Shown one piece after another: positions 1 to 64,000 of a DNA stretch of 64,000 nucleotides (position 1 is the first letter of the stretch; every line of letters begins with the position of its first letter). The stretch spans positions 558,001-622,000 of the forward strand of contig NIVC01000212.1 of NCBI GenBank assembly GCA_002269645.1, written 5' to 3'. Below the pieces are notes generated by a model that had not been told where the DNA came from, searched no databases, and worked only from the letters and a program-made list of their open reading frames with translations. Made by a program: the position numbers and the translations under genes. This DNA comes from Macrostomum lignano (taxonomy: Eukaryota).

Positions 1-775
1 GATGCCTGCCGCCATCGACAACTGGAATCATTTTTTTCTGGGCTTGTAATCCAACACGAGGAAGGGCCAATCGAGTCACCCTACAGCTTTATCTGCACTG
101 TTTTCCGTGAGTCTGGCGTTCGCGAATGCTGCCACTGCAACAGTTTGCGAGATGTATTGCCACCGACGTACTCCTCAGAATTGCCTCCGCTGCTTGTTGT
201 TGCTGTACCCGACTCTGTCGATAGAACTGTTCGAGTCTCATTGGGAGAACGAGAGGTAACTCCCTTTCGGAACAGCCCTGCTCGGTGAGTTCTTGCACTC
301 TATATATGTACTCTACTATCGTCTGATTACTTGTGTTAGCTAGCTAATGCAGGGCTGCTGTGCTGGACCCGAAAAAGGAAGTGTCAAGTACTAGTAGTTG
401 TTATATACACTGTCGATCAATATTATTTTACTTATCGATCAACAAGCTACGAGTACAATTTTTATGCTCTCAGACGGAGAACACATTTGCAGTTCTAGAT
501 ATTGACTTTACTAGAAATAGACACTCATTTTTGTTCAATAAGTAACTTGTTTATTAAATTAAATGTATCATTATGTTATGTACAACTAAATATTTTTCAG
601 ATACAGACTGTTCTGCTCGACATACTTTCAAGCAGAGCGTGCGCACTGGGTAGCAACTATACATTCTGACGACGGTAGCGTCCTAAACTATGACGACCTC
701 GGGACTACCAGTGGTGCGCTGCGACGGCAACGAAATGTAGGTCGCCTAAACCTGGCGATGTACGCTTTGTTTTAA
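1..775 (+). CDS. 3' end of a USP/C19-like cysteine peptidase (partial, 2 exons in window)
   Basis: Frame 1 is open from 1 to 284 (...RECCHCNSL...ELPPLLVVAVP...), ending at donor CG|GTGAGT. Acceptor TTTTTCAG|A at 601 is phase-compatible and gives RYRLFCSTYFQAERAHWVATIHSDDGSVLNYDDL...LF* (TAA 773-775). This resembles the USP His-box plus YDD catalytic region and the LPxxLV motif. Not in the ORF track because no start codon lies in the window. Confidence 0.6.
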
Positions 776-2036
776 CTATGTTCGCTAGTGCTTGGATAAG
801 CTACGGGTTTTCGCTTTACCAGTGCCTACTCATGTCTGATGTCATACCACGCACCCACATGAAGGCGTCTTCCCGCCGCACCCTGCTTGAATGGCAAAAT
901 GTCTTTGTCTCAGCGCCTTTTTTCATTCTTTTTGTCACATCACTGCTTTTACTTTCTTTTCTATATAAATGACCCACATGTGTATCATAATTTTTGCTGC
1001 TACTAATCCTACTAATCCAGTTATTGTTTTGTTAAGTAGTTTGTCGTTGCCACTAGATCATCGGTTCCTACAAGATTTTTAAAATCTCTTATAAACAGGA
1101 TTGATTAGTCAGGGTGCACACGAAACATTCTGCACATTAATCGATTAACATTTTAACTGACTATGAATCCGTTGGCATGACTTCTTAGGATAGGCCTAGT
1201 AGGAAGGCTTTATTGTGCTTGATAGCGCCTAATTTGACAATCTTTTTTATTAAATAGCAACGTAGTACGCTCGTGCGCCTTGTATGTATTGTTTTACCTT
1301 GTATGCCCAAGGTGTTGATTATTATTGAACTTACCATCGGGCCTCAAATGCATAAGCCATCTTTTTTCGTAGCCTAAATTTGTTTATCCACAAAGTAAAT
1401 ATATAAAGAACTGTTTACGAATTTCAAGTTCCGGTTCTGAATATTTTTCAATCAGATTTTGACGGTCCGACTCGTTTATTCGTTTTGTCAGTCGTCATAA
1501 ACATAGTATACGAGTACTGTATTAGTATAATTGATAACTGACTGATATGGCGAAAACTGAAAAGAAAAGTTTACGAATTGATCATGCTACTAACTTTTCA
1601 AATGCTGAAGGGAAGTAGTTTTTGAACTGAAGAGTGAGCACTTTTTTGCAGGATAATAAGTAAAATAGAAGCTGAATAGAATATATTAATGGAGAGCTCA
1701 CACGGTTAAACGTTTCACCTTACGATCAAGTTGTCAAACGTAGGCTCGTATATGAGTGAAGTTATGTGTAATGACAATGCAAAAGCACATCAAAGCGAAA
1801 GCTAAATAAAAAAAGTGTAGTACTATTGGTATCAGGGGTCCGCTATATCCTGCGTAAGATGATCGTATGGCAACTCGTACTTATAAACATGAAGCATAAG
1901 GAGTACACCCCTTAATTGACAGGTGTCAATTTAAGCTATTGAGTTAAATTCACAAGTTTCGATTGCACAAAAGCGCATTCATATGGTGAGCAAAAATCAT
2001 CAAATTATTCTCGTCCCTGCAATTCGCAACATAAGT

Positions 2037-3254
2037 TTAGTTGATAAACTTATGTCTTGGGCGCAAAGGCCTACTTGTGCGACTTATTTTGGCTGTCGTA
2101 TTTCCGTCTTTCTTGTCAGTGTTCACAAATTTTGCCGATCGCTTTCTCGATAAAGATAATTGCTCTCGCTGCCTCTCCAGCTCTCGCTGCTTCTCCAGTT
2201 CTCGCTGCTTCTCCAGTTCTCGCTGCTTCTCCAGCTCTTGCTGCTTCTCCTGCTCTTGCTGCTTCTCTAGTTCTCGCTGCTTCTCCAGCTCTTGCTGCTT
2301 CTCCAGCTCTTGCTGCTTCTCCTGCTCTTGCTGCTTCTCTAGTTCTCGCTTCTTCTCCAGCTCTCGCTGCTTCTCCAGTTCTCGCTGCTTCTCCAGTTCT
2401 CGCTGCTTCTCCAGCTCTTGCTGCTTCTCCTGCTCTTGCTGCTTCTCTAGTTCTCGCTTCTTCTCCAGCTCTCGCTGCTTCTCCAGTTCTCGCTGCTTCT
2501 CCAGTTCTCGCTGCTTCTCCAGCTCTTGCTGCTTCTCCTGCTCTTGCTGCTTCTCTAGTTCTCGCTGCTTCTCCAGCTCTTGCTGCTTCTCCAGCTCTTG
2601 CTGCTTCTCCTGCTCTTGCTGCTTCTCTAGTTCTCGCTGCTTCTCCAGTTCTCGCTGCTTCTCCAGCTCTTGCTGCTTCTCCAGTTCTCGCTGCTTTTCC
2701 ACTTCTGACTCTCCCTGCTCAAATTCTGCTCCCCTCGCAGTAGACAATTGAGTAGAATCAATCACGTTTTTTACCTGATGCACACACGCAAAAGATATTT
2801 GAATTATACTACGTATTTCATCAGGAGCTACGGATACAGCCAACTCCAGATGATCAAGTGCCTTTGTTACATGCTGCTTTGCAATCACAGCTGAAAGCTG
2901 CGAACTCTCTTCTTCCAACTTCCAACCATTATGTTTCAACCACTCTTTTCCGGCAGCAGCCGCTTTCGCTCGCTTGGAATGGTCTTGGTGACAATTCGAT
3001 GATTTTTTTCTATGTCGAAAAATTGCTACACCATCACGGTAGGCCAGAGCTAAACCATTTTCCGAAATATAATTGACATTCGTTCCAGGAGCCCTTCGAA
3101 GCAGAGAACCGGACAGTGGAATGTTTAGGATCTGAGCAGCTACACGAACACAAGTCGCTGTTAGTCTGATGCCCACGACCACTTCCTTGTCCGGAAAGGG
3201 TAAGGGCAGTTCTCCTTTTGGCTCAAAGACCGAAAAAGGATCGTTAATGAAAGC
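2037..3254 (-). CDS. exon of an uncharacterised protein with a (QRELEK/QQELEK)n coiled-coil tract
   Basis: ORF 2037-3182 extends without a stop to the acceptor ATTTCAG|GCT at 3254 (phase 0). An 18-nt repeat at ~2161-2705 encodes about 30 six-residue E/K/Q units. The non-repetitive flanks are also open. Upstream exons were not identified. Confidence 0.55.
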   Translation of the reverse strand, partial: AFINDPFSVFEPKGELPLPFPDKEVVVGIRLTATCVRVAAQILNIPLSGSLLRRAPGTNVNYISENGLALAYRDGVAIFRHRKKSSNCHQDHSKRAKAAAAGKEWLKHNGWKLEEESSQLSAVIAKQHVTKALDHLELAVSVAPDEIRSIIQISFACVHQVKNVIDSTQLSTARGAEFEQGESEVEKQRELEKQQELEKQRELEKQRELEKQQEQEKQQELEKQQELEKQRELEKQQEQEKQQELEKQRELEKQRELEKQRELEKKRELEKQQEQEKQQELEKQRELEKQRELEKQRELEKKRELEKQQEQEKQQELEKQQELEKQRELEKQQEQEKQQELEKQRELEKQRELEKQRELERQREQLSLSRKRSAKFVNTDKKDGNTTAKISRTSRPLRPRHKFIN

Positions 3255-3481
3255 CTGAAATGAATTATATAACTTTTATTACATGCAAAAACATGCTTCC
3301 ATAACATCGAAAATAACTTCAAAGCGTTGACAGAAACATAGTGACATAAGACAAGTGTACAGTCACATTTACTTCACTTTTTCTTACTTAAACAAACTCT
3401 ACTAAGCAAATACTGGACTTGGTTAAGTGAATCCTAGCATTGAAGATAAGAAAAACAGGAAAACCATGAATTACTACTCAT

Positions 3482-3930
3482 ATAAGAAAGGACATGACTG
3501 GAAGTAGCAGATATTAACAAGAAACATGAAAAACATGAATTATCATGTTTATATGATTTACATTACTCAGATATGAAAGGACATGAGTGGAAGTAGCAGA
3601 TATTGACAAGAAACATGAAAAACATGAATTATCATGTTTATATGATATACATTACTCAGATATGAAAGGACATGAGTGGAAGTAGCAGATATTGACAAGA
3701 AACATGAAAAACATGAATTATCATGTTTATATGATATACATTACTCAGATATGAAAGGACATGAGTGGAAGTAGCAGATATTGACATGAAACATGAAAAA
3801 CATGAATTATCATGTTTATATGATATACATTACTCAGATATGAAAGGACATGAGTGGAAGTAGCAGATATTGACAAGAAACATGAAAAACATGAATTATC
3901 ATGTTTATATGAGATTATTACTTAGATATA
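3482..3930. repeat. 89-bp tandem repeat, ~5 copies
   Basis: ATATGAAAGGACATGAGTGG... recurs at 3571, 3660, 3749 and 3838. Confidence 0.9.
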
Positions 3931-5523
3931 AAACTTAAAAAGGCACGAGTGGAACTAACATGGAAGCACTTGATGTTGAGTGTATATTATACACAGAAAC
4001 AGATTTTGTTTTTTGTGAATATGAGTTATCTATCAAATATATAATTTGGAGATTAATATAATTATTTTTGTTATTGATTTAAAGAATATATTACATTCTA
4101 GACTTGTAACTCAAACAATTATATTAAAAATGAGCCATAGCTATATGTATGTTAATTAAAAAAAGACTAAAAGTTTTGCCTATTGAACTTATTTTTTTCA
4201 AGTTAGCTAAGAATGAGTAAAAAAGAAGCATTCTAACTATATTGAAGCTAATGGTAATATTTAGCTTGTAAGGCCTAACATGTAAATAGAATAGAAACAG
4301 AAATAGAAAATAGAAAATAGATTGTAAATAGGCCCTAGCTACTAGAATTTTGTATTTTTAAATATCAATAGCTAGTCTAGCTATTAGGCCTAGTATTATT
4401 ATTACTTTGTTAATTGTATAGAAAAGTGACAATAAAGTTGGATTTAATATAAAGCTCCTCTAGTTGCATGCATCATATTCTGAATAAATTTGAGTCATAC
4501 ATGACATAATTCATAAGAAGGTGCATATGTAGAGTTCTGTATGTATAGCCATAGCTAGCTATTATTGTTTGAAATATTAGTGTTACTGAGTGTTAATATA
4601 CATAGGCATATATATAGATTATAGAATATATTGAGTGATTTGATTACAATCTTAAAGTGACAATTGTCATGCCAGTTTTTAATATTTCTAAAGGACACAT
4701 ACAATTACATATCCATCAACATGGACATTGTCACATTGATAGTAATTTATGAATTGGTCCATTAGTCTATTTAGTAGACAAGCTTTGCAACAAGTTAGAA
4801 TTTAATTTTTTACGATTGCAAAGTCGTAATCTTGACTGTAAGTCGTAATGACTGGTGTCTGAGTGACAATCAAGTTATTTCACTTCGCCACTCAGTTGGA
4901 AATTGTGGGGCATGTACAGAAATTTACTTATACAGTAAAATTTTGACCCTGCTTCTTTTTACCGCATTGGGGCATTAGCCGCTAGTCAAGAAAATGGTTG
5001 GGGCACGCTTTTACCTATTGGAATGCTGAATTTCAAACTAAAGGTCACACTACTCTAAGAAATAAAAGCCAATGAACCAAAGTTTATTATGCATATTAAA
5101 GATAAGACTTGCATCTAATTTTTTTCCATTTGGGGCACAATTATACTGCGCCAATACAGAGCAATTCTCTAGCCCCCTTCCAGCCACCCTTCAGCCGCCC
5201 TAAAGCCAACTTTCACTGCCAGATTTTCATAGAAACAGCATCGACCATGCGAAACATGTTTTGGGGTAATCAATTAAGAGCATATGTGATTCATTTTTAT
5301 AAAAATTACACCTGGGGCACTCATTTAAAATTTCGGTGTGGCTGGAAGGCGGCTACGGACATGTCAGTCCTAGTCAGCTGCCTTTTACCCCTAAGCTGCT
5401 TAAAACTCATTATCTTATCTTGAATTTGAAATCACGGACGGGATTCACACCATCGAGACGCTATGTTACACACTGACATTCAAGGTGCTTCAAAATTAAT
5501 TCATAATTACTATAATATTTCAG

Positions 5524-8059
5524 ATCCCTGGCAATCACTCGACCTCTGTCGGCTTTGAAAAGTTCTCGACCAAGTCGAGCGCCAAAGATTGGCTTGGTTG
5601 TCATCTGGGTGCTGGCAGGTAAGATATTAAGAAATGTCAAACTGATCATAAACTGCAGATTTGCCAAGCTAAAAGTGACCCTGGGATTTCAGTTTATCTA
5701 CGGCACAGCTTCGTATTTGATGCAACTTTTATATACTCGTAGGTATGGAAATTATCAGATGAAGAATATTTTATCAGTTCAAACTTTTCCACTTGCTACT
5801 TCTAGGACAAAGGTCGGCTAACTCCAGCCCGCAGGCCACATGCGGCCGGCAAAGATTCTTTATCCAGCCCTCGGGTCCTTTGAAACTTCTCTGCTCTCCT
5901 CTCCTCTCGCTTCTCTATGGTCCATCTATCCTCTCTCTAGCTCCTCGCTTCTCCATACTCTACTCTCTCCTCTCTCTAACTCCTCGCTTCTCCATACTCT
6001 ACTCTCTCCTCTCTCTAACTCCTCGCTTCTCCATACTCTACTCTCTCCTCTCTCTAACTCCTCGCTTCTCCATACTCTACTCTCTCCTCTCTCTAACTCC
6101 TCGCTTCTCCATACTCTACTCTCTCCTCTATCTAGCTCCTCGCTTCTCCATACTCTACTCTCTCCTCTCTCTAACTCCTCGCTTCTCCATACTCTACTCT
6201 CTCCTCTCTCTAGCTTCTCGCTTCTCCATACTCTACTCTCTCCTCTTTCCTCTCCTCTTTGCTATCTCTTCTCGCCTCTCCTCTCTCTCTCTCCTTTATC
6301 TTATCTCTTCTCTCTTCTATATCCTCTCTCTCATCTATGGTCGATCTCTCCTCTCTCCTAGCTTCTCGCTTCTCCATCCTCTACTCCTCTAAAAATGTTC
6401 GTCCTTACAGGCTCCAAGCTTATCTAAAAAAAACTGAGTGTACAGCGTCCTTCAGCTTCATAATTTGTTCATGCATCAAGTTTTTTAATATTTATACAGT
6501 ACTCAGTCATTGGCTTGCTACGAAGAACTCAATATCAATATCCCATATTCTCACCTGCGCAGCTCTACTCTCAATTCCTTGGACTCTGGGAGCGCACATT
6601 GTGGAGAAACGAATGCCTGTGGCAATGTCTCAACTACCGGCTGGCAACTGGAGCGACTCGCCTGTCGTCAACATCACCGGCTGCGTGTCAATCCGCAGCT
6701 GCTTCCCGTTCCCAGACGCTTGGGGCGCCGGCTACCAGGCTGGCATGCTGATCGGCAAGCTGCTGACCTACTACCTGATCCCCGGGCTGCTCATCGCCCT
6801 GTTCTACGGCAAGATGGCCGGCTATTTAATCCGCAGCGCCGGCAACAGAACCGACGGAACGGCCGCAGCGAACGCGGCTGCTACCACTAGCGCCACTGCG
6901 GCACTGGAAGGTCGCAGGAAACTGGCCAAACTGTCGCTGTGCCTGGCTCTGGTGTTCTTCGTAGCCTGGGGCCCCGACTACCTGGTGATGCTGCACTTCT
7001 TCTTCTGGGCAGATCGGGTTAGCGCGCAGTTTCTTCGGTTCAAAATGGTGGCCAAGGTGAGTAGTTGATTCGCGAGATGACAAAAGATTGAAGATGTTTC
7101 AGGAGACTAAGTTAACGAAATGAAGAGCGGCCGTGTCCATTACGAGTATCAAAGCTCTGTTTTGGTTTTTTGGTTCAATCAGTCTAATGGAGACTAAATG
7201 AGTTTTAGACAGGATTTTCGACGATTGCGCACTCTGCACTGCCACGGTCGAGTAGGGTATTCGGCAGTAAAACTGCCGCTCTGACACGTACATGTACTGT
7301 ACAACATTCATACGTCAGTCGACCTTACCGCGATGTACCTGACGTCAATTATAGACGCCTATAAAGGGCGTAAATGTGATCGTTATAAAAGTCAACACAA
7401 AATGCAAAATAAAAATAATCGTCAGCTACCATCGACTTTGAGGACGTCTGAAGCACAATTCACGTTTCAGACTACATGTATATGCAATGTAGCATCAGCA
7501 TCCGCTTTACGTTGCCACTCGCTCTGCACTGCACTGCTTTGAGATAATGCAAACCAGCGGCTGGTTCTACTAACTACAACTAATTATAAGCTTAAATTGT
7601 TGCATCACTAAGAGTGAATGCGTTGACCGACGTTCATATACAGCGTACGCTCGTAGGTCTAATTAGTGGTTATATTAACTTCGGCTCGTGCAGGCACTGT
7701 GACGAATATTGTAGAGTTAGTTCAAATACATGTAAACCTGAACTATACTAACAGTAGCTAATGAAATAAAAAATGAAAACTAATTGCAGTTGCTGCCCTC
7801 GGCCTATTCCGCCAGCAATCCAGTCACATTGTGCATTATCAGCCGACGCTTTCGGCGCCACCTAATCAGCGCTCTGACGTGCGCGCGCTTCGGCGACGCC
7901 TCGGAATCGGAGACGGCCGACGGGCTTCGCCAGCAGCTGCTGCGGCATCGGCTGCAGGAGCAGCAACAGCGACTGCTGCTGATGCAGCGGGCCAGAGAGC
8001 GTCAGAGGTCGCTAGGCGCGGCAATCGCCGCAGCTGCGGAAGACCAGACATTGGTCTAA
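5524..8059 (+). CDS. class A neuropeptide GPCR, bombesin/CCHamide/endothelin-receptor-like (TM3 end to C-terminus; 5' exons not found)
   Basis: Phase-compatible exons: 5524-5618 (RSLAITRPL...VIWVLA), 6563-7056 (ALLSIPW...YYLIPGLLIALFYGKMAGYLIRSAGN...RRKLAKL...FFVAWGP) and 7790-8059 (LLPSAYSASNPVTLCIISRRFRRHL). LIRSAGN and RRKLAK resemble GRPR LIQSAYN and RKRLAK. Confidence 0.8.
5890..6390. repeat. 39-bp pyrimidine-rich minisatellite in the GPCR intron
   Basis: Unit CTCCTCGCTTCTCCATACTCTACTCTCTCCTCTCTCTAA. Confidence 0.9.
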
Positions 8060-9004
8060 ATCGTCGATGGAGAAAATTCTACATAACTTTGAGAAAGCGG
8101 CTAGAAGAACATGCGTAACTTTGTCACTTTTAAAAGCGCCGTTCAGTTGGATCGCCAGTCGTGTCCTGTAAAATACTGTAAATTAAAAGTGCATGTAAAC
8201 TGCAGGATCGAAAATTGTGTAAACTTTAGTGTGTACACCTGTACAGCAAATCCGACGTTGACCCAAAGTCTGTCGACGTCGCTGTATACTTCGTAATGGG
8301 TACTTTTGACGTATACAGTACGAGACACCCGTTATCAGTCGGTGTAATGTGACAATACGGTCATCATTGCCATATTGCCATCGTAGTCCCATCGCGACGC
8401 GACGTCATTGTCACATACACGTACATTTCAAGGACACTGCAGTATAACGGGACGCATTCGTATACTCAAGAATCGTGTAATTTTTTCTGGAGGCCGATTT
8501 CCTGGAAGAAATTTCCTTTTAAGGTAAATTAAGGAATGGTAATCTTTACTGTCCCGATCAAAACGAAAAACTGCAGAATTTTCCTGGAAATTAGCGTCCA
8601 AAAATTACACAAACTTCGAGTTTCACGCCCTGTTATTCTACAGTGGTACTTGGTACATGTAAGATACATCAGGTACATGTACATTCATTGTACATTAAGT
8701 ACAGTTGCGCTGTTAAAACAAACTTCGTGTAAACTTTAAAGTTTATTGAATATTGAAATATACTCAAATATACTTAAAAGTATGATTTGTCGGAATTTGC
8801 AGCGAATCCAGTGCGGAGGAGGACAAAGAATCAAAGTAACAATAGAACCGCAAGCGGATGTGACATGGAAGCTTAAGGACAGAAGCACATAAAAAAACAG
8901 TAGGAAAAAAACAGCAAAATGCACTTCAATATACTCAAGCAATGTCCACTACCGTCAAATGCTGCCTGAGGCGGTAGCTACTTAATCATCACAAAAAATC
9001 ACAT

Positions 9005-10613
9005 TTAAATTTTCCCGGCGCCCCAGCTCTGCGCGTGAAATTGCAACACAAAAGCGGCGCTTCGGTGGCGCGCTCGACAGGCCAACAATTCGGAGTCAGT
9101 CATCCGGTTAAGATCGCGACAGGGACCGGCCTCGCCACCTAGACCGGCGTCCCAAGAGAACGGATTAAATTGGTCCGCTGGGAATAGGCACACCTGGCCG
9201 TGTTCAGCATCCGTATCTCTGGCTTTTCCATAGCGCTCTAGCGCGTACATGAGCAGCTGCGGCCCGGTGGTCAGGTCGACCGTCTCCTGGACGGTGACAC
9301 CAACCAGACGGGCCCGCTCAGCCATCGCCTCCAGCACCGTTAGCCAGAACGGGTGACCCCGACGACGGGCGAACATCAGCGAGTTCTCTACGTAGGGCCG
9401 TCGGCCTGGACGGCCGCTCCGTCGCATACTGCTGAGTAGGACGCCGCAGTTGCTGAGCGACTGATAATCGGCGATGCTCTTGTTGATTTGGCTAGCAGCC
9501 TGGCGTGTGTGCGAGTAGTTGAATGGCTAGAAATGAAACCGGATTTAGTGCGATCCATTTCAACCAGTGGCGTACCGAGGAATTTTTATTACAGAAGGGC
9601 AGGCCTTGTCTCTTTGGAGGGCGCCCCTGTCTCTTGGAGGGCGCCCCTGTCTTTTGGAGGGCGTCACTGTCTCTTGGTGGGCGCCCCTGTCTCTTGGAGG
9701 GCGCCCCTGTCTCTTGGAGGGCGCCCCTGTCTCTTGGTGGGCGCCCCTGTCTCTTGGTGGGTGCCTTGTCTCTTGGTGGGCGCCCCTGTCTCTTGGTGGG
9801 TGCCTTGTCTCTTGGTGGGCGCCCCTGTCTCTTGGTGGGCGCCCCTGTCTCTTGGTGGGCGCCCCTGTCTCTTGGTGGGTGCCTTGTCTCTTGGTGGGCG
9901 CCCCTGTCTCTTGGTGTGCGCCCCTATCTCTTAGAGGGCGCCCCTGTCTCTTGTTGGGCGCCTCTCTTGGTGGGCGCCCTGTCTCTTGGTGGGCGTCCCT
10001 GCCTTTTGGTAGGCGACCCTGCCTCTTGTTGGTTGGCGCCCGTCTCTTGGTGGACAACCAAGAAAAATTATATGGTGACAAATTACTTCTGTGTACAAGA
10101 CGTACATAGCGCCGGGCGAATTGTAAACCGTGTTAATGTACTTTCAGATCCACACACCTGGCTAAACAGGACATGCTCGAATGGCTGCAGGCACTCGTTG
10201 TCCAGGTCAGTGTACAGACCGCCGTAGTGGTACAGGTAAAGGTAGCGCACAGAGTCAGCTCTTTGAATGCTCTGAGTGTAACGCAGATAGTGATCAAGGA
10301 AGTCTGGCGCCTTGTCGCGTACAAGCAGCAGGTTGTCTTCATCTGACCAGAGCCAATGGTGCCAGGCTGGGAAGCAGGACAACCAGCTGGCGCGCCAGAC
10401 CGTAAATCTGGTAGGGATTTGGTTGGCATTGCACCACGACTGGTGAACAATGCGGGCGACTGGCCCAGCAGTTGGTGGAATGAAATCAGCTGGTTGCTGT
10501 GGCTGGAGCAGCGGCTTATTTTGATGTTGGGACTGCACCAACAGCAGGAATATCAGGGTGAAAGCAACCATACCTGCCACTAGTAGACTGAAGAGCCGGC
10601 GGCGACATGGCAT
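9005..10613 (-). CDS. GT32 / DXD-motif glycosyltransferase (OCH1/SUR1-like), type II membrane protein, ~316 aa
   Basis: Exon 10613-10158 has an N-terminal TM, RIVHQSW, WSDEDN, and RADSVRYLYLYHYGGLYTDLD with a DLD motif; donor CAG|GT. Exon 9499-9005 has NSLMFARRRGHPFW, TTGPQLL and HAQSW. The phase 0 junction is consistent. Confidence 0.85.
9605..10050. repeat. ~21-bp minisatellite (CCTGTCTCTTGGTGGGCGCCC) in the glycosyltransferase intron
   Basis: Directly visible; same unit as the array at 35085-36020. Confidence 0.9.
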
Positions 10614-12692
10614 TATGAGCAAAGTTGAAATTGTGGTCTCTAAATTAGACTTTATGCATTATGTATAGATCTATTCATGCTCTTTAGTACCTTAACTTAA
10701 ATGCCAGGTCTTATTTATTATGGAAGTACCTGCAAAATGTATGCAATGTATAAATTAACTTTTGAAAGGAATTTGAATGCTTTACAATTTTGTATCATAA
10801 TGTCATTATGACAAGTAGATGGCAGGCATATAAATATAATAGTAATATTAATATTTACTAAATATCATTCTAGTTTTTTAGAAATGACTTAAGAGAAACA
10901 TAAATATACCTTTTAAAAGTTTATTTAAAAGTACTTTTCATATGTCTTAGACCTAAGGGTTCTCTGGTTGCTAAACTTCCAATATACTAAAAATGAGTTG
11001 TCTGTATGTATCATATGTATGTGGGTATGTCCACTAATAAGCTATACTAGATTTGTTTGCATTCTGTTTCTAAATAGTTATTTAGAACAATAGATTATTA
11101 CATTTGTTGATCTCAATGTCTATAACCTATAGGCCTATGATATCCATTGCTATCTTATACATGATCTATCTAGCATAAGATCATGACACTAGAGATTCTT
11201 CTATAGTTGAAATTCATAATTTCAATCCTTTTGATTTTGAGTTTTGTAAATTCCTAATTCCTTTTTCAAAAAGGCCCATTGGCCTAGCTTTCTTAACTAT
11301 TAGGCCATACTGTTTGTAATTCTAATAGAAGCAGTTAAAATAACTATGTCATGATATGAAGTTAAATGAAGTTAAAAGTTAAAGTGCTTGAATATTTTTA
11401 TTATGCAGAGATAGCAAAGGTAAGCCTAGGACCTAGTTTTAACTATGTACAAATTAGTTAGTTGCTCTAACTTCTTAGTTGGGACTCAGAAAGCCATTAT
11501 TAATTTAGTTTAGACATAGAAAGCCATTGATTTATTATCTAGCTCTTGTTCTATCTATATTGTTAAATAATAAGCCTACAAATTAAAGCTCAAGGTAACA
11601 ATATATAGAGCTTATAACTATTTATAGAATAAGCACTACTTATATTAATAGAATAAAATGCATAGAATTAATAGGCAAAAATTGGATTATTTATTTTGAA
11701 GGTCTATTTTAATTTCAATATTCAAAGTTTAAAAAAAATCAATTTTTTGCATAGTTAGTTAAACTAAATTTAATTGTAATTATAAGATAAACAATAACTT
11801 GAGATAAGATTTACAAGAACTGGTGAGGGCATAATATTAGATTTAGAGTGAACATATTATATTACCTATTTGCTACTTTCAAGAATTTATAGAACTGGAC
11901 TACTGGAAAAAGGAAAAAACACAAATACCCAATACAATACTGACTATTAGTATTAGAAGAGGCTGAGGCAGAGGCTAACAGCGACCAGTCAGATCATAAT
12001 GTTAGCACTTAAAATGAAAAAAAATCGGAGTGACTTAATCAGTTAAATTCGTGCCGAAATCGATGAGAAGAACGCACAAGTGAGAGACATTGTCTATTAC
12101 TCATTCAATAGCTAGCTTGAAAAAGGATTGGTTAATTATTCTGTCTTTTTAGCAGCTTTAAGTGACAATTTTTAGGCTAAAAATTAATAATTAATAGAAC
12201 TGTGATGTAAACAAACTCCCACGCAAATTTATTTCCCACCGATTTAAACCAAGGACTACAAGCATTCACAGCTTGGCACAAATTAAATCTTGCCTTGTGG
12301 AAGTGTAGCTCGTCTAACAAATAGTAAGAAAATAAACGTCAACAAAAACATAAAAAGTAAACTTTGTTTAATTCTAGCCAACGTCAAACACAAGACGTCA
12401 TCAGGGCAAATTCAATCAACCTAAGATCACACCACCAATATATTTAAGCAAAAATCACTGTACAGTCCAGAGACGGGTCAAAACAGTCCGGTAGAATTTA
12501 GAAAGTGCCAAGTACACAACAAAGTGAGAGAGAGAAAAAATAATAAATAGGCACGGCTCTGCTCACAGTACTCTTAGCTCACGCTCTACCCCATTGTCAG
12601 CAAGCTGCACATTCAGGTTGGGTTTGTGCATTCTGATATACGAAGCTTCAATAATCTTAAGCTTATGGTCGAATTTGCACCCATCAAGCATC

Positions 12693-13742
12693 CAATACTA
12701 CCGCCAAATTGATGGTGTCGCTATGGGGTGTCCTCTTGCCCCTACGCTCGCTGATCTGTGCATGAGCCATTGGGAGACTGAATGGATGAAACTCCCCAAT
12801 GCCCCACGGTTTTATAAGCGTTATGTTGACGATACTTTTGCTGTTTTTGACAATAAAAAAGACCACGACGAGTTTCTTACTATTATCAACTCCACCCATC
12901 CAAACATTAAGTTCACCGTTGAGGGCGGAGGGAAGAATCTCCCGTTTCTTGATACCGAGGTTGACTGTTCTGGACACCGTCCTCTTGTGAAATTTTACCG
13001 TAAACCGACGTTTACTAGGCTGATGTTAAGTTTCCATGCTTTATGTCCGACTCACTGGAAATCCGGGTTAGTTAGGTGCCTTCTTCACAGAGCCTACGAG
13101 GTGAGCAGTTCTTGGAGTTTATCTCACCAAGAGGTTCGTGCCCTGACTAAAATCCTTAGATCTAACGGTTACCCTCTCGGTTTTGTCAGCCGTATTATCA
13201 ATTCGTTTGTCACTAAGAAAGTTTCTTGCGATGCGAGACCCAGGCAACCGGAGATAGATTCTTGGGACGCTCTGTTGGTTCTCCCATTTTTTGGCAACGC
13301 TTCGCTTGACTTCAGGAAAAAACTTGAGAAAACGTTTAGCAAATGGCTTAAGTGCACCGTTAGGATTGTGTTTCGCACCGAAAAGATCGGTCGCTATGCT
13401 AGCAGGCTCAAGTCAGCTGTTCCACTTGCTCTAAGGGCTGGTGTTGTTTACCAATTTCGCTGCTCTGAGGATCAGAGCGTTTCCTACATTGGAAAAACGA
13501 AGCGACACCTGCACACTAGAGCTAGGGAACATTGGCTAAAAAGCTCTGCGATTAATGACCATCTGCTTGTTCGTAAAAAATGTTGTGACAGTGAACCGAT
13601 TCAGCTTTTTAAAGTGCTGGATGGGTGCAAATTCGACCATAAGCTTAAGATTATTGAAGCTTCGTATATCAGAATGCACAAACCCAACCTGAATGTGCAG
13701 CTTGCTGGCAATGGGGTGGAGCGTGAGCTAAGAGTACTGTGA
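12693..13742 (+). CDS. Penelope RT (C-terminal half) + GIY-YIG endonuclease, N-terminally truncated
   Basis: Part of ORF 12594-13742. The first ~33 codons come from the inverted pLTR copy and are not genuine RT sequence. Confidence 0.9.
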   Translation, partial: QYYRQIDGVAMGCPLAPTLADLCMSHWETEWMKLPNAPRFYKRYVDDTFAVFDNKKDHDEFLTIINSTHPNIKFTVEGGGKNLPFLDTEVDCSGHRPLVKFYRKPTFTRLMLSFHALCPTHWKSGLVRCLLHRAYEVSSSWSLSHQEVRALTKILRSNGYPLGFVSRIINSFVTKKVSCDARPRQPEIDSWDALLVLPFFGNASLDFRKKLEKTFSKWLKCTVRIVFRTEKIGRYASRLKSAVPLALRAGVVYQFRCSEDQSVSYIGKTKRHLHTRAREHWLKSSAINDHLLVRKKCCDSEPIQLFKVLDGCKFDHKLKIIEASYIRMHKPNLNVQLAGNGVERELRVL

Positions 13743-14072
13743 GCAGAGCCGTGCCTATTTATTATTTTTTCTCTCTCTCACTTTGTTGTGTACTTGGCAC
13801 TTTCTAAATTCTACCGGACTGTTTTGACCCGTCTCTGGACTGTACAGTGATTTTTGCTTAAATATATTGGCAGTGTTGGGCACCGTTAATGAAAATCTTA
13901 ACTTCCGTTAATAGCAAAAGCGTTAGCGTTAAAACAAAAAAATCTTAACTTTTTAACTCCTAATTTCGTTAAGTTAACTGAAAGTTAACTGATAATCGTT
14001 AATAAGCGTTAATCCGTTAAAGTTAACACAGAAAATACGGAAATCTTGCACGTTTTTTCCAAAACATAATTC

Positions 14073-16824
14073 CCCTAGATGAAATCGTCATGCCATTTCT
14101 TAGCAGATCTGTCTGGAGCTTCTCGCTACGTTCTTGCAAGAACGTAACAGATCTGCACTATTAAAATATATAGGCAGAACTTACAAGATCTGCAGGAAGA
14201 TCTTGCACGGTCTGCACGAGCAGATCTTAGGAGATCTGGGCAGATCTTGTAAGATGTATTAAGCTTTACCAATTGAATGCATTGTCCGTCTTATCAAATC
14301 TTCCAAGATCTGTTTAGTAATCCATTTATAAAACCCCAATGCACTAATTTAATTCCAATAAAGAACACGAGTTATGACAGGACTTTCTTATTTGATTCTG
14401 CACTTTTAGTATTGTGCTAGTAAGCTGCCAGAACAAAAGCAAATGTCATTGAACAATCAAAATAAAGTAGGCATATTTATTTGTGAAAATGTAAACAAAT
14501 ACACATATATGCTCATGAAATAAAACTTGTATGCACAAGGGAAATAGCACAAGCAAAAAATAAGTCAGCTTCAAAACAAAAGTTAAGCACACATTCAATA
14601 GGAAAAATACTAATGGTACAATGGACTAATAAAATTAGGGTGAGCAATACTTTTAGAAACTAAAAAATAGAAGCAGAAACATTTGAAAAAAACCAGGTGC
14701 ATCTTTTACTACAATGTACAATTAAATTGGTTTGCAAATAATTGAAACTGAAAGAGTCCAGTACTGAACATACATGCACAACTTTGGGAATCACCCGGCC
14801 GTTTCTATTGGCAACACACACATGTAAGTCGCTATTGGCTGAGAGCAGTCACGTGACTACTATTCCGTCCAATAGCGACTTACATGTGTGTGTGTGTTGC
14901 CAATAGAAACGGCCGAGGGAATCCCAAAGTTGCTCCCAAGCATGGTACTGAAAGATTTTAAAGTCAATATTGCTAGAAAGCTTACTTTGTTATCAATAAA
15001 AGTAGGTCTATAAGAGCTCTTAGTAATACTTAAGGGCTCTTTATCATGTTGCATTTTTACTTTAGGCTGGCTTCATTTTTTCTTTTAGCAATCATAGGAT
15101 GCTTGCCACTTTGCCACTTGGTATAAAGACAAGCTTGGAACCCATAAGTAGCGATGCCATATTGACCATGTAAAGTAGCTGCAATGAAAGGGAAAATTGT
15201 AGTAAAGTTCTGGGATTTTAAACATTAATATTCAATTCAAAATAACTAAAATATAAAACAAATATCGTTGTTATGTTTTTAAATAGTCAGAGTAATAACT
15301 TTTGTAAAAGTTCTTTTAGACCTAATTAAATTTAGACCTATGTTTTTCTTCTATTCTATATTTTTCATATTATTTATCTAGGCCTATCTAGTATAAATAC
15401 TTTTAGATTTTGCTATGCCTATCTATATTCTTCAAATAGTAGGTCAAGGCTTAAGATAACTTTCTAACAACCATAAGCCTATATTTAAGCATCCAGGTTT
15501 AATTCTAATTCATAAAAACTATACCCTATATAGCAATTACAATTTTTAGTAGAGTAGGGCCTTTTTATTTTAAAATTAAAATGATAAGCCTAGTTATAAC
15601 ACTATTTACTAAAAATAGAAATTACACTCTTAACCTAAGTGTTTAAAATCAAGGAGGGATTAAAACCAAGTTTTACAGATATGTCAGTCTACCTATTTAT
15701 AAATCTAGATAAGCATATATAAAACAAACAAAAACAGAATAGACCTATTTAATTAAGATTTACTTACTAGCTAGGTCACTAGAACTAGCCTAGCCCTAGC
15801 CTAGCCTAGGGGCTATAACTAGGTATGTATATATAAATATAATATAATGAAATGCAAAAGACTACAAAAAATACTGATCTATGTATGTAAACTGAATTTC
15901 TGAATTATTAATGGATTAATGAATTATTAATGGACAACATCACTAGGTCTACTGTAGACATGCATTCTGTTTCTATTAAAGCATAGAACAAAGTCATAGG
16001 CCTAGGCCTACTCATACTTATAGGCCTGGGAGTAGGAAACAAGCCTAGATATATATATGATATAGATATATATATAGCATATCATACATTTTATAGTCAG
16101 TCTGTCAATTATGTCAAATTTTTTTAATTGATGACGCGATCTGCTCTTCATTTAAAGCCATAGCTATACTCAATCAAAAAAGTTATTATGGCTAAAAAAA
16201 GTAAAAAACAGTGATACTACACTGTGAAACAATTTAAGGAATTAAAAATTACGTATTCGGCTAAGTCAAAAGAAAGAACTGAGATAGATGGATAAATTGC
16301 AAGAGCGAGAATTCAAACTATAAGGGTCCACTATGTTCAGAACTGCGGAAAAAATATTTAAACAAATTCATTTACTGTTGGCTGCCAGAAGAACAACTAA
16401 AATAAATACAAATCATTAAAAAACGTAATTACTATTATGTTAAATATTTTGTGGAAAAAAACAATTCAGACACTTTTCAAAACTGGTCTGTACAGATCTG
16501 CAAGAACTGATCTGACAAGATCCAGCAGAGAAATGTGAAAATATACGAAAGTCTTTTTTCTGATATACAGTTGGAAATTTTGTTTTCTCTTTACCTAATA
16601 AGTATTTTCTAAAAAATCACGAATGTTTTTTACGTACCAAACAATAAAAAATGGCTTGCAAAGATTTGTAAGATCTTGTAAGACAAAAGCAGATACAGAT
16701 CTGCTAAGAGATTTAAGTAAGAACAGATCTGTTAAGAATGTGTTCACCAAAATTCACAGATCTGCTAAGAAATTTAAGTAAGAACAGATCTGCCAAGAAT
16801 GAGTAAACAGAACTTCATCTAGGG
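14073..16824. mobile_element. non-autonomous TIR element (CCC...GGG ends) nested in the hAT element
   Basis: TIR CCCTAGATGAA / TTCATCTAGGG, followed by a shared TTCTT(A/G)GCAGATCTG motif; many AGATCT subterminal repeats; apparent 2-bp TSD TC. Superfamily uncertain (CMC/EnSpm-like by inference). Confidence 0.7.
14779..14932. mobile_element. ~154-bp foldback/MITE-like palindrome
   Basis: Arms CAACTTTGGGAATC..CGGCCGTTTCTATTGGCAACACACACATGTAAGTCGCTATTGG and their reverse complement flank a ~30-nt loop. Confidence 0.7.
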
Positions 16825-17520
16825 TCGTAATGCACGTCTTTGCTATTCCATCTTTTTAGCAAAACACAGAGGTCATCTAAGCGATTTGAAGGCTAAAAAA
16901 GTAATAAATAATCATTTAAAAACTTGCATGCATAATACAACTAAAAGTAAAGCATATGGTAAAAAAGTAACTTATTTTATTTGAAACTTAAAAGCTAATA
17001 ACGAGAAATTCATAATTAAATACGCATAGGAAGGTTGTTTCAGTACCATTAGCAGGCGCAGCAGAAAGTTGCGAAAGATTGGGACAGAAGTGAATCAAAG
17101 CGATCGATGCTCACGCGCAAGAATTATAAAGTTTCACACTATTTTAATTCATTATTTTAAAGTTTATTTGTAAGAAGTTGTTAATTATACATGTACGTCT
17201 GTGTGATCATCGTCATAAATAAAGAGATTATATTTAGGCATATAGGTAAGCTCAAATACGTTCGTAATGTTTAAACTTCTTGTAAGACTTCTATTTTTCG
17301 TTCCTTCTTTGCGTCTTTGGTCATTGACATAGACACTACCGTTAACGATGAATTTATCGTTAATTCACAAAATTTTTAACGCAAATTCGTTAATCCGTTA
17401 GTTCAAAAAAATCTTAATGACAGTCCGTTAACGTTAATGAAAAATCTTAACGCTTATTAACGCTTATTAACGGACTGGTGCCCAACACTGTATATTGGTG
17501 GTGTGATCTTAGGTTGATTG

Positions 17521-17570
17521 AATTTGCCCTGATGACGTCTTGTGTTTGACGAAACGCGTTGGCTAGAATT
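17521..17570 (+). ncRNA. minimal type I hammerhead ribozyme motif in the Penelope pLTR
   Basis: CTGATGA (17529-35), C-GTC-loop-GAC stem II, GAAA (17551-54), palindromic ACGCGT stem III region, putative GUU cleavage triplet, and GCC/GGC stem I. Such motifs are established in PLE pLTRs. The extra C and the GUU triplet are non-canonical. Confidence 0.65.
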
Positions 17571-18462
17571 AAACAAAGTTTACTTTTTATGTTCTTGTTG
17601 ACGTTTATCCTATATACTAAAATTCCTACTAAATCTAGCCTCGCCTCATTAGTTTTATAGACCAATTTAATGGTCGATTTTATCATTCTTTAACATTTAA
17701 CACATTTTTTACACAGTCATTATGCTTAAGAATGATTAAGGAAGATTCATAAAACCAATGAGTCCAGCCTGCATTCTCTTGATTTTCAGGCACACTACAT
17801 TTGTACGATTGTACACATAAAATTAGCATAGAATACTAATTTTCTCAACAAAAAGTTTTATGAATTGAGATATGGAAAAGGCAGTTAATATAAAATATGA
17901 ACATTGGGTCTGCCTCCTATCAGAAGCAATAAAAACTTATGTGTTGAAAGAATGAAAACCTCCTATATATCTCCGTAAAGTTTTTTTTCAGTAAAACCTA
18001 GGCCTCCCAATTTTTTCCAAGAAACATAGTACGTTTCTCGTCCTTCTACTTGAAGTAGTTATTGATTTAAACCCGTACTCAATATTCCTAAGTATTGATA
18101 AGTATACTAAATGAGTATACTAGCACTTCGGCTATAAACTATTCGGCTGTGAACCTCCGAAAACGTTTAATTCAAAGCTGAACTTCGAGGTTCATTCTGA
18201 GTCTTAAAGCTCACCTGAAATCCCTACGCATTTTATCCCCTGTAGTATGGATCGACCTGAATTCATGGGATGTCTCGGCGTTTATAGTTGACTGGTACGA
18301 CAAGTTATCCCATAACAGCAGTTGGTTTGGTCAGCAGGCCTGCAGATTTTGACTCAATTTCATTTCTTTTGCTCACACAAAATTTTTAGCCTGACTAATG
18401 CAACCCAGTTATAAAAAGAAGATTTTTTAGATACACACATCATGTATGGCTCCTGCACTTAG

Positions 18463-20317
18463 CTACGCTAAGTGTCTAACATGGAATGCGATATTGCTCT
18501 CAGACAGACTCTCAGAGCACTCTAAAACAATATCTACATCTACATGTACATATTGCTTAACGTCGACAGGTAGTGGCTTAAAAATTAAGGTTTTCTTATT
18601 TTTAGTAAAAGTCAGCAAAAAATAAATGTAGAGTTTTTTCGGGCAGCATTTCAGATTTTGTTCCGCGGTTGCCAATATATTTTTTATACATACACGTAAA
18701 TAAGATCTTTGATAAGAATTTTATTTACTTTGAAGTACGAAGCAGCAATAAAAATATTACACATGTACATGTCCGGTACATGTCCAAGAACTTACGTCCA
18801 ATCTTACCAGCTCCAACTCAAAAAATGTTCATTCTCGATCATAAGACAGACGAAAAACATATTACAGGAAGTGAGATCAATATACTTTGTCCCAATCGCA
18901 AAGAGAACTCACCGATACAGGAGTAGTTGACGAACAAGAACTTGAAGTTCATAACGCATGGATCACCAAAGACTTCATTCGTTGCCAACACGTCGCACGA
19001 CTCCTTCTGCTGGCAGGCTGCCCGAACCAGCTGAAGCGACCATGCGCTCCAGCAATCAGTGGCCGTGTCAGTTTCGAGGGTGCAGTGGGGTGCCGAGAAT
19101 TCTTCCGACTTTCCATACAAGGCGAAGTGAACATCGATGGTTGCTAGGAGACCCTGCGGCTGGCTACAGTTCAGTACAGCGACTTCTGACTCGCACACGA
19201 GCACAGAGTGAACGGATGGAGCTGAGAAAAATGGTGCATTTTAATGAATAGATTTATTTATTCAATAGTATGTCAATGCTAACCCTTCATTGTTTACCAA
19301 TCTCCTCTCTCCTCTCCTCTCTCCTCTACTCTGCTCTCCTCTCCTCTCTCCTCTACTCTCCTTTCCTCTCTCCTCTCCTCTCTCCTCTCCTCTCTCCTCT
19401 ACTCTCCTCTCCTCTCCTCTCCTCTCCTCTCTTCTCCTCTCTCCTCTATACTCTACTCTCCTCTCCTCTCTCCTCTCCTCTCTCCTCTACTCTCCTCTCC
19501 TCTCCTCTCCTCTCTCCTCTACTCTCCTCTCCTCCCCTCTCTCCTCTACTCTCCTCTCCTCCCCTCTCTCCTCTACTCTCCTCTCCTCCCCTCTCTCCTC
19601 TACTCTCCTCTCTTCTCCTCTCTCCTCTACTCCCCTCTCCTCTCCTCTCTCCTCTCCTCTCCTCTCTCCTATCCTCTCTCCTCTACTCTCCTCTCCTCTC
19701 CTCTCCTCTCCTCTCTTCTCCTCTCTCCTCTATACTCTACTCTCCTCTCCTCTCTCCTCTCCTCTCTCCTCTCCTCTCTCCTCTACTCTCCTCTCCTCTC
19801 CTCTCTCCTCTCCTCTCTCCTCTACTCTCCTCTCCTCCCCTCTCTCCTCTACTCCCCTCTCCTCTCCTCTCTCCTCTCCTCTCCTCTCTCCTCTCCTCTC
19901 TCCTCTCCTCTCTCCTCTCCTCTCTCCTCTACTATCTCTTCTCCTCTCCTCTCTCCTCTTCTCTCCTCTTTCCTCTCCTCACTCCTCTCCTCCTCTCCTC
20001 CTCCGCTTCTCTCCTCTTTCCTCTCCTCACTCCTCTCCTCCTCTCCTCCTCCGCTTCTCCCTCTCTTACTTCTGCTCTCTCCTATGTTTTCCCTGTCTCC
20101 CCCTCTCTATTCCTCTCATCTTCCTCTTCTCTTCACTCGGCCCTCATGTCTCTCATCTCTCATCTCGCATCTCTTTATTTAATCTCTCCTATCCCTACAG
20201 TCATGAAACACCACTTCAGTAGCAACTGCTGAACATACCGCTGCAGAACACCACAAAGTGGCTAACACAGATCGAACTCGTTAAAAGCACAATCGCAAAA
20301 TTTGAAGAAAATCTCAT
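18463..20317 (-). CDS. secreted SUEL/rhamnose-binding (Gal_Lectin) protein, ~148 aa
   Basis: Signal exon 20317-20239 (MRFSSNFAIVLLTSSICV..., donor G|GTATGT). Phase 1-1 SUEL exon 19221-18913 (CESE..C...ALYGK...C...C...CQQKESC...NEVFGDPC..KFLFVNYSC). The last exon, 18521-18463, is tentative. Confidence 0.75.
19300..20170. repeat. (CTCCT)n-type low-complexity tract in SUEL intron 1
   Basis: Directly visible. Confidence 0.9.
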
Positions 20318-20734
20318 TGTGAAATATTAAATCAGCGGGCTTCAATCTTGAAATGCGTATGAAAAAACCTGGGGATTTTAACATTTGGGGAAATTTTCCC
20401 AGTTGCTAAATACATATGTATGAGACATACGCGCCTATGAGAACAAATGAATGCGCACGTTTTGAAGCAATAGAAATTGAATTACAACGGCTGCTGAGAG
20501 TGAAAACGCTAAAATTGCTTCGATTTTGAGCAGCAAAGCATAAAAATTTTATGCGCTAAAAGAGTTGACATAATTCTGCCATTAATAGTGCCAAAAGCCC
20601 ATTGCGTTTGAAAACAATGAGCTGAAAGCATTTCGCTGTCACCTAGGAGTAACCAGAAAATTTTTCAAGTAAATCGCTTTCAGCGCCTTTTGTTTGAGCA
20701 ATGCACCATATCTCTCTACCCAACACTCCTCAGT

Positions 20735-21720
20735 CCGATTCCACACCTTTCCGATCCCACACCCCTCAATCCCGATCCCACACCCCTCAATCCCGATCCC
20801 ACACCCCTCAATCCCGATCCCACACTCCTCAATCCCGATCCCACACCCCTTAATCCCGACCCCACATATCCTTCAATCTCGATCCCATACCCCTCAATCT
20901 CGATCCCACACTCCTCAATCCCGATCCCACACTCCTCAATCCCGATCCCACACTCCTCAATCCCGATCCCACACCCCTCAATCCCGATCCCACACTCCTC
21001 AATCCCGACCCCACATATCCTTCAATCTCGATCCCACACCCCTCAATCCCGATCCCACACTCCTCAATCCCGATCCCACACTCCTCAATCCCGATCCCAC
21101 ACTCCTCAATCCCGATCCCACACTCCTCAATCCCGATCCCACACCCCTCAATCCCGATCCCACACCCCTCAATCCCGATCCCACACTCCTCAATCCTGAT
21201 CCCACACCCCTCAATCCCGATCCCACACCCCTCAATCCCGATCCCACACCCCTTAATCCCGACCCCACATATCCTTCAATCTCGATCCCATACCCCTCAA
21301 TCTCGATCCCACACCCCTCAATCCCGATCCCACACCCCTCAATCCCGATCCCACACTCCTCAATCCCGATCCCACACCCCTCAATCCCGATCCCACACTC
21401 CTCAATCCCGATCCCACACCCCTCAATCCCGATCCCACACCCCTCAATCCCGATCCCACACTCCTCAATCCCGATCCCACATATCCTTCAATCCCGATCT
21501 CACATATCTCTCTATCCCGATCCCACATATCCCTCAATCCCGATCCCACACCCCTCAATCCCGATCCCACACCCCTCAATCCCGATCCCACACTCCTCAA
21601 TCCCGATCCCACATATCCTTCAATCCCGATCTCACATATCTCTCTATCCCGATCCCACATATCCCTCAATCCCGATCCCACACCTCTCAATCCCGATCCC
21701 ACACCTCTCAATCCCGATCT
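20735..21720. repeat. 21-bp minisatellite (CCCTCAATCCCGATCCCACAC)
   Basis: Directly visible, with periodic variant units. Confidence 0.9.
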
Positions 21721-22129
21721 CAAATATTAGTGAATTTCAAACATTGAAAACTCGTAAAAATAGCTATTTTTTAATAGTCTGAGTACTCGAGTAGCCATGA
21801 CAACAATCAGTTTCAAATGACGCGATTCGTCACTTGCTGGTCAGTGGAAACTACATTCTCATCAGTGATCACGATGTGGTCGCTGAGTACGAAGAATTCG
21901 TTTCCTTTGCTTCCACCGCCGCTGCCGCCAGCGCTGTTGTCGGCGTAGATTTCGTCGTTTTCAATGCCAGCAAGCCCGCTAAGGACTCGACCTCGGCCTG
22001 GTGATGACATGGTTTAGAGAGCTTGCCGGGTATAAATTATCGCCTACTGAAAGTAGTTAAAAAATCTGAAGCGATTGTATTTCAGTGTTGCTGCGCACTC
22101 AGTTAAAAAATGTGGTGTGTCGTGTCCGG

Positions 22130-22945
22130 CGCCCCGTGTCTAATATGTCTGGCGCTCCGTGTCTAATATGTCTGGCCCCCCGTGTCTAGACGTGTGCCAC
22201 CCCGTGTCTAGACGTGTGCCACCCCGTGTCTAGACGTGTGCCACCCCGTGTCTAGACGTGTGCCACCCCGTGTCTAGACGTGTGCCACCCCGTGTCTAGA
22301 CGTTTGCCACCCCGTGTCTAGACGTGTGCCACCCCGTGTCTAGACGTGTGCCACCCCGTGTCTAGACGTTTGCCACCCCGTGTCTAGACGTTTGCCACCC
22401 CGTGTCTAGACGTTTGCCACCCCGTGTCTAGACGTTTGCCACCCCGTGTCTAGACGTGTGCCACCCCGCGTCTAGAGGTTTGCCACCCCGTGTCTAGACG
22501 TGTGCCACCCCGCGTCTAGAGGTTTGCCACCCCGTGTCTAGACGTTTGCCACCCCGTGTCTAGACGTTTGCCACCCCGTGTCTAGACGTTTGCCACCTTG
22601 TGTCTAGACGTTTGCCACCCCGTGTCTAGACGTTTGCCACCCCGTGTCTAGACGTTTGCCACCTTGTGTCTAGACGTTTGCCACCCCGTGTCTAGACGTT
22701 TGCCACCCCGTGTCTAGACGTGTGCCACCCCGTGTCTAGACGTGTGCCACCCCGTGTCTATACGTGTGCCACCCCGTGTCTAGACGTTTGCCACCCCGTG
22801 TCTAAACGTGTGCTACCCCGTGTCTAGACGTTTGCCACCCCGTGTCTAGACGTTTGCCACCTTGTGTCTAGACGTTTGCCACCCCGTGTCTAGACGTGTG
22901 CCACCCCGTGTCTAGACGTGTGCCACCCAGTGTCTAGACGTCTAG
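22130..22945. repeat. 22-bp minisatellite (CCCCGTGTCTAGACGTGTGCCA)
   Basis: Directly visible. Confidence 0.9.
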
Positions 22946-22998
22946 CGTATTTATCCCCCGTGCAGTATACGTACAACTTCTAGACTGTACTTTCTTTT

Positions 22999-24326
22999 TC
23001 AGTCTGGGCGCGACCTGCATTCGCTGATCTCTGGTGACCCAAGGCTGAACAGATTCAAACACGTACCGCCGATTCCGCTGCCGCTGCTGGCGTATGGAAA
23101 CACTTCGGCCGACTTTCTTAGAAACAGCCTAGGCAGCAGGTCCAAGTCCGGATCCGTAACCAGCGCCCCCAGCCAATCAACGAAGGCGTCCTGTACCGGG
23201 CAGCGGCCGGAGGACTCGCCCTCAAGCCAGGCTGAGTAGCGGGCCAGCGACTGCGGCAGGGCAAGGCGCACGTAGCCCACCAAGCGCAGGTCCCGTGCCT
23301 TGTCTCGAATCTTGGCTGCCAGTGGCCGGCAAACCGTGACGATGTCGCGCAGCGTAAAAGCGCCGGATTGGCTGCCGCTGCTGAATTTTGGCACCAATTT
23401 GAAATGGAGATAGTAGCCGGATACACGGCGTTTGAGTTTTGAGAAACAGTTCTTCGATTGTAGAGACATTTCTGGTCTGAGAAATGACCCGAGTTCCTTG
23501 TTAAGTAGCCTACAAACCGATAATTTGAAACTTTGAAAATCAAATCGATTCCAGTAGAGGCATAAAGTGATTTTAAGCTTGTTAGTCGGTGACAAAAAAA
23601 AACTTTAGTTTATGGTATAAACCCATGCCAGGAATAAGCCAAGAATTTAGGAGGACGAGAATTTGAGGGTATGGACTGGAGACTATAGATTGGAGAGTGC
23701 AGATTGGAGGGTGTAGATTGGAGGGTGTAGATTGGAGGGTGTAGACTGGAGGGTGTAGATTGGACGGTGTAGATTGGAGAGTGAAGACTAGAGTTTAGAT
23801 TGGAGGGTATACATTAGGGGGTGTAGATTGGAGGGTGTAGATTTGAAGGTGTAGATTTGAGGGTGTAGATTGGAGGGTGCAGATTGGAGGGTGCAGATTT
23901 GAGGGTGTAGATTGGAGGGTGCAGATTGGAGGGTGCAGATTGGAGGGTGTAGATTGGAGGGTGTAGATTGGACGGTGTAGATTGTAGGGTATAGGTTGGA
24001 GAGTGTAGATTAGAGGGTGTAGATTGGAGGGTGCAGATTGGAGGGTGTAGATTGGAGGGTGTAGATTGGACGGTGTAGATTGTAGGGTATAGGTTGGAGA
24101 GTGTAGATTAGAGGGTGTAGACTAGAGGGTGTAGATTGGAGGGTGTAGTCTAGAGGGTATAGACAGTAGGGGGTGGACTGGAGGGATAGCCACAGAATTA
24201 GTATATGCCCCACTGCGTGCGTGACAGAACTCTGCGTTCAGCCCATTCCAGCAACCATTGCTTGACACCCGAGCTCTGGGTGTGGCTCTCGAATTTCAGG
24301 ATGTAAAAAGACAATTTCCTCATCAT
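22999..24326 (-). CDS. uncharacterised protein (2 exons; 3' end uncertain)
   Basis: Exon 24326-24214 (MMRKLSFYILKFESH...LSRT, phase 2 donor) joins the acceptor TTTGTAG|G at 23509 and the long open frame to 22999. No family recognised. Confidence 0.5.
23690..24185. repeat. 14-bp minisatellite (GTGTAGATTGGAGG) in the intron of the orphan gene
   Basis: Directly visible. Confidence 0.9.
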
Positions 24327-24504
24327 CCCTGCTGGCCTTTTCTGCCTCCTCTCACACACTGATTAGGATGAATCACTGAAAAGGGGTGTGGCCCGCGACC
24401 TCATAAAACCCCACAACAGGGGTAATATAAGGGCAGGGAAAAGGTAGAAAAAGGTGCTTCAGTGAGTGCCTCTTTTTCCAACAAAACAGTCGGAATCGGA
24501 AGGT

Positions 24505-30104
<5,600 letters not shown>

Positions 30105-30594
30105 TGCAAACCATTCGCTGAATAAGGTGAACAGACTCATGCACTTCTGATAAATTGTTTTCAAGCGAAGACTTCATTTAAAAGTTCAGACTATTGCACC
30201 TTTAGCTCCTGGGCACGTCATCATGTCTAGGCTAATTTACGAATTTACAATTCGGTTTCGCTGTCGGTTTTGAACTTTTCCGTTGAATTAACTCATCCAA
30301 ATTAAGTAATTTGGTTATCTACTTTGAACATAAAAAAATAGATTGATGCAGTTGTTCTCGCTGTACTTGTGTCTTGTCAACAGTTACTGCAGACCGACAT
30401 TACATGTAGTTTTGTAGTGTAGTTCAACAACAATTTGCTTGAGCCATTAAATTGAAAGATTCTACCAACATGAAAGTAAGAGAGATACTATTTAAAGTAG
30501 ATTTTATTTTACGTTTTTTTACAATATATAATATAGTAATAACAATTGATTACGACTGCCCTAATAGACAGACGTGCAACCGACAGCTCAGCCG

Positions 30595-30842
30595 CAGCTA
30601 TTGCGCGGCGCATCTGAAGGCTGCGTACGGCTGTTCAGTCCAAGGACTGGAGGGTCGCGACACACACCCTCAATTACCCCATGCAGCTAATGCTGGCACC
30701 CATTTTACAGCTGGGTGAACTGAAGCAATGCAGAGTTAAGTGGTTTTGCTCAAGGACACAAATTGTTCCGAGTGGGATCGGGAATCGAATCCCCGACCCT
30801 TCAGTCGTGAATCCGATGCTCTGACTGCTACGCTATAAACCC
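30595..30842 (-). mobile_element. tRNA-derived SINE with a CORE/Meta-like central domain
   Basis: On the minus strand: A-box-like TAGCGTAGCAG, B-box-like GATTCGATTCC, then CTTGAGCAA..CACTTAAC..TTCAGTTCACCCAGCTGTAAAATGGG. A second copy lies at 63031-63238. Confidence 0.8.
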
Positions 30843-31196
30843 TGTTGTGTTCGTGTTTTAATTTCTTTTAAAGTTTATCCCAGATAGGTGGTTATACATG
30901 TGCATTAACGATGTTTTAGTGCTCTAAAGTAGCTACTAAGAAAAGAGATTTGGTTACTAGCTGTTCAAGTGGATCTTTTTTTACACCAATCTCAGCTTTG
31001 CCGACTAAATCTACTACTCGCATCTTAGTCATTGAAGAAATAATAACTGATAGAATAACCATTGACCTGTGCAACTCGGATCGTGCTTACAGTCATCAGA
31101 AGAAAATCCGCAAAAGCATAGCAAAACCAAACCATGATAGTATAAATCCAGTTAGCCTTCGTCTGCGTGAGGTCATTGAACAGGAACTTCAGGAGC

Positions 31197-34100
31197 TCAG
31201 AGTTCGTCAACTTTTTCAACCGCAGTCGTCTCAGTGCTGCCGACGTATGAGTTCATCTCGGACTGCACTGTCCCATCAGATTTAAGAGCAAACAGTGCCC
31301 GGAAAATGTAGAGCAGTAGCTCCAGAAGTTCGCATAGGGTGAGTATTGAAACGCCACACCAGAGGCCCAGAATGCCTGCAATTGAAGTTAAAAAATCGCT
31401 GAGACTTAAATGCAAGACATTCTAACACGGTACTTTAATCTGAACATCATGTCGATTACGAGTACCTCCAAAGTCAGCCACTAAGTTCTTTGTGGGGTAG
31501 GCTTCCTCTTCAGAGATCTCCTGAATTTTGGCGCTCCACGCTTTGACTGTCAGCCAGGCGAGACGATTTTGAAGCGCCTCGAGTTCTATGTCAAAGTTGA
31601 GCCTATCACTAGCTGTTTTATTGTCTGACGAAGACTCGGAGTAGCTTTGCACTTTCAGCAATACCTGATAGATATTAGCGAGGCCTCTCATACCGCTGAT
31701 GCTGGTTCTATAGCCAAAGTTCGAGGCCAGCTGTTTGATTAGCTTAACTGATTGGGCATTTTTTAAATTGGGCCACGAATAAGTGACGAATCTGGTACTG
31801 TAGTCATCTGTGCGGCACGGCGGCTGGCACAGCTGGCTGCCTTCGAACTGGTAACGCTGTATCTGTGACACTTGTTCGTTGTAGCAGGTCTCAACAACTC
31901 GAGAGAAATTGCTAATGTCCTTGATGTCGAAACAGTTTTTGTACTTCGTGACTAAAGCCACTGGAATAGGTTGAAACGATGGTAAACACTTGCAGTAGTC
32001 GATAAACTTTTCTACAATGTAGGTGTTAATGCAGTCCTCTCGATCAGAGACAAACTGCCTCTCGGAACCTTTTAAATCACTAAAATGGCAAATTAAGTAC
32101 CTGTTCATCCTTTATTTCAAATAAAGACTCGAATGATATGCAAATTCACTTACATTGTCCCTGCCTTCAATTCAGTCATCTCACGTAGCTTTGTCAGCTT
32201 TTCAGCCCAGTCTGATGAGGCGATTACCGCCCTAGCTGCTCTCTCAATTCTGCAATTATAAAACTGTTTGATTAAAAGAAATCGAACACATAGATGCATA
32301 CGAGATAAACATATTTGAGACTAATTCAAACAGCTCACTTTCCGCCACTATTGGATGAAGCTACATCCCAGGAAGGCAGTCGGTAACTATCCAGTTTTTC
32401 GATCTTCTGACAAGGACTGGATTTAGTGGAGAGTCTTGAGTACTTCTCAAACCTAAGCTGCACGTCCATGCGTTGAGCAGCCGCTATCGCGATACTCCTG
32501 GACGCCCAGGGAAATTTCTTCTCCGGTACAATGATCGCCTGCGGTTTCAGAAACGGCAGAATGAACTCTTTGGCAAAAAGTTTTTAGTAGCATCGTTGAA
32601 AGAATTTCTTACATTTAGCGCCGTATTACTGTCATCGGAGGATGACATCACGCTGTCATGAACAACTTGGTTGAGTTTTTCCATGCCAAATGGAAGCCGA
32701 CCCTTGGAATCTGTCGAGTCGGTGAAGTACATGATTGACAGCTCACTATTCGCCAGCTGCGTACTTGTCATATTGGCGGTAAACTTTTTCTTGAGAAACT
32801 GGTGGCACATGCCAAGCTGGGGGTGCTCAAAATTCACAAAGTGTTCATTGGTGCACTTCTGGCCGGCGAAGCTGCAGCTGGCAAGTGCGATGCTGAGATC
32901 GCTGCCAAATTGACGAGCGAGCAGATGCCTGCCCACAGAGTCTCTGATGGCGCCTGGGACGCTGCGAAATTTAGAATCTGCGACAATGTTTTAAATTAAG
33001 TCTGAAATTAATTGTTTTAATCTGGGATTAATATAATATTAAACGTTCAAAACTCACAGCACAACGCTAAGTTACACGGCTCGAAGGCCATTTCGAAAAG
33101 AGTATGTTGAGAGATTTCTACGCGGTCGATGAAGCGAAGAGCGCGTTCCGGCAAGCAGGCGGGGATCTCAGACTCGAATGCTTTTTGACGCCTGAAATGA
33201 AATTGATTTTTCTCTCTTAGCCTTTTGTTGGAATTGTCAAACAGATAAGATTTAGGATCCTCTGCCTCACTCGAAGTGGCTGTAGTTTTCATTCGCTATG
33301 TCCATCACTATGCTCACTGAGCGGCAGTAGTTGTCCGTACTCGTCTTGGCTACGTCTGGCGTTTCAATTTCCATTTTCAGTAGCCTCCCAACTCCTTAAA
33401 TGCAACGTTTTTTGCAATCCATTTACCATATGCATCGGTTACTGTTTTAGTTAGGCCGTATGAATAAAATTAGCTTTTGTTCCCTAACCCTAATCTAGCA
33501 TGACAAAAGCAACGCCTATCGCGTTCCATTTTCCGACTTCAATGCTCCGATGTCTATGGCAAAAACGAACATGCTGTATAAATGTAAGTATAGAAAGGAA
33601 AAGACAGAAAATTCAACAAAAGAGAGGAGGGAAGACCTTGCAGATCTCGGATCAAACATGCTGTTGAACAGGAGTGTCGCGAACTCAACGCCAACTAGCT
33701 ACGTGGTATTCATTACATTGAGATGTCAGCACGAACGGAAGTGTAGACTAAGCAACTCGGAACAGGATAGTGTTCCATGCATTTGAGCGTATATACAAGG
33801 CAATGCTGACTGCGTTATTAATATTGAGCATTTGTGTTTGTTGTTGTGTGTAACTTTTGGTCCATTCGACGATGCGTGAATTACGAGTATCTATAAATAC
33901 ACTGACTTGTTGTAGATAGTTGTCTATGGTAAAAATACTAGCTTGTCGTAGACAGTTGTCTATGGTAAAAAGTCTGGCTTGTTGTAGACAGTTGTCTATG
34001 GTAAAAACACTAGCTTGTTGTAGACAGTTGACTATGGTAAAAAGTATGGCTAGTTGTAGACAGTTGTCTATGGTAAAAATTCTGGCTGGTTGTAGACATT

Positions 34101-37100
34101 TGTCTATGGTAAAAAGTCCGGCAGCAAAGGATTGAAGAGGGTGGAAATATACGAATCCAAACTTGCAATCGATTGTCAGAGTCTCAGTACGAGCGTAAAG
34201 ACAGAGAGCCAGCATAACTCAAGAAAGCGACTTTGCACGGATACAGTGACCTTCAGTCGATTGCACCAACACACCTGGGAATTATAGCAACAGAATTCGA
34301 TGCTCAGTCATCACTTATGACATAAATTCCTAAACTAGATCAGCACTTGCTCAGCAGTTGATCAATTCAGCTCAAAGTCTGATAAGTTTGAGAACTCAGA
34401 GAAGAAATCGATCCCTCTATTCATACGGCCTATTTCATTTTTACACTGAAAAAATCATTTTGCATCGCATTTCACACCGCGGCTTCTCATGCTCTGCTCT
34501 TGAATGCCGAACAGACGGCCCCAGGCAACGCAGTCCCTTCCAGGAAGCGTGTCGTTCTGCCAGCCGGTGTACATCGACATTCGCTGCCGTTCCGCCGACT
34601 CAGAGCTGGAGCTCACGATACAGTCGTAGCTTTTGGATATGGCTATAATTATAGAAACAGAAACGGGCTGCAAGGATTAGTACAGCAAACACTAGAGAAG
34701 GTAAAATATTTGCTAGAAATTGGCATCCGCCACGTTTACACACTGAAACTACTAGCCTGAGCACTCAACCGATTAAATTTCCTGCCAATCAGTTTCGCTC
34801 AGTTGGTCAATAAGCAAATGCAAGCCTAAGTTTATTTGATCAACACGATCGCTTTTAGTAACTATGGCAATGGCAACGGTAGCCCAGATATATGGCCAAT
34901 TTAGCAGGCGAAAAAAGAATCAAATTATTTATTACGACCGTATTTGATCGGTAAAAGCTACAAGTGGAAGCCAAATATTCCAAATTCATTACTCTAGGTG
35001 TTCTTATTTTTCCAGCTCTGGTGTTGCAGAGGAATTTTACGAGAATAGGAGGGACCGCAACCCTTTGGTGTTTTGGTTGGCGACCCTACCTGTCTCTTGG
35101 TTAGCGCCCCTGTCTCTTGGTGGGCGCCCCTGTCTCTTGGTGGGCGTCCCTGTCTCTTGGTTAGCGCCCCTGTCTCTTGGTGGGCGCCCCTATCTCTTTC
35201 TGGGCGCCACTGTCTCTTGGTGGGCGCCACTGTCTCTTGGTGGGCGCCCCTGTCTCTTGGTGGGCGCCCCTGTCTCTTGGTGGGCGTCCCTGTCTCTTGG
35301 TTAGCACCCCTGTCTCTTGGTGGGCGCCCCTATCTCTTTCTGGGCGCCACTGTCTCTTGGTGGGCGCCACTGTCTCTTGGTGGGCGCCCCTGTCTCTTGG
35401 TTAGGCGCCCCTGTCTGCCTCTTGGTGGGTGCCCCTGTCTCTTTGGTGGACACCCCTGTTTCTTGGTGGGCGCCCTTGTCTCTTGGTGGGCGCCCCTGTC
35501 TCTTGGTGGGCGCCACTGTCTCTTAGTGGTTGCCCCTGTCTCTTAGTGGATGCCCCTGTCTCTTGGTGGGCACCCCTGTCTCTTGGTGGGCGCCCCTGTC
35601 TCTTGGTGGGCGCCACTGTCTCTTAGTGGATGCCCCTGTCTCTTGGTGGGCCCCCTGTCTCTTGGTGGGCACCCCTGTCTCTTGGTGGGCGCCCCTGTCT
35701 CTTGGTGGGTGCCTCTGTCTCTTGGTTAGGCGCCCCTGTCTGCCTCTTGGTGGGCACCCCTGTCTCTTGGTGGGCGCCCCTGTCTCTTGGTGGGCGCCCC
35801 TGTCTCTTGGTTAGCGCCCCTGTCTCTTGGTGGGCACCCCTGTCTCTTGGTGGGCACCCCTGCCTCTTGGTGGGCGCCCCTGTCTCTTTGGTGGACACCC
35901 CTGTCTCTTGGTGGACACCCCTGTCTCTTGGTGGGCACCCCTGTCTCTTGGTGGGCACCCCTGTCTCTTAGTGGATGCCCCTGTCTCTTGGTTAGGCTCC
36001 CCTGTCTCTTAGTGGGCGCCCCTACCCCGGTGGATGCCCGTTCAAGTCTTGTCAAAAGTTGAGTTCCTGCCATTCCTCGGGTTTGTTTACCCCTTTCGTT
36101 TAGATTTTGGAGAAGCCCCATTGTTTCAGGGCGCGCCCCACCCTGGCCACCCTGCAAACGCCATTGATTTTTTCCTATATATTGAATGGGTCTACGATAA
36201 CTGCCTTCCATTCCTCCCCCTGAAATACGATACTTAGCAGTAAAATAAACCAAGAAATTTTATTAGTGCTCCATAAATTTCAGTCACGGTAAACGCCTGA
36301 AACCGTGCGTTCTAGAAGTCATAAAAAATCATACTGCACTATTTACACTGTTTATAGCTAGGTGTGGTAATTAATAGAGTACCCACGCTTACCATTTTTT
36401 CAGGAAATGTTCTGTAAAATATGTCTTTTAGAAGCTAGTCATTACTGTTATTATCTGGGATATCTGACCATGCGGTAACCTGTAAGCTCTGTGTGAAATC
36501 TGGGATTTCCGGCTTTTCCGGCTTTCGATAGGCAGATTTGCACTTCTCTATATTGAACTATTAATTCATGTCGACAAATATACAAAAAAAAAATTTGAAT
36601 ATACGAGAACAAAATTTATATGTTCAGGTGTTGATTTTAAGTGGAATCGTTCACTTGATTAACTTCACTACTTATGTTTGAAGGGTAGCGAATAATGATT
36701 CTCGATATCAGTATTTGCTAAATATCATCGCTGTAGCATTTCTGGCAGTCTAATTTGAACAGGTGCAACCTTATCTATTTAAGGCGTTCTCAAACTCACG
36801 ACAGTAAGGTATGTCGCACAATGCAGCATTCAGTCTGCCGCTCTCATCGTCCGTAAAAAAGCAATAAGGTCCGTCTGAAAATGCCGCTAAGTTGCTGAAG
36901 TTTCCGATGTGCATAGGCTGGCTGTCTGGAAACAAATCAAAGATTTGAGCGTGGGAAATTTCTTTATTAGATTAGTAAGTTACTGTGAAATTGGACTTGC
37001 CGACATCCCGGATCTGCAGGATGACGGCAATGCTACTGTCCGAACCGCAGGTCTGTAAGCGGCTGTTGGCGCACGGTGATGTACAGTTTGTTCGGCTGCT

Positions 37101-38742
37101 GTTGTCAACGCCGTCCAATCGTCCGCACAGGCAGTCGCCACTGGTCACGAGAGCCGCATAAGGGAAATTGTAGCCATCGCAGCACTCGGCGCAAGTCTCA
37201 TGCGCTTTGATGCCGTTCCTGTAGCAGGTGAAGTTGAATGCAGCCGCGGTCGCTGCATCAGTCACGGGGAAGCAGCCGATCTGTTGAAGCTTAGGACCTA
37301 AAGCGAGTAGTTTAGAAGGCAAAAGTTGTTTAGAAAACAGCCGGTTGGGATATTAGAAATATTCTTAACAGTAGGAATACCAAACCATTTCTTAGAAAGT
37401 AATTTAAAAATTACTTGCTGGCTAGCTAACTTTTTGTTGGCCAGCTTCTCTAACAAGAATCAAGTCGCCAGCCCTCCGGACCGTTGAGGCATTGAAAAGT
37501 TCAGCAAGAAGATCGGATTTTTCATCAATGCAGCCTTGGCAAGTCTCTAAATTTTATAAGAACGTCGACCAAATGTGTTTGTGTCAGATCTGACGTCGCA
37601 ATTCGCCGGATTTCACCCAGGCGGAGCTTTGGAGCTTCCCATTGCGAATTTCTCTGATGTCTCTGATCAAGCCTCGACACAAACCTGTACTGCTAGGTAT
37701 CCTCAACTAGTCTCTCAAGCATTCAGTCATCATCCAGACGCCATCAGCACCTTCAACCGGGGGCGGATTCCCCCTATGATAGTTCTACTGTTAATTACGA
37801 GGTTTAAGCTAAGAGGTTTTGTTGAATTACTCACGAGTTGCTATGGGTAGAAACATCGACAGAGGCAAACCAGGAGGAGAGCGGCATCGAGTCTCATTGT
37901 CCGAGAAGTGAAGGGACAGCAGGCTCGCAGCCAGGCTGGCCTCGCCTCTGCTCTGCAGCATCCGAGCTGCATCGTTCCATCTCATACACGGTCTCCTAGT
38001 GATGTAGGGCTTAAAACTCGGGACAGCTGTGTAGTTGAAGTACCTTGTGTCGTTGAAGTCCAGCCGAACTGTTGAGTACCCGTAGACCACAGCCGAGCTG
38101 ACGTTGCCTGTGTAATCATTGCCAGTGAGACTGGTTCGGCAATCCAAATCTTGGCCTACGGTTTTCAATGGAATTTTTCTAAAAGTTAGTCGTACTGACA
38201 TTAATGAATGTTTATTATAAGCAACTTTTATTAATTATGTTAAACTTGCCGTTAAGAGGCACCTGTAACGACTTCAACAGCGATTCCTCGGTGCTTCGAA
38301 TAACATCTAGAAATGCTTTGGTCGGCTCGTTCAGTACAGAATCAGTTTTTTTGGATAGATCAAAGCTGTAGAATTCGATTTTTTCGCTTGTGTTCTTCTT
38401 AGTAAGATGCTCCATGTTCTCAATATTGAAGGTTGTCAACTTTTCTACCATGCGACTGGCCGTGATGGCCCGGGCGGGACAGATGTACACATCCGGGAAC
38501 TGGAACTTCAACGAGGACATGCTCATGCTGGTCATCACTGGGGCCTGAAGGAACCTTTCAAACAAAGTGGACAGGTGATAGGCAAACCCACTGTAGGTGC
38601 CTAGCAGGAATAAGACCCAGATGAGCCTGCCAACTTGGCTGGACTGCTCAGAGAATCTGCCAAGTCCGTGAGCAGTTGTGTAGCCACAGAAACTGCTCAC
38701 TGGTGCGCTCAGCTTCCGTGATGCGGAGCTGTAGCTACTCAT
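31197..38742 (-). CDS. DEG/ENaC (amiloride-sensitive channel family) subunit with kringle and WSC domains in the ectodomain, ~1031 aa
   Basis: 12 phase-compatible exons: 38742-38250, 38155-37835, 37297-37001, 36925-36800, 34642-34478, 33394-33271, 33191-33076, 32977-32613, 32538-32339, 32249-32154, 32079-31466 and 31375-31197 (3096 nt in total). Motifs: TTAHG (HG motif), TM1, FPDVYIC, SCSFAGQKC..F.HPQLGMCHQF, a Cys-rich thumb, and VADFGGILGLWCGVS (TM2, GxS filter). Introns 1 and 3 require GC donors. Confidence 0.8.
33076..34642 (-). CDS. channel exons 5-7: second, degenerate kringle
   Basis: YDC...MYTGWQNDTLPGRDCVAW | ...TPDVAKTSTDNYCRS... | ...EIPAC. Confidence 0.6.
33900..34115. repeat. 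36-bp minisatellite in channel intron 5
   Basis: GTTGTAGACAGTTGTCTATGGTAAAAA... about 6 copies. Confidence 0.85.
35085..36020. repeat. ~21-bp minisatellite (CCTGTCTCTTGGTGGGCGCCC) in channel intron 4
   Basis: Same family as the array at 9605-10050. Confidence 0.9.
36800..36925 (-). CDS. channel exon 4: kringle 1, C-terminal half (Cys4-6)
   Basis: DGPYCFFTDDESGRLNAALCDIPYC matches GPWCYT...CDIP.C; TTTCCAG acceptor and GTGAGT donor; phase 1-1. Too short for the ORF track. Confidence 0.8.
37001..37297 (-). CDS. channel exon 3: WSC domain
   Basis: IGCF...TCAECC...YAAL..SGDCLCG...NCTSPC...QTCGS; phase 1-1 exon of 297 nt. Confidence 0.85.
37835..38155 (-). CDS. channel exon 2: kringle 1, N-terminal half (Cys1-3)
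   Basis: DCRTSLTGNDYTGNVS...PCMRW...FSDNETRCRSP matches the kringle pattern C..G.DY.G...C..W...CR.P; phase 1-1 exon. Confidence 0.75.
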
Positions 38743-39802
38743 GGCTAGTGGTGTGTTTTTTGCTTTGGCCTGACGGTGTAAAAAATGTTTAAGCTGCAGC
38801 CGTTTATAAAAGAATAGCTGAGAAGAATTGGGTCAGTATCGAGAGAATTTGAGTCAAGGCACTTTTTCGTCCGTTCTCTGCTGAAATAGACTGCGTGGAA
38901 TAGAATAGCTTGTTCAGAAACGGCTGAGCCAATACGATTCATGTGTGCTCAGAAACGGACTGTTTCCTGTACCTGCACCCTCGTAAGTAGTCCTCAACTT
39001 AGTTCTGTCTACTTCTCTGGATGACAGCAGCTGATCACTACCGCCACCGGTATACGCTGAAATTAATCTGGAAAATGAGATTGACAAAATACATGTTTAC
39101 ATTTACCAAACATATTACTTTGTCAGTAGAAACTGCTGTGCATGTACATGAACAACTGAAGTACACTCGATTTCTTAGAAATGAACTGGAGGCCGGTAAG
39201 GAGAGTGTATTTGCCGTATCGCCAGTGCATTTAGTATGCTCTCGAGAGAACGCATAGCTATGAATGAGGTTCGTCGTATTCTTTTTTTGTGCCTTTGCAA
39301 TTCACATAAATATACTCGTACAGAACATTGCGATGGCAATTCCGGAAACTTTGCGCATTCTTAGAAACATCGATAATGATCGTTATTTGCGCAATTTGGT
39401 CTCAAAAAAGGATTTCGTTTGCAATGATTTACATCGAATCATTCAATAAACTATATACAGTGCTTATTTATTATCTCATAAGTCACACTGCACGCGACTT
39501 ATAAAGGTCAGTATTTGTACCTATATTTTGGTAGTCAAGCTGGCCAAGTACACGGATGTTACTTTTTCTGATAGGAAAATATACGCAAAAACAATCCGAA
39601 CTATATACAGTGCAATGCTGAATGCCAAAATTATGTAGCTACGCCTTAACCTTTCAGCAACTGAAAACTCTGTCCAGGAGACCTTTATCGCGAATATGGA
39701 GAGTCAGCTTCTCATCTAGCGCCGATTTGATCAGATATCAGGATAAAAAAGGTCAATTTTAGTACCTTGTATAAGTCTGGTTGTCTGTCAGCTTCATGAA
39801 AA

Positions 39803-40001
39803 AGTGCGTCTTTTTCACAAAAGCGAAATTTCACAACCGCAAACCTTCAAAACCGCTAAATCACCTAATTTCATAAGCGCTATAAATTTCATAAACGCGA
39901 AACTTCACAACCGCTAAAAAGACTGCAGTTGTTTAAGTTTCGCGTTTATGAAAGCAAGTGCTTTTAGCGGTTATGAACTTTCGCTTTTGTGAAACACACC
40001 C
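39803..40001. mobile_element. putative ~200-bp MITE
   Basis: Inverted ends TTTCACAAAAGCGAAA / TTTCGCTTTTGTGAAA, and internal inverted TTCATAAACGCGAAACTT motifs. No clear TSD. Confidence 0.5.
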
Positions 40002-40789
40002 CATGAATTCATCACAATTCCATCTTGACACCAAGGCTCAAGAAGGAGTTGCTGAGATGCCAGTGTCAAAACGGGGATACCGATATTTTAGGCTGTAGAT
40101 TTTTTCTATCATGTCGACTGGTAATTCTCGATACGAGGTGCTAAGGCTGCTAGCTAGTTATTTTGCTAAATTTATCATAAAATTTCGTTAATGATTAAAA
40201 CCGTGTTGTCTGCAGATATTTGAGTATATGTTAGCTGTTAAACGCATTTAATTGCCGAAAAATCTGGTTTTGAAAAGTTCCATGCCCTCTAAACAACCAG
40301 CTTAATCGAATATCGCCATAAAATCCGCTATAAAACCTGGCAAGAAAGATAATAAAAATTTTCTGTTACAAAAATTAATGCTGTTTATTCTAAGCAAAAA
40401 ATCTGGTGTACAATGTTGTGAATTAAACTAGAACCAAGGCCTGTGCGTTGCCTGATAGACTGGTGGCCTGGACAAACTTGGAACCGCTCTGATAGGGGTT
40501 ATTACTCAGATTTTACTGTCAGCGCCAGTCAGAAGCTGAGCGTCAGTCACTCAATAGCAGCCACGGTGCTTCCGGTTGCCCTATCTGTTTACGCAAGCAA
40601 TCTCATAAGATAACTGAATTAGGCGGAGTGGAATAAAAAGTCTATTTTGTATAGACATCGTTAAAGTGCAGTAAACAGTGTTCTCTGTTTTTATGCCATA
40701 ACAATTATCGGGTGAAGCGGAGACTTTTAATAATTAATATAAATTAGTACTCTGCTACTAGAAGCAATTTTATATGCCAGCCACCCCAC

Positions 40790-42255
40790 CAGGTCAGTTA
40801 GTGGTAGCCATATACCCCACGAGATCATTCACTGGTAGCCATATACCCGACCAGGTCATTCAGTGGTAGCTACGCACTTCCCCAGGTCATTCAGTGGTAG
40901 CTACGCACTTCCCCAGGTAATTCAGTGGTAGCTACGCACTTTCCCAAGTCATTCAGTGGTAGCTACGCACTTCCCCAAGTCATTCAGTGGTAGCTACGCA
41001 CTTCCCCAAGTCATTCAGTGGTAGCTACGCACTTCCCCAGGTAATTCAGTGGTAGCTACGCACTTCCCCAGGTCATTCAGTGGTAGCTACGCACTTCCAA
41101 CAGGTAATTCAGTGGTAGCTACGCACTTCCCCAGGTCATTCAGTGGTAGCTACGCACTTCCAACAGGTAATTCAGTGGTAGCTACGCACTTTCCCAGGTA
41201 ATTCAGTGGTAGCTACGCACTTTCCCAGGTCATTCAGTGGTAGCTACGCACTTCCCCAGGTCATTCAGTGGTAGCTACGCACTTCCCCAAGTCATTCAGT
41301 GGTAGCTACGCACTTCCCCAGGTAATTCAGTGGTAGCTACGCACTTCCCCAGGTCATTCAGTGGTAGCTACGCACTTTCCCAGGTCATTCAGTGGTAGCT
41401 ACGCACTTCCCCAGGTCATTCAGTGGTAGCTACGCACTTCCCCAGGTCATTCAGTGGTAGCTACGCACTTCCAACAGGTAATTCAGTGGTAGCTACGCAC
41501 TTTCCCAGGTAATTCAGTGGTAGCTACGCACTTTCCCAGGTCATTCAGTGGTAGCTACGCACTTCCCCAGGTCATTCAGTGGTAGCTACGCACTTCCCCA
41601 GGTCATTCAGTGGTAGCTACGCACTTCCAACGGGTAATTCAGTGGTAGCTACGCACTTCCCCAAGTCATTCAGTGGTAGCTACGCACTTCCCCAGGTCAT
41701 TCAGTGGTAGCTACGCACTTCCAACGGGTAATTCAGTGGTAGCTACGCACTTTCCCAGGTAATTCAGTGGTAGCTACGCACTTCCCCAGGTCATTCAGTG
41801 GTAGCTACGCACTTCCCCAGGTCATAGCTACGCACTTTCCCAGGTAATTCAGTGGTAGCTACGCACTTCCCCAAGTCATTCAGTGGTAGCTACGCACTTC
41901 CCCAAGTCATTCAGTGGTAGCTACGCACTTTCCCAGGTAATTCAGTGGTAGCTACGCACTTCCCCAAGTCATTCAGTGGTAGCTACGCACTTCCCCAGGT
42001 AATTCAGTGGTAGCTACGCACTTCCCCAGGTCATTCAGTGGTAGCTACGCACTTCCAACGGGTAATTCAGTGGTAGCTACGCACTTCCCCAGGTAATTCA
42101 GTGGTAGCTACGCACTTCCCCAGGTAATTCAGTGGTAGCTCTGCACTTCCCCAGGTCATAGCTACGCACTTTCCCAGGTAATTCAGTGGTAGCTACGCAC
42201 TTCCCCAGGTCATTCAGTGGTAGTCTTACGACCCACCAAGTACTTCAGTGGTAAT
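40790..42255. repeat. 31-bp minisatellite (CAGTGGTAGCTACGCACTTCCCCAGGTCATT), ~45 copies
   Basis: Directly visible; head-to-tail with no spacers. Confidence 0.95.
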
Positions 42256-43082
42256 TCTATGAATACTTCGTATTACTTTGAAATAATCCGTGTGGACATT
42301 TTAACACACTGCAATGAAAAATCATTGTTCTTATGGCTTGGGAGATGCAAACACACTGTATGATTTCCACGTGAGTGAGGCATTCAATTGAAGCCTGCAA
42401 CAATGGACTGAAAAGGCAGTGAGTACATACTCGTACTCGTACGAGCGTACATGGGCTTCAATAAGCCTCGTAAATATTTTTCCAACTCTCTATTGTTGTT
42501 GCTGCTGCCACTAGAATGGAAAAAAAATTGATCAACACAGAAGCTACGGCACCATTGGAAAGATGTGCCGGTCATGTGAGCCGCTTTGAAAGAGCAGGAG
42601 AGTATAATCAAAGAAAAACATTGGTTGAAAAGCGCGGTTTTGTCGGAAGGGTAAAAACAATGGGACGTGTATAGTTTCTGAGCGCTCAGTTGGGCTCAAC
42701 TAGGTCCCAGAAGAGGACGCTGGGAAAAAGGCGGCTGGCTGAGGTCTGGGATGTGGAAACTCCCAGATGGAGAGAGTTTGGAGAAATTGGAGACGGGCAG
42801 AGCAATGGGCTGAGAATAAAATATGGAAATACAGGGAGAATTGATGGCTAATGCTGGCTTTGGCAAACGGACGAACAATGAGAAAGTGGTGGGGATTTAT
42901 GATAGGTTCAGAGAAATAAAAAGGTGAATAGCCACATCACAAAGACGTTCCTATTGGTCCTGATCTAAGAAGCATAAGAGAATCCACACAGCTCTAACGG
43001 TATAAATTATTACTACCTTTTTTATTAGTGACCAGGTGTTGCAAATGTTAGAGTTCCAAGAATAATTCAATTGCTGATAACA

Positions 43083-43413
43083 ATGACTCTAATTACCCGG
43101 CTTCTTTTTCTTAGCTGCTCGCTGTCTGTCTCCATGGCAGCCCTGGCAATTGTATGCGAAAATGATACAATGACGGCCGACTGCGCAACCCAGGTGATTT
43201 CCGTTTCCATAGCAACATTCGGCAAGTCGAGCATGTTCTCCGCCTCGTGTCCGAACCAGTCGCCGACTGAGTGCAACAGCGGCACCGCCTACGGTCTGAT
43301 CAGCGACGCATGCGAGGGCCAGAACAGCTGCTCGATGGCCGCGAGTAAAGCGCTGTTTGGCGATCCGTGTCCCGGATACGAGAGCTACATGGTGCTGTAC
43401 TACAGCTGTACAG
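43083..43413 (+). CDS. secreted SUEL/rhamnose-binding lectin, first exon
   Basis: Signal-like MTLITRLLFLSCSLSVSMA, then CEND...C...ATFGK...C...C...CEGQNSC...LFGDPCPGYESYMVLYYSC; donor AG|GTAAGG. Downstream exon not resolved. Confidence 0.8.
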
Positions 43414-43496
43414 GTAAGGCATTAAGGTTGTAACGGTACAAATGATGGATTTTCAAACGGGTGCCATTTTTTGTTCGGTCCTTTTTTATGGTTATG

Positions 43497-43657
43497 GACT
43501 GTCAGTTCCTCAGTTTGACTGGCACGGAATGAAAGTCCTTCATCACAGTGCGACTGTCAGTTCTTCAGTTTGACTGGCACGGAATGAAAGTCCTTCATCA
43601 CAGTGCGACTGTCAGTTCTTCAGTTTGACTGGCACGGAATGAAAGTCCTTCATCACA
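43497..43657. repeat. 55-bp tandem triplication
   Basis: GACTGTCAGTT..CAGTTTGACTGGCACGGAATGAAAGTCCTTCATCACA, three copies. Confidence 0.85.
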
Positions 43658-45181
43658 ATTAGAGTTAAGCTTTATAATATGAATCCGTAAAGTGCAAGTT
43701 TGCTGCAAAGGTAAGTCCAAAGGTAGGTCATAAAGTCTGTTTAGTCTATTTAAAATTAAGCACTGACTATAAAAACTCACTACGGATGGACAAATTCCTC
43801 TGCTGAATTCTGGCAAAGTACATTGTATGCATAATGAATTATACCTGTTAGCAATCCTAGCACGTACTCTTTTAATTACGCTAATGAATTTTCAAGTCTT
43901 TCCAAGACACCACAGATACTATATAACTGTATACTATAGTATTTGTGCAAGACACTTATTTTTACCTGACATGTCGAAAAATTCGAAGTAATCCAACGAT
44001 GCTGCAGTCAGTAATTCTTTTATTTAAACAAATACACGATCACGATCATTGCTGTAAAGCAATCGACACGTTAGATAGTAGCACACTCCATCTATTATGG
44101 TTTCAATTTTGGACAGTACCGTAAAATTACCTGTTCATCCGTGTCACTTTTCGAAGTTGACACAAAAGATTACTGTTAAAATTTTTATTTGTGAAACATA
44201 TTCGAAGTATAGGACAAATCACCAGACAAATATATAGTGGAATCGTGTAAAGTGTACAGTAAGAAAAACGACACTCAATTATCGGCAAACACTCGGTCTA
44301 GGCCCACGAAGGATCAGTAAAAGTCCTTACAAAACTTATCAAAGATTTCGACTCAAAAAACATGATCATGCACGCGGTTATTTCGATCCACACTGCAGCT
44401 GTCATGTCAGCAATTGTTTGCTAGTCGACACAAAAAATGTTAAATGGCGCCGCTAGATAGATAAGACTGAGTCAGACCATTACTGGAAAACTTGTAAAAT
44501 TTTACCAAAGATAAGGGTAACGACGCGACCAACTCAATCAAATACCGGTATAGCTCATTTTGCTTTTTTAGGCGGGCAACCACTCTATTGATATATGCAA
44601 ACGACCAGGTCTTCACCACCAAAACTACTTGAAAAAACTTTTACGTACATGAAGAATTCATGGCATAAGTATGCATAGTGCTATTTCTGTTAGTACCGGC
44701 TCACATTGCCTCTAGCAGCTCCGTACATCAAAGGTTGCTCATGATAGTATTTGAATTTCATTCCTTCTATGTATTTGATGCTAGTAAGTTAGCCAACTAA
44801 ATCACCTCGGTGCCGAATTAAAAGTGAACAGTGAATTTACGAGCTGTATTGTCGCAAGTTGATTGGTTTCAATTAACTACCTGTACATTTTATTGTCCTC
44901 TCGATAAACCATTTACCTGCGAAAGATTTTTTCTGCGTACATAATATAGTGAACACTGGACCCCGCCGTGGCCTTCTCTGCTCGGTCTTATCTCCCCACT
45001 TCACAGTCTGTCTCCAACCTAACCCCAGTTAGTCTCTCCAGCCGCGTGCAGAGTAACAAGTGCAAACTTCATAGCTAGATTTTTTCTATCTATTATAAAC
45101 CCGCAAGCTAAGAGAAGTCACAAACTTTTCAGAGCGCGCAAGTGAGGCTCGTATAGTTAGAGTTTTGTTTTACCAGCAAAA

Positions 45182-46411
45182 ATGGAGGGCACAATGTTTT
45201 TCACACTTCGTCAGGCCAATTGCACGCCGGAGTTTCGTCGGGCAGCCTACAATCCCTCGGACACTGTCCGGGTGACCATCTACAGCTTGACAGTGTTGCA
45301 GGCCGCCATTCTGCCTGTTGGGGCTGCCCTCAACATTGCCTGTTTTGCTACCCTGCTGCGCTATCCACTTGGCGCTGAGGTGAACGGACACTTTGTGAGT
45401 TTCAGCGTCTGCGATACAGCGTTTCTCCTGTTTAATCTGCTCGACACCATCAGCCATTGTGTCGAGAACTCAACACCGTTGACTGACGGTCCGGAACCCT
45501 TCAACTACATTGCCTATGTCCATCCGATTGCGTGGACACTGCGCAGTGTGGTGTACACTGCTCACAGTTGGCAGACGGTGCTGCTCAGCGGCCTCAAATG
45601 GCTACGCATCTGCCGGCCGCTGTCGGCCCTGCCAGAGTCCAGAATTCGCCACCTCATCGGGCTTGTATGGCTGTACAGTCTGGTCACCAGCATTCCACCG
45701 ATTCTGCTGTTCCAAGCATTTGTCACGGTTCTGTATGCCAACTGCCATGACCAGGGCTTTCGGGTCGCCGGCAGCGGTTATCACCGACTCTACAGCATTG
45801 ACAACAGTGGAGACGTCGGTGGCGGCATCATACCGCCCGCCATTCCACCGTCATTTGTCGCCGTGAACGCGTCCTTGCTGCCGGCGCTTATCTGCCTGAT
45901 CTGCAGTCTGGGCATCGTGTGGCGCCTGCGACACCCAGTCCTGCATCATCTACGGCGTCGCCGGCATCTCCGTCGGCAAGAAAACCACTTCCTGGATCCT
46001 GGCGCAGCTCGGCTAGGCCGCGAGGCCACTCGCGCAGTGCTCATGTCGGCTAACAGTTTCCTGCTCTTCCAAATCCCGATGGTTATCTGGACACTGGTGG
46101 ACACCTGGTACTGGAAGCTGCTGCAGCCGGCGGTCTTCTCTATGCTCGTTGTAGTCAGCAACACAATCAGCCAAGCATTCTTTGCGGTGGACCTGTCGGT
46201 GTGTCTTCACAGCAATCACCAGTTTTCTAGCAACCTTCGAAGATACCTGCAGCCGTTTTGCAAGTGCAGAAAGCACTTCAAGCAGCAAAAACAGCAGCAG
46301 AAGCAGTGCAACAAGCAGTTTGAGCTTCGACGACTTCGAGGCTTTTCGGACTGCAATGGCGTGGAAGAGCAGGCCGGGACCTTCTCTATCTGCAGCTCAA
46401 CTCTGATCTGA
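45182..46411 (+). CDS. intronless divergent rhodopsin-class 7TM receptor (peptide-receptor-like), 409 aa
   Basis: Seven hydrophobic segments; TM1 LN, TM2 SVCD, ICL2 ICRPL, TM4 W..S..P, TM6 FLLFQIP; CKC near the C-terminal tail. Confidence 0.75.
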   Translation: MEGTMFFTLRQANCTPEFRRAAYNPSDTVRVTIYSLTVLQAAILPVGAALNIACFATLLRYPLGAEVNGHFVSFSVCDTAFLLFNLLDTISHCVENSTPLTDGPEPFNYIAYVHPIAWTLRSVVYTAHSWQTVLLSGLKWLRICRPLSALPESRIRHLIGLVWLYSLVTSIPPILLFQAFVTVLYANCHDQGFRVAGSGYHRLYSIDNSGDVGGGIIPPAIPPSFVAVNASLLPALICLICSLGIVWRLRHPVLHHLRRRRHLRRQENHFLDPGAARLGREATRAVLMSANSFLLFQIPMVIWTLVDTWYWKLLQPAVFSMLVVVSNTISQAFFAVDLSVCLHSNHQFSSNLRRYLQPFCKCRKHFKQQKQQQKQCNKQFELRRLRGFSDCNGVEEQAGTFSICSSTLI

Positions 46412-46994
46412 AATCTGAGCCTTAGCTACCGGCCTGAAAGATTTCGCAAGTTCTAGGAAATGTTACTGACTTTCTCTGACTGTAAGACAAGGTCTCAAGA
46501 TGAAATATTAGCAATTCTAGTCCAATCAACCCCAAACCAATGCACCATCATATTTCTGTGCCATTTGAAGTTTTTGTTCCAGCCCATGTTTTCTAACGTG
46601 AGCAATGCGTATTGAAACACTGAAAGGTAAATCTGCACATATTGTAAGATTGTAGATTGTCCAGCAAGTTGCAACTATATTTATTATCTTGGGTTTTTGT
46701 AAATTGAATCCATATTATTTGTTGCAGAATAATGCAGCTCTTTATTGTACTCTGAAACAAAAATACACATTCTTAACGTAATATTTTTCAAAAGCTTATG
46801 TTAACGTTACTTTAAATAAAAAAGAGTCACTCTTAAAAACTAGCTATCTTTACGATACGAAGCTATAGAGTAAAATCGTGTAGCACTTTTGACGTCTCGA
46901 ACACTCTCGAGTAATATATACGAGCACAAAGCATTTGCTGCACTAAACCTGTAAAGCAATCTGACGTCACTTTATCACCGACTAGCATTTTTCT

Positions 46995-47200
46995 TCCATT
47001 TCAGCAACAAAATTTCAGCAATTCCCCGTGAGACTTGACATCTCAAAAATACCTCACGAGGATTGAGCCACAGCATTTCTGCGATTCCCTCATGAACCCT
47101 AGACAGCGCAGCAATTACCCTTGAGCCACAGATTTATTCGCTGTTTTTCTCAGCTGTTTCAAGGCCAGGAGCCTTGGCATATTAGCAATTCCCCATGAGT
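46995..47200. repeat. degenerate dispersed repeat, related in reverse orientation to 55890-56490
   Basis: The reverse complement, GAGATGTCAAGTCTCACGGGGAATTGCTGA, resembles GAGATGTCAAGGCTTACGGGG..ATCGCT at ~55910. Confidence 0.5.
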
Positions 47201-48176
47201 CTTTTATGGTTGAACCTTAACTCTAACCTTGACCATTGGAAGCAACATTAGGAGAGGCATTGAAAGTAGTTTTGGTAGGTATTGTAAGTAGACATTCAAG
47301 TAGGTATTCATGGTCTTCAAATTTCAGTACACTACTGACGTTTGCGAGTAGTATGAATTGCGCTTTTAGCGACAAATTTTCCAAAAATTAACGAAAATCT
47401 GCTGGTAACAAGCATCCACTATTTACGAATGACTGAAAGTCGTTATTTTCTATTAGATCATTTTAGACCAGTAGATAGGCCACTTTGTATTGCGACAAAA
47501 GGGAAAGTGCGACCGATGTTTTTCGTCACTTCTGCAAAAAATCGACATGAGTTGCTTAAATTTTGACTTCAGTAGCTTAAGGACATGGACGCTATTTTTT
47601 GAGCATTCGATACATCTTTTTATGAATTAAATAAAAAGCTACTCAATCAAACTAAGAATGATACATGCACCGAAGAGACTACTGACGAAATTGAGTTCAG
47701 TAGTTGATTTTCCCGTTGTCGTGAGTTGCAAATTTTTCACGTTGGCTTCTAATGGCCAAAAAAATGGACAATGAGTGACCCATCGTGTGTATATGCTCTT
47801 TGTGTCATATATGATTACATCAGATTTTGAATATACTCAAAATATGCCATTTAATTCATCATAGTCTATGGTTAATTAAAATGTCCGAGGCGCTGCATTA
47901 ATAGTTTAGGGGTGAGCACTATAGAACTATAGAATCTGAACGAGCAATATTCATTACAGAACTTACAGTTCTGTGATCTTCACCCCGTTGGGAAGGCAAC
48001 AAAAGAGATGAATGAAAGTTTTTTTCGAATAAACAATCCAAACAACAACAACAAAATACATTTTCAGTCAGTCAGCAGACGTCACAGACGTACAAGCAAG
48101 CGCTTGCAGCTCAGTAATATTTTACTTGGTAATCTTCTATGCCTGCCTTTCTGTTTTTTTAAATGTCTCGTTCGAA

Positions 48177-49037
48177 TCATTCGATAGTGAAATTCAGAAA
48201 TGGATCTAAGCATTCGCAGGCTCCGTGATACGAATATGAATTTACATTGTCATACAGAGCCATGTTGCGGATTCTAGCGCGCAATCCAGCATCATTGCCA
48301 TTGTTTGGCTCCCCAGGCCTCCAGAGTCCACCTCTGCCGGTGTCCAGAACCGGCAGCGGCCAGTCGCAGTCCGCCCACGCCCAGCTGCCGTTGGCCAGAT
48401 TCAAGGCGCCAACCCAGATCTGCTGACTGCTAGTAACACCAGTTGACGTCCTCACATCATGGAGCTCCTCGACGCTGCTCAGGTCGGCGAGCTTCGTCAG
48501 CGGCATGGCGGACCCGTCCGAGGTGGTCAGGAAGCTCCGGCAGCTGTCGGCCTGAGCGCTCCAGTCGGCCTCCTGCCCGTTCCCAGCAGCCTTGTACAGC
48601 GAGCCCTTGAAGCGGCTGCCGCTGACGCCGGGCACCCAGCGATAGTCGGCGGGACAGAGCCGGCCCGGCTCGAGACCCTCCGACCGCTTGACGAAGACTC
48701 GAAGCCTCCTGCTGCTGCAGCCGCTGCTCGCCATCAAGCCGGGATCGAGCAGCAGTCGCGAGCTGCAGGCGTCGAAGGCGAACAGCAGGCAGAGCTGTCG
48801 GTCCGAGGCGGCCGCTGCAGCCTCCATGACGAAGGCTCTGCACCTCGGAGCCGCTCCACAGCGAAGCGCACAGGCCGCGATGTCAAGGTCGAGCAGCTGG
48901 TAGTGAGCTGGGGACACGCAGTTGGAGGTGAGGATCGGGTGGAAGGCGACTCGCTGCCTGCAGCAGGCGGCGGGGCGGCTCAGCAGCAGCAGCGGCAGCA
49001 GCAGCAAAGAAATAAACTGGGATTTATGGTGGCTCAT
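48177..49037 (-). CDS. secreted PAN/apple + C-type lectin domain protein
   Basis: Single ORF: Leu-rich signal peptide, PAN pattern (C..RC...PRCRAF...C.L), then CTLD features (W..A..C, LA, WVG, W.W, W..GEPN). Confidence 0.75.
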   Translation of the reverse strand: MSHHKSQFISLLLLPLLLLSRPAACCRQRVAFHPILTSNCVSPAHYQLLDLDIAACALRCGAAPRCRAFVMEAAAAASDRQLCLLFAFDACSSRLLLDPGLMASSGCSSRRLRVFVKRSEGLEPGRLCPADYRWVPGVSGSRFKGSLYKAAGNGQEADWSAQADSCRSFLTTSDGSAMPLTKLADLSSVEELHDVRTSTGVTSSQQIWVGALNLANGSWAWADCDWPLPVLDTGRGGLWRPGEPNNGNDAGLRARIRNMALYDNVNSYSYHGACECLDPFLNFTIE

Positions 49038-49428
49038 GAGAGATGCCTGCAAATCCCGGGGCTAAAGCGATAGCGATGCATTGTAGGAAAAATACAACTT
49101 TTGCTATTAGTAGCGAATAAATTGCTATTATGCAATTGTGATTAAGAATTAAGATACATATATATGTAGCTACTTTTAATTTGACTGACACATGACTGCG
49201 AGTAGCCAATTTGAAAATCCAATTAGTTCCATCTTAATAGAACTGTACAGGTGTGAGCTTTCTCAATACAATGGATTTTTTTCGTAATTTTCTTCACAGA
49301 TACACAAAACTTGGAGTGGAGTCCTAGAGAATTAAAGAAAACCCTGAAACTGCTCAGCCATGCCCAAGCCACAAATTCTATGCGCGCTAGATGGGCCTCT
49401 CCCTTTTGTGTAAAGCCACTTTGCCACT

Positions 49429-50115
49429 GTCTATGGTTGGACTCGGTCTGCCTGCAGTCTTCGCCAGTGTCTATGGTTGGACTCGGTCTGCCTGCAGTCT
49501 TCGCCAGTGTCTATGGTTGGACTCGGTCTGCCTGCAGTCTTCGCCAGTGTCTATGGTTGGACTCGGTCTGCCTGCAGTCTTCGCCAGTGTCTATGGTTGG
49601 ACTCGGTCTGCCTGCAGTCTTCGCCAGTGTCTATGGTTGGACTCGGTCTGCCTGCAGTCTTCGCCAGTGTCTATGGTTGGACTCGGTCTGCCTGCAGTCT
49701 TCGCCAGTGTCTATGGTTGGACTCGGTCTGCCTGCAGTCTTCGCCAGTGTCTATGGTTGGACTCGGTCTGCCTGCAGTCTTCGCCAGTGTCTATGGTTGG
49801 ACTCGGTCTGCCTGCAGTCTTCGCCAGTGTCTATGGTTGGACTCGGTCTGCCTGCAGTCTTCGCCAGTGTCTATGGTTGGACTCGGTCTGCCTGCAGTCT
49901 TCGCCAGTGTCTATGGTTGGACTCGGTCTGCCTGCAGTCTTCGCCAGTGTCTATGGTTGGACTCAGTCTGCCTGCAGTCTTCGCCAGTGTCTATGGTTGG
50001 ACTCGGTCTGCCTGCAGTCTTCGCCAGTGTCTATGGTTGGACTCAGTCTGCCTGCAGTCTTCGCCAGTGTCTATGGTTGGACTCGGTCTGCCTGCAGTCT
50101 TCGCCACTGTCTATG
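49429..50115. repeat. 40-bp highly homogeneous minisatellite, ~17 copies
   Basis: Unit GTCTATGGTTGGACTCGGTCTGCCTGCAGTCTTCGCCAGT. Confidence 0.95.
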
Positions 50116-50670
50116 GTAAGGCACGTACAGTTTCTGTGTCTTGGAGTCTGGTCCTCACGGGTGCGAATCGCATGACAACATCCCCAAGGCCAATATTAGT
50201 GCACACAGGTCGCAAATAAATGTGACCAGAATCCAACCATTGGTCGTGGTGAGTGATTGGACTGATAAACTGTTCTTGCTAAAAAACGGCTTCGGTTACC
50301 GGAGTTCCTTTGTTTTAAACGATTTTATTTGAGTTTTACGTGTAGATTAATTATCGTGATGTTCTAGAAAATGACAGAAGTATAGAAATTCTACTCGTGA
50401 CAAATGTTCTGAGCTTTTTAAGAAGTTCAGACACTCAAATTAACACATGCCCTCCTTTCTCATTGCTGATTTCATTTCGATTTGTCAATTGATTTATCAA
50501 TATTTTATCGAATAATAATTTAATGTCAATCAATTTTTGCTTTATTTTTAAAAAAGTCTGAAATTGCAGTTTTAAATGTTTATCATAGTGTAGCTAAACA
50601 GATTTCGGCTTGTAATTTCCCTTCACACATGCCGCAGTTACTAAAAAGTCGTGGTGACGCCACCAAACTG

Positions 50671-53600
50671 TCAGGAAAGTCTCCTCCCCAACATCAGTGG
50701 AGTTCGCTCCGTGTTTCTCTTCGTCCACACCTTCACCAGCACCCAGTCGCCCTCGCCTGCGCTAGCAACTTTCCTAGCAACCGACGAGAGGCTGTTCATC
50801 TCGCAGTTCACGTAGCAACCGCTGCTTGAAGCTTTCGGTTCTGAATTCAACATGCTCGCCTGACTGATGCTTTCACTGATATCCTGATCTCGGAGATTGC
50901 CGGCTTCGAGTAGAAGTTTTTCTAGCACGTTCTCTTGCGTGATGATGCCTCGAACTCCGTTCGGTGATGTCGGGTCGCTGTCAAGGACAACGGCCATTTG
51001 ACCTGGCAAAATGGGAATAATGGTGGCCTTTTCATGACGAGCAAAGGTTTTTTAGTTTGGTTCACTCTGGTTCACTCTGGTTCACTCTGGTTCACTCTGG
51101 TTCACTCTGGTTCACTCTGGTTCACTCTGGTTCACTCTGGTTCACTCTGGTTCACTCTGGTTCACTCTGGTTCACTCTGGTTCACTCTGGTTCACTCTGG
51201 TTCACTCTGGTTCACTCTGGTTCACTCTGGTTCACTCTGGTTCACTCTGGTTCACTCTGGTTCACTCTGGTTCACTCTGGTTCACTCTGGTTCACTCTGG
51301 TTCACTCTGGTTCACTCTGGTTCACTCTGGTTCACTCTGGTTCACTCTGGTTCACTCTGGTTCACTCTGGTTCCATCCGGTTAACCAATAAATCAATAAA
51401 TGCACTCAACTCTTTCCCTGTCTAAAAATTCTCAACAAATCGTATAGCTGGGCGCTGCTCTTCACGAACGGCATCTCCCGGAAGCACTTCCTGTTGGTCA
51501 TGAGCTCCTGCACCGATGGGCTGGCGGGCGACTCAAACAGCAGCAGCATCTTCACCAGCAGGTGACCACGAATGTCGCCACGATTTTCGCCGTGATAAAC
51601 TGGCACTCTAGAGTGAGCACTCTGCATAATCCGCTGTCGAGTGCTTGAGTCCAAGGTGAGCTCATCAGACAGCATGAACACCTTCTCGATAGGAGTGCAG
51701 GCGTCTCCAGCTGTGACGCTGGTGAGTTCCAGAGCGCCCCGGATGATGGTTACCTTGGGGAGTTGGAGAATTGAATGTTTAAAGCCATGCAGAATAAGAA
51801 GTCTCAGAAGTCGGACACTAAGACACTATTCATTTGAGCTCAAATGCTAAAAACTCGTTTTCAAAGTCATTGACTGACGCCAATTTTTGTGTCAAAATCA
51901 GTCGTGACTTTCTTTGATGGCTTGTCTAGTGTTAGGGGTGAACGAGGTCTTAGTTATAGCTTCTAAATATTTGGTTGTAGACTTGTATGACGTCGCTACG
52001 TAGCTACATGTGATATAACTTTTGACAGGCCTTAATCCTACAAAAGGGAGCAGGTTACAAGTCAATTCCTGAATTTCAAAATGCTTTGTGCACACGTGCC
52101 TGTCAACCAACAGATCGCGTGCTGCCAAATAAAAACACGACGCATTTCTCACCTCGTCTTTTGTCAAAACCGACCGTCTGTGCTGCTCACTCGGTTTTTC
52201 ACCGCTGCCGGTCGGCTCGCTAGAAACCACCATCGAGCTGGTTCGAGACAGACGCGAGGGGCCATGGAAACTGACCAGAGATTTGAGCTCTTCGCGTTTG
52301 AACGCGGTCTCGTGGTCGGTGCCCAGAATGCAGTCGAGCAGTTTGGATATGGGAAACGCAATCGGGGACATCACGGCCATGAAGGCGTACACTATGCTGG
52401 AGGGTGAGGCGGTTTTTTGAGAAGGTTTTCTTCAGTAGATTGACGTAATATATTGGAAATCTGAAAATGGTGAATCAATACATGACACGCATCGGTCACT
52501 TCCTTTGTTACATTCCATATCACATTTATTTCAGTTCTTAGTTCTCCCTGGCACACTCCTCTCCCTGTCACACTCCTCTCCTTGTAACAATCTTCTCCCT
52601 GTAACACTCCTCTCCTCTGTAACACTCCTCTCCTCTGTAACACTCCTCTCCTTTGTAACACTCCTCTCCTCTGTAACACTCCTCTCCTCTGTAACACTCC
52701 TCTCCCTGTAACACTCTTCTCCTCTGTAACAATCTTCTCCCTGTAACACTCCTCTCCTCTGTAACACTCCTCTCCTCTGTAACACTCCTCTCCTCTGTAA
52801 CACTCCTCTCCCTGTAACACTCTTCTCCTCTGTAACAATCTTCTCCCTGTAACACTCCTCTCCCTGTCACACTCCTCTCCCTGTCACACTCCTCTCCTTG
52901 TAACAATCTTCTCCCTGTAACACTCCTCTCCTCTGTAACACTCCTCTCCTCTGTAACACTCCTCTCCTTTGTAACACTCCTCTCCTCTGTAACACTCCTC
53001 TCCTCTGTAACACTCCTCTCCCTGTAACACTCCTCTCCTTTGTAACACTCCTCTCCTCTGTAACACTCCTCTCCTCTGTAACACTCCTCTCCTCTGTAAC
53101 ACTCCTCTCCCTGTAACACTCTTCTCCTCTGTAACAATCTTCTCCCTGTAACACTCCTCTCCCTGTCACACTCCTCTCCCTGTCACACTCCTCTCCTTGT
53201 AACAATCTTCTCCCTGTAACACTCCTCTCCTCTGTAACACTCCTCTCCTCTGTAACACTCCTCTCCTTTGTAACACTCCTCTCCTCTGTAACACTCCTCT
53301 CCTCTGTAACACTCCTCTCCCTGTAACACTCTTCTCCTCTGTAACAATCTTCTCCCTGTAACACTCCTCTCCTCTGTAACACTCCTCTCCTCTGTAACAC
53401 TCCTCTCCTCTGTAACACTCCTCTCCTCTGTAACACTCCTCTCCCTGTCAAACCCCTCTTCTTGTAACACTCCTCTCTCATGTCAACCTTCCCTACCTAC
53501 CAGTCACCAGTCAGAGAGTGTCAAAGGCAATCATGGAAAATTTCAACTCACGGAGAGCAATAGTACCCGATCATTAATCCATATCTGGTGCACAGAGCTT

Positions 53601-55043
53601 GCGGAATGACTCTGAAAAAGTCGACAAAGTTTTTTATTTTATACTTTTACAATATATAACTACTGGCAGTAGCAAGAATAAAAAGCAAAACTTACTCTCC
53701 AAAAAACAGCACAGCCGTGACAGAGACAAGGAGAGCAGTCACTGGATCGGAAACCCGATCTAAAAATAATGGCATGGCCTCGACGCAAGCCGCGTTGCCT
53801 AGCAACAGAGTCACCAGCAGCCAGTGATGCTGCTTGATGATGGGGAAGAGACGCTTGGCAAAACGTTTCGTCTCGCCTGTGCCAGAATCGCTGAGCACTT
53901 TTAAGCTGAGCAGGTCGAGACTCAGCAGGCCTATGGTTAGGCCGCTCATTAGGCCTGTGTTTGGGTGTTCGGTTGCAGGTAAGAGAGTTGCAAAAAGCGC
54001 AGAGGTTTGGTGGCTAACAGTAGGAGCATTGCATGTGAGGGATCGTCGGTTCCTGGTAGTTGAACCGTAAAATTACTTTATGACTCAAGACTCATGACTC
54101 AAGTGGCCTTTGTTTTGATGCAATGCAATTAAGAGAGTTGTAGAAAATATAGTTAGAAGTATAACCTTTGCTTTGCTATCTGCATACATTTTTGTTAAGA
54201 CTAGTTTATCTAGGAACAAGTATAGGTATCTAATTTACAATCACTTAAAGTCCGACAGATGCTCAGCGACCGGTAATGTCATTACACAAAGATAGGTAGG
54301 AAAAATTCTCGAAAAGAAAAAAAACAATAAATTAGATAGGACAGATCGCTAAAGACAGGTAAGGACAGATCACTAAAGACAGTTAAGGACAGATCGCTAA
54401 AGACAGGTAAGGACAGATCACTAAAGACAGTTAAGGACAGATCGCTAAAGACAGGTAAGATCAGATCGCTAAAGACAGGTAAGGACAGATCACTAAAGAC
54501 AGATAAGGAGTAAGGACAGATCGCTAAAGACAGGTGAGATCAGATCGCTAAAGACAGGTAAGGACAGATCGCTAAAGACAGGTAAGGACAGGTCGTCAAA
54601 GACAGGTACGGACAGATCGCTAAAGACAGGTAAGGACAGGTCGTCAAAGACAGGTAAGGACAGATCGCTAAAGACAGGTAAGGACAGGTCGTCAAAGACA
54701 GGTAAGGACAGATCGCTAAAGACAGGTGAGGACAGGTCGCCAAAGACAGGTAAGGACAGATCGCTAAAGACAGGTAAGGACAGGTCGCCAAAGACAGGTA
54801 AGGACAGATCGCTAAAGACAGGTAAGGACAGGTCGCCAAAGACAGGTAAGGACAGATCACTAAAGACAGGTAAGGATAGATCGGCAACTTACCAGCTCCA
54901 AGTACTAGCAGAGCATAAATGCACAGGTAAATCCAGAACAATGCATCCTCTGGTTTAGCCTTGTGATCGGCAAGGTGATACTGGGTGCCGTTGCACAGCA
55001 GGTCATTCTCAGATAAAATCAAACAGTTGATGAAGTCCGACAT
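50671..55043 (-). CDS. CNNM: CNNM/CorB-family metal transporter (DUF21 + CBS pair)
   Basis: Phase-compatible exons: 55043-54893, 53954-53696, 53611-53552, 52396-52153, 51753-51411 and 51002-50671. Motifs: LMSGLTIGLLSLD, LLVTLLLGN...EAMP, FGEVIPQA.C.RYGL, FKREELK, HSRVPVY, LLVK, GKSQMAVV and GIIT.E.VLE. The N- and C-terminal limits are less certain. Confidence 0.9.
51058..51372. repeat. perfect 10-bp repeat (TTCACTCTGG)n in CNNM intron 5
   Basis: Directly visible; about 31 copies. Confidence 0.95.
52545..53480. repeat. 18-bp-based minisatellite (GTAACACTCCTCTCCTCT) in CNNM intron 3
   Basis: Directly visible. Confidence 0.92.
54335..54880. repeat. 24-bp minisatellite (GACAGATCGCTAAAGACAGGTAAG) in CNNM intron 1
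   Basis: Directly visible. Confidence 0.92.
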
Positions 55044-55889
55044 ACTCTTGCTCAGTGCTTCGCTTTTGTGTACAATACAGGTTAACCAACAAATCGATGG
55101 CCTCTATAGCAATTGTATCAGCAGTCTATAAATGTCTCGAGAACCAGATCAGGGTCAGAAATATCTTGTTATAAAATAACAATTAGGCTGCTTCATAAAT
55201 GCGACCGTTAATTTATACAGAAAACTTACTTCTCAGATTATCAGGAACATTATAGCTTCCCTGTACATGTAGAACATAGAGATATACTCTGCCACCAGTG
55301 AACTGGACATCTTACACAGGGTGATAGTCATGACCTATATTTTATCAACACAACAAGTGATCGATAGGTTAACTCTTTATACTCAATTATTGTCTCTGTA
55401 ATCTACACAGTTACAGGTCATTTTAGCTACCTGGTTTATACATACAACTTTTCAGATTCTTATCGCGATCATATATATCAGGCTTGCCAAATCCGGTGTT
55501 TCTTAGATTATTATGTGTAGCGAGTATTTATCACACAGATTACTACGCTATAATATAGGACCCTATAGGGGTTATCGCAGTGCGTGTTTATATAGGACAA
55601 TGCCGTAAACAACTGTTATATATATGCACGCGGTTCACGTGTGACGGAAGTTTCATAAGGCCTAGAGATCGGCTTAATCTGGCTTAAGTTGCAGAAGAAG
55701 AATTAAAAATAAAATAATCGCTATGTCAGTCTAAAAGAAGAGTCCTGTAATACATAAAGAAGTGTCATGTCAGACATAAAAGAAATGTAATGTAAACAAG
55801 GAAGAAGCGTTATGTAAAACATAAATAAAGCGTCACATTAAGCTCTGCTGCAATTTTTGGTTAGAATTTTAAGATGGCAAAGCTTATGG

Positions 55890-56490
55890 GATTATGAGGG
55901 TAATTAGTGAGATGTCAAGGCTTACGGGGGAAATCGCTAGCTGGGATGTCAAGGCTTCACGGGCTAAATTGCTGAGATTTCAGCCTTTGGGGGAATTTAT
56001 TAAATGTCATGGCTATGGTCAAAAGCTACACGAGCGTTCATGTAGTTTATTCAAAAAAATTAATTAAAATTTGAAATTTGAAAAGGAATAATGGCACTAG
56101 ATAAGAAAGGAGTTATTGCACTAGCTGAGGAAATTGTTGCACTATCTTGCTGGGGGGGGTGCTTTCTAAGCGGGATGCTTGCTTTCGGGGGGATGTTTGC
56201 TATCGGGGGATGTCTGCTATCGGTGGGATGCTTGCTATCAGGGGGATGCTTGCTATCGGGGGATGCTTGCTATCGGGGGATGCTTGCTATCGGGGGATCG
56301 ATGCTTGCTATCGGGGGGATGCTAGGAGGTATCTGGGGTTGCTAAATTGCTATATTGGGGAAAGGCTTTGGGTAGAATTTTTGAGATGCCAAGGCTTATA
56401 GGGTAATTGCTGAGATATCAAGGCTTGGGGGAATTGCTGATCAGATTTCAAGGCTTGGGGGGAATTGCTAAAGATATAAAGGCTGAGGTT
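55890..56490. repeat. degenerate G-rich repeats (GATGTCAAGGCTT..GGG and GGGATGCTTGCTATCGGG)
   Basis: Directly visible; may be transposon subterminal repeats. Confidence 0.6.
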
Positions 56491-58095
56491 ATAGAAGCTA
56501 CGTGTAGTTTATTTAAAATCTTTCATTACATTCTTTGTTTGCTCCCCAACTGGGGGCGTCGCGTACGTATAAGATTGCTAGTTGCAATCTAAATTGTTTA
56601 TGCGTACTTTGTTACGTTTCTTATGTTCTTATGTTCACTGAAGCATGCTGAACTTGCAAGTTAAAGTGGATCAGCACATGTACATGTATGTTTGTCAATA
56701 TACAGTATGAGTTTTATTTACAAGCGGATGTGTAAAAGCACCTTTGCACTTTGTTCTTCATGCTATCAGTATAGCTGATAGCATATGTTATAGCTCTGAA
56801 TCAGTTTAATTAAGGAATACTGCAGTACATGAATTGCAGTTAGTGCAAAGAATTGGCAGATCTTGATATTGGATAATTTTTTTGTTTGATCAGCCCTGCA
56901 TCTCTGTCCTGCAGGTCCTCGATCTAGCTCTGTAGGCATGCAGGCCCGGCCGCGGCCTGCATGCCCAATAATGCGATCAATGTCATGCAGTCCCGAACCG
57001 TGCGTCCGTTGCTACTATATACGTGTACTACGTCATGACATGTACACATGTACCAGCCACGTGCAAAATATTACCTTGTTAGCAGCAGGTTAGCTCAAAG
57101 CTTCTTCTGGTCAGAAATCCGATTTCAAGACAGCAGCTGGTTTGGTGAGCCGGCTAGTTCGCACGGGTTGATTGTAGTTGGAGTACCATAAAGCGACGTC
57201 GACGAAGATAATCATCTCCGGATACATTGTATAGCTACATGCATATAATATCTTTCAGCTCGAGTTTTCCATTCTGTCTCTCGCAGTCTTTCTCTTATAG
57301 CTACATGTATAGGACCTATAGCTGCTCGTCACATCTATATGCTATCCTGGGGCCCATCCGACAGAAGTAAAAGGCCATTTTAAGTGACTAATTTTCTATA
57401 TTGTTTCTATATGGAAAAGCTCTTAAAATTATAGCATCACGTTATGAAAACGTCAGTGTAGTGGGCAGTTATAAAAGGGCAGTGCAAAAGTACGATTGGT
57501 AAAAAAGTACAATTGGAAATACACATTTTCTAACGAAGTCGATAGACGTCAGCTGGTAACGTCGTCCGACGTTGCCGACGTCGGATTGATGAACTAGGTG
57601 TTGTGCATGTACTCTTGTATTATAGTCCTATTTATACTCGTAGTACCGCAGCAAAGTTTCAAAACATTGCTGTGTCGCACTGTATCAACGAAAAAAAAGA
57701 TAAAGAAAGCAGAGGCTTGCTATGAACGCAATCTAAATTTACACTGGCGAGCGCTTTGCGATCACAGGGTTTATTTCATTTTAATGACTAATATTGCCTT
57801 TATGTTTTTCTATTTACCTATCATAGAAATATTTAAGTCGAAGTTATATTTAGTACTATATTTTTACCCAAGTTGAAATATTTTGAGCAGTAGCTTTTAT
57901 TTTGCTATATAAAACAGCTTCTGACAAAGCCTAATTTGTTAATCTATACTATTACTCAGGGCGTACGAACATTCAATCAAAGATTCAAAGAAATCGTTAA
58001 AAAATACAAAAAACAATATAAATAAAACTTGTAACACATTTGTATTTTTATTTCTAAAATACTTGTACTGCTGTTTGTTTCGTAAGAGCTCTATA

Positions 58096-61000
58096 ATGTT
58101 TTCCAAACAGGCAAACTACAGCAAACTTAAGACAAATTTGCGATTGGTAATCAATCGCCTAAAGTTATTGGAGAAGAAAAAAACGGAGCTTGCACTGAAG
58201 GCTAGAAAAGAAATTTCGGATTACATCCAGGCTGGTAAGGATGATCGAGCACGAATCCGAGTCGAACATATCATTCGTGAAGACTATCTTGTCGAGGCCA
58301 TGGAAATTATTGAGATGTACTGTGACCTACTACTTGCACGTTTTGGACTAATCAGCAGTCAAAAGTAAGCTACCTCACCTGTCTAGTTACTTGTAACAAA
58401 TAGGCCTATGCTATTAGTCTAATTGAACTTATTATTAGCCATCTTAGACATTATGAATGAATAGCCCCCCATAGCTATCAAAATATTAAAATGTATGTAT
58501 GGCCTATGGCTATAGTAGGAATAGGCTGTGGTCTAGGCTAGGCCTATTGTATTATAATTTCATAGGTCATTTTTGGTAATCTTTTACTTTTACACATTTT
58601 ATATTTCTTAGAAATTTGTAGTTTCTGTCCAGTTTAAGGATGTATACTATAACAGATTCAATAAAAAGATTGATAAGTTTTAATTGATAGATTGTCAACT
58701 ATCAACTTGATAAAATTGTAAAATTGAAAAATATCAAGTAAAAATGATAAATAGATAGTCCTAAATTAAAAAATAATATAATTTATGCCTACTCCTAAAT
58801 CTTAGGACTATATATATGCTATACTCTAAATCACATAGTATATGCCCAAAAATTTGGGCATGTATTGGCCTTGTATTCCAAAGGTAGGCATACACACAGT
58901 TGGTATACATCATTCTTAAGAAAATAGTATGCATGCACACCTGGCATACACTTTCTAGAATCATATGGAAGAGTTATTATAAGATAGAAAAAAAGTGGAA
59001 AATGTTCATTTTAGGCATAAATTTCAAGCTTTCCATTTTTAAGCTCATAATAAAGTATTTAACCAAATCTTTGCATGTATTAATTTTCTATTGTAAATAG
59101 CATTGCCAAAAAGCAGAAAAATTAACAAAATTGTAGGAAAAGTCTTTTTAAAATATTATGCATGTTTCCATTTTAAATAAACTTAAACTATACCTACAGA
59201 AATAATGATGCAAAATAGATGCTCTTAGCAATAATTTATACTTATTTTATTTATTGTTAATTTTAAAGAAGCAAAGCCAAAGTGTATTGCAGACTTTTTA
59301 GACTATACAAATTTTCCTTTACTTTATGGTAAAAAATGTTAATTTACATTACAATTTTCATGCATGGCATGAATTTATTTACCAAAACTTGTATGCCAAA
59401 AGAAGTATGTGTGGTTGTGTTACTTGTGTATGCCAATAGTTTATGCCAACAAAGTGCGCCAAGGGTTGTGTATGCCAAAGACTTAGGGTTGCCATTTTGT
59501 ATGCCAGAAAGGTTCAGAACCTGGTAACATGTGTAACCATCCGCAACCTGGCACTAGTGTAGAAGTGGTTTTTGTTTCTAAGAAATACTAGTTTTAAAAT
59601 GTTACGCAAAAATTCTATTTTTGTTTCACTTTGCAAAATATTCTCAAATATTCTATGTTTGTTTAAATATACACAAAAGAAATAGTATAAATAGGAGTGA
59701 AGTTTAGGGAAGTAGGATTCAATTTGCTCTCATGAATTAAATCGTTTATAGCTTGTTCAATACTTATTCTCAGATCATTGCTCATTTTAAAAGTATTAGA
59801 AGTCAGAATTGGGAATTCATGCAAAGAGAACACTAAGAGTAATCGCTGTGACCCTCTAATCTCGGTAATGCCCAGACTGGAGAAAGATAGAGAAAGTACA
59901 TATACCAGTAAGACTGCTCAGGCCATATATTAAGAATGCTACCAGACCACATACTAAGAATGCTACCAGACCATATACTAAGAATGCTACCAGAACACTA
60001 CCAAGAATGCTACCTAGACAATTTATGAGAAACAGTTAGAAACATTAAGGCAAAATTTAATAGGAATTTAATAAAGGGAAATTAAAAAGCCCTAGGACAA
60101 CTTGGTGGCAGCTTTAGATATTTAATAACAGAAATAAAAAAGTAGCCCTGTAATAGCTGGTGTCAGCGGTTGAGGTCTAAATAGATAAGCACAACCCCTG
60201 TTACAGCTGGTGGCTTAACGGTGGGATTATAAAAGAAGAAGAAATACACCTGTCACAGCTGGTGGCATTTAGTGGGATTAAAATTGATAAAGTAGGAGGC
60301 AAAACACCTGTCACACTAGCATAGTTTTGAGAATGGGCATGCACTCAATTTTTTTCAGCGTGCATTTGTAACCATTAATTTTTGTTTGGGTATGCACCCA
60401 GCATGATCTGGACTACGGTATATATGCTGGAAAATTCTGGCATACAACAGACATCAAAAAATTATTGGCATAAAGTATTTAATATAAAGCATTGTTTTAT
60501 AATAGTTTGCATATAGAATAATCTGCTGGAACGTACATGTGCAACAGACAGCCAAGTTGGCCAATCTGGCCAACCAATTTGGCGGCCAACCAAGGTAAGT
60601 CACAAAAATGCCCACCCCAAAGAATACAGACGTAGTACTAATTAGATGACAAGGCATTTAGCCCTCATAAGACAGTTATAGTTACTCCTACCGTTTACCC
60701 ACAATTGCATTAATTTTGCTTTAAGGTTTCTTTCACAGGTAAGTCACATTTTTGGCCAAAAACTGTCGTATTTTTGTTAAAACTAAGTTGCATGGCTGAC
60801 CAAATTTTGGAGGTTGCGCATGTATGTGCTGGAAAATTATACTATTAAGCTAATATATAGTGTAGCTATTGGCTTACAAAAGACCAAAATGTTGTAATGC
60901 AAAAAGGTCCTTTATTGTTACAACATATAAAAGTCCTTTATTGTTGCAATGCCTTTTTGATAATTTCCAACAAATATATCATAAGTAAATTTGTTTTTTT

Positions 61001-63806
61001 CTAGCATAAACTTGAATTTATAATGTAAAGTGTCACTTTTTGGCATACTGTGCAATAGATTTAAGAGTGTGGCTATATACCAATGAGTCTTACTTCTTTT
61101 ATCCAAAGTATCATCAATGTATATATTAGCCTAAGTCAATAGGTACTTGGTATAATTGAGCATAGTGCTAGGAAGTTTGTCATAATTCCTATTGCTAACT
61201 GTATTGCTATAATGCTATTACCATTGATTCATTGTCATATTCTCCCTGGCACATGTGTAATCATTAATGGATGGCAAACATACGCTCGTACATGCGCAAC
61301 CCCCCTGATTTACACTGGCCATGCGACTTACTTTTTGACCAAAAATGCGACTTACCTGTAAAAGAAACCATAGCAACATTAATGCAGTTTTGGGTAAACG
61401 GCAGGAGTAACTATGACTCTCTCATAAGGGCCTAATGCCTCGTCATCTAATTAGTACTATTTTTTGCGACTTACCCCTGGTCCACCACAATTTATGGTGG
61501 CCAGATTGGCCAGAAGTTGCACACGTATGATTGACAAATATATATGCAGAGCTTTAGAATCATGATGTTGTTAACCATTAGCTTGTATTTGTTAATTCTC
61601 AAGGTCTAACTGTATAAACAAACCTCATCAAATAGACATAGATACACTATAAGGCAAAGTTCCAAGCTATGCATGGTATGAATCAAGCCCTGTTTGATTC
61701 ATACCATGTTTTTTGTGCACTAAGTATTATATATTAATTGCCACCTTCATATCAGTATCTTCAAATACTATATATTATATTATATTATACTATATATAAT
61801 ACTATATACTATATATCTATTATCTATATAATATATATTTTATTATATAGATAATAGATCAGTATCTATTTTATCTTATAATAGATAAAATTATCTTCTA
61901 ACTAGTTACTTAGGAAGGTGGCAATTAAATAAATAGAAACTAAATATTTAACTTTTTATTAAATAACATTAACAAGTAATAAAATATATAATTTCTTGTT
62001 AATATTATTTAATAAAAAAGTTAAATATTTAGTTTCTATTTATATTAATTGCCACCTTCCTAACTAGTTACTTATTGTTAATATTTTTTAACAAGATATA
62101 GTATATTATAATTATATAGTCTATTAATAGCCAATAACAAACTACTTAGGCTTGGCTAAAAAATCTAAGCTTTTTTGGATTCTAGTCTATTGTATTCAAT
62201 TAAAAAGCTTTTTATGTAAAACCAAATGTTATTATAATAAAAATTTCAATGATAATAGTACCTGTCTGGTCTATATTATAATATTGCTATGGCTATAAAT
62301 ATGTTCTAAAGATAGTCTTATATGCTCTATGATCTATATTGTATAAGAAATCTAGATTTCCTTATATTTAAATTCTTAAAATTTAATTGGAGTTTAATTT
62401 TACTCAATAATTGTTTCTAATTATTGAATTTTTGTAGCTATAATTCATTTTTGTTATGGTAACTATTGTAGTAACCATAATGTAATTGGCTTACAAAGCA
62501 TAAAAAATTATAATCTGATCTTTCCTAGAACCAATAGAAATGGCTAGGTGAATCCCTAGGTTGCACCTAAGCATGAACAGCCCAGGCTCAATTCCAAGTG
62601 CACTTGCATTAATTTGGTACTATAAGCATAGATTAAAATTTTGGCTTGGGTTTATTTGAAAGCCAACCTAAGACATAATGAAGTGTATGTGCCTAACAGT
62701 TATAGCTGCCATTTACAACTGTATCAGTGTGTGCCTATGCATATGACTGCATACATATCTGCACACTTGTGTGCCTGCTCAAAGCAGTTGGGAAAAGGCA
62801 CCCATAATAGTGCCACTGGCTGGTTTTGAAATAATATAAATTATGTAAGGTTAAAAGGTAATTTATAATAATACATAGGCCTTAATTTGCATAGAAACTG
62901 TTTAATGTATAACTAGCATATTAGAAATTCGGGGTGTGAGCATGTGTTCTCAGGAGTCAGAGGAATGGGAATAGCTGCCTCACTGTTAATAACTGTTGCT
63001 ATAGTCTCACTGTGTCTATAGCAGTGAGTAGGGGTTGTAGCCTAGTGGTTTGAGCATCAGACTCACGACTTGAATCCTCGTGCTTGAGCAGGACACTTAA
63101 CTCTCTGCATTGCTTCAGTTCACCCAGCTGTAAAATGGGTGCCAGCATTAGCTGGGATAATTGATGGTGTGTGTGGCGACCCCCCAGTCCTTGGACTGAA
63201 CAGCCGTACGCAGCCTTCAGATGCGCTATGCAATAAAGTCTCACAAAGGCTTAAATTCCCCACCTGGCAGGGAGCTGGACCCGGGCCTAGAAGAGGCCGT
63301 GGCAACGTTAATCTGGGTGACACCCCGTCTGCAGGCCGACATAGCGGAATTCAAATCTGTGGCTGAGCAGCTCACTTTGAAGTACAGCAAAGAATTCGCC
63401 CAAGCCTGCCTATCTAACGAGATGAACAATGTCAGCGAGAAGGTCATGCACAAGCTTGGCGTGCAGGCCCCGCCGAAACTGCTAGTTGAACGCTACCTAA
63501 TTGAGATCGCTAAATCCTTTAACGTGCCGTTCACTCCCGATCCGGACGTGATGCGCGAGGAAGAAGAGGGCGCCTCGAATCTTATTGATATCGATCAGGG
63601 ATTTGATAGTCGCAAGGGAGGCGGCAGCGGTGGCGGGGGCGGCGGCGGGGGTGGCGGCTTGCCTTCAGTACCGGCGACTCCCTACCCGATGCAGCCGGGC
63701 TTCCCGCAGCCGGCTGCCTTTCCGGCTGGTAGCGCCGCCGCTTCTGTCGGTGGCGCGGTTGGTGGCGGCGCCGCTTCTAGTGGCTCGGCGCCAGCGGGTC
63801 CTGAAG
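58096..63806 (+). CDS. IST1: IST1 (ESCRT-III-associated factor), first two coding exons; continues beyond the window
   Basis: Exon 58096-58364 (NLRLVINRLKLLEKKKTE...RARIRVEHIIREDYLVEAMEI.E.YCDLLLARFG) and exon 63271-63806 (ELDPGLEEAV.TLIW..PRL...LVERYLIEIAK); phase 2 junction. Confidence 0.95.
60637..60700 (-). pseudogene. 64-nt 28S rRNA fragment (H69-H71, R2/I-PpoI target region)
   Basis: Reverse complement GGGTAAACGGTAGGAGTAACTATAACTGTCTTATGAGGGCTAAATGCCTTGTCATCTAATTAGT; 54/64 identical, ungapped, to the conserved eukaryotic 28S sequence as recalled. Confidence 0.85.
61392..61455 (+). pseudogene. 64-nt 28S rRNA fragment (H69-H71, R2/I-PpoI target region)
   Basis: GGGTAAACGGCAGGAGTAACTATGACTCTCTCATAAGGGCCTAATGCCTCGTCATCTAATTAGT; 56/64 identical, ungapped, to the recalled 28S sequence. 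Confidence 0.9.
61913..62060. mobile_element. 148-bp foldback MITE
   Basis: Near-perfect ~65-bp arms (GGAAGGTGGCAATTAA...), flanked on both sides by TAACTAGTTACTTA. Confidence 0.75.
63031..63238 (+). mobile_element. second copy of the tRNA-derived SINE, with the B-box region deleted
   Basis: Matches 30595-30842 in the opposite orientation, but lacks the GGGATTCGATTCCC segment. Confidence 0.8.
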
Positions 63807-64000
63807 GTCAGTTTTTATCGATTTTTTAGTGCTAATCATGTACATCAAATCTTTGAATCTTCGAACGCTTAAATTTTCTATTTATTCAGCGGTTGTTGTC
63901 TCTGTGCTATGTGCTTTGGAACGTGGAATTAGTCAATTATACATTCCCACTTTCTTATACTTTATCTTTTCATCCTTATCTGATCTCCGCACCTCTCCTC

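What the first reader, a model, noticed from the sequence alone, without database searches (positions are those of the whole stretch)
31197..38742. DEG/ENaC channel with a Kringle-WSC-Kringle cassette inserted in its finger domain
Seen in the sequence: the HG-motif/TM1 exon lies only 94 nt upstream of a kringle exon on the same strand, and 12 exons chain in phase to TM2 (3096 nt, ~1031 aa). About 380 aa of kringle and WSC modules sit between FPDVYIC and the SCSFAG..C segment. Established: this is the hypervariable finger region, which carries the protease-released inhibitory tracts of ENaC and contributes to peptide binding in FaNaC. Kringles bind lysine or proteins; WSC domains bind glycans or act in surface sensing; kringle plus WSC occur together in Kremen. 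Inference: a channel subunit with a built-in ligand, glycan or matrix sensor. I do not know of a characterised DEG/ENaC with this architecture, but I could not search databases.
Basis: partly seen in the sequence, partly recalled or inferred. Interest (0 to 1): 0.9.

Follow-up and report, generated by a model that had tools for sequence, protein, structure and literature searches.

The report
Flatworm sodium channel with kringle-WSC insert
This is an intact gene of the flatworm Macrostomum lignano for a DEG/ENaC-type sodium channel subunit whose outer "finger" region carries a built-in block of about 385 amino acids made of binding modules (two kringle-like domains and a sugar-binding WSC domain), an architecture found only in this species so far and never studied.

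Summary
On the minus strand, 38742-31197, twelve exons chain in phase (3114 nt, 1037 aa). Exon sizes and all eleven intron phases match a paralogous M. lignano gene whose model comes from RNA-seq.

The product is a DEG/ENaC subunit (Pfam ASC 138.6 bits; HG motif, FPDVYIC, GVS filter). A cassette of about 389 aa (aa 165-553, six exons, bounded by phase-1 introns) sits in the finger.

The cassette order is not Kringle-WSC-Kringle. Kringle 1 is interrupted by a WSC domain between its third and fourth cysteines, and an expanded kringle 2 follows. Pfam does not call the kringles. Profile-profile comparison does (98% and 97.5% probability). The WSC fold is confirmed on a paralogue model.

All 22 cassette cysteines are conserved in four full-length paralogues, and the cassette is about as conserved as the channel core. 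About ten paralogue lineages share the architecture. All are M. lignano, even after a search of 1.84 billion proteins. No paper describes it.

Function is inferred: a rigid, glycosylated glycan- or matrix-binding crown that tethers or tunes gating. Transcript proof for this particular copy is missing. It is a new variant of a known kind.

The parts
38250..38742 (-). Exon 1 (aa 1-164): N-terminus, HG motif (AHG, aa 24-26), TM1, FPDVYIC (aa 82-88) and the first part of the finger. Ends in phase 1.
   Evidence: Pfam ASC E 6e-18, profile positions 1-123. Aligns to FaNaC1 residues 8-112. Donor options are listed; the model is. With the alternative GT donor the exon would end at 38274.
37835..38155 (-). 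Exon 2 (aa 165-271): N-terminal part of kringle 1 (Cys1 C170, Cys2 C221, Cys3 C255; motifs CRTSLTGNDYTGN, CMRW, RCRSPPG), with an insertion of about 30 aa.
   Evidence: hhalign of this part alone against 22 canonical kringles: E 2.7e-5. With the C part added: probability 98%, E 1.9e-12. The cysteines are invariant in the paralogues.
36997..37297 (-). Exon 3 (aa 272-371): WSC domain with 10 cysteines, nested inside kringle 1. An alternative, stronger donor (ACA|GTAACT, exon end 36988) paired with the acceptor at 36916 is also in frame.
   Evidence: Pfam WSC E 3e-7, 31.0 bits on the exon ORF, but 25.3 bits in the full protein. Paralogues score 39-43 bits. The model of the paralogue cassette matches yeast Wsc1 (TM 0.78-0.79) and Kremen1.
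36800..36921 (-). Exon 4 (aa 372-412): C-terminal part of kringle 1 (GPYCFF Cys4 C392, Cys5 C407, Cys6 C412; CDIPYC).
   Evidence: hhalign E 6.9e-7 alone. The PDB profile search matches it to the C-terminal ends of kringles from plasminogen, Kremen1, ROR1/2 and neurotrypsin. Same length (122 nt) as the exon in the P0002 gene.
34478..34642 (-). Exon 5 (aa 413-467): kringle 2, part a (Cys1 C420, YTG, Cys2 C450, W).
   Evidence: In the PDB profile search all 60 hits are kringle proteins, best E 0.0019. Kringle HMM positions 9-64 align to aa 436-497. 165 nt, as in P0002.
33271..33394 (-). Exon 6 (aa 468-508): kringle 2, part b (DNYCRS, Cys3 C491). The truncated database model P0001 starts here, at M 33374.
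   Evidence: tblastn of P0001 is 100% identical over 33374-33270. hhalign of kringle 2: probability 97.5%, E 2.6e-11.
33058..33191 (-). Exon 7 (aa 509-553): kringle 2, part c (Cys4 C521, Cys5 C548, Cys6 C553; CNLALC). Ends in phase 1, so the cassette as a whole is bounded by phase-1 introns.
   Evidence: 134 nt, as in P0002.
32613..32977 (-). Exon 8 (aa 554-675): return to the channel; the end of the finger and SCSFAGQKC...GMCHQF.
   Evidence: P0001 is 100% identical. Aligns to FaNaC1 residues 171-198.
32339..32538 (-). Exon 9 (aa 676-741): extracellular channel core.
   Evidence: 200 nt, as in P0002.
32154..32249 (-). Exon 10 (aa 742-773): a 96-nt exon (IERAARAVIASSDWAEKLTKLREMTELKAGT). Model P0001 leaves it out, but it is present in P0002 and P0163.
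31466..32079 (-). Exon 11 (aa 774-978): cysteine-rich thumb, and palm.
   Evidence: Pfam ASC E 8e-12. Cysteines are invariant in alignment A6.
31197..31375 (-). Exon 12 (aa 979-1037 plus the stop codon): TM2 with GILGLWCGVSILTLCELLE (GVS at aa 986-988) and the C-terminus.
   Evidence: Pfam ASC E 4e-7. Aligns to FaNaC1 TM2. Hydropathy peak at aa 973-1010.
35089..36023 (.). 20-nt satellite (46 copies) that inflates intron 4 to 2157 nt. It is not coding.
   Evidence: The matching intron in P0002 is 89 nt.
33894..34115 (.). 36-nt tandem repeat (6 copies) inside intron 5 (1083 nt).

Best explanation
What is shown. The locus is an intact 12-exon gene of Macrostomum lignano for a 1037-aa DEG/ENaC channel subunit. 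It belongs to a species- or genus-restricted subfamily. In that subfamily six exons, bounded by phase-1 introns, insert a disulfide-rich extracellular cassette of about 389 aa into the finger domain. The insertion point falls between Pfam ASC profile positions about 123 and 147. This is the variable part of the finger. From prior knowledge, ENaC keeps its protease-released inhibitory tract in this region and FaNaC binds its peptide here.

The cassette has three modules:
- a divergent kringle interrupted by a WSC domain between its third and fourth cysteines;
- the WSC domain itself;
- a second kringle with long insertions.

What is inferred. The subunit most likely assembles into a trimeric cation channel, because the HG motif, both TM segments, the GxS filter and the thumb cysteines are intact. 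Each subunit would then project a rigid, heavily N-glycosylated kringle/WSC module from the top of the finger. This crown would bind an extracellular glycan or matrix/mucus partner through the WSC and the variable kringle 2. Because it is anchored to the finger at both ends, it would pass ligand binding or mechanical pull to the finger-thumb gating interface. In short, it would be a built-in tether or ligand sensor. The roughly ten divergent paralogues suggest sensory diversification.
For: Gene structure:
- Its phases are identical and its exon sizes near-identical to the P0002 gene, whose introns are only 74-179 nt.
- P0013 shows the same exon boundaries.
- GenBank BOX15_ models come only from RNA-seq transcript assemblies cut at trans-splice sites (PMC5730564). 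In P0002 and P0013 the channel N-terminus, the cassette and the channel C-terminus are therefore one transcribed ORF.
- The truncated model of this locus (P0001, 100% identical) already joins the kringle-2 exons to the channel C-terminus.

Channel identity:
- Pfam ASC 138.6 bits.
- The best solved relatives are FaNaC1 and Aplysia FaNaC, then ENaC, ASIC and PPK.

Modules:
- WSC.
- Kringles. In the reverse direction, the cassette profile hits bona fide multi-kringle proteins at E 1e-17 to 1e-24.

Constraint:
- All 22 cassette cysteines are conserved in four full-length paralogues.
- Cassette identity is 48/46/33% against 56/53/35% for the channel core.
- The cassette has 10 N-glycosylation sequons.

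Rigidity: AlphaFold2 on the P0013 cassette gives pLDDT 83.9 and pTM 0.79.

Analogy (established knowledge): WSC of yeast Wsc1 is a cell-surface mechanosensor domain, and Kremen1 is a rigid Kringle-WSC-CUB ligand receptor (abstracts of PMC9024836 and PMC5014086).
Against: - There is no transcript evidence for this copy. Its database model and those of two ~96%-identical copies (P0001, P0163, P0164) all start in exon 6. The exon 1 to exon 5 linkage here rests on homology with the paralogues.
- Two junctions use weak or non-canonical donors: exon 1 (GC-AG or GTCGTT) and exon 3 (GTCCAA, with GTAACT as an alternative).
- Introns 4 and 5 are swollen by satellites.
- Pfam does not call Kringle.
- Foldseek recognised only the WSC and Kremen1, not an isolated kringle.
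- The model is of a paralogue only 33% identical to this cassette, and I had no coordinates to check the disulfides.
- The acidic pair of the kringle lysine-binding site is absent.
- No binding partner, expression site or current is known. The function is inference only.
Confidence: 0.6

Rival explanations
1. Annotation or reading artefact: the kringle/WSC exons belong to a separate gene nested in a long intron of an ordinary DEG/ENaC gene.
For: Exon 1 (phase 1) could splice directly to exon 8 (which starts in phase 1) and stay in frame, giving a conventional channel of about 648 aa. Database models of this locus lack exons 1-5. About 7% of M. lignano transcription units are polycistronic (PMC5730564).
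Against: In P0002 the whole cassette sits between channel exons with introns of 82-179 nt, in an RNA-seq-derived single ORF. The same holds for P0013 and P0156. The first cassette exon starts in phase 1 and has no signal peptide or usable start. P0001 joins kringle-2 exons to channel exons. About ten loci keep the same order.
Confidence: 0.04
2. The architecture is real in the family, but this particular copy is a decaying or silent duplicate in a neopolyploid genome.
For: Two junctions have weak donors. There are satellite-filled introns of 2.2 and 1.1 kb where the paralogue has 82-89 nt. No full-length model of this copy exists in the protein collections. The assembly is highly redundant (PMC5730564).
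Against: All 12 exons are open with no frameshift or stop. All 22 cassette cysteines and all channel motifs are intact. Two other ~96%-identical copies keep the same open C-terminal half.
Confidence: 0.12
3. The cassette is an autoinhibitory or protease-controlled plug, like the ENaC GRIP domain, with the kringles docking a protease. It would not be a ligand or matrix sensor.
For: It is inserted in the same part of the finger that holds the ENaC inhibitory tracts (plus established knowledge). Kringles are classic modules of protease zymogens.
Against: There is no furin-type RX[KR]R site anywhere in the protein and there are only two RxxR motifs. The cassette is a compact, disulfide-locked, conserved fold, not a short excisable tract.
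Confidence: 0.1
4. The cassette has a purely structural role, in subunit assembly, sorting or stabilisation of hetero-trimers among the paralogues, and takes no part in gating.
For: Kringle 1 is as conserved as the channel core (56-62% against 56% with P0002), as expected for a docking scaffold. The high pTM suggests a rigid block.
Against: WSC and kringle 2 diverge faster (25-43%), as expected for surfaces that meet varying partners. The finger is a gating-coupled region in ASIC, ENaC and FaNaC (established knowledge).
Confidence: 0.14

Closest known systems
FaNaC and related peptide-gated DEG/ENaC channels (PDB 8on7, 7yvb)
   Same: They are the best solved sequence relatives of the channel core (E 2.3e-15 and 3.2e-14). 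They share the HG motif, TM1, the FPxVxIC motif and a GxS TM2. Their finger is the ligand-binding region.
   Different: FaNaC has a short helical finger with no added modules. The three M. lignano channels tested for FMRFamide by Dandamudi et al. have different N-termini and are not this subfamily.
ENaC alpha/gamma GRIP domain
   Same: It is an extra regulatory element inserted in the finger that controls gating from outside.
   Different: GRIP is a beta-strand element with furin-released inhibitory tracts. Here the insert is 389 aa of kringle/WSC modules, and no furin consensus is present.
Kremen1/2 (Kringle-WSC-CUB Wnt co-receptors)
   Same: It is the only well-known protein family that combines kringle and WSC, and its modules pack rigidly. 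Kremen1 structures are among the top Foldseek matches (E about 1e-4).
   Different: In Kremen the modules follow one another and are followed by a CUB domain and a single TM helix. Here the WSC is nested inside a kringle, there is no CUB, a second kringle follows, and the whole block sits inside an ion channel.
Yeast Wsc1 cell-wall integrity sensor
   Same: Its WSC fold is the best structural match (TM 0.78-0.79 normalised to the target). It is a surface mechanosensor that contacts glycans.
   Different: It is a fungal single-pass sensor and not part of a channel.
C. elegans MEC-4/MEC-10 and EGAS proteins (from memory, not tested here)
   Same: They are DEG/ENaC subunits with extra cysteine-rich extracellular regions or an added EGF domain. 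MEC-4 is thought to be gated through links to the matrix.
   Different: In the MEC-4 system the matrix-binding modules (EGF, Kunitz) lie on separate proteins. No DEG/ENaC with a kringle or WSC has been described.

Membership tests
DEG/ENaC (Pfam ASC, PF00858) | Significant match to the family profile | tested here: met
   138.6 bits against a cut-off of 23.6, E 4.2e-40, in three stretches interrupted by the cassette.
DEG/ENaC (Pfam ASC, PF00858) | Two TM helices flanking a large extracellular loop; HG motif before TM1; FPxVTxC after TM1 | tested here: met
   AHG at aa 24-26 and FPDVYIC at aa 82-88. The TM1 region aligns to FaNaC1 residues 8-112 and TM2 to residues 471-531. The hydropathy peak is at aa 973-1010.
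DEG/ENaC (Pfam ASC, PF00858) | GxS selectivity-filter motif in TM2 and conserved thumb cysteines | tested here: met
   GVS at aa 986-988, aligned to the GIS of FaNaC. The thumb cysteines are invariant in four paralogues.
DEG/ENaC (Pfam ASC, PF00858) | Forms a trimeric, amiloride-sensitive cation channel | not testable with these tools
   Needs expression and electrophysiology.
Kringle (PF00051) | Match to the curated Pfam profile at its cut-off | tested here: not met
   No hit in the window protein or in its isolated kringle segments. Two paralogues give 14.8-16.1 bits against a cut-off of 34.3.
Kringle (PF00051) | Six-cysteine pattern with the Y-x-G, C-x-x-W, CR-x-P, GP[WY]C and C-x4-C motifs; homology by profile comparison | tested here: met
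   hhalign against 22 canonical kringles: kringle 1 without the WSC scores probability 98%, E 1.9e-12 over the whole template; kringle 2 scores 97.5%, E 2.6e-11. hmmsearch E 3.4e-10 and 4.9e-9. In the PDB profile search of kringle 2, all 60 hits are kringles. In the reverse direction the cassette profile hits multi-kringle proteins.
Kringle (PF00051) | Contiguous module of about 80 aa with disulfides 1-6, 2-4 and 3-5 | tested here: inconclusive
   Kringle 1 is split by about 110 aa of WSC. Kringle 2 spans 134 aa with insertions. The disulfide pairing could not be read because no model coordinates were available.
Kringle (PF00051) | Lysine-binding pocket (the acidic pair in CRNPDxD). This defines only the lysine-binding subset. 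| tested here: not met
   The aligned segments are RCRSPPGL (kringle 1) and NYCRSVSI (kringle 2). Neither has an acidic pair.
WSC (PF01822) | Match to the Pfam profile at its cut-off | tested here: inconclusive
   31.0 bits on the exon ORF, but 25.3 bits in the full protein, against a cut-off of 27.8. Paralogues score 39.1-43 bits.
WSC (PF01822) | WSC fold | tested here: met
   The AlphaFold2 model of the paralogue P0013 cassette (pLDDT 83.9) matches Wsc1 7pz2 (E 1.5e-5, TM 0.78) and Kremen1. This was tested on a paralogue, not on the window protein.
Kremen | Linear Kringle-WSC-CUB ectodomain on a single-pass receptor | tested here: not met
   There is no CUB hit, the WSC is nested in a kringle, and the host is a two-TM channel.
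ENaC GRIP-type finger insert | Furin-type sites flanking an inhibitory tract | tested here: not met
   No RX[KR]R motif in the protein.

The most novel reading that the evidence does not exclude
This would be a self-contained tethered channel. A rigid lectin-like crown, made of a kringle with a WSC nested in one of its loops plus a second kringle, would be fused into the gating finger of each DEG/ENaC subunit. It would bind matrix or mucus glycans directly, so that pull or glycan binding opens or tunes the pore. The roughly ten paralogues would form a sensory repertoire. Because the cassette is bounded by phase-1 introns, skipping it stays in frame and could switch the sensor on or off.
Probability: 0.25. 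Interest if true: 0.85.

Novelty: new variant of a known kind. Interest (0 to 1): 0.66.

Why it matters
DEG/ENaC channels are gated from the outside by protons, peptides, proteases and force. How force or matrix contact reaches the gate is still debated, and the proposed tethers lie on separate proteins or on glycans. Here evolution has fused candidate tether or ligand modules directly into the gating-coupled finger, and has kept them under constraint in about ten paralogues. M. lignano has transgenesis and an annotated genome.

This gives a natural construct for testing tether- or ligand-driven gating, by comparing the channel with and without the cassette or by swapping cassettes between paralogues. 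It is also a rare case of one extracellular module (WSC) nested inside another (kringle).

The limits are that it is known from a single species and that no function has been measured.

Tried and rejected
- Pfam on single ORF pieces and on the full model gave no Kringle call.
- The PDB profile search of kringle 1 without the WSC gave only marginal hits: best E 0.18, with 13 of 20 hits being kringles.
- The first AlphaFold2 run, with a 5-row alignment, was unusable (pLDDT 48.9). I replaced it with a 58-row alignment that adds WSC and kringle segments.
- The spliced window protein may not be submitted to the representative search or to structure prediction, so paralogue sequences were used instead.
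- An exact look-up of P0001 found no contig.
- Exact exon threading of P0013 failed. tblastn was used instead.
- The obvious strong donor after exon 1, CAG|GTGCCT, is out of phase with every nearby acceptor, so I rejected it.
- A profile search with the channel core alone found only M. lignano proteins again. No cassette-free sister group could be named.
- Literature searches for ENaC with kringle or WSC, for Macrostomum with degenerin, and for the gene identifiers found nothing on this family.
- The three M. lignano channels tested in PMC9234716 are different genes.

Full report
**Origin and context.** The window is from the flatworm Macrostomum lignano. The best protein hit (P0001, UniProt A0A1I8HKR9, 'Degenerin unc-8') is 100% identical to window exons 6-12. 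All other hits are M. lignano proteins. The finding's coordinates are exactly the coding span of a minus-strand gene, with ATG at 38742 and the stop codon ending at 31197.

**Checking the observation.** Pfam finds the DEG/ENaC family profile (ASC) in three places: the first ORF (E 6e-18, profile positions 1-123), the large C-terminal ORF (E 8e-12) and the TM2 ORF (E 4e-7). It finds WSC in the ORF at 37352-36975 (E 3e-7, 31.0 bits against a cut-off of 27.8).

tblastn of ten M. lignano paralogues gives colinear matches only between 38781 and 31200. I used them as guides to build a 12-exon model of 3114 nt / 1037 aa. The exons are:
- 38742-38250
- 38155-37835
- 37297-36997
- 36921-36800
- 34642-34478
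- 33394-33271
- 33191-33058
- 32977-32613
- 32538-32339
- 32249-32154
- 32079-31466
- 31375-31197

The introns are 94, 537, 75, 2157, 1083, 79, 80, 74, 89, 74 and 90 nt.

I threaded the paralogue P0002 (1049 aa) exactly onto its own locus (L001, GenBank assembly GCA_002269645.1). It has 13 exons, all with GT-AG introns, of which the first eleven are 74-179 nt. Its first eleven intron phases are 1,1,2,1,1,2,1,0,2,2,1, identical to the window gene. Five exons have the same length in both genes (122, 165, 134, 200 and 96 nt). The deeper paralogue P0013 shows the same protein-level exon boundaries. This agreement is far beyond chance.

Two in-phase 94-nt introns exist after exon 1. I prefer the GC-AG one (G|GCAAGT), because it keeps the phase and position of the P0002 intron. 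The strongest-looking donor, CAG|GTGCCT, is out of phase with every acceptor. The two long introns are inflated by tandem repeats: a 20-nt unit in 46 copies and a 36-nt unit in 6 copies.

**Is it one gene?** The GenBank BOX15_ gene models of this assembly are not ab initio predictions. They are ORFs of RNA-seq-based transcript assemblies, and their boundaries were cut at experimentally found trans-splice and poly(A) sites (PMC5730564). P0002, P0013, P0156, P0008 and P0010 are such models. In the full-length ones (P0002, P0013, P0156) the channel N-terminus, the cassette and the channel C-terminus form one ORF.

In P0002 the cassette exons are separated from the channel exons by introns of 82-179 nt, which leaves no room for a separate gene. 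The first cassette exon starts in phase 1 and has no usable start codon or signal peptide. The truncated model of this very locus joins kringle-2 exons to the channel C-terminus.

What is missing is direct transcript evidence for exons 1-5 of this copy. P0001 and two ~96%-identical copies (P0163, P0164) all start in exon 6.

**What the cassette is.** An alignment of six paralogues (35-49% identity) shows invariant cysteines and motifs in this order:
- C..G..Y.G, C..W and RCR.P;
- a WSC domain;
- GPYCF, C and C.IP.C;
- a second set: DC, YTG..N.T..G..C..W, DNYCR, P.C and C....C.

Pfam calls no kringle in the window protein, and gives only 14.8-16.1 bits in two paralogues. I therefore tested the claim in four other ways.
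1. A profile of kringle 2 searched against PDB sequences returns 60 hits. All are kringle proteins (prothrombin, ROR1, tPA, HGF, uPA, apo(a), plasminogen), with best E 0.0019.
2. A profile of the whole cassette was searched with HMMER against 1.84 billion representative proteins. It hits proteins at E 1e-17 to 1e-24 through positions 211-321. The ten I checked by Pfam are all bona fide multi-kringle proteins.
3. I took 22 canonical kringles from five of those proteins and built an HMM. It scores the window's kringle 1 (WSC removed) at E 3.4e-10 and kringle 2 at E 4.9e-9. In the full protein the matches are colinear: HMM 1-15 to aa 170-184 and HMM 21-62 to aa 219-259 before the WSC, then HMM 44-88 to aa 367-412 after it.
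4. hhalign in global mode aligns kringle 1 without the WSC to the whole kringle template with probability 98% (E 1.9e-12). The two halves alone give E 2.7e-5 and 6.9e-7. Kringle 2 gives 97.5% (E 2.6e-11).

So the cassette is a kringle interrupted by a WSC between Cys3 and Cys4, followed by an expanded second kringle. It is not a linear Kringle-WSC-Kringle. The C-terminal half of kringle 1 may descend from a different ancestral kringle than the N-terminal half: it keeps an N-F-S where N-[FY]-C would be. This cannot be decided from sequence.

**Structure.** A first AlphaFold2 run on a 5-row alignment failed (pLDDT 48.9). The second used a 58-row alignment of M. lignano paralogues plus WSC and kringle segments from the representative hits. 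With it, the cassette of paralogue P0013 folds at pLDDT 83.9 and pTM 0.79, which indicates a compact multi-module block.

Foldseek against the PDB gives yeast Wsc1 WSC (E 1.5e-5, TM 0.78-0.79 relative to the target) and four Kremen1 entries (E 1e-4 to 3e-4) as the only matches at E ≤ 0.001. A WSC-bearing glyoxal oxidase follows at E 2.6e-3. The WSC fold is thus confirmed on a paralogue. The kringle fold was not recovered as a separate hit, and I had no coordinates to check the disulfides.

**Where it sits in the channel.** Pfam ASC positions 1-123 lie before the cassette, and positions from about 147 lie after it. With the cassette removed, the core aligns best to FaNaC1 (8on7, E 2.3e-15) and Aplysia FaNaC (7yvb). 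The pre-cassette part matches FaNaC1 residues 8-112 and the SCSFAGQKC segment matches residues 171-198. The insertion is therefore in the variable part of the finger. From established knowledge, this is the region that holds the GRIP/inhibitory tracts in ENaC and contributes to peptide binding in FaNaC.

The channel motifs are intact: AHG (aa 24-26), FPDVYIC (aa 82-88), GVS in TM2 (aa 986-988) and the thumb cysteines.

**Constraint.** All 22 cysteines of the window cassette are conserved in four full-length paralogues. Identity to P0002/P0003/P0013 is 48/46/33% in the cassette and 56/53/35% in the channel. Kringle 1 is the most conserved part (56-62% with P0002) and kringle 2 the least (25-42%). 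The cassette carries 10 N-glycosylation sequons, as expected for an extracellular module.

**Distribution and novelty.** In the representative search, every hit covering the cassette as a whole or as a contiguous multi-module piece is from M. lignano (P0003, P0006, P0008, P0010, P0012, P0013, P0015, P0030). The others I checked are pure multi-WSC or pure multi-kringle proteins. A profile of the channel core alone also finds only M. lignano proteins.

The subfamily has about ten paralogue lineages. They are annotated at most as 'WSC domain-containing protein'. Full-text searches found no paper on a DEG/ENaC with kringle or WSC, and none on these gene identifiers. The three M. lignano DEG/ENaCs expressed by Dandamudi et al. 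(PMC9234716) have different N-termini and are other genes.

**How it most likely works (inference).** The cassette is bounded by phase-1 introns. This is the classical signature of a shuffled extracellular module set, and it also means that skipping the cassette (exon 1 to exon 8) would stay in frame.

The insert enters and leaves the finger at neighbouring points, it is rigid, and it is conserved. In a trimer, three such modules would form a glycosylated crown at the top of the extracellular domain. WSC domains bind glycans and act in surface mechanosensing (Wsc1). Kringle and WSC together form a rigid ligand-binding platform in Kremen1 (abstracts).

Two details argue against two alternative ideas. 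The acidic pair of the kringle lysine-binding site is absent, which argues against lysine-type ligands. No furin-type site is present, which argues against an ENaC-like proteolytic switch.

My best reading is a built-in glycan- or matrix-binding tether or ligand sensor that transmits binding or pull to the finger-thumb gating interface, diversified across the paralogues. I rate the architecture at about 0.9 and this mechanism at about 0.3-0.35.

**Rivals:**
- a nested separate gene (about 0.04);
- a silent or decaying copy at this locus (about 0.12);
- a protease-controlled plug (about 0.1);
- a purely structural or assembly role (about 0.14).

**Verdict.** This is a new variant of a known kind. 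It is interesting to channel biologists because it offers a natural test of tethered or ligand-driven gating. It is limited by single-species distribution and by the absence of any functional or expression data.

Noticed in passing
window 35089-36023 and 9488-10100: The 20-nt satellite (CCTGTCTCTTGGTGGGCGCC, 46 copies) that fills intron 4 of the channel gene appears to recur about 25 kb away. The spurious ORFs there have the same repeated translations (PRDRGAHQETGAPTKRQGR / PVSWWAPLSLGGRPCLLVGA).
   Followed up: partly
window 12594-13742 (+): A 382-aa ORF with a reverse-transcriptase domain (E 6e-8) followed by a GIY-YIG endonuclease domain (E 5e-6). This is the domain pair of Penelope-like retroelements.
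   Followed up: partly
window 18839-19204 (-) and 43071-43433 (+): Two separate ORFs each encode a SUEL-type galactose/rhamnose-binding lectin domain (E 3.5e-16 and 1.5e-15). They are probably exons of larger genes on either side of the channel gene.
   Followed up: partly
window 25588-30104 (+): Exons of an RPE65/carotenoid-oxygenase family gene lie just downstream of the channel gene, on the opposite strand (Pfam RPE65 E 1.2e-16 for 26707-27171).
   Followed up: partly
window 45182-46411 (+) and 6259-7068 (+): Two ORFs give weak rhodopsin-family 7TM matches, both below the Pfam cut-off (23.8 and 28.1 bits against 30.5). They are possibly divergent, intron-poor GPCR genes.
   Followed up: partly
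window 63221-63829 (+), 10083-10622 (-), 48177-49052 (-): Further neighbours: an IST1 (ESCRT-III regulator) exon (E 2e-24), a DXD glycosyltransferase exon (E 5e-14), and an ORF with a weak PAN-domain match that also shows a C-type-lectin-like WxxxxPGEPNN motif (and reading).
   Followed up: partly
window 2037-3182, 5793-6392, 19270-21782, 26138-26518, 49311-50219, 50998-51425, 52392-53481, 54540-55043: The window is dense in tandem repeats that create long spurious ORFs on both strands. These coincide with strong GC-skew excursions at 18-22 kb and 52-54 kb.
   Followed up: no
window 32154-32249 (exon 10): The database model P0001 omits this 96-nt exon. The paralogue P0002 and the ~96% copy P0163 include it. 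Skipping it stays in frame, so it may be alternatively spliced or simply missed by the annotation.
   Followed up: partly
proteins P0001, P0163, P0164: Three ~96-100%-identical truncated models all start at the same internal methionine in exon 6. This suggests at least three near-identical copies in the neopolyploid genome, and a systematic break of the older gene models at the repeat-filled introns.
   Followed up: partly

What the first reader, a model, noticed from the sequence alone, without database searches (positions are those of the whole stretch)
36800..38155. WSC domain nested inside a kringle by exon insertion
Kringle Cys1-3 lie in exon 38155-37835 and Cys4-6 (GPYC...CDIPYC) in exon 36925-36800. 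A complete WSC domain lies between them on a symmetrical phase 1-1 exon. Kringle disulfides (1-6, 2-4, 3-5) would have to close around the inserted domain. This differs from the tandem Kringle-WSC order in Kremen and looks like an exon-shuffling event. Because the exon is symmetrical, it could also be skipped to give a WSC-less isoform.
Basis: partly seen in the sequence, partly recalled or inferred. Interest (0 to 1): 0.72.

Follow-up and report, generated by a model that had tools for sequence, protein, structure and literature searches.

The report
WSC domain nested in channel kringle
A flatworm (Macrostomum lignano) sodium-channel gene of the DEG/ENaC family carries, in its outer loop, a very divergent kringle module split in two by a complete WSC domain on its own exon; this nested layout is conserved in several paralogues but has not been described.

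Summary
On the minus strand, exons 38155-37835, 37297-37001 and 36925-36800 are open, all phase 1-1, and join into 247 aa. The middle exon is a complete WSC domain (Pfam E=1.5e-7). The outer exons carry three Cys each, with kringle signatures.

Pfam does not call the kringle. A profile of the two joined halves matches canonical kringles across the insertion point (hhalign 94.9%, P=4e-8; best of 200 shuffles 20.1 against 45.9). Each half matches the complementary part of the kringle. AlphaFold2 plus Foldseek recovered only the WSC fold, so closure of the kringle around WSC is inferred, not shown.

These exons are exons 2-4 of an intact 12-exon, 1037-aa DEG/ENaC channel gene (38742-31197) of Macrostomum lignano, contig NIVC01000212.1. 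A second kringle-like module follows. Three paralogues (34-43% identity) with transcriptome-derived GenBank models have the same exons, intron positions and phases. The nesting is therefore old, and it is spliced into mRNA in the paralogues.

This locus itself is not annotated over these exons. WSC-exon skipping is untested. Verdict: a new variant of known kinds, of moderate interest.

The parts
38250..38742 (-). Exon A of the channel gene. It holds the start codon, the cytoplasmic N-terminus with FCGYTTAHGLGRF (HG motif), TM1, the post-TM1 FPDVYIC motif and the start of the extracellular loop. It ends in phase 1 at a GC donor (G|GCAAGT). An alternative GT donor lies after 38226.
   Evidence: ORF and model. 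tblastn of paralogues. The paralogue junctions lie 5-6 aa before Cys1 and fit the GC donor. Pfam ASC. FaNaC1 alignment to residues 15-120.
37835..38155 (-). K1N: N-terminal half of kringle-like module 1 (Cys1, Cys2, Cys3; C-x5-G-x2-Y-x-G, C-x2-W and C-R-x-P signatures). It has an insertion of about 30 aa between the Y-x-G strand and Cys2. Phase 1-1, 321 nt.
   Evidence: hhalign of K1N against kringle positions 17-55, P=8e-5. HMM pieces 5-16 and 20-53.
37001..37297 (-). Complete WSC domain on one symmetrical phase 1-1 exon (297 nt, 10 Cys), with a GC-AG donor (G|GCAAGT).
   Evidence: Pfam PF01822, 32.0 bits, E=1.5e-7, profile positions 2-81 of 82. The junction residues match paralogues. The paralogue model matches the WSC folds of Wsc1 and Kremen1.
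36800..36925 (-). K1C: C-terminal half of kringle-like module 1 (GPYCFF = Cys4; LC-DIPYC = Cys5 and Cys6). Phase 1-1, 126 nt.
   Evidence: hhalign of K1C against kringle positions 57-78, P=2e-6. The PDB profile search puts a plasminogen kringle first. HMM piece 57-78.
34478..34642 (-). K2N: first exon of kringle-like module 2 (YDC..., YTGWQNDTLPGRDCVAW = Cys1 and Cys2). Phase 1-1.
   Evidence: Sub-threshold Pfam Kringle hits at this position in paralogues. 47 of 49 PDB profile hits are kringles. hhalign 95.6%.
33271..33394 (-). K2M: middle exon of module 2 (IETPD...DNYCRS = Cys3). Phase 1-2.
   Evidence: The junction is confirmed by database model P0146.
33058..33191 (-). K2C: last exon of module 2 (IPAC = Cys4; FEPCNLALC = Cys5 and Cys6). 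Phase 2-1.
31197..32977 (-). Remaining channel exons: B 32977-32613, C 32538-32339, D 32249-32154, E 32079-31466, F 31375-31197. They hold the conserved Cys-rich extracellular core, the pre-TM2 region, TM2 with GLWCGVS (G-x-S filter position) and the stop codon.
   Evidence: Pfam ASC E=5e-40. FaNaC, ENaC and ASIC chains in the PDB.
35089..36023 (.). 20-bp minisatellite (46 copies) inside the intron between K1C and K2N. It is not coding. It may explain why the locus is missing from the GenBank annotation, which dropped transcripts overlapping repeat annotations.
   Evidence: Annotation filtering rule in PMC5730564. The link to the missing annotation is inference.

Best explanation
The three exons are internal coding exons of a DEG/ENaC-family cation-channel subunit gene of Macrostomum lignano (12 exons, 1037 aa, window 38742-31197, minus strand). 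About 390 residues are grafted into the variable N-terminal part of the extracellular loop, between the post-TM1 FPxVxxC motif and the first conserved Cys-rich core. The graft is a highly divergent kringle (module 1) with a complete WSC domain in its Cys3-Cys4 loop, followed by a second divergent kringle (module 2). All three kringle disulfides (1-6, 2-4, 3-5) join an N-half Cys to a C-half Cys, and each half has exactly three Cys. The two halves must therefore pair across the WSC domain, which has an even number of Cys (10) and is self-contained. The WSC domain most likely entered as a phase 1-1 exon into a phase-1 intron of the kringle, before this channel subfamily diversified. Functionally, the kringle/WSC/kringle block most likely acts as a ligand-, glycan- or matrix-binding head on the channel's extracellular loop that modulates gating. 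Shown: the exons, phases, WSC identity, profile-level kringle homology of both halves, channel identity, and conservation and mRNA inclusion in paralogues. Inferred: disulfide closure around WSC, the exon-shuffling origin, and the binding and gating role.
For: Exon anatomy, and a fully phase-consistent 12-exon model with no stop codons. The exhaustive protein search finds M. lignano proteins collinear over residues 4-247 of the query (E down to 1.7e-67, 38-52% identity), and they also carry ASC channel domains. The paralogous genes of P0127, P0135 and P0004 have the same K1N, WSC and K1C exons in phase 1-1, and P0127 and P0135 share every later intron position too. Their GenBank models derive from RNA-seq and transcriptome assemblies (PMC5730564). 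WSC: Pfam E=1.5e-7, and Foldseek matches Wsc1 (TM 0.72) and Kremen1. Kringle: six Cys plus R4, G9, Y12, G14, W57, R89, P91, GPYCF and P139 are invariant. hhalign against 13 Pfam-verified kringles gives 94.9%, P=4e-8, spanning the insertion point. Each half matches the complementary part. Column shuffles reach at most 20.1 and Cys-fixed shuffles at most 19.4, against 45.9 observed. A filter-free kringle HMM gives 16.6 bits in three collinear pieces, against at most 8.5 bits in 2000 shuffles. Module 1 resembles module 2 (E=5e-5), and module 2 hits almost only kringles in the PDB. Channel: ASC E=5e-40, with FaNaC, ENaC and ASIC as the nearest solved structures.
Against: Pfam PF00051 gives no hit on module 1, even at E<=10. 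The AlphaFold2 model of the closest usable paralogue has pLDDT below 50 over the first 47 residues (Cys1 region). It predicts two confident helices between Cys2 and Cys3, and Foldseek finds no kringle match. The module 2 model matches nothing significant. Spacings are far from canonical: Cys1-Cys2 is about 50 residues against about 21, and the Cys3-Cys4 loop would still be about 32 residues (canonical about 11) with WSC removed. This locus has no gene call over these exons in the GenBank-derived index. The only database model of it, P0146, starts downstream in module 2, so transcription of these particular exons is not shown. Some older database models (P0005, P0143) lack the K1C half.
Confidence: 0.75

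Rival explanations
1. The flanks are not a kringle. They are a lineage-specific cysteine-rich finger region of this channel subfamily whose short motifs (C-x2-W, C-R-x-P, G-P-Y-C, C-x-I-P-x-C) only mimic kringle signatures, so the WSC sits between two unrelated Cys-rich segments.
For: No Pfam Kringle hit. The best PDB profile hit has only E=0.083 and covers the C-half only. The AlphaFold2 model shows helices where kringles have loops, and Foldseek gives no kringle hit. There are large length deviations.
Against: Profile-profile match of 94.9% with five of six Cys in register across the junction. The halves match complementary, non-overlapping kringle segments. The score is 13 sd above the shuffles, even with the Cys columns fixed. 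HMM scores exceed all 2000 shuffles for all six paralogues. The 3+3 Cys parity fits the kringle pairing exactly. The adjacent module 2 hits kringles in 47 of 49 PDB matches.
Confidence: 0.13
2. At this locus the exons are relics or a mis-joined model. The window copy is an unexpressed or decaying duplicate in a partly polyploid genome, or the K1/WSC exons are not included in its mRNA.
For: No gene is called over the region in the GenBank-derived index. The database model P0146 begins at an ATG in exon K2M. The assembly is highly redundant (PMC5730564). Two of the eleven donors are GC.
Against: Twelve exons and 1037 codons carry no stop or frameshift, all phases match, and every conserved Cys is kept. 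The GC donors are the only in-phase sites, and they give junctions that match paralogues residue for residue. The GenBank pipeline discarded transcripts overlapping repeat annotations, and the gene has minisatellites in two introns.
Confidence: 0.08
3. The WSC exon is a cassette. Skipping it (37835>36925) keeps the frame and yields an isoform with an uninterrupted kringle, so the nested form is only one of two products.
For: The exon is symmetrical (1-1), and the skip junction reads ...LPIAT-H-SQPMH... in frame (derived). Its donor is a weak GC site. General knowledge associates GC donors with alternative splicing (not tested here).
Against: No database protein of the family lacks the WSC segment while keeping both kringle halves. 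The three transcript-derived paralogue models all include it.
Confidence: 0.12

Closest known systems
Kremen1/2 ectodomain (Kringle-WSC-CUB; PDB 5FWS, 5FWU)
   Same: It combines a kringle and a WSC domain in one extracellular polypeptide. The WSC of the paralogue model superposes on Kremen1 (Foldseek E about 2e-5). In the Kremen1 structure paper the kringle and WSC pack tightly (PMC5014086, listed).
   Different: Kremen has the domains in tandem, each complete. Here the WSC lies inside the kringle's Cys3-Cys4 loop. There is no CUB domain. The carrier is a two-TM ion channel, not a single-pass receptor.
Canonical kringles (plasminogen, tPA, prothrombin, HGF, ROR1/2; Pfam PF00051)
   Same: Six Cys with the flanking signatures C..G..Y.G, C..W, CR.P, GP[WY]C[FY] and C.[IV]P.C. 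Profile-profile probability is 95%.
   Different: Scores are below the Pfam threshold. There is an insertion of about 30 aa before Cys2 and a predicted helical Cys2-Cys3 segment. WSC plus about 30 extra residues sit between Cys3 and Cys4. The acidic D-x-D of the lysine-binding pocket (CRNPDxD) is replaced by CRSPPGLPL.
DEG/ENaC channels with lineage-specific extracellular inserts (FaNaC, ENaC, ASIC and nematode degenerins as carriers)
   Same: Two TMs, an HG motif, a G-x-S filter position, ASC Pfam E=5e-40, and FaNaC as the nearest solved structure. From general knowledge, the variable region after TM1 is where family-specific additions sit, for example the protease-sensitive inhibitory tracts of ENaC and the extra extracellular domains of MEC-4/DEG-1 (not tested here).
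   Different: The insert here is built from recognisable mobile extracellular modules (kringle, WSC, kringle). I found no paper describing this for the family.
Tmed-krg1 of the polyclad flatworm Theama mediterranea (PMC9229212)
   Same: A flatworm membrane protein with a large extracellular region flanked by intracellular regions and carrying kringle domains. An M. lignano homologue is reported in anchor cells.
   Different: It is reported with six canonical kringles, and the paper mentions neither WSC nor a channel domain. No sequence was available to compare, so any relation is an untested lead.

Membership tests
Kringle (Pfam PF00051) | Six conserved Cys at the kringle positions with their signature neighbours | tested here: met
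   C3, R4, G9, Y12, G14, C54, W57, C88, R89, P91, G118-P-Y-C-F122, C136, P139 and C141 are invariant in six paralogues. They are in register with kringle Cys2-6 in hhalign, and Cys1 is within 1-2 residues.
Kringle (Pfam PF00051) | Score above the curated Pfam gathering threshold (34.3 bits) | tested here: not met
   No hit at E<=10 for the native or WSC-deleted module 1. Module 2 of paralogues reaches only 8.8-22.1 bits.
Kringle (Pfam PF00051) | Profile-level homology of both halves to one kringle, collinear and complementary | tested here: met
   hhalign 94.9%, P=4e-8. K1N matches positions 17-55 and K1C matches 57-78. The shuffle maxima are 20.1 and 19.4 against 45.9 observed. The HMM gives three collinear pieces and 16.6 bits, against at most 8.5 bits in 2000 shuffles.
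Kringle (Pfam PF00051) | Triple-loop fold with 1-6, 2-4, 3-5 disulfides | tested here: inconclusive
   The AlphaFold2 model of paralogue P0001 has mean pLDDT 68.8, with the Cys1 region below 50. Foldseek returns only WSC and Kremen matches.
Kringle (Pfam PF00051) | Compact size (about 80 aa) and canonical loop lengths | tested here: not met
   141 aa even without WSC. Cys1-Cys2 is about 50 residues. Cys3-Cys4 is about 32 residues without WSC and about 140 with it.
WSC (Pfam PF01822) | HMM match over the whole domain above the gathering threshold | tested here: met
   The exon alone scores 32.0 bits against 27.8, over profile positions 2-81 of 82. Within longer queries the score is 25.3-29.3 bits, which is borderline.
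WSC (Pfam PF01822) | WSC (PAN/apple-like) fold | tested here: met
   Tested on paralogue P0001, whose WSC exon is 40% identical to the window's. Foldseek matches 7pz2 Wsc1 (E=6e-6, target TM 0.72, rmsd 2.4 A) and Kremen1 5fwu/5fws (E about 2e-5).
DEG/ENaC (Pfam PF00858 ASC) | ASC profile match, two TM segments, HG motif, G-x-S in TM2 | tested here: met
   ASC E=5e-40 in three stretches split by the insert. TTAHGLGRF and GLWCGVS can be read in the model. FaNaC1 E=7.6e-16.
Kremen-type KR-WSC-CUB receptors | Tandem order kringle, WSC, CUB, with a single-pass TM | tested here: not met
   The WSC lies inside the kringle, there is no CUB hit, and the carrier is a two-TM channel.

The most novel reading that the evidence does not exclude
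A Macrostomum-specific clade of DEG/ENaC channels has turned its extracellular finger into a matrix- or glycan-binding head built from a kringle that folds around a WSC domain. This would be the first nested-domain kringle. It would also be a channel physically tethered to extracellular material, a candidate mechanosensor or adhesion sensor, possibly linked to the kringle membrane proteins of flatworm anchor cells.
Probability: 0.15. Interest if true: 0.8.

Novelty: new variant of a known kind. Interest (0 to 1): 0.55.

Why it matters
Kringles are textbook autonomous, compact exon-shuffling modules. A kringle that tolerates a whole 100-residue domain in its Cys3-Cys4 loop, with all three disulfides bridging the insert, would be a clear natural case of domain nesting by exon insertion. 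It would also test how far the fold can be stretched. In addition, DEG/ENaC channels are not known to carry mobile extracellular modules. A kringle/WSC head on the gating-relevant outer region suggests a way to couple binding of matrix or glycans to channel opening, and this can be tested in a transgenic and RNAi-tractable flatworm. For annotation, the family is labelled only 'WSC domain-containing' or 'amiloride-sensitive sodium channel' in databases. Several models are truncated, and this locus is unannotated over the exons.

Tried and rejected
(1) A word-indexed protein search with the 247-aa translation found nothing. The exhaustive search was needed. A second word-indexed search with an alignment returned only 8 proteins and missed the NCBI paralogues.

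(2) An exact look-up of the exon A ORF found no record.

I used paralogue P0001 as the target, with the window exons as alignment rows. A WSC-deleted construct could not be submitted for the same reason.

(4) Foldseek on both models gave no kringle. I do not read this as refutation, because the alignments had only 11 paralogous rows, the Cys1 region had low confidence, and a 100-residue insert breaks sequential structural alignment.

(5) The CAG|GTGCCT site at 38263 was rejected as the exon A donor, because it is phase 0 and no in-phase acceptor exists. The GT site after 38226 is in phase but adds 8 residues that are absent from all paralogues. The GC donor after 38250 is preferred.

(6) Exact exon mapping of P0004 stalled after residue 485, probably at a very short exon or a non-canonical site. 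The first seven exons were enough.

(7) Literature searches for kringle or WSC in DEG/ENaC channels, and for nested kringles, found nothing relevant.

(8) The Tmed-krg1 lead could not be tested for lack of sequence.


Full report
**Source and setting**

The window is eukaryotic. A single-exon ORF at 45182-46411 is recorded exactly once, on contig NIVC01000212.1 of GCA_002269645.1. All relatives found later are Macrostomum lignano proteins. NIVC01 is the Mlig_3_7 assembly of that flatworm (PMC5730564).

**Checking the observation**

I read the minus strand and translated it.
- 38155-37835: 321 nt, AG acceptor, GTGAGT donor.
- 37297-37001: 297 nt, AG acceptor, GCAAGT donor.
- 36925-36800: 126 nt, AG acceptor, GTGAGT donor.

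All three are multiples of three and are read in phase 1-1. Together they give an open 247-aa frame.

The only correction is that the WSC exon ends at a GC donor. No GT donor is in phase. The GC junction gives ...QIRDV-D-SQPMHIGNF..., which matches paralogues residue for residue.

Pfam finds a complete WSC domain in the middle exon (32.0 bits, E=1.5e-7, profile positions 2-81 of 82). It finds no kringle in the native or the WSC-deleted sequence, even at E<=10.

**What gene this is**

Just upstream on the same strand, ORF 38742-38215 begins MSS...FCGYTTAHGLGRF, followed by a hydrophobic segment and FPDVYIC. ORFs at 32936-31197 carry C-x-F-x-G-x-x-C, YSWP and GLWCGVSILTLCE. These are hallmarks of DEG/ENaC channels.

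Using paralogues as guides (tblastn), I built a 12-exon model:
- A 38742-38250
- K1N 38155-37835
- WSC 37297-37001
- K1C 36925-36800
- K2N 34642-34478
- K2M 33394-33271
- K2C 33191-33058
- B 32977-32613
- C 32538-32339
- D 32249-32154
- E 32079-31466
- F 31375-31197

Every junction is phase-consistent. There are ten GT-AG and two GC-AG introns. The product is 1037 aa with no internal stop.

Pfam ASC matches at E=5e-40 in three stretches split by the insert. The nearest solved structures are FMRFamide-gated channels, followed by ENaC, ASIC5, PPK26 and ASIC1.

A database model, P0146 (UniProt A0A1I8HKR9, 'Degenerin unc-8', 531 aa), is 100% identical to the model from exon K2M onward. It confirms the K2M>K2C, K2C>B and B>C junctions, but it starts at an internal ATG and skips exon D. 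No gene is listed over the K1/WSC exons in the GenBank-derived index.

**Relatives**

The word-indexed search found nothing. The exhaustive search of 1.84 billion representatives found proteins collinear over query residues 4-247:
- P0001: E=1.7e-67, 52% identity
- P0002: E=2.5e-52
- P0004: E=4.7e-36, 38% identity
- P0007: E=8e-27

The other hits are ordinary WSC proteins. All the collinear ones are M. lignano proteins, and they carry ASC plus WSC.

The full alignment shows the same order in every full-length member: TM1, kringle-like N-half, WSC, kringle-like C-half, a second kringle-like module, the channel core, then TM2.

**Intron positions in paralogues**

I fetched the loci of P0004, P0127 and P0135 and mapped the proteins exactly onto the DNA.

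| Paralogue | K1N exon (nt) | WSC exon (nt) | K1C exon (nt) | Phase |
|---|---|---|---|---|
| P0127 | 297 | 276 | 123 | all 1-1 |
| P0135 | 297 | 312 | 123 | all 1-1 |
| P0004 | 303 | 300 | 123 | all 1-1 |

P0127 and P0135 also share all later intron positions and phases with the window model. These paralogues are 34-43% identical to the window protein, so the nested arrangement predates the diversification of the family.

The GenBank CDS of NIVC01 derive from a genome-guided transcriptome (StringTie/TACO on RNA-seq, a mapped de novo assembly and TransDecoder). The K1N>WSC>K1C joins are therefore present in paralogue mRNAs. The same pipeline removed transcripts overlapping repeat annotations. 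The window gene has a 20-bp x 46 minisatellite and a 36-bp array in two introns. This may explain its absence from the annotation (inference).

**Is module 1 a kringle?**

*Sequence signatures.* In six paralogues, Cys1-6 and R4, G9, Y12, G14, W57, R89, P91, G-P-Y-C-F and P139 are invariant. These correspond to the kringle motifs C..G..Y.G, C..W, CR.P, GPWC[YF] and C.IP.C.

*PDB profile searches.* A profile of the joined halves puts a plasminogen kringle first (E=0.083, C-half only) and a neurotrypsin kringle third. Module 2 hits kringles in 47 of 49 matches, the best being tPA K2 at E=0.0086. Module 1 aligns to module 2 with Cys2-6 in register (E=5e-5).

I verified that all 13 are recognised by PF00051 at E<0.001 (best E=6.9e-33).
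- Module 1 against this set: 94.9%, P=4e-8, columns 42-133 onto kringle positions 17-78, so the alignment crosses the WSC insertion point.
- Module 2 against this set: 95.6%, P=1.2e-8.
- K1N alone aligns to kringle positions 17-55 (P=8e-5).
- K1C alone aligns to positions 57-78 (P=2e-6). The two segments are complementary and do not overlap.

*Controls.*
- 200 column shuffles: mean score 11.3, maximum 20.1, against 45.9 observed.
- 100 shuffles with the Cys columns fixed: maximum 19.4. The signal is therefore not Cys spacing alone.
- A kringle HMM run without filters gives the window's joined halves 16.6 bits, in three collinear pieces (HMM 5-16, 20-53, 57-78).
- The same HMM gives the native sequence 13.5 bits, with the same pieces flanking WSC.
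- All six joined paralogues exceed the maximum of 2000 shuffled sequences, 8.5 bits.

*Parity argument.* In a kringle, every disulfide (1-6, 2-4, 3-5) links the first three Cys to the last three. K1N and K1C have exactly three Cys each, and WSC has ten. The halves can only satisfy their cysteines by pairing with each other across WSC (inference and established kringle chemistry). By the same logic, older models that lack K1C (P0005, P0143) more likely missed a 123-nt exon than represent real proteins.

**Structure tests**

I therefore modelled the closest complete paralogue segment (P0001 residues 113-353, 50% identical) with 11 alignment rows, including the window exons.
- Mean pLDDT was 68.8, and below 50 for residues 1-47.
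- pLDDT was 75-91 through the Cys2-Cys3 region and WSC, and 64-72 in K1C.
- The model has two helices between Cys2 and Cys3, and a beta-hairpin at GPYCF...KLNAA.
- Foldseek against the PDB returned yeast Wsc1 (E=6e-6, target TM 0.72) and Kremen1 (E about 2e-5), and no isolated kringle.

A model of module 2 (P0142; pLDDT 76.4) matched nothing significant.

So the WSC fold is confirmed, but the kringle fold is not confirmed. I score this test as inconclusive. It does show that the module departs from a textbook kringle.

**Mechanism**

*Evolutionary.* All module exons are class 1-1, the intron phases flanking WSC are 1, and the WSC exon is a complete domain. The simplest history is insertion of a 1-1 WSC exon into a phase-1 intron in the Cys3-Cys4 loop of a kringle already resident in the channel. 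This happened before the paralogues split (inference). No un-nested ancestor or donor gene was found.

*Functional.* The insert lies after the post-TM1 motif and before the conserved Cys-rich core. From general knowledge of ASIC and ENaC structures, this is the variable outer ('finger') region that influences gating. I did not map this region here. Kringles bind proteins or lysine-like ligands, and WSC domains are putative carbohydrate binders. The acidic D-x-D of lysine-binding kringles is absent (CRSPPGLPL in place of CRNPDxD). I therefore favour a glycan-, matrix- or protein-binding head that modulates or tethers the channel, at roughly 40% confidence for that functional step.

A possibly related observation comes from the polyclad Theama mediterranea. 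There, a membrane protein with extracellular kringles (Tmed-krg1) is anchor-cell specific and needed for adhesion, and an M. lignano homologue is reported (PMC9229212). No sequence comparison was possible.

**Alternative splicing**

Skipping the WSC exon keeps the frame, and its GC donor is weak. However, no database protein shows a WSC-less form with both halves, and no read data were available. This remains untested.

**Novelty**

I found no publication on a domain nested in a kringle, or on kringle/WSC modules in DEG/ENaC channels. Databases label the family 'WSC domain-containing protein' or 'amiloride-sensitive sodium channel'. One fragment is named 'Kringle domain-containing'; Pfam gives it only a sub-threshold Kringle hit, and I did not map which module it covers.

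Each component is a known family. The arrangement and the carrier are new, and as far as the searched databases go they are confined to M. lignano. I rate it a new variant of a known kind, with interest 0.55.

Noticed in passing
window 34478-34642, 33271-33394, 33058-33191 (minus strand): A second, also very divergent, kringle-like module lies directly after the first and is encoded by three exons. It has its own expansions: about 30 aa between Cys2 and Cys3, about 27 aa between Cys3 and Cys4, and up to 26 aa between Cys4 and Cys5. This is the module that gets sub-threshold Pfam Kringle hits in paralogues.
   Followed up: yes
window 38248-38249 and 36999-37000 (minus strand donors): Two of the gene's eleven introns use GC-AG with the same CG|GCAAGT donor (after exon A and after the WSC exon). 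The paralogues use GT at the corresponding WSC-exon donor.
   Followed up: partly
window 35089-36023 and 33894-34115: Intronic minisatellites inside the channel gene: a 20-bp unit x 46 copies (86% matches) and a 36-bp unit x 6. They create long spurious ORFs on both strands (APTKRQGRPPRDRGAHQETG-type repeats).
   Followed up: partly
window 19301-28102: A run of at least seven different minisatellite arrays (periods 5-25 bp, 18-150 copies each, some 94-97% identical between copies). They account for the extreme GC-skew blocks at 18-22 kb.
   Followed up: partly
window 43071-43433 (+): An ORF with a complete SUEL-type galactose/rhamnose-binding lectin domain (Pfam E=1.5e-15), probably an exon of a larger gene.
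   Followed up: partly
window 45182-46411 (+): A single-exon 409-aa rhodopsin-like/Srw-like GPCR ORF (weak 7tm_1 hit, E=3.7e-5). It is the only gene of this stretch on record in the GenBank-derived index.
   Followed up: partly
window 29739-30104 (+): An ORF matching the C-terminal end of RPE65/carotenoid oxygenase (Pfam E=6.7e-15, profile positions 395-465 of 469), presumably the last exon of a neighbouring gene.
   Followed up: no
L003 3962-4237 (paralogue P0127): In this paralogue the exon at the WSC position (276 nt, phase 1-1) no longer reaches any Pfam WSC hit at E<=1-5, although both kringle halves are kept. The nested domain may be decaying in one branch of the family.
   Followed up: partly
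proteins P0005, P0143, P0142, P0003 (ML2-assembly models): Database models of paralogues disagree. Two lack the K1C half, one has a shortened K1C, and one has a retained-intron-like insertion before WSC. They look like prediction errors rather than isoforms, because loss of K1C would leave three unpaired Cys.
   Followed up: partly
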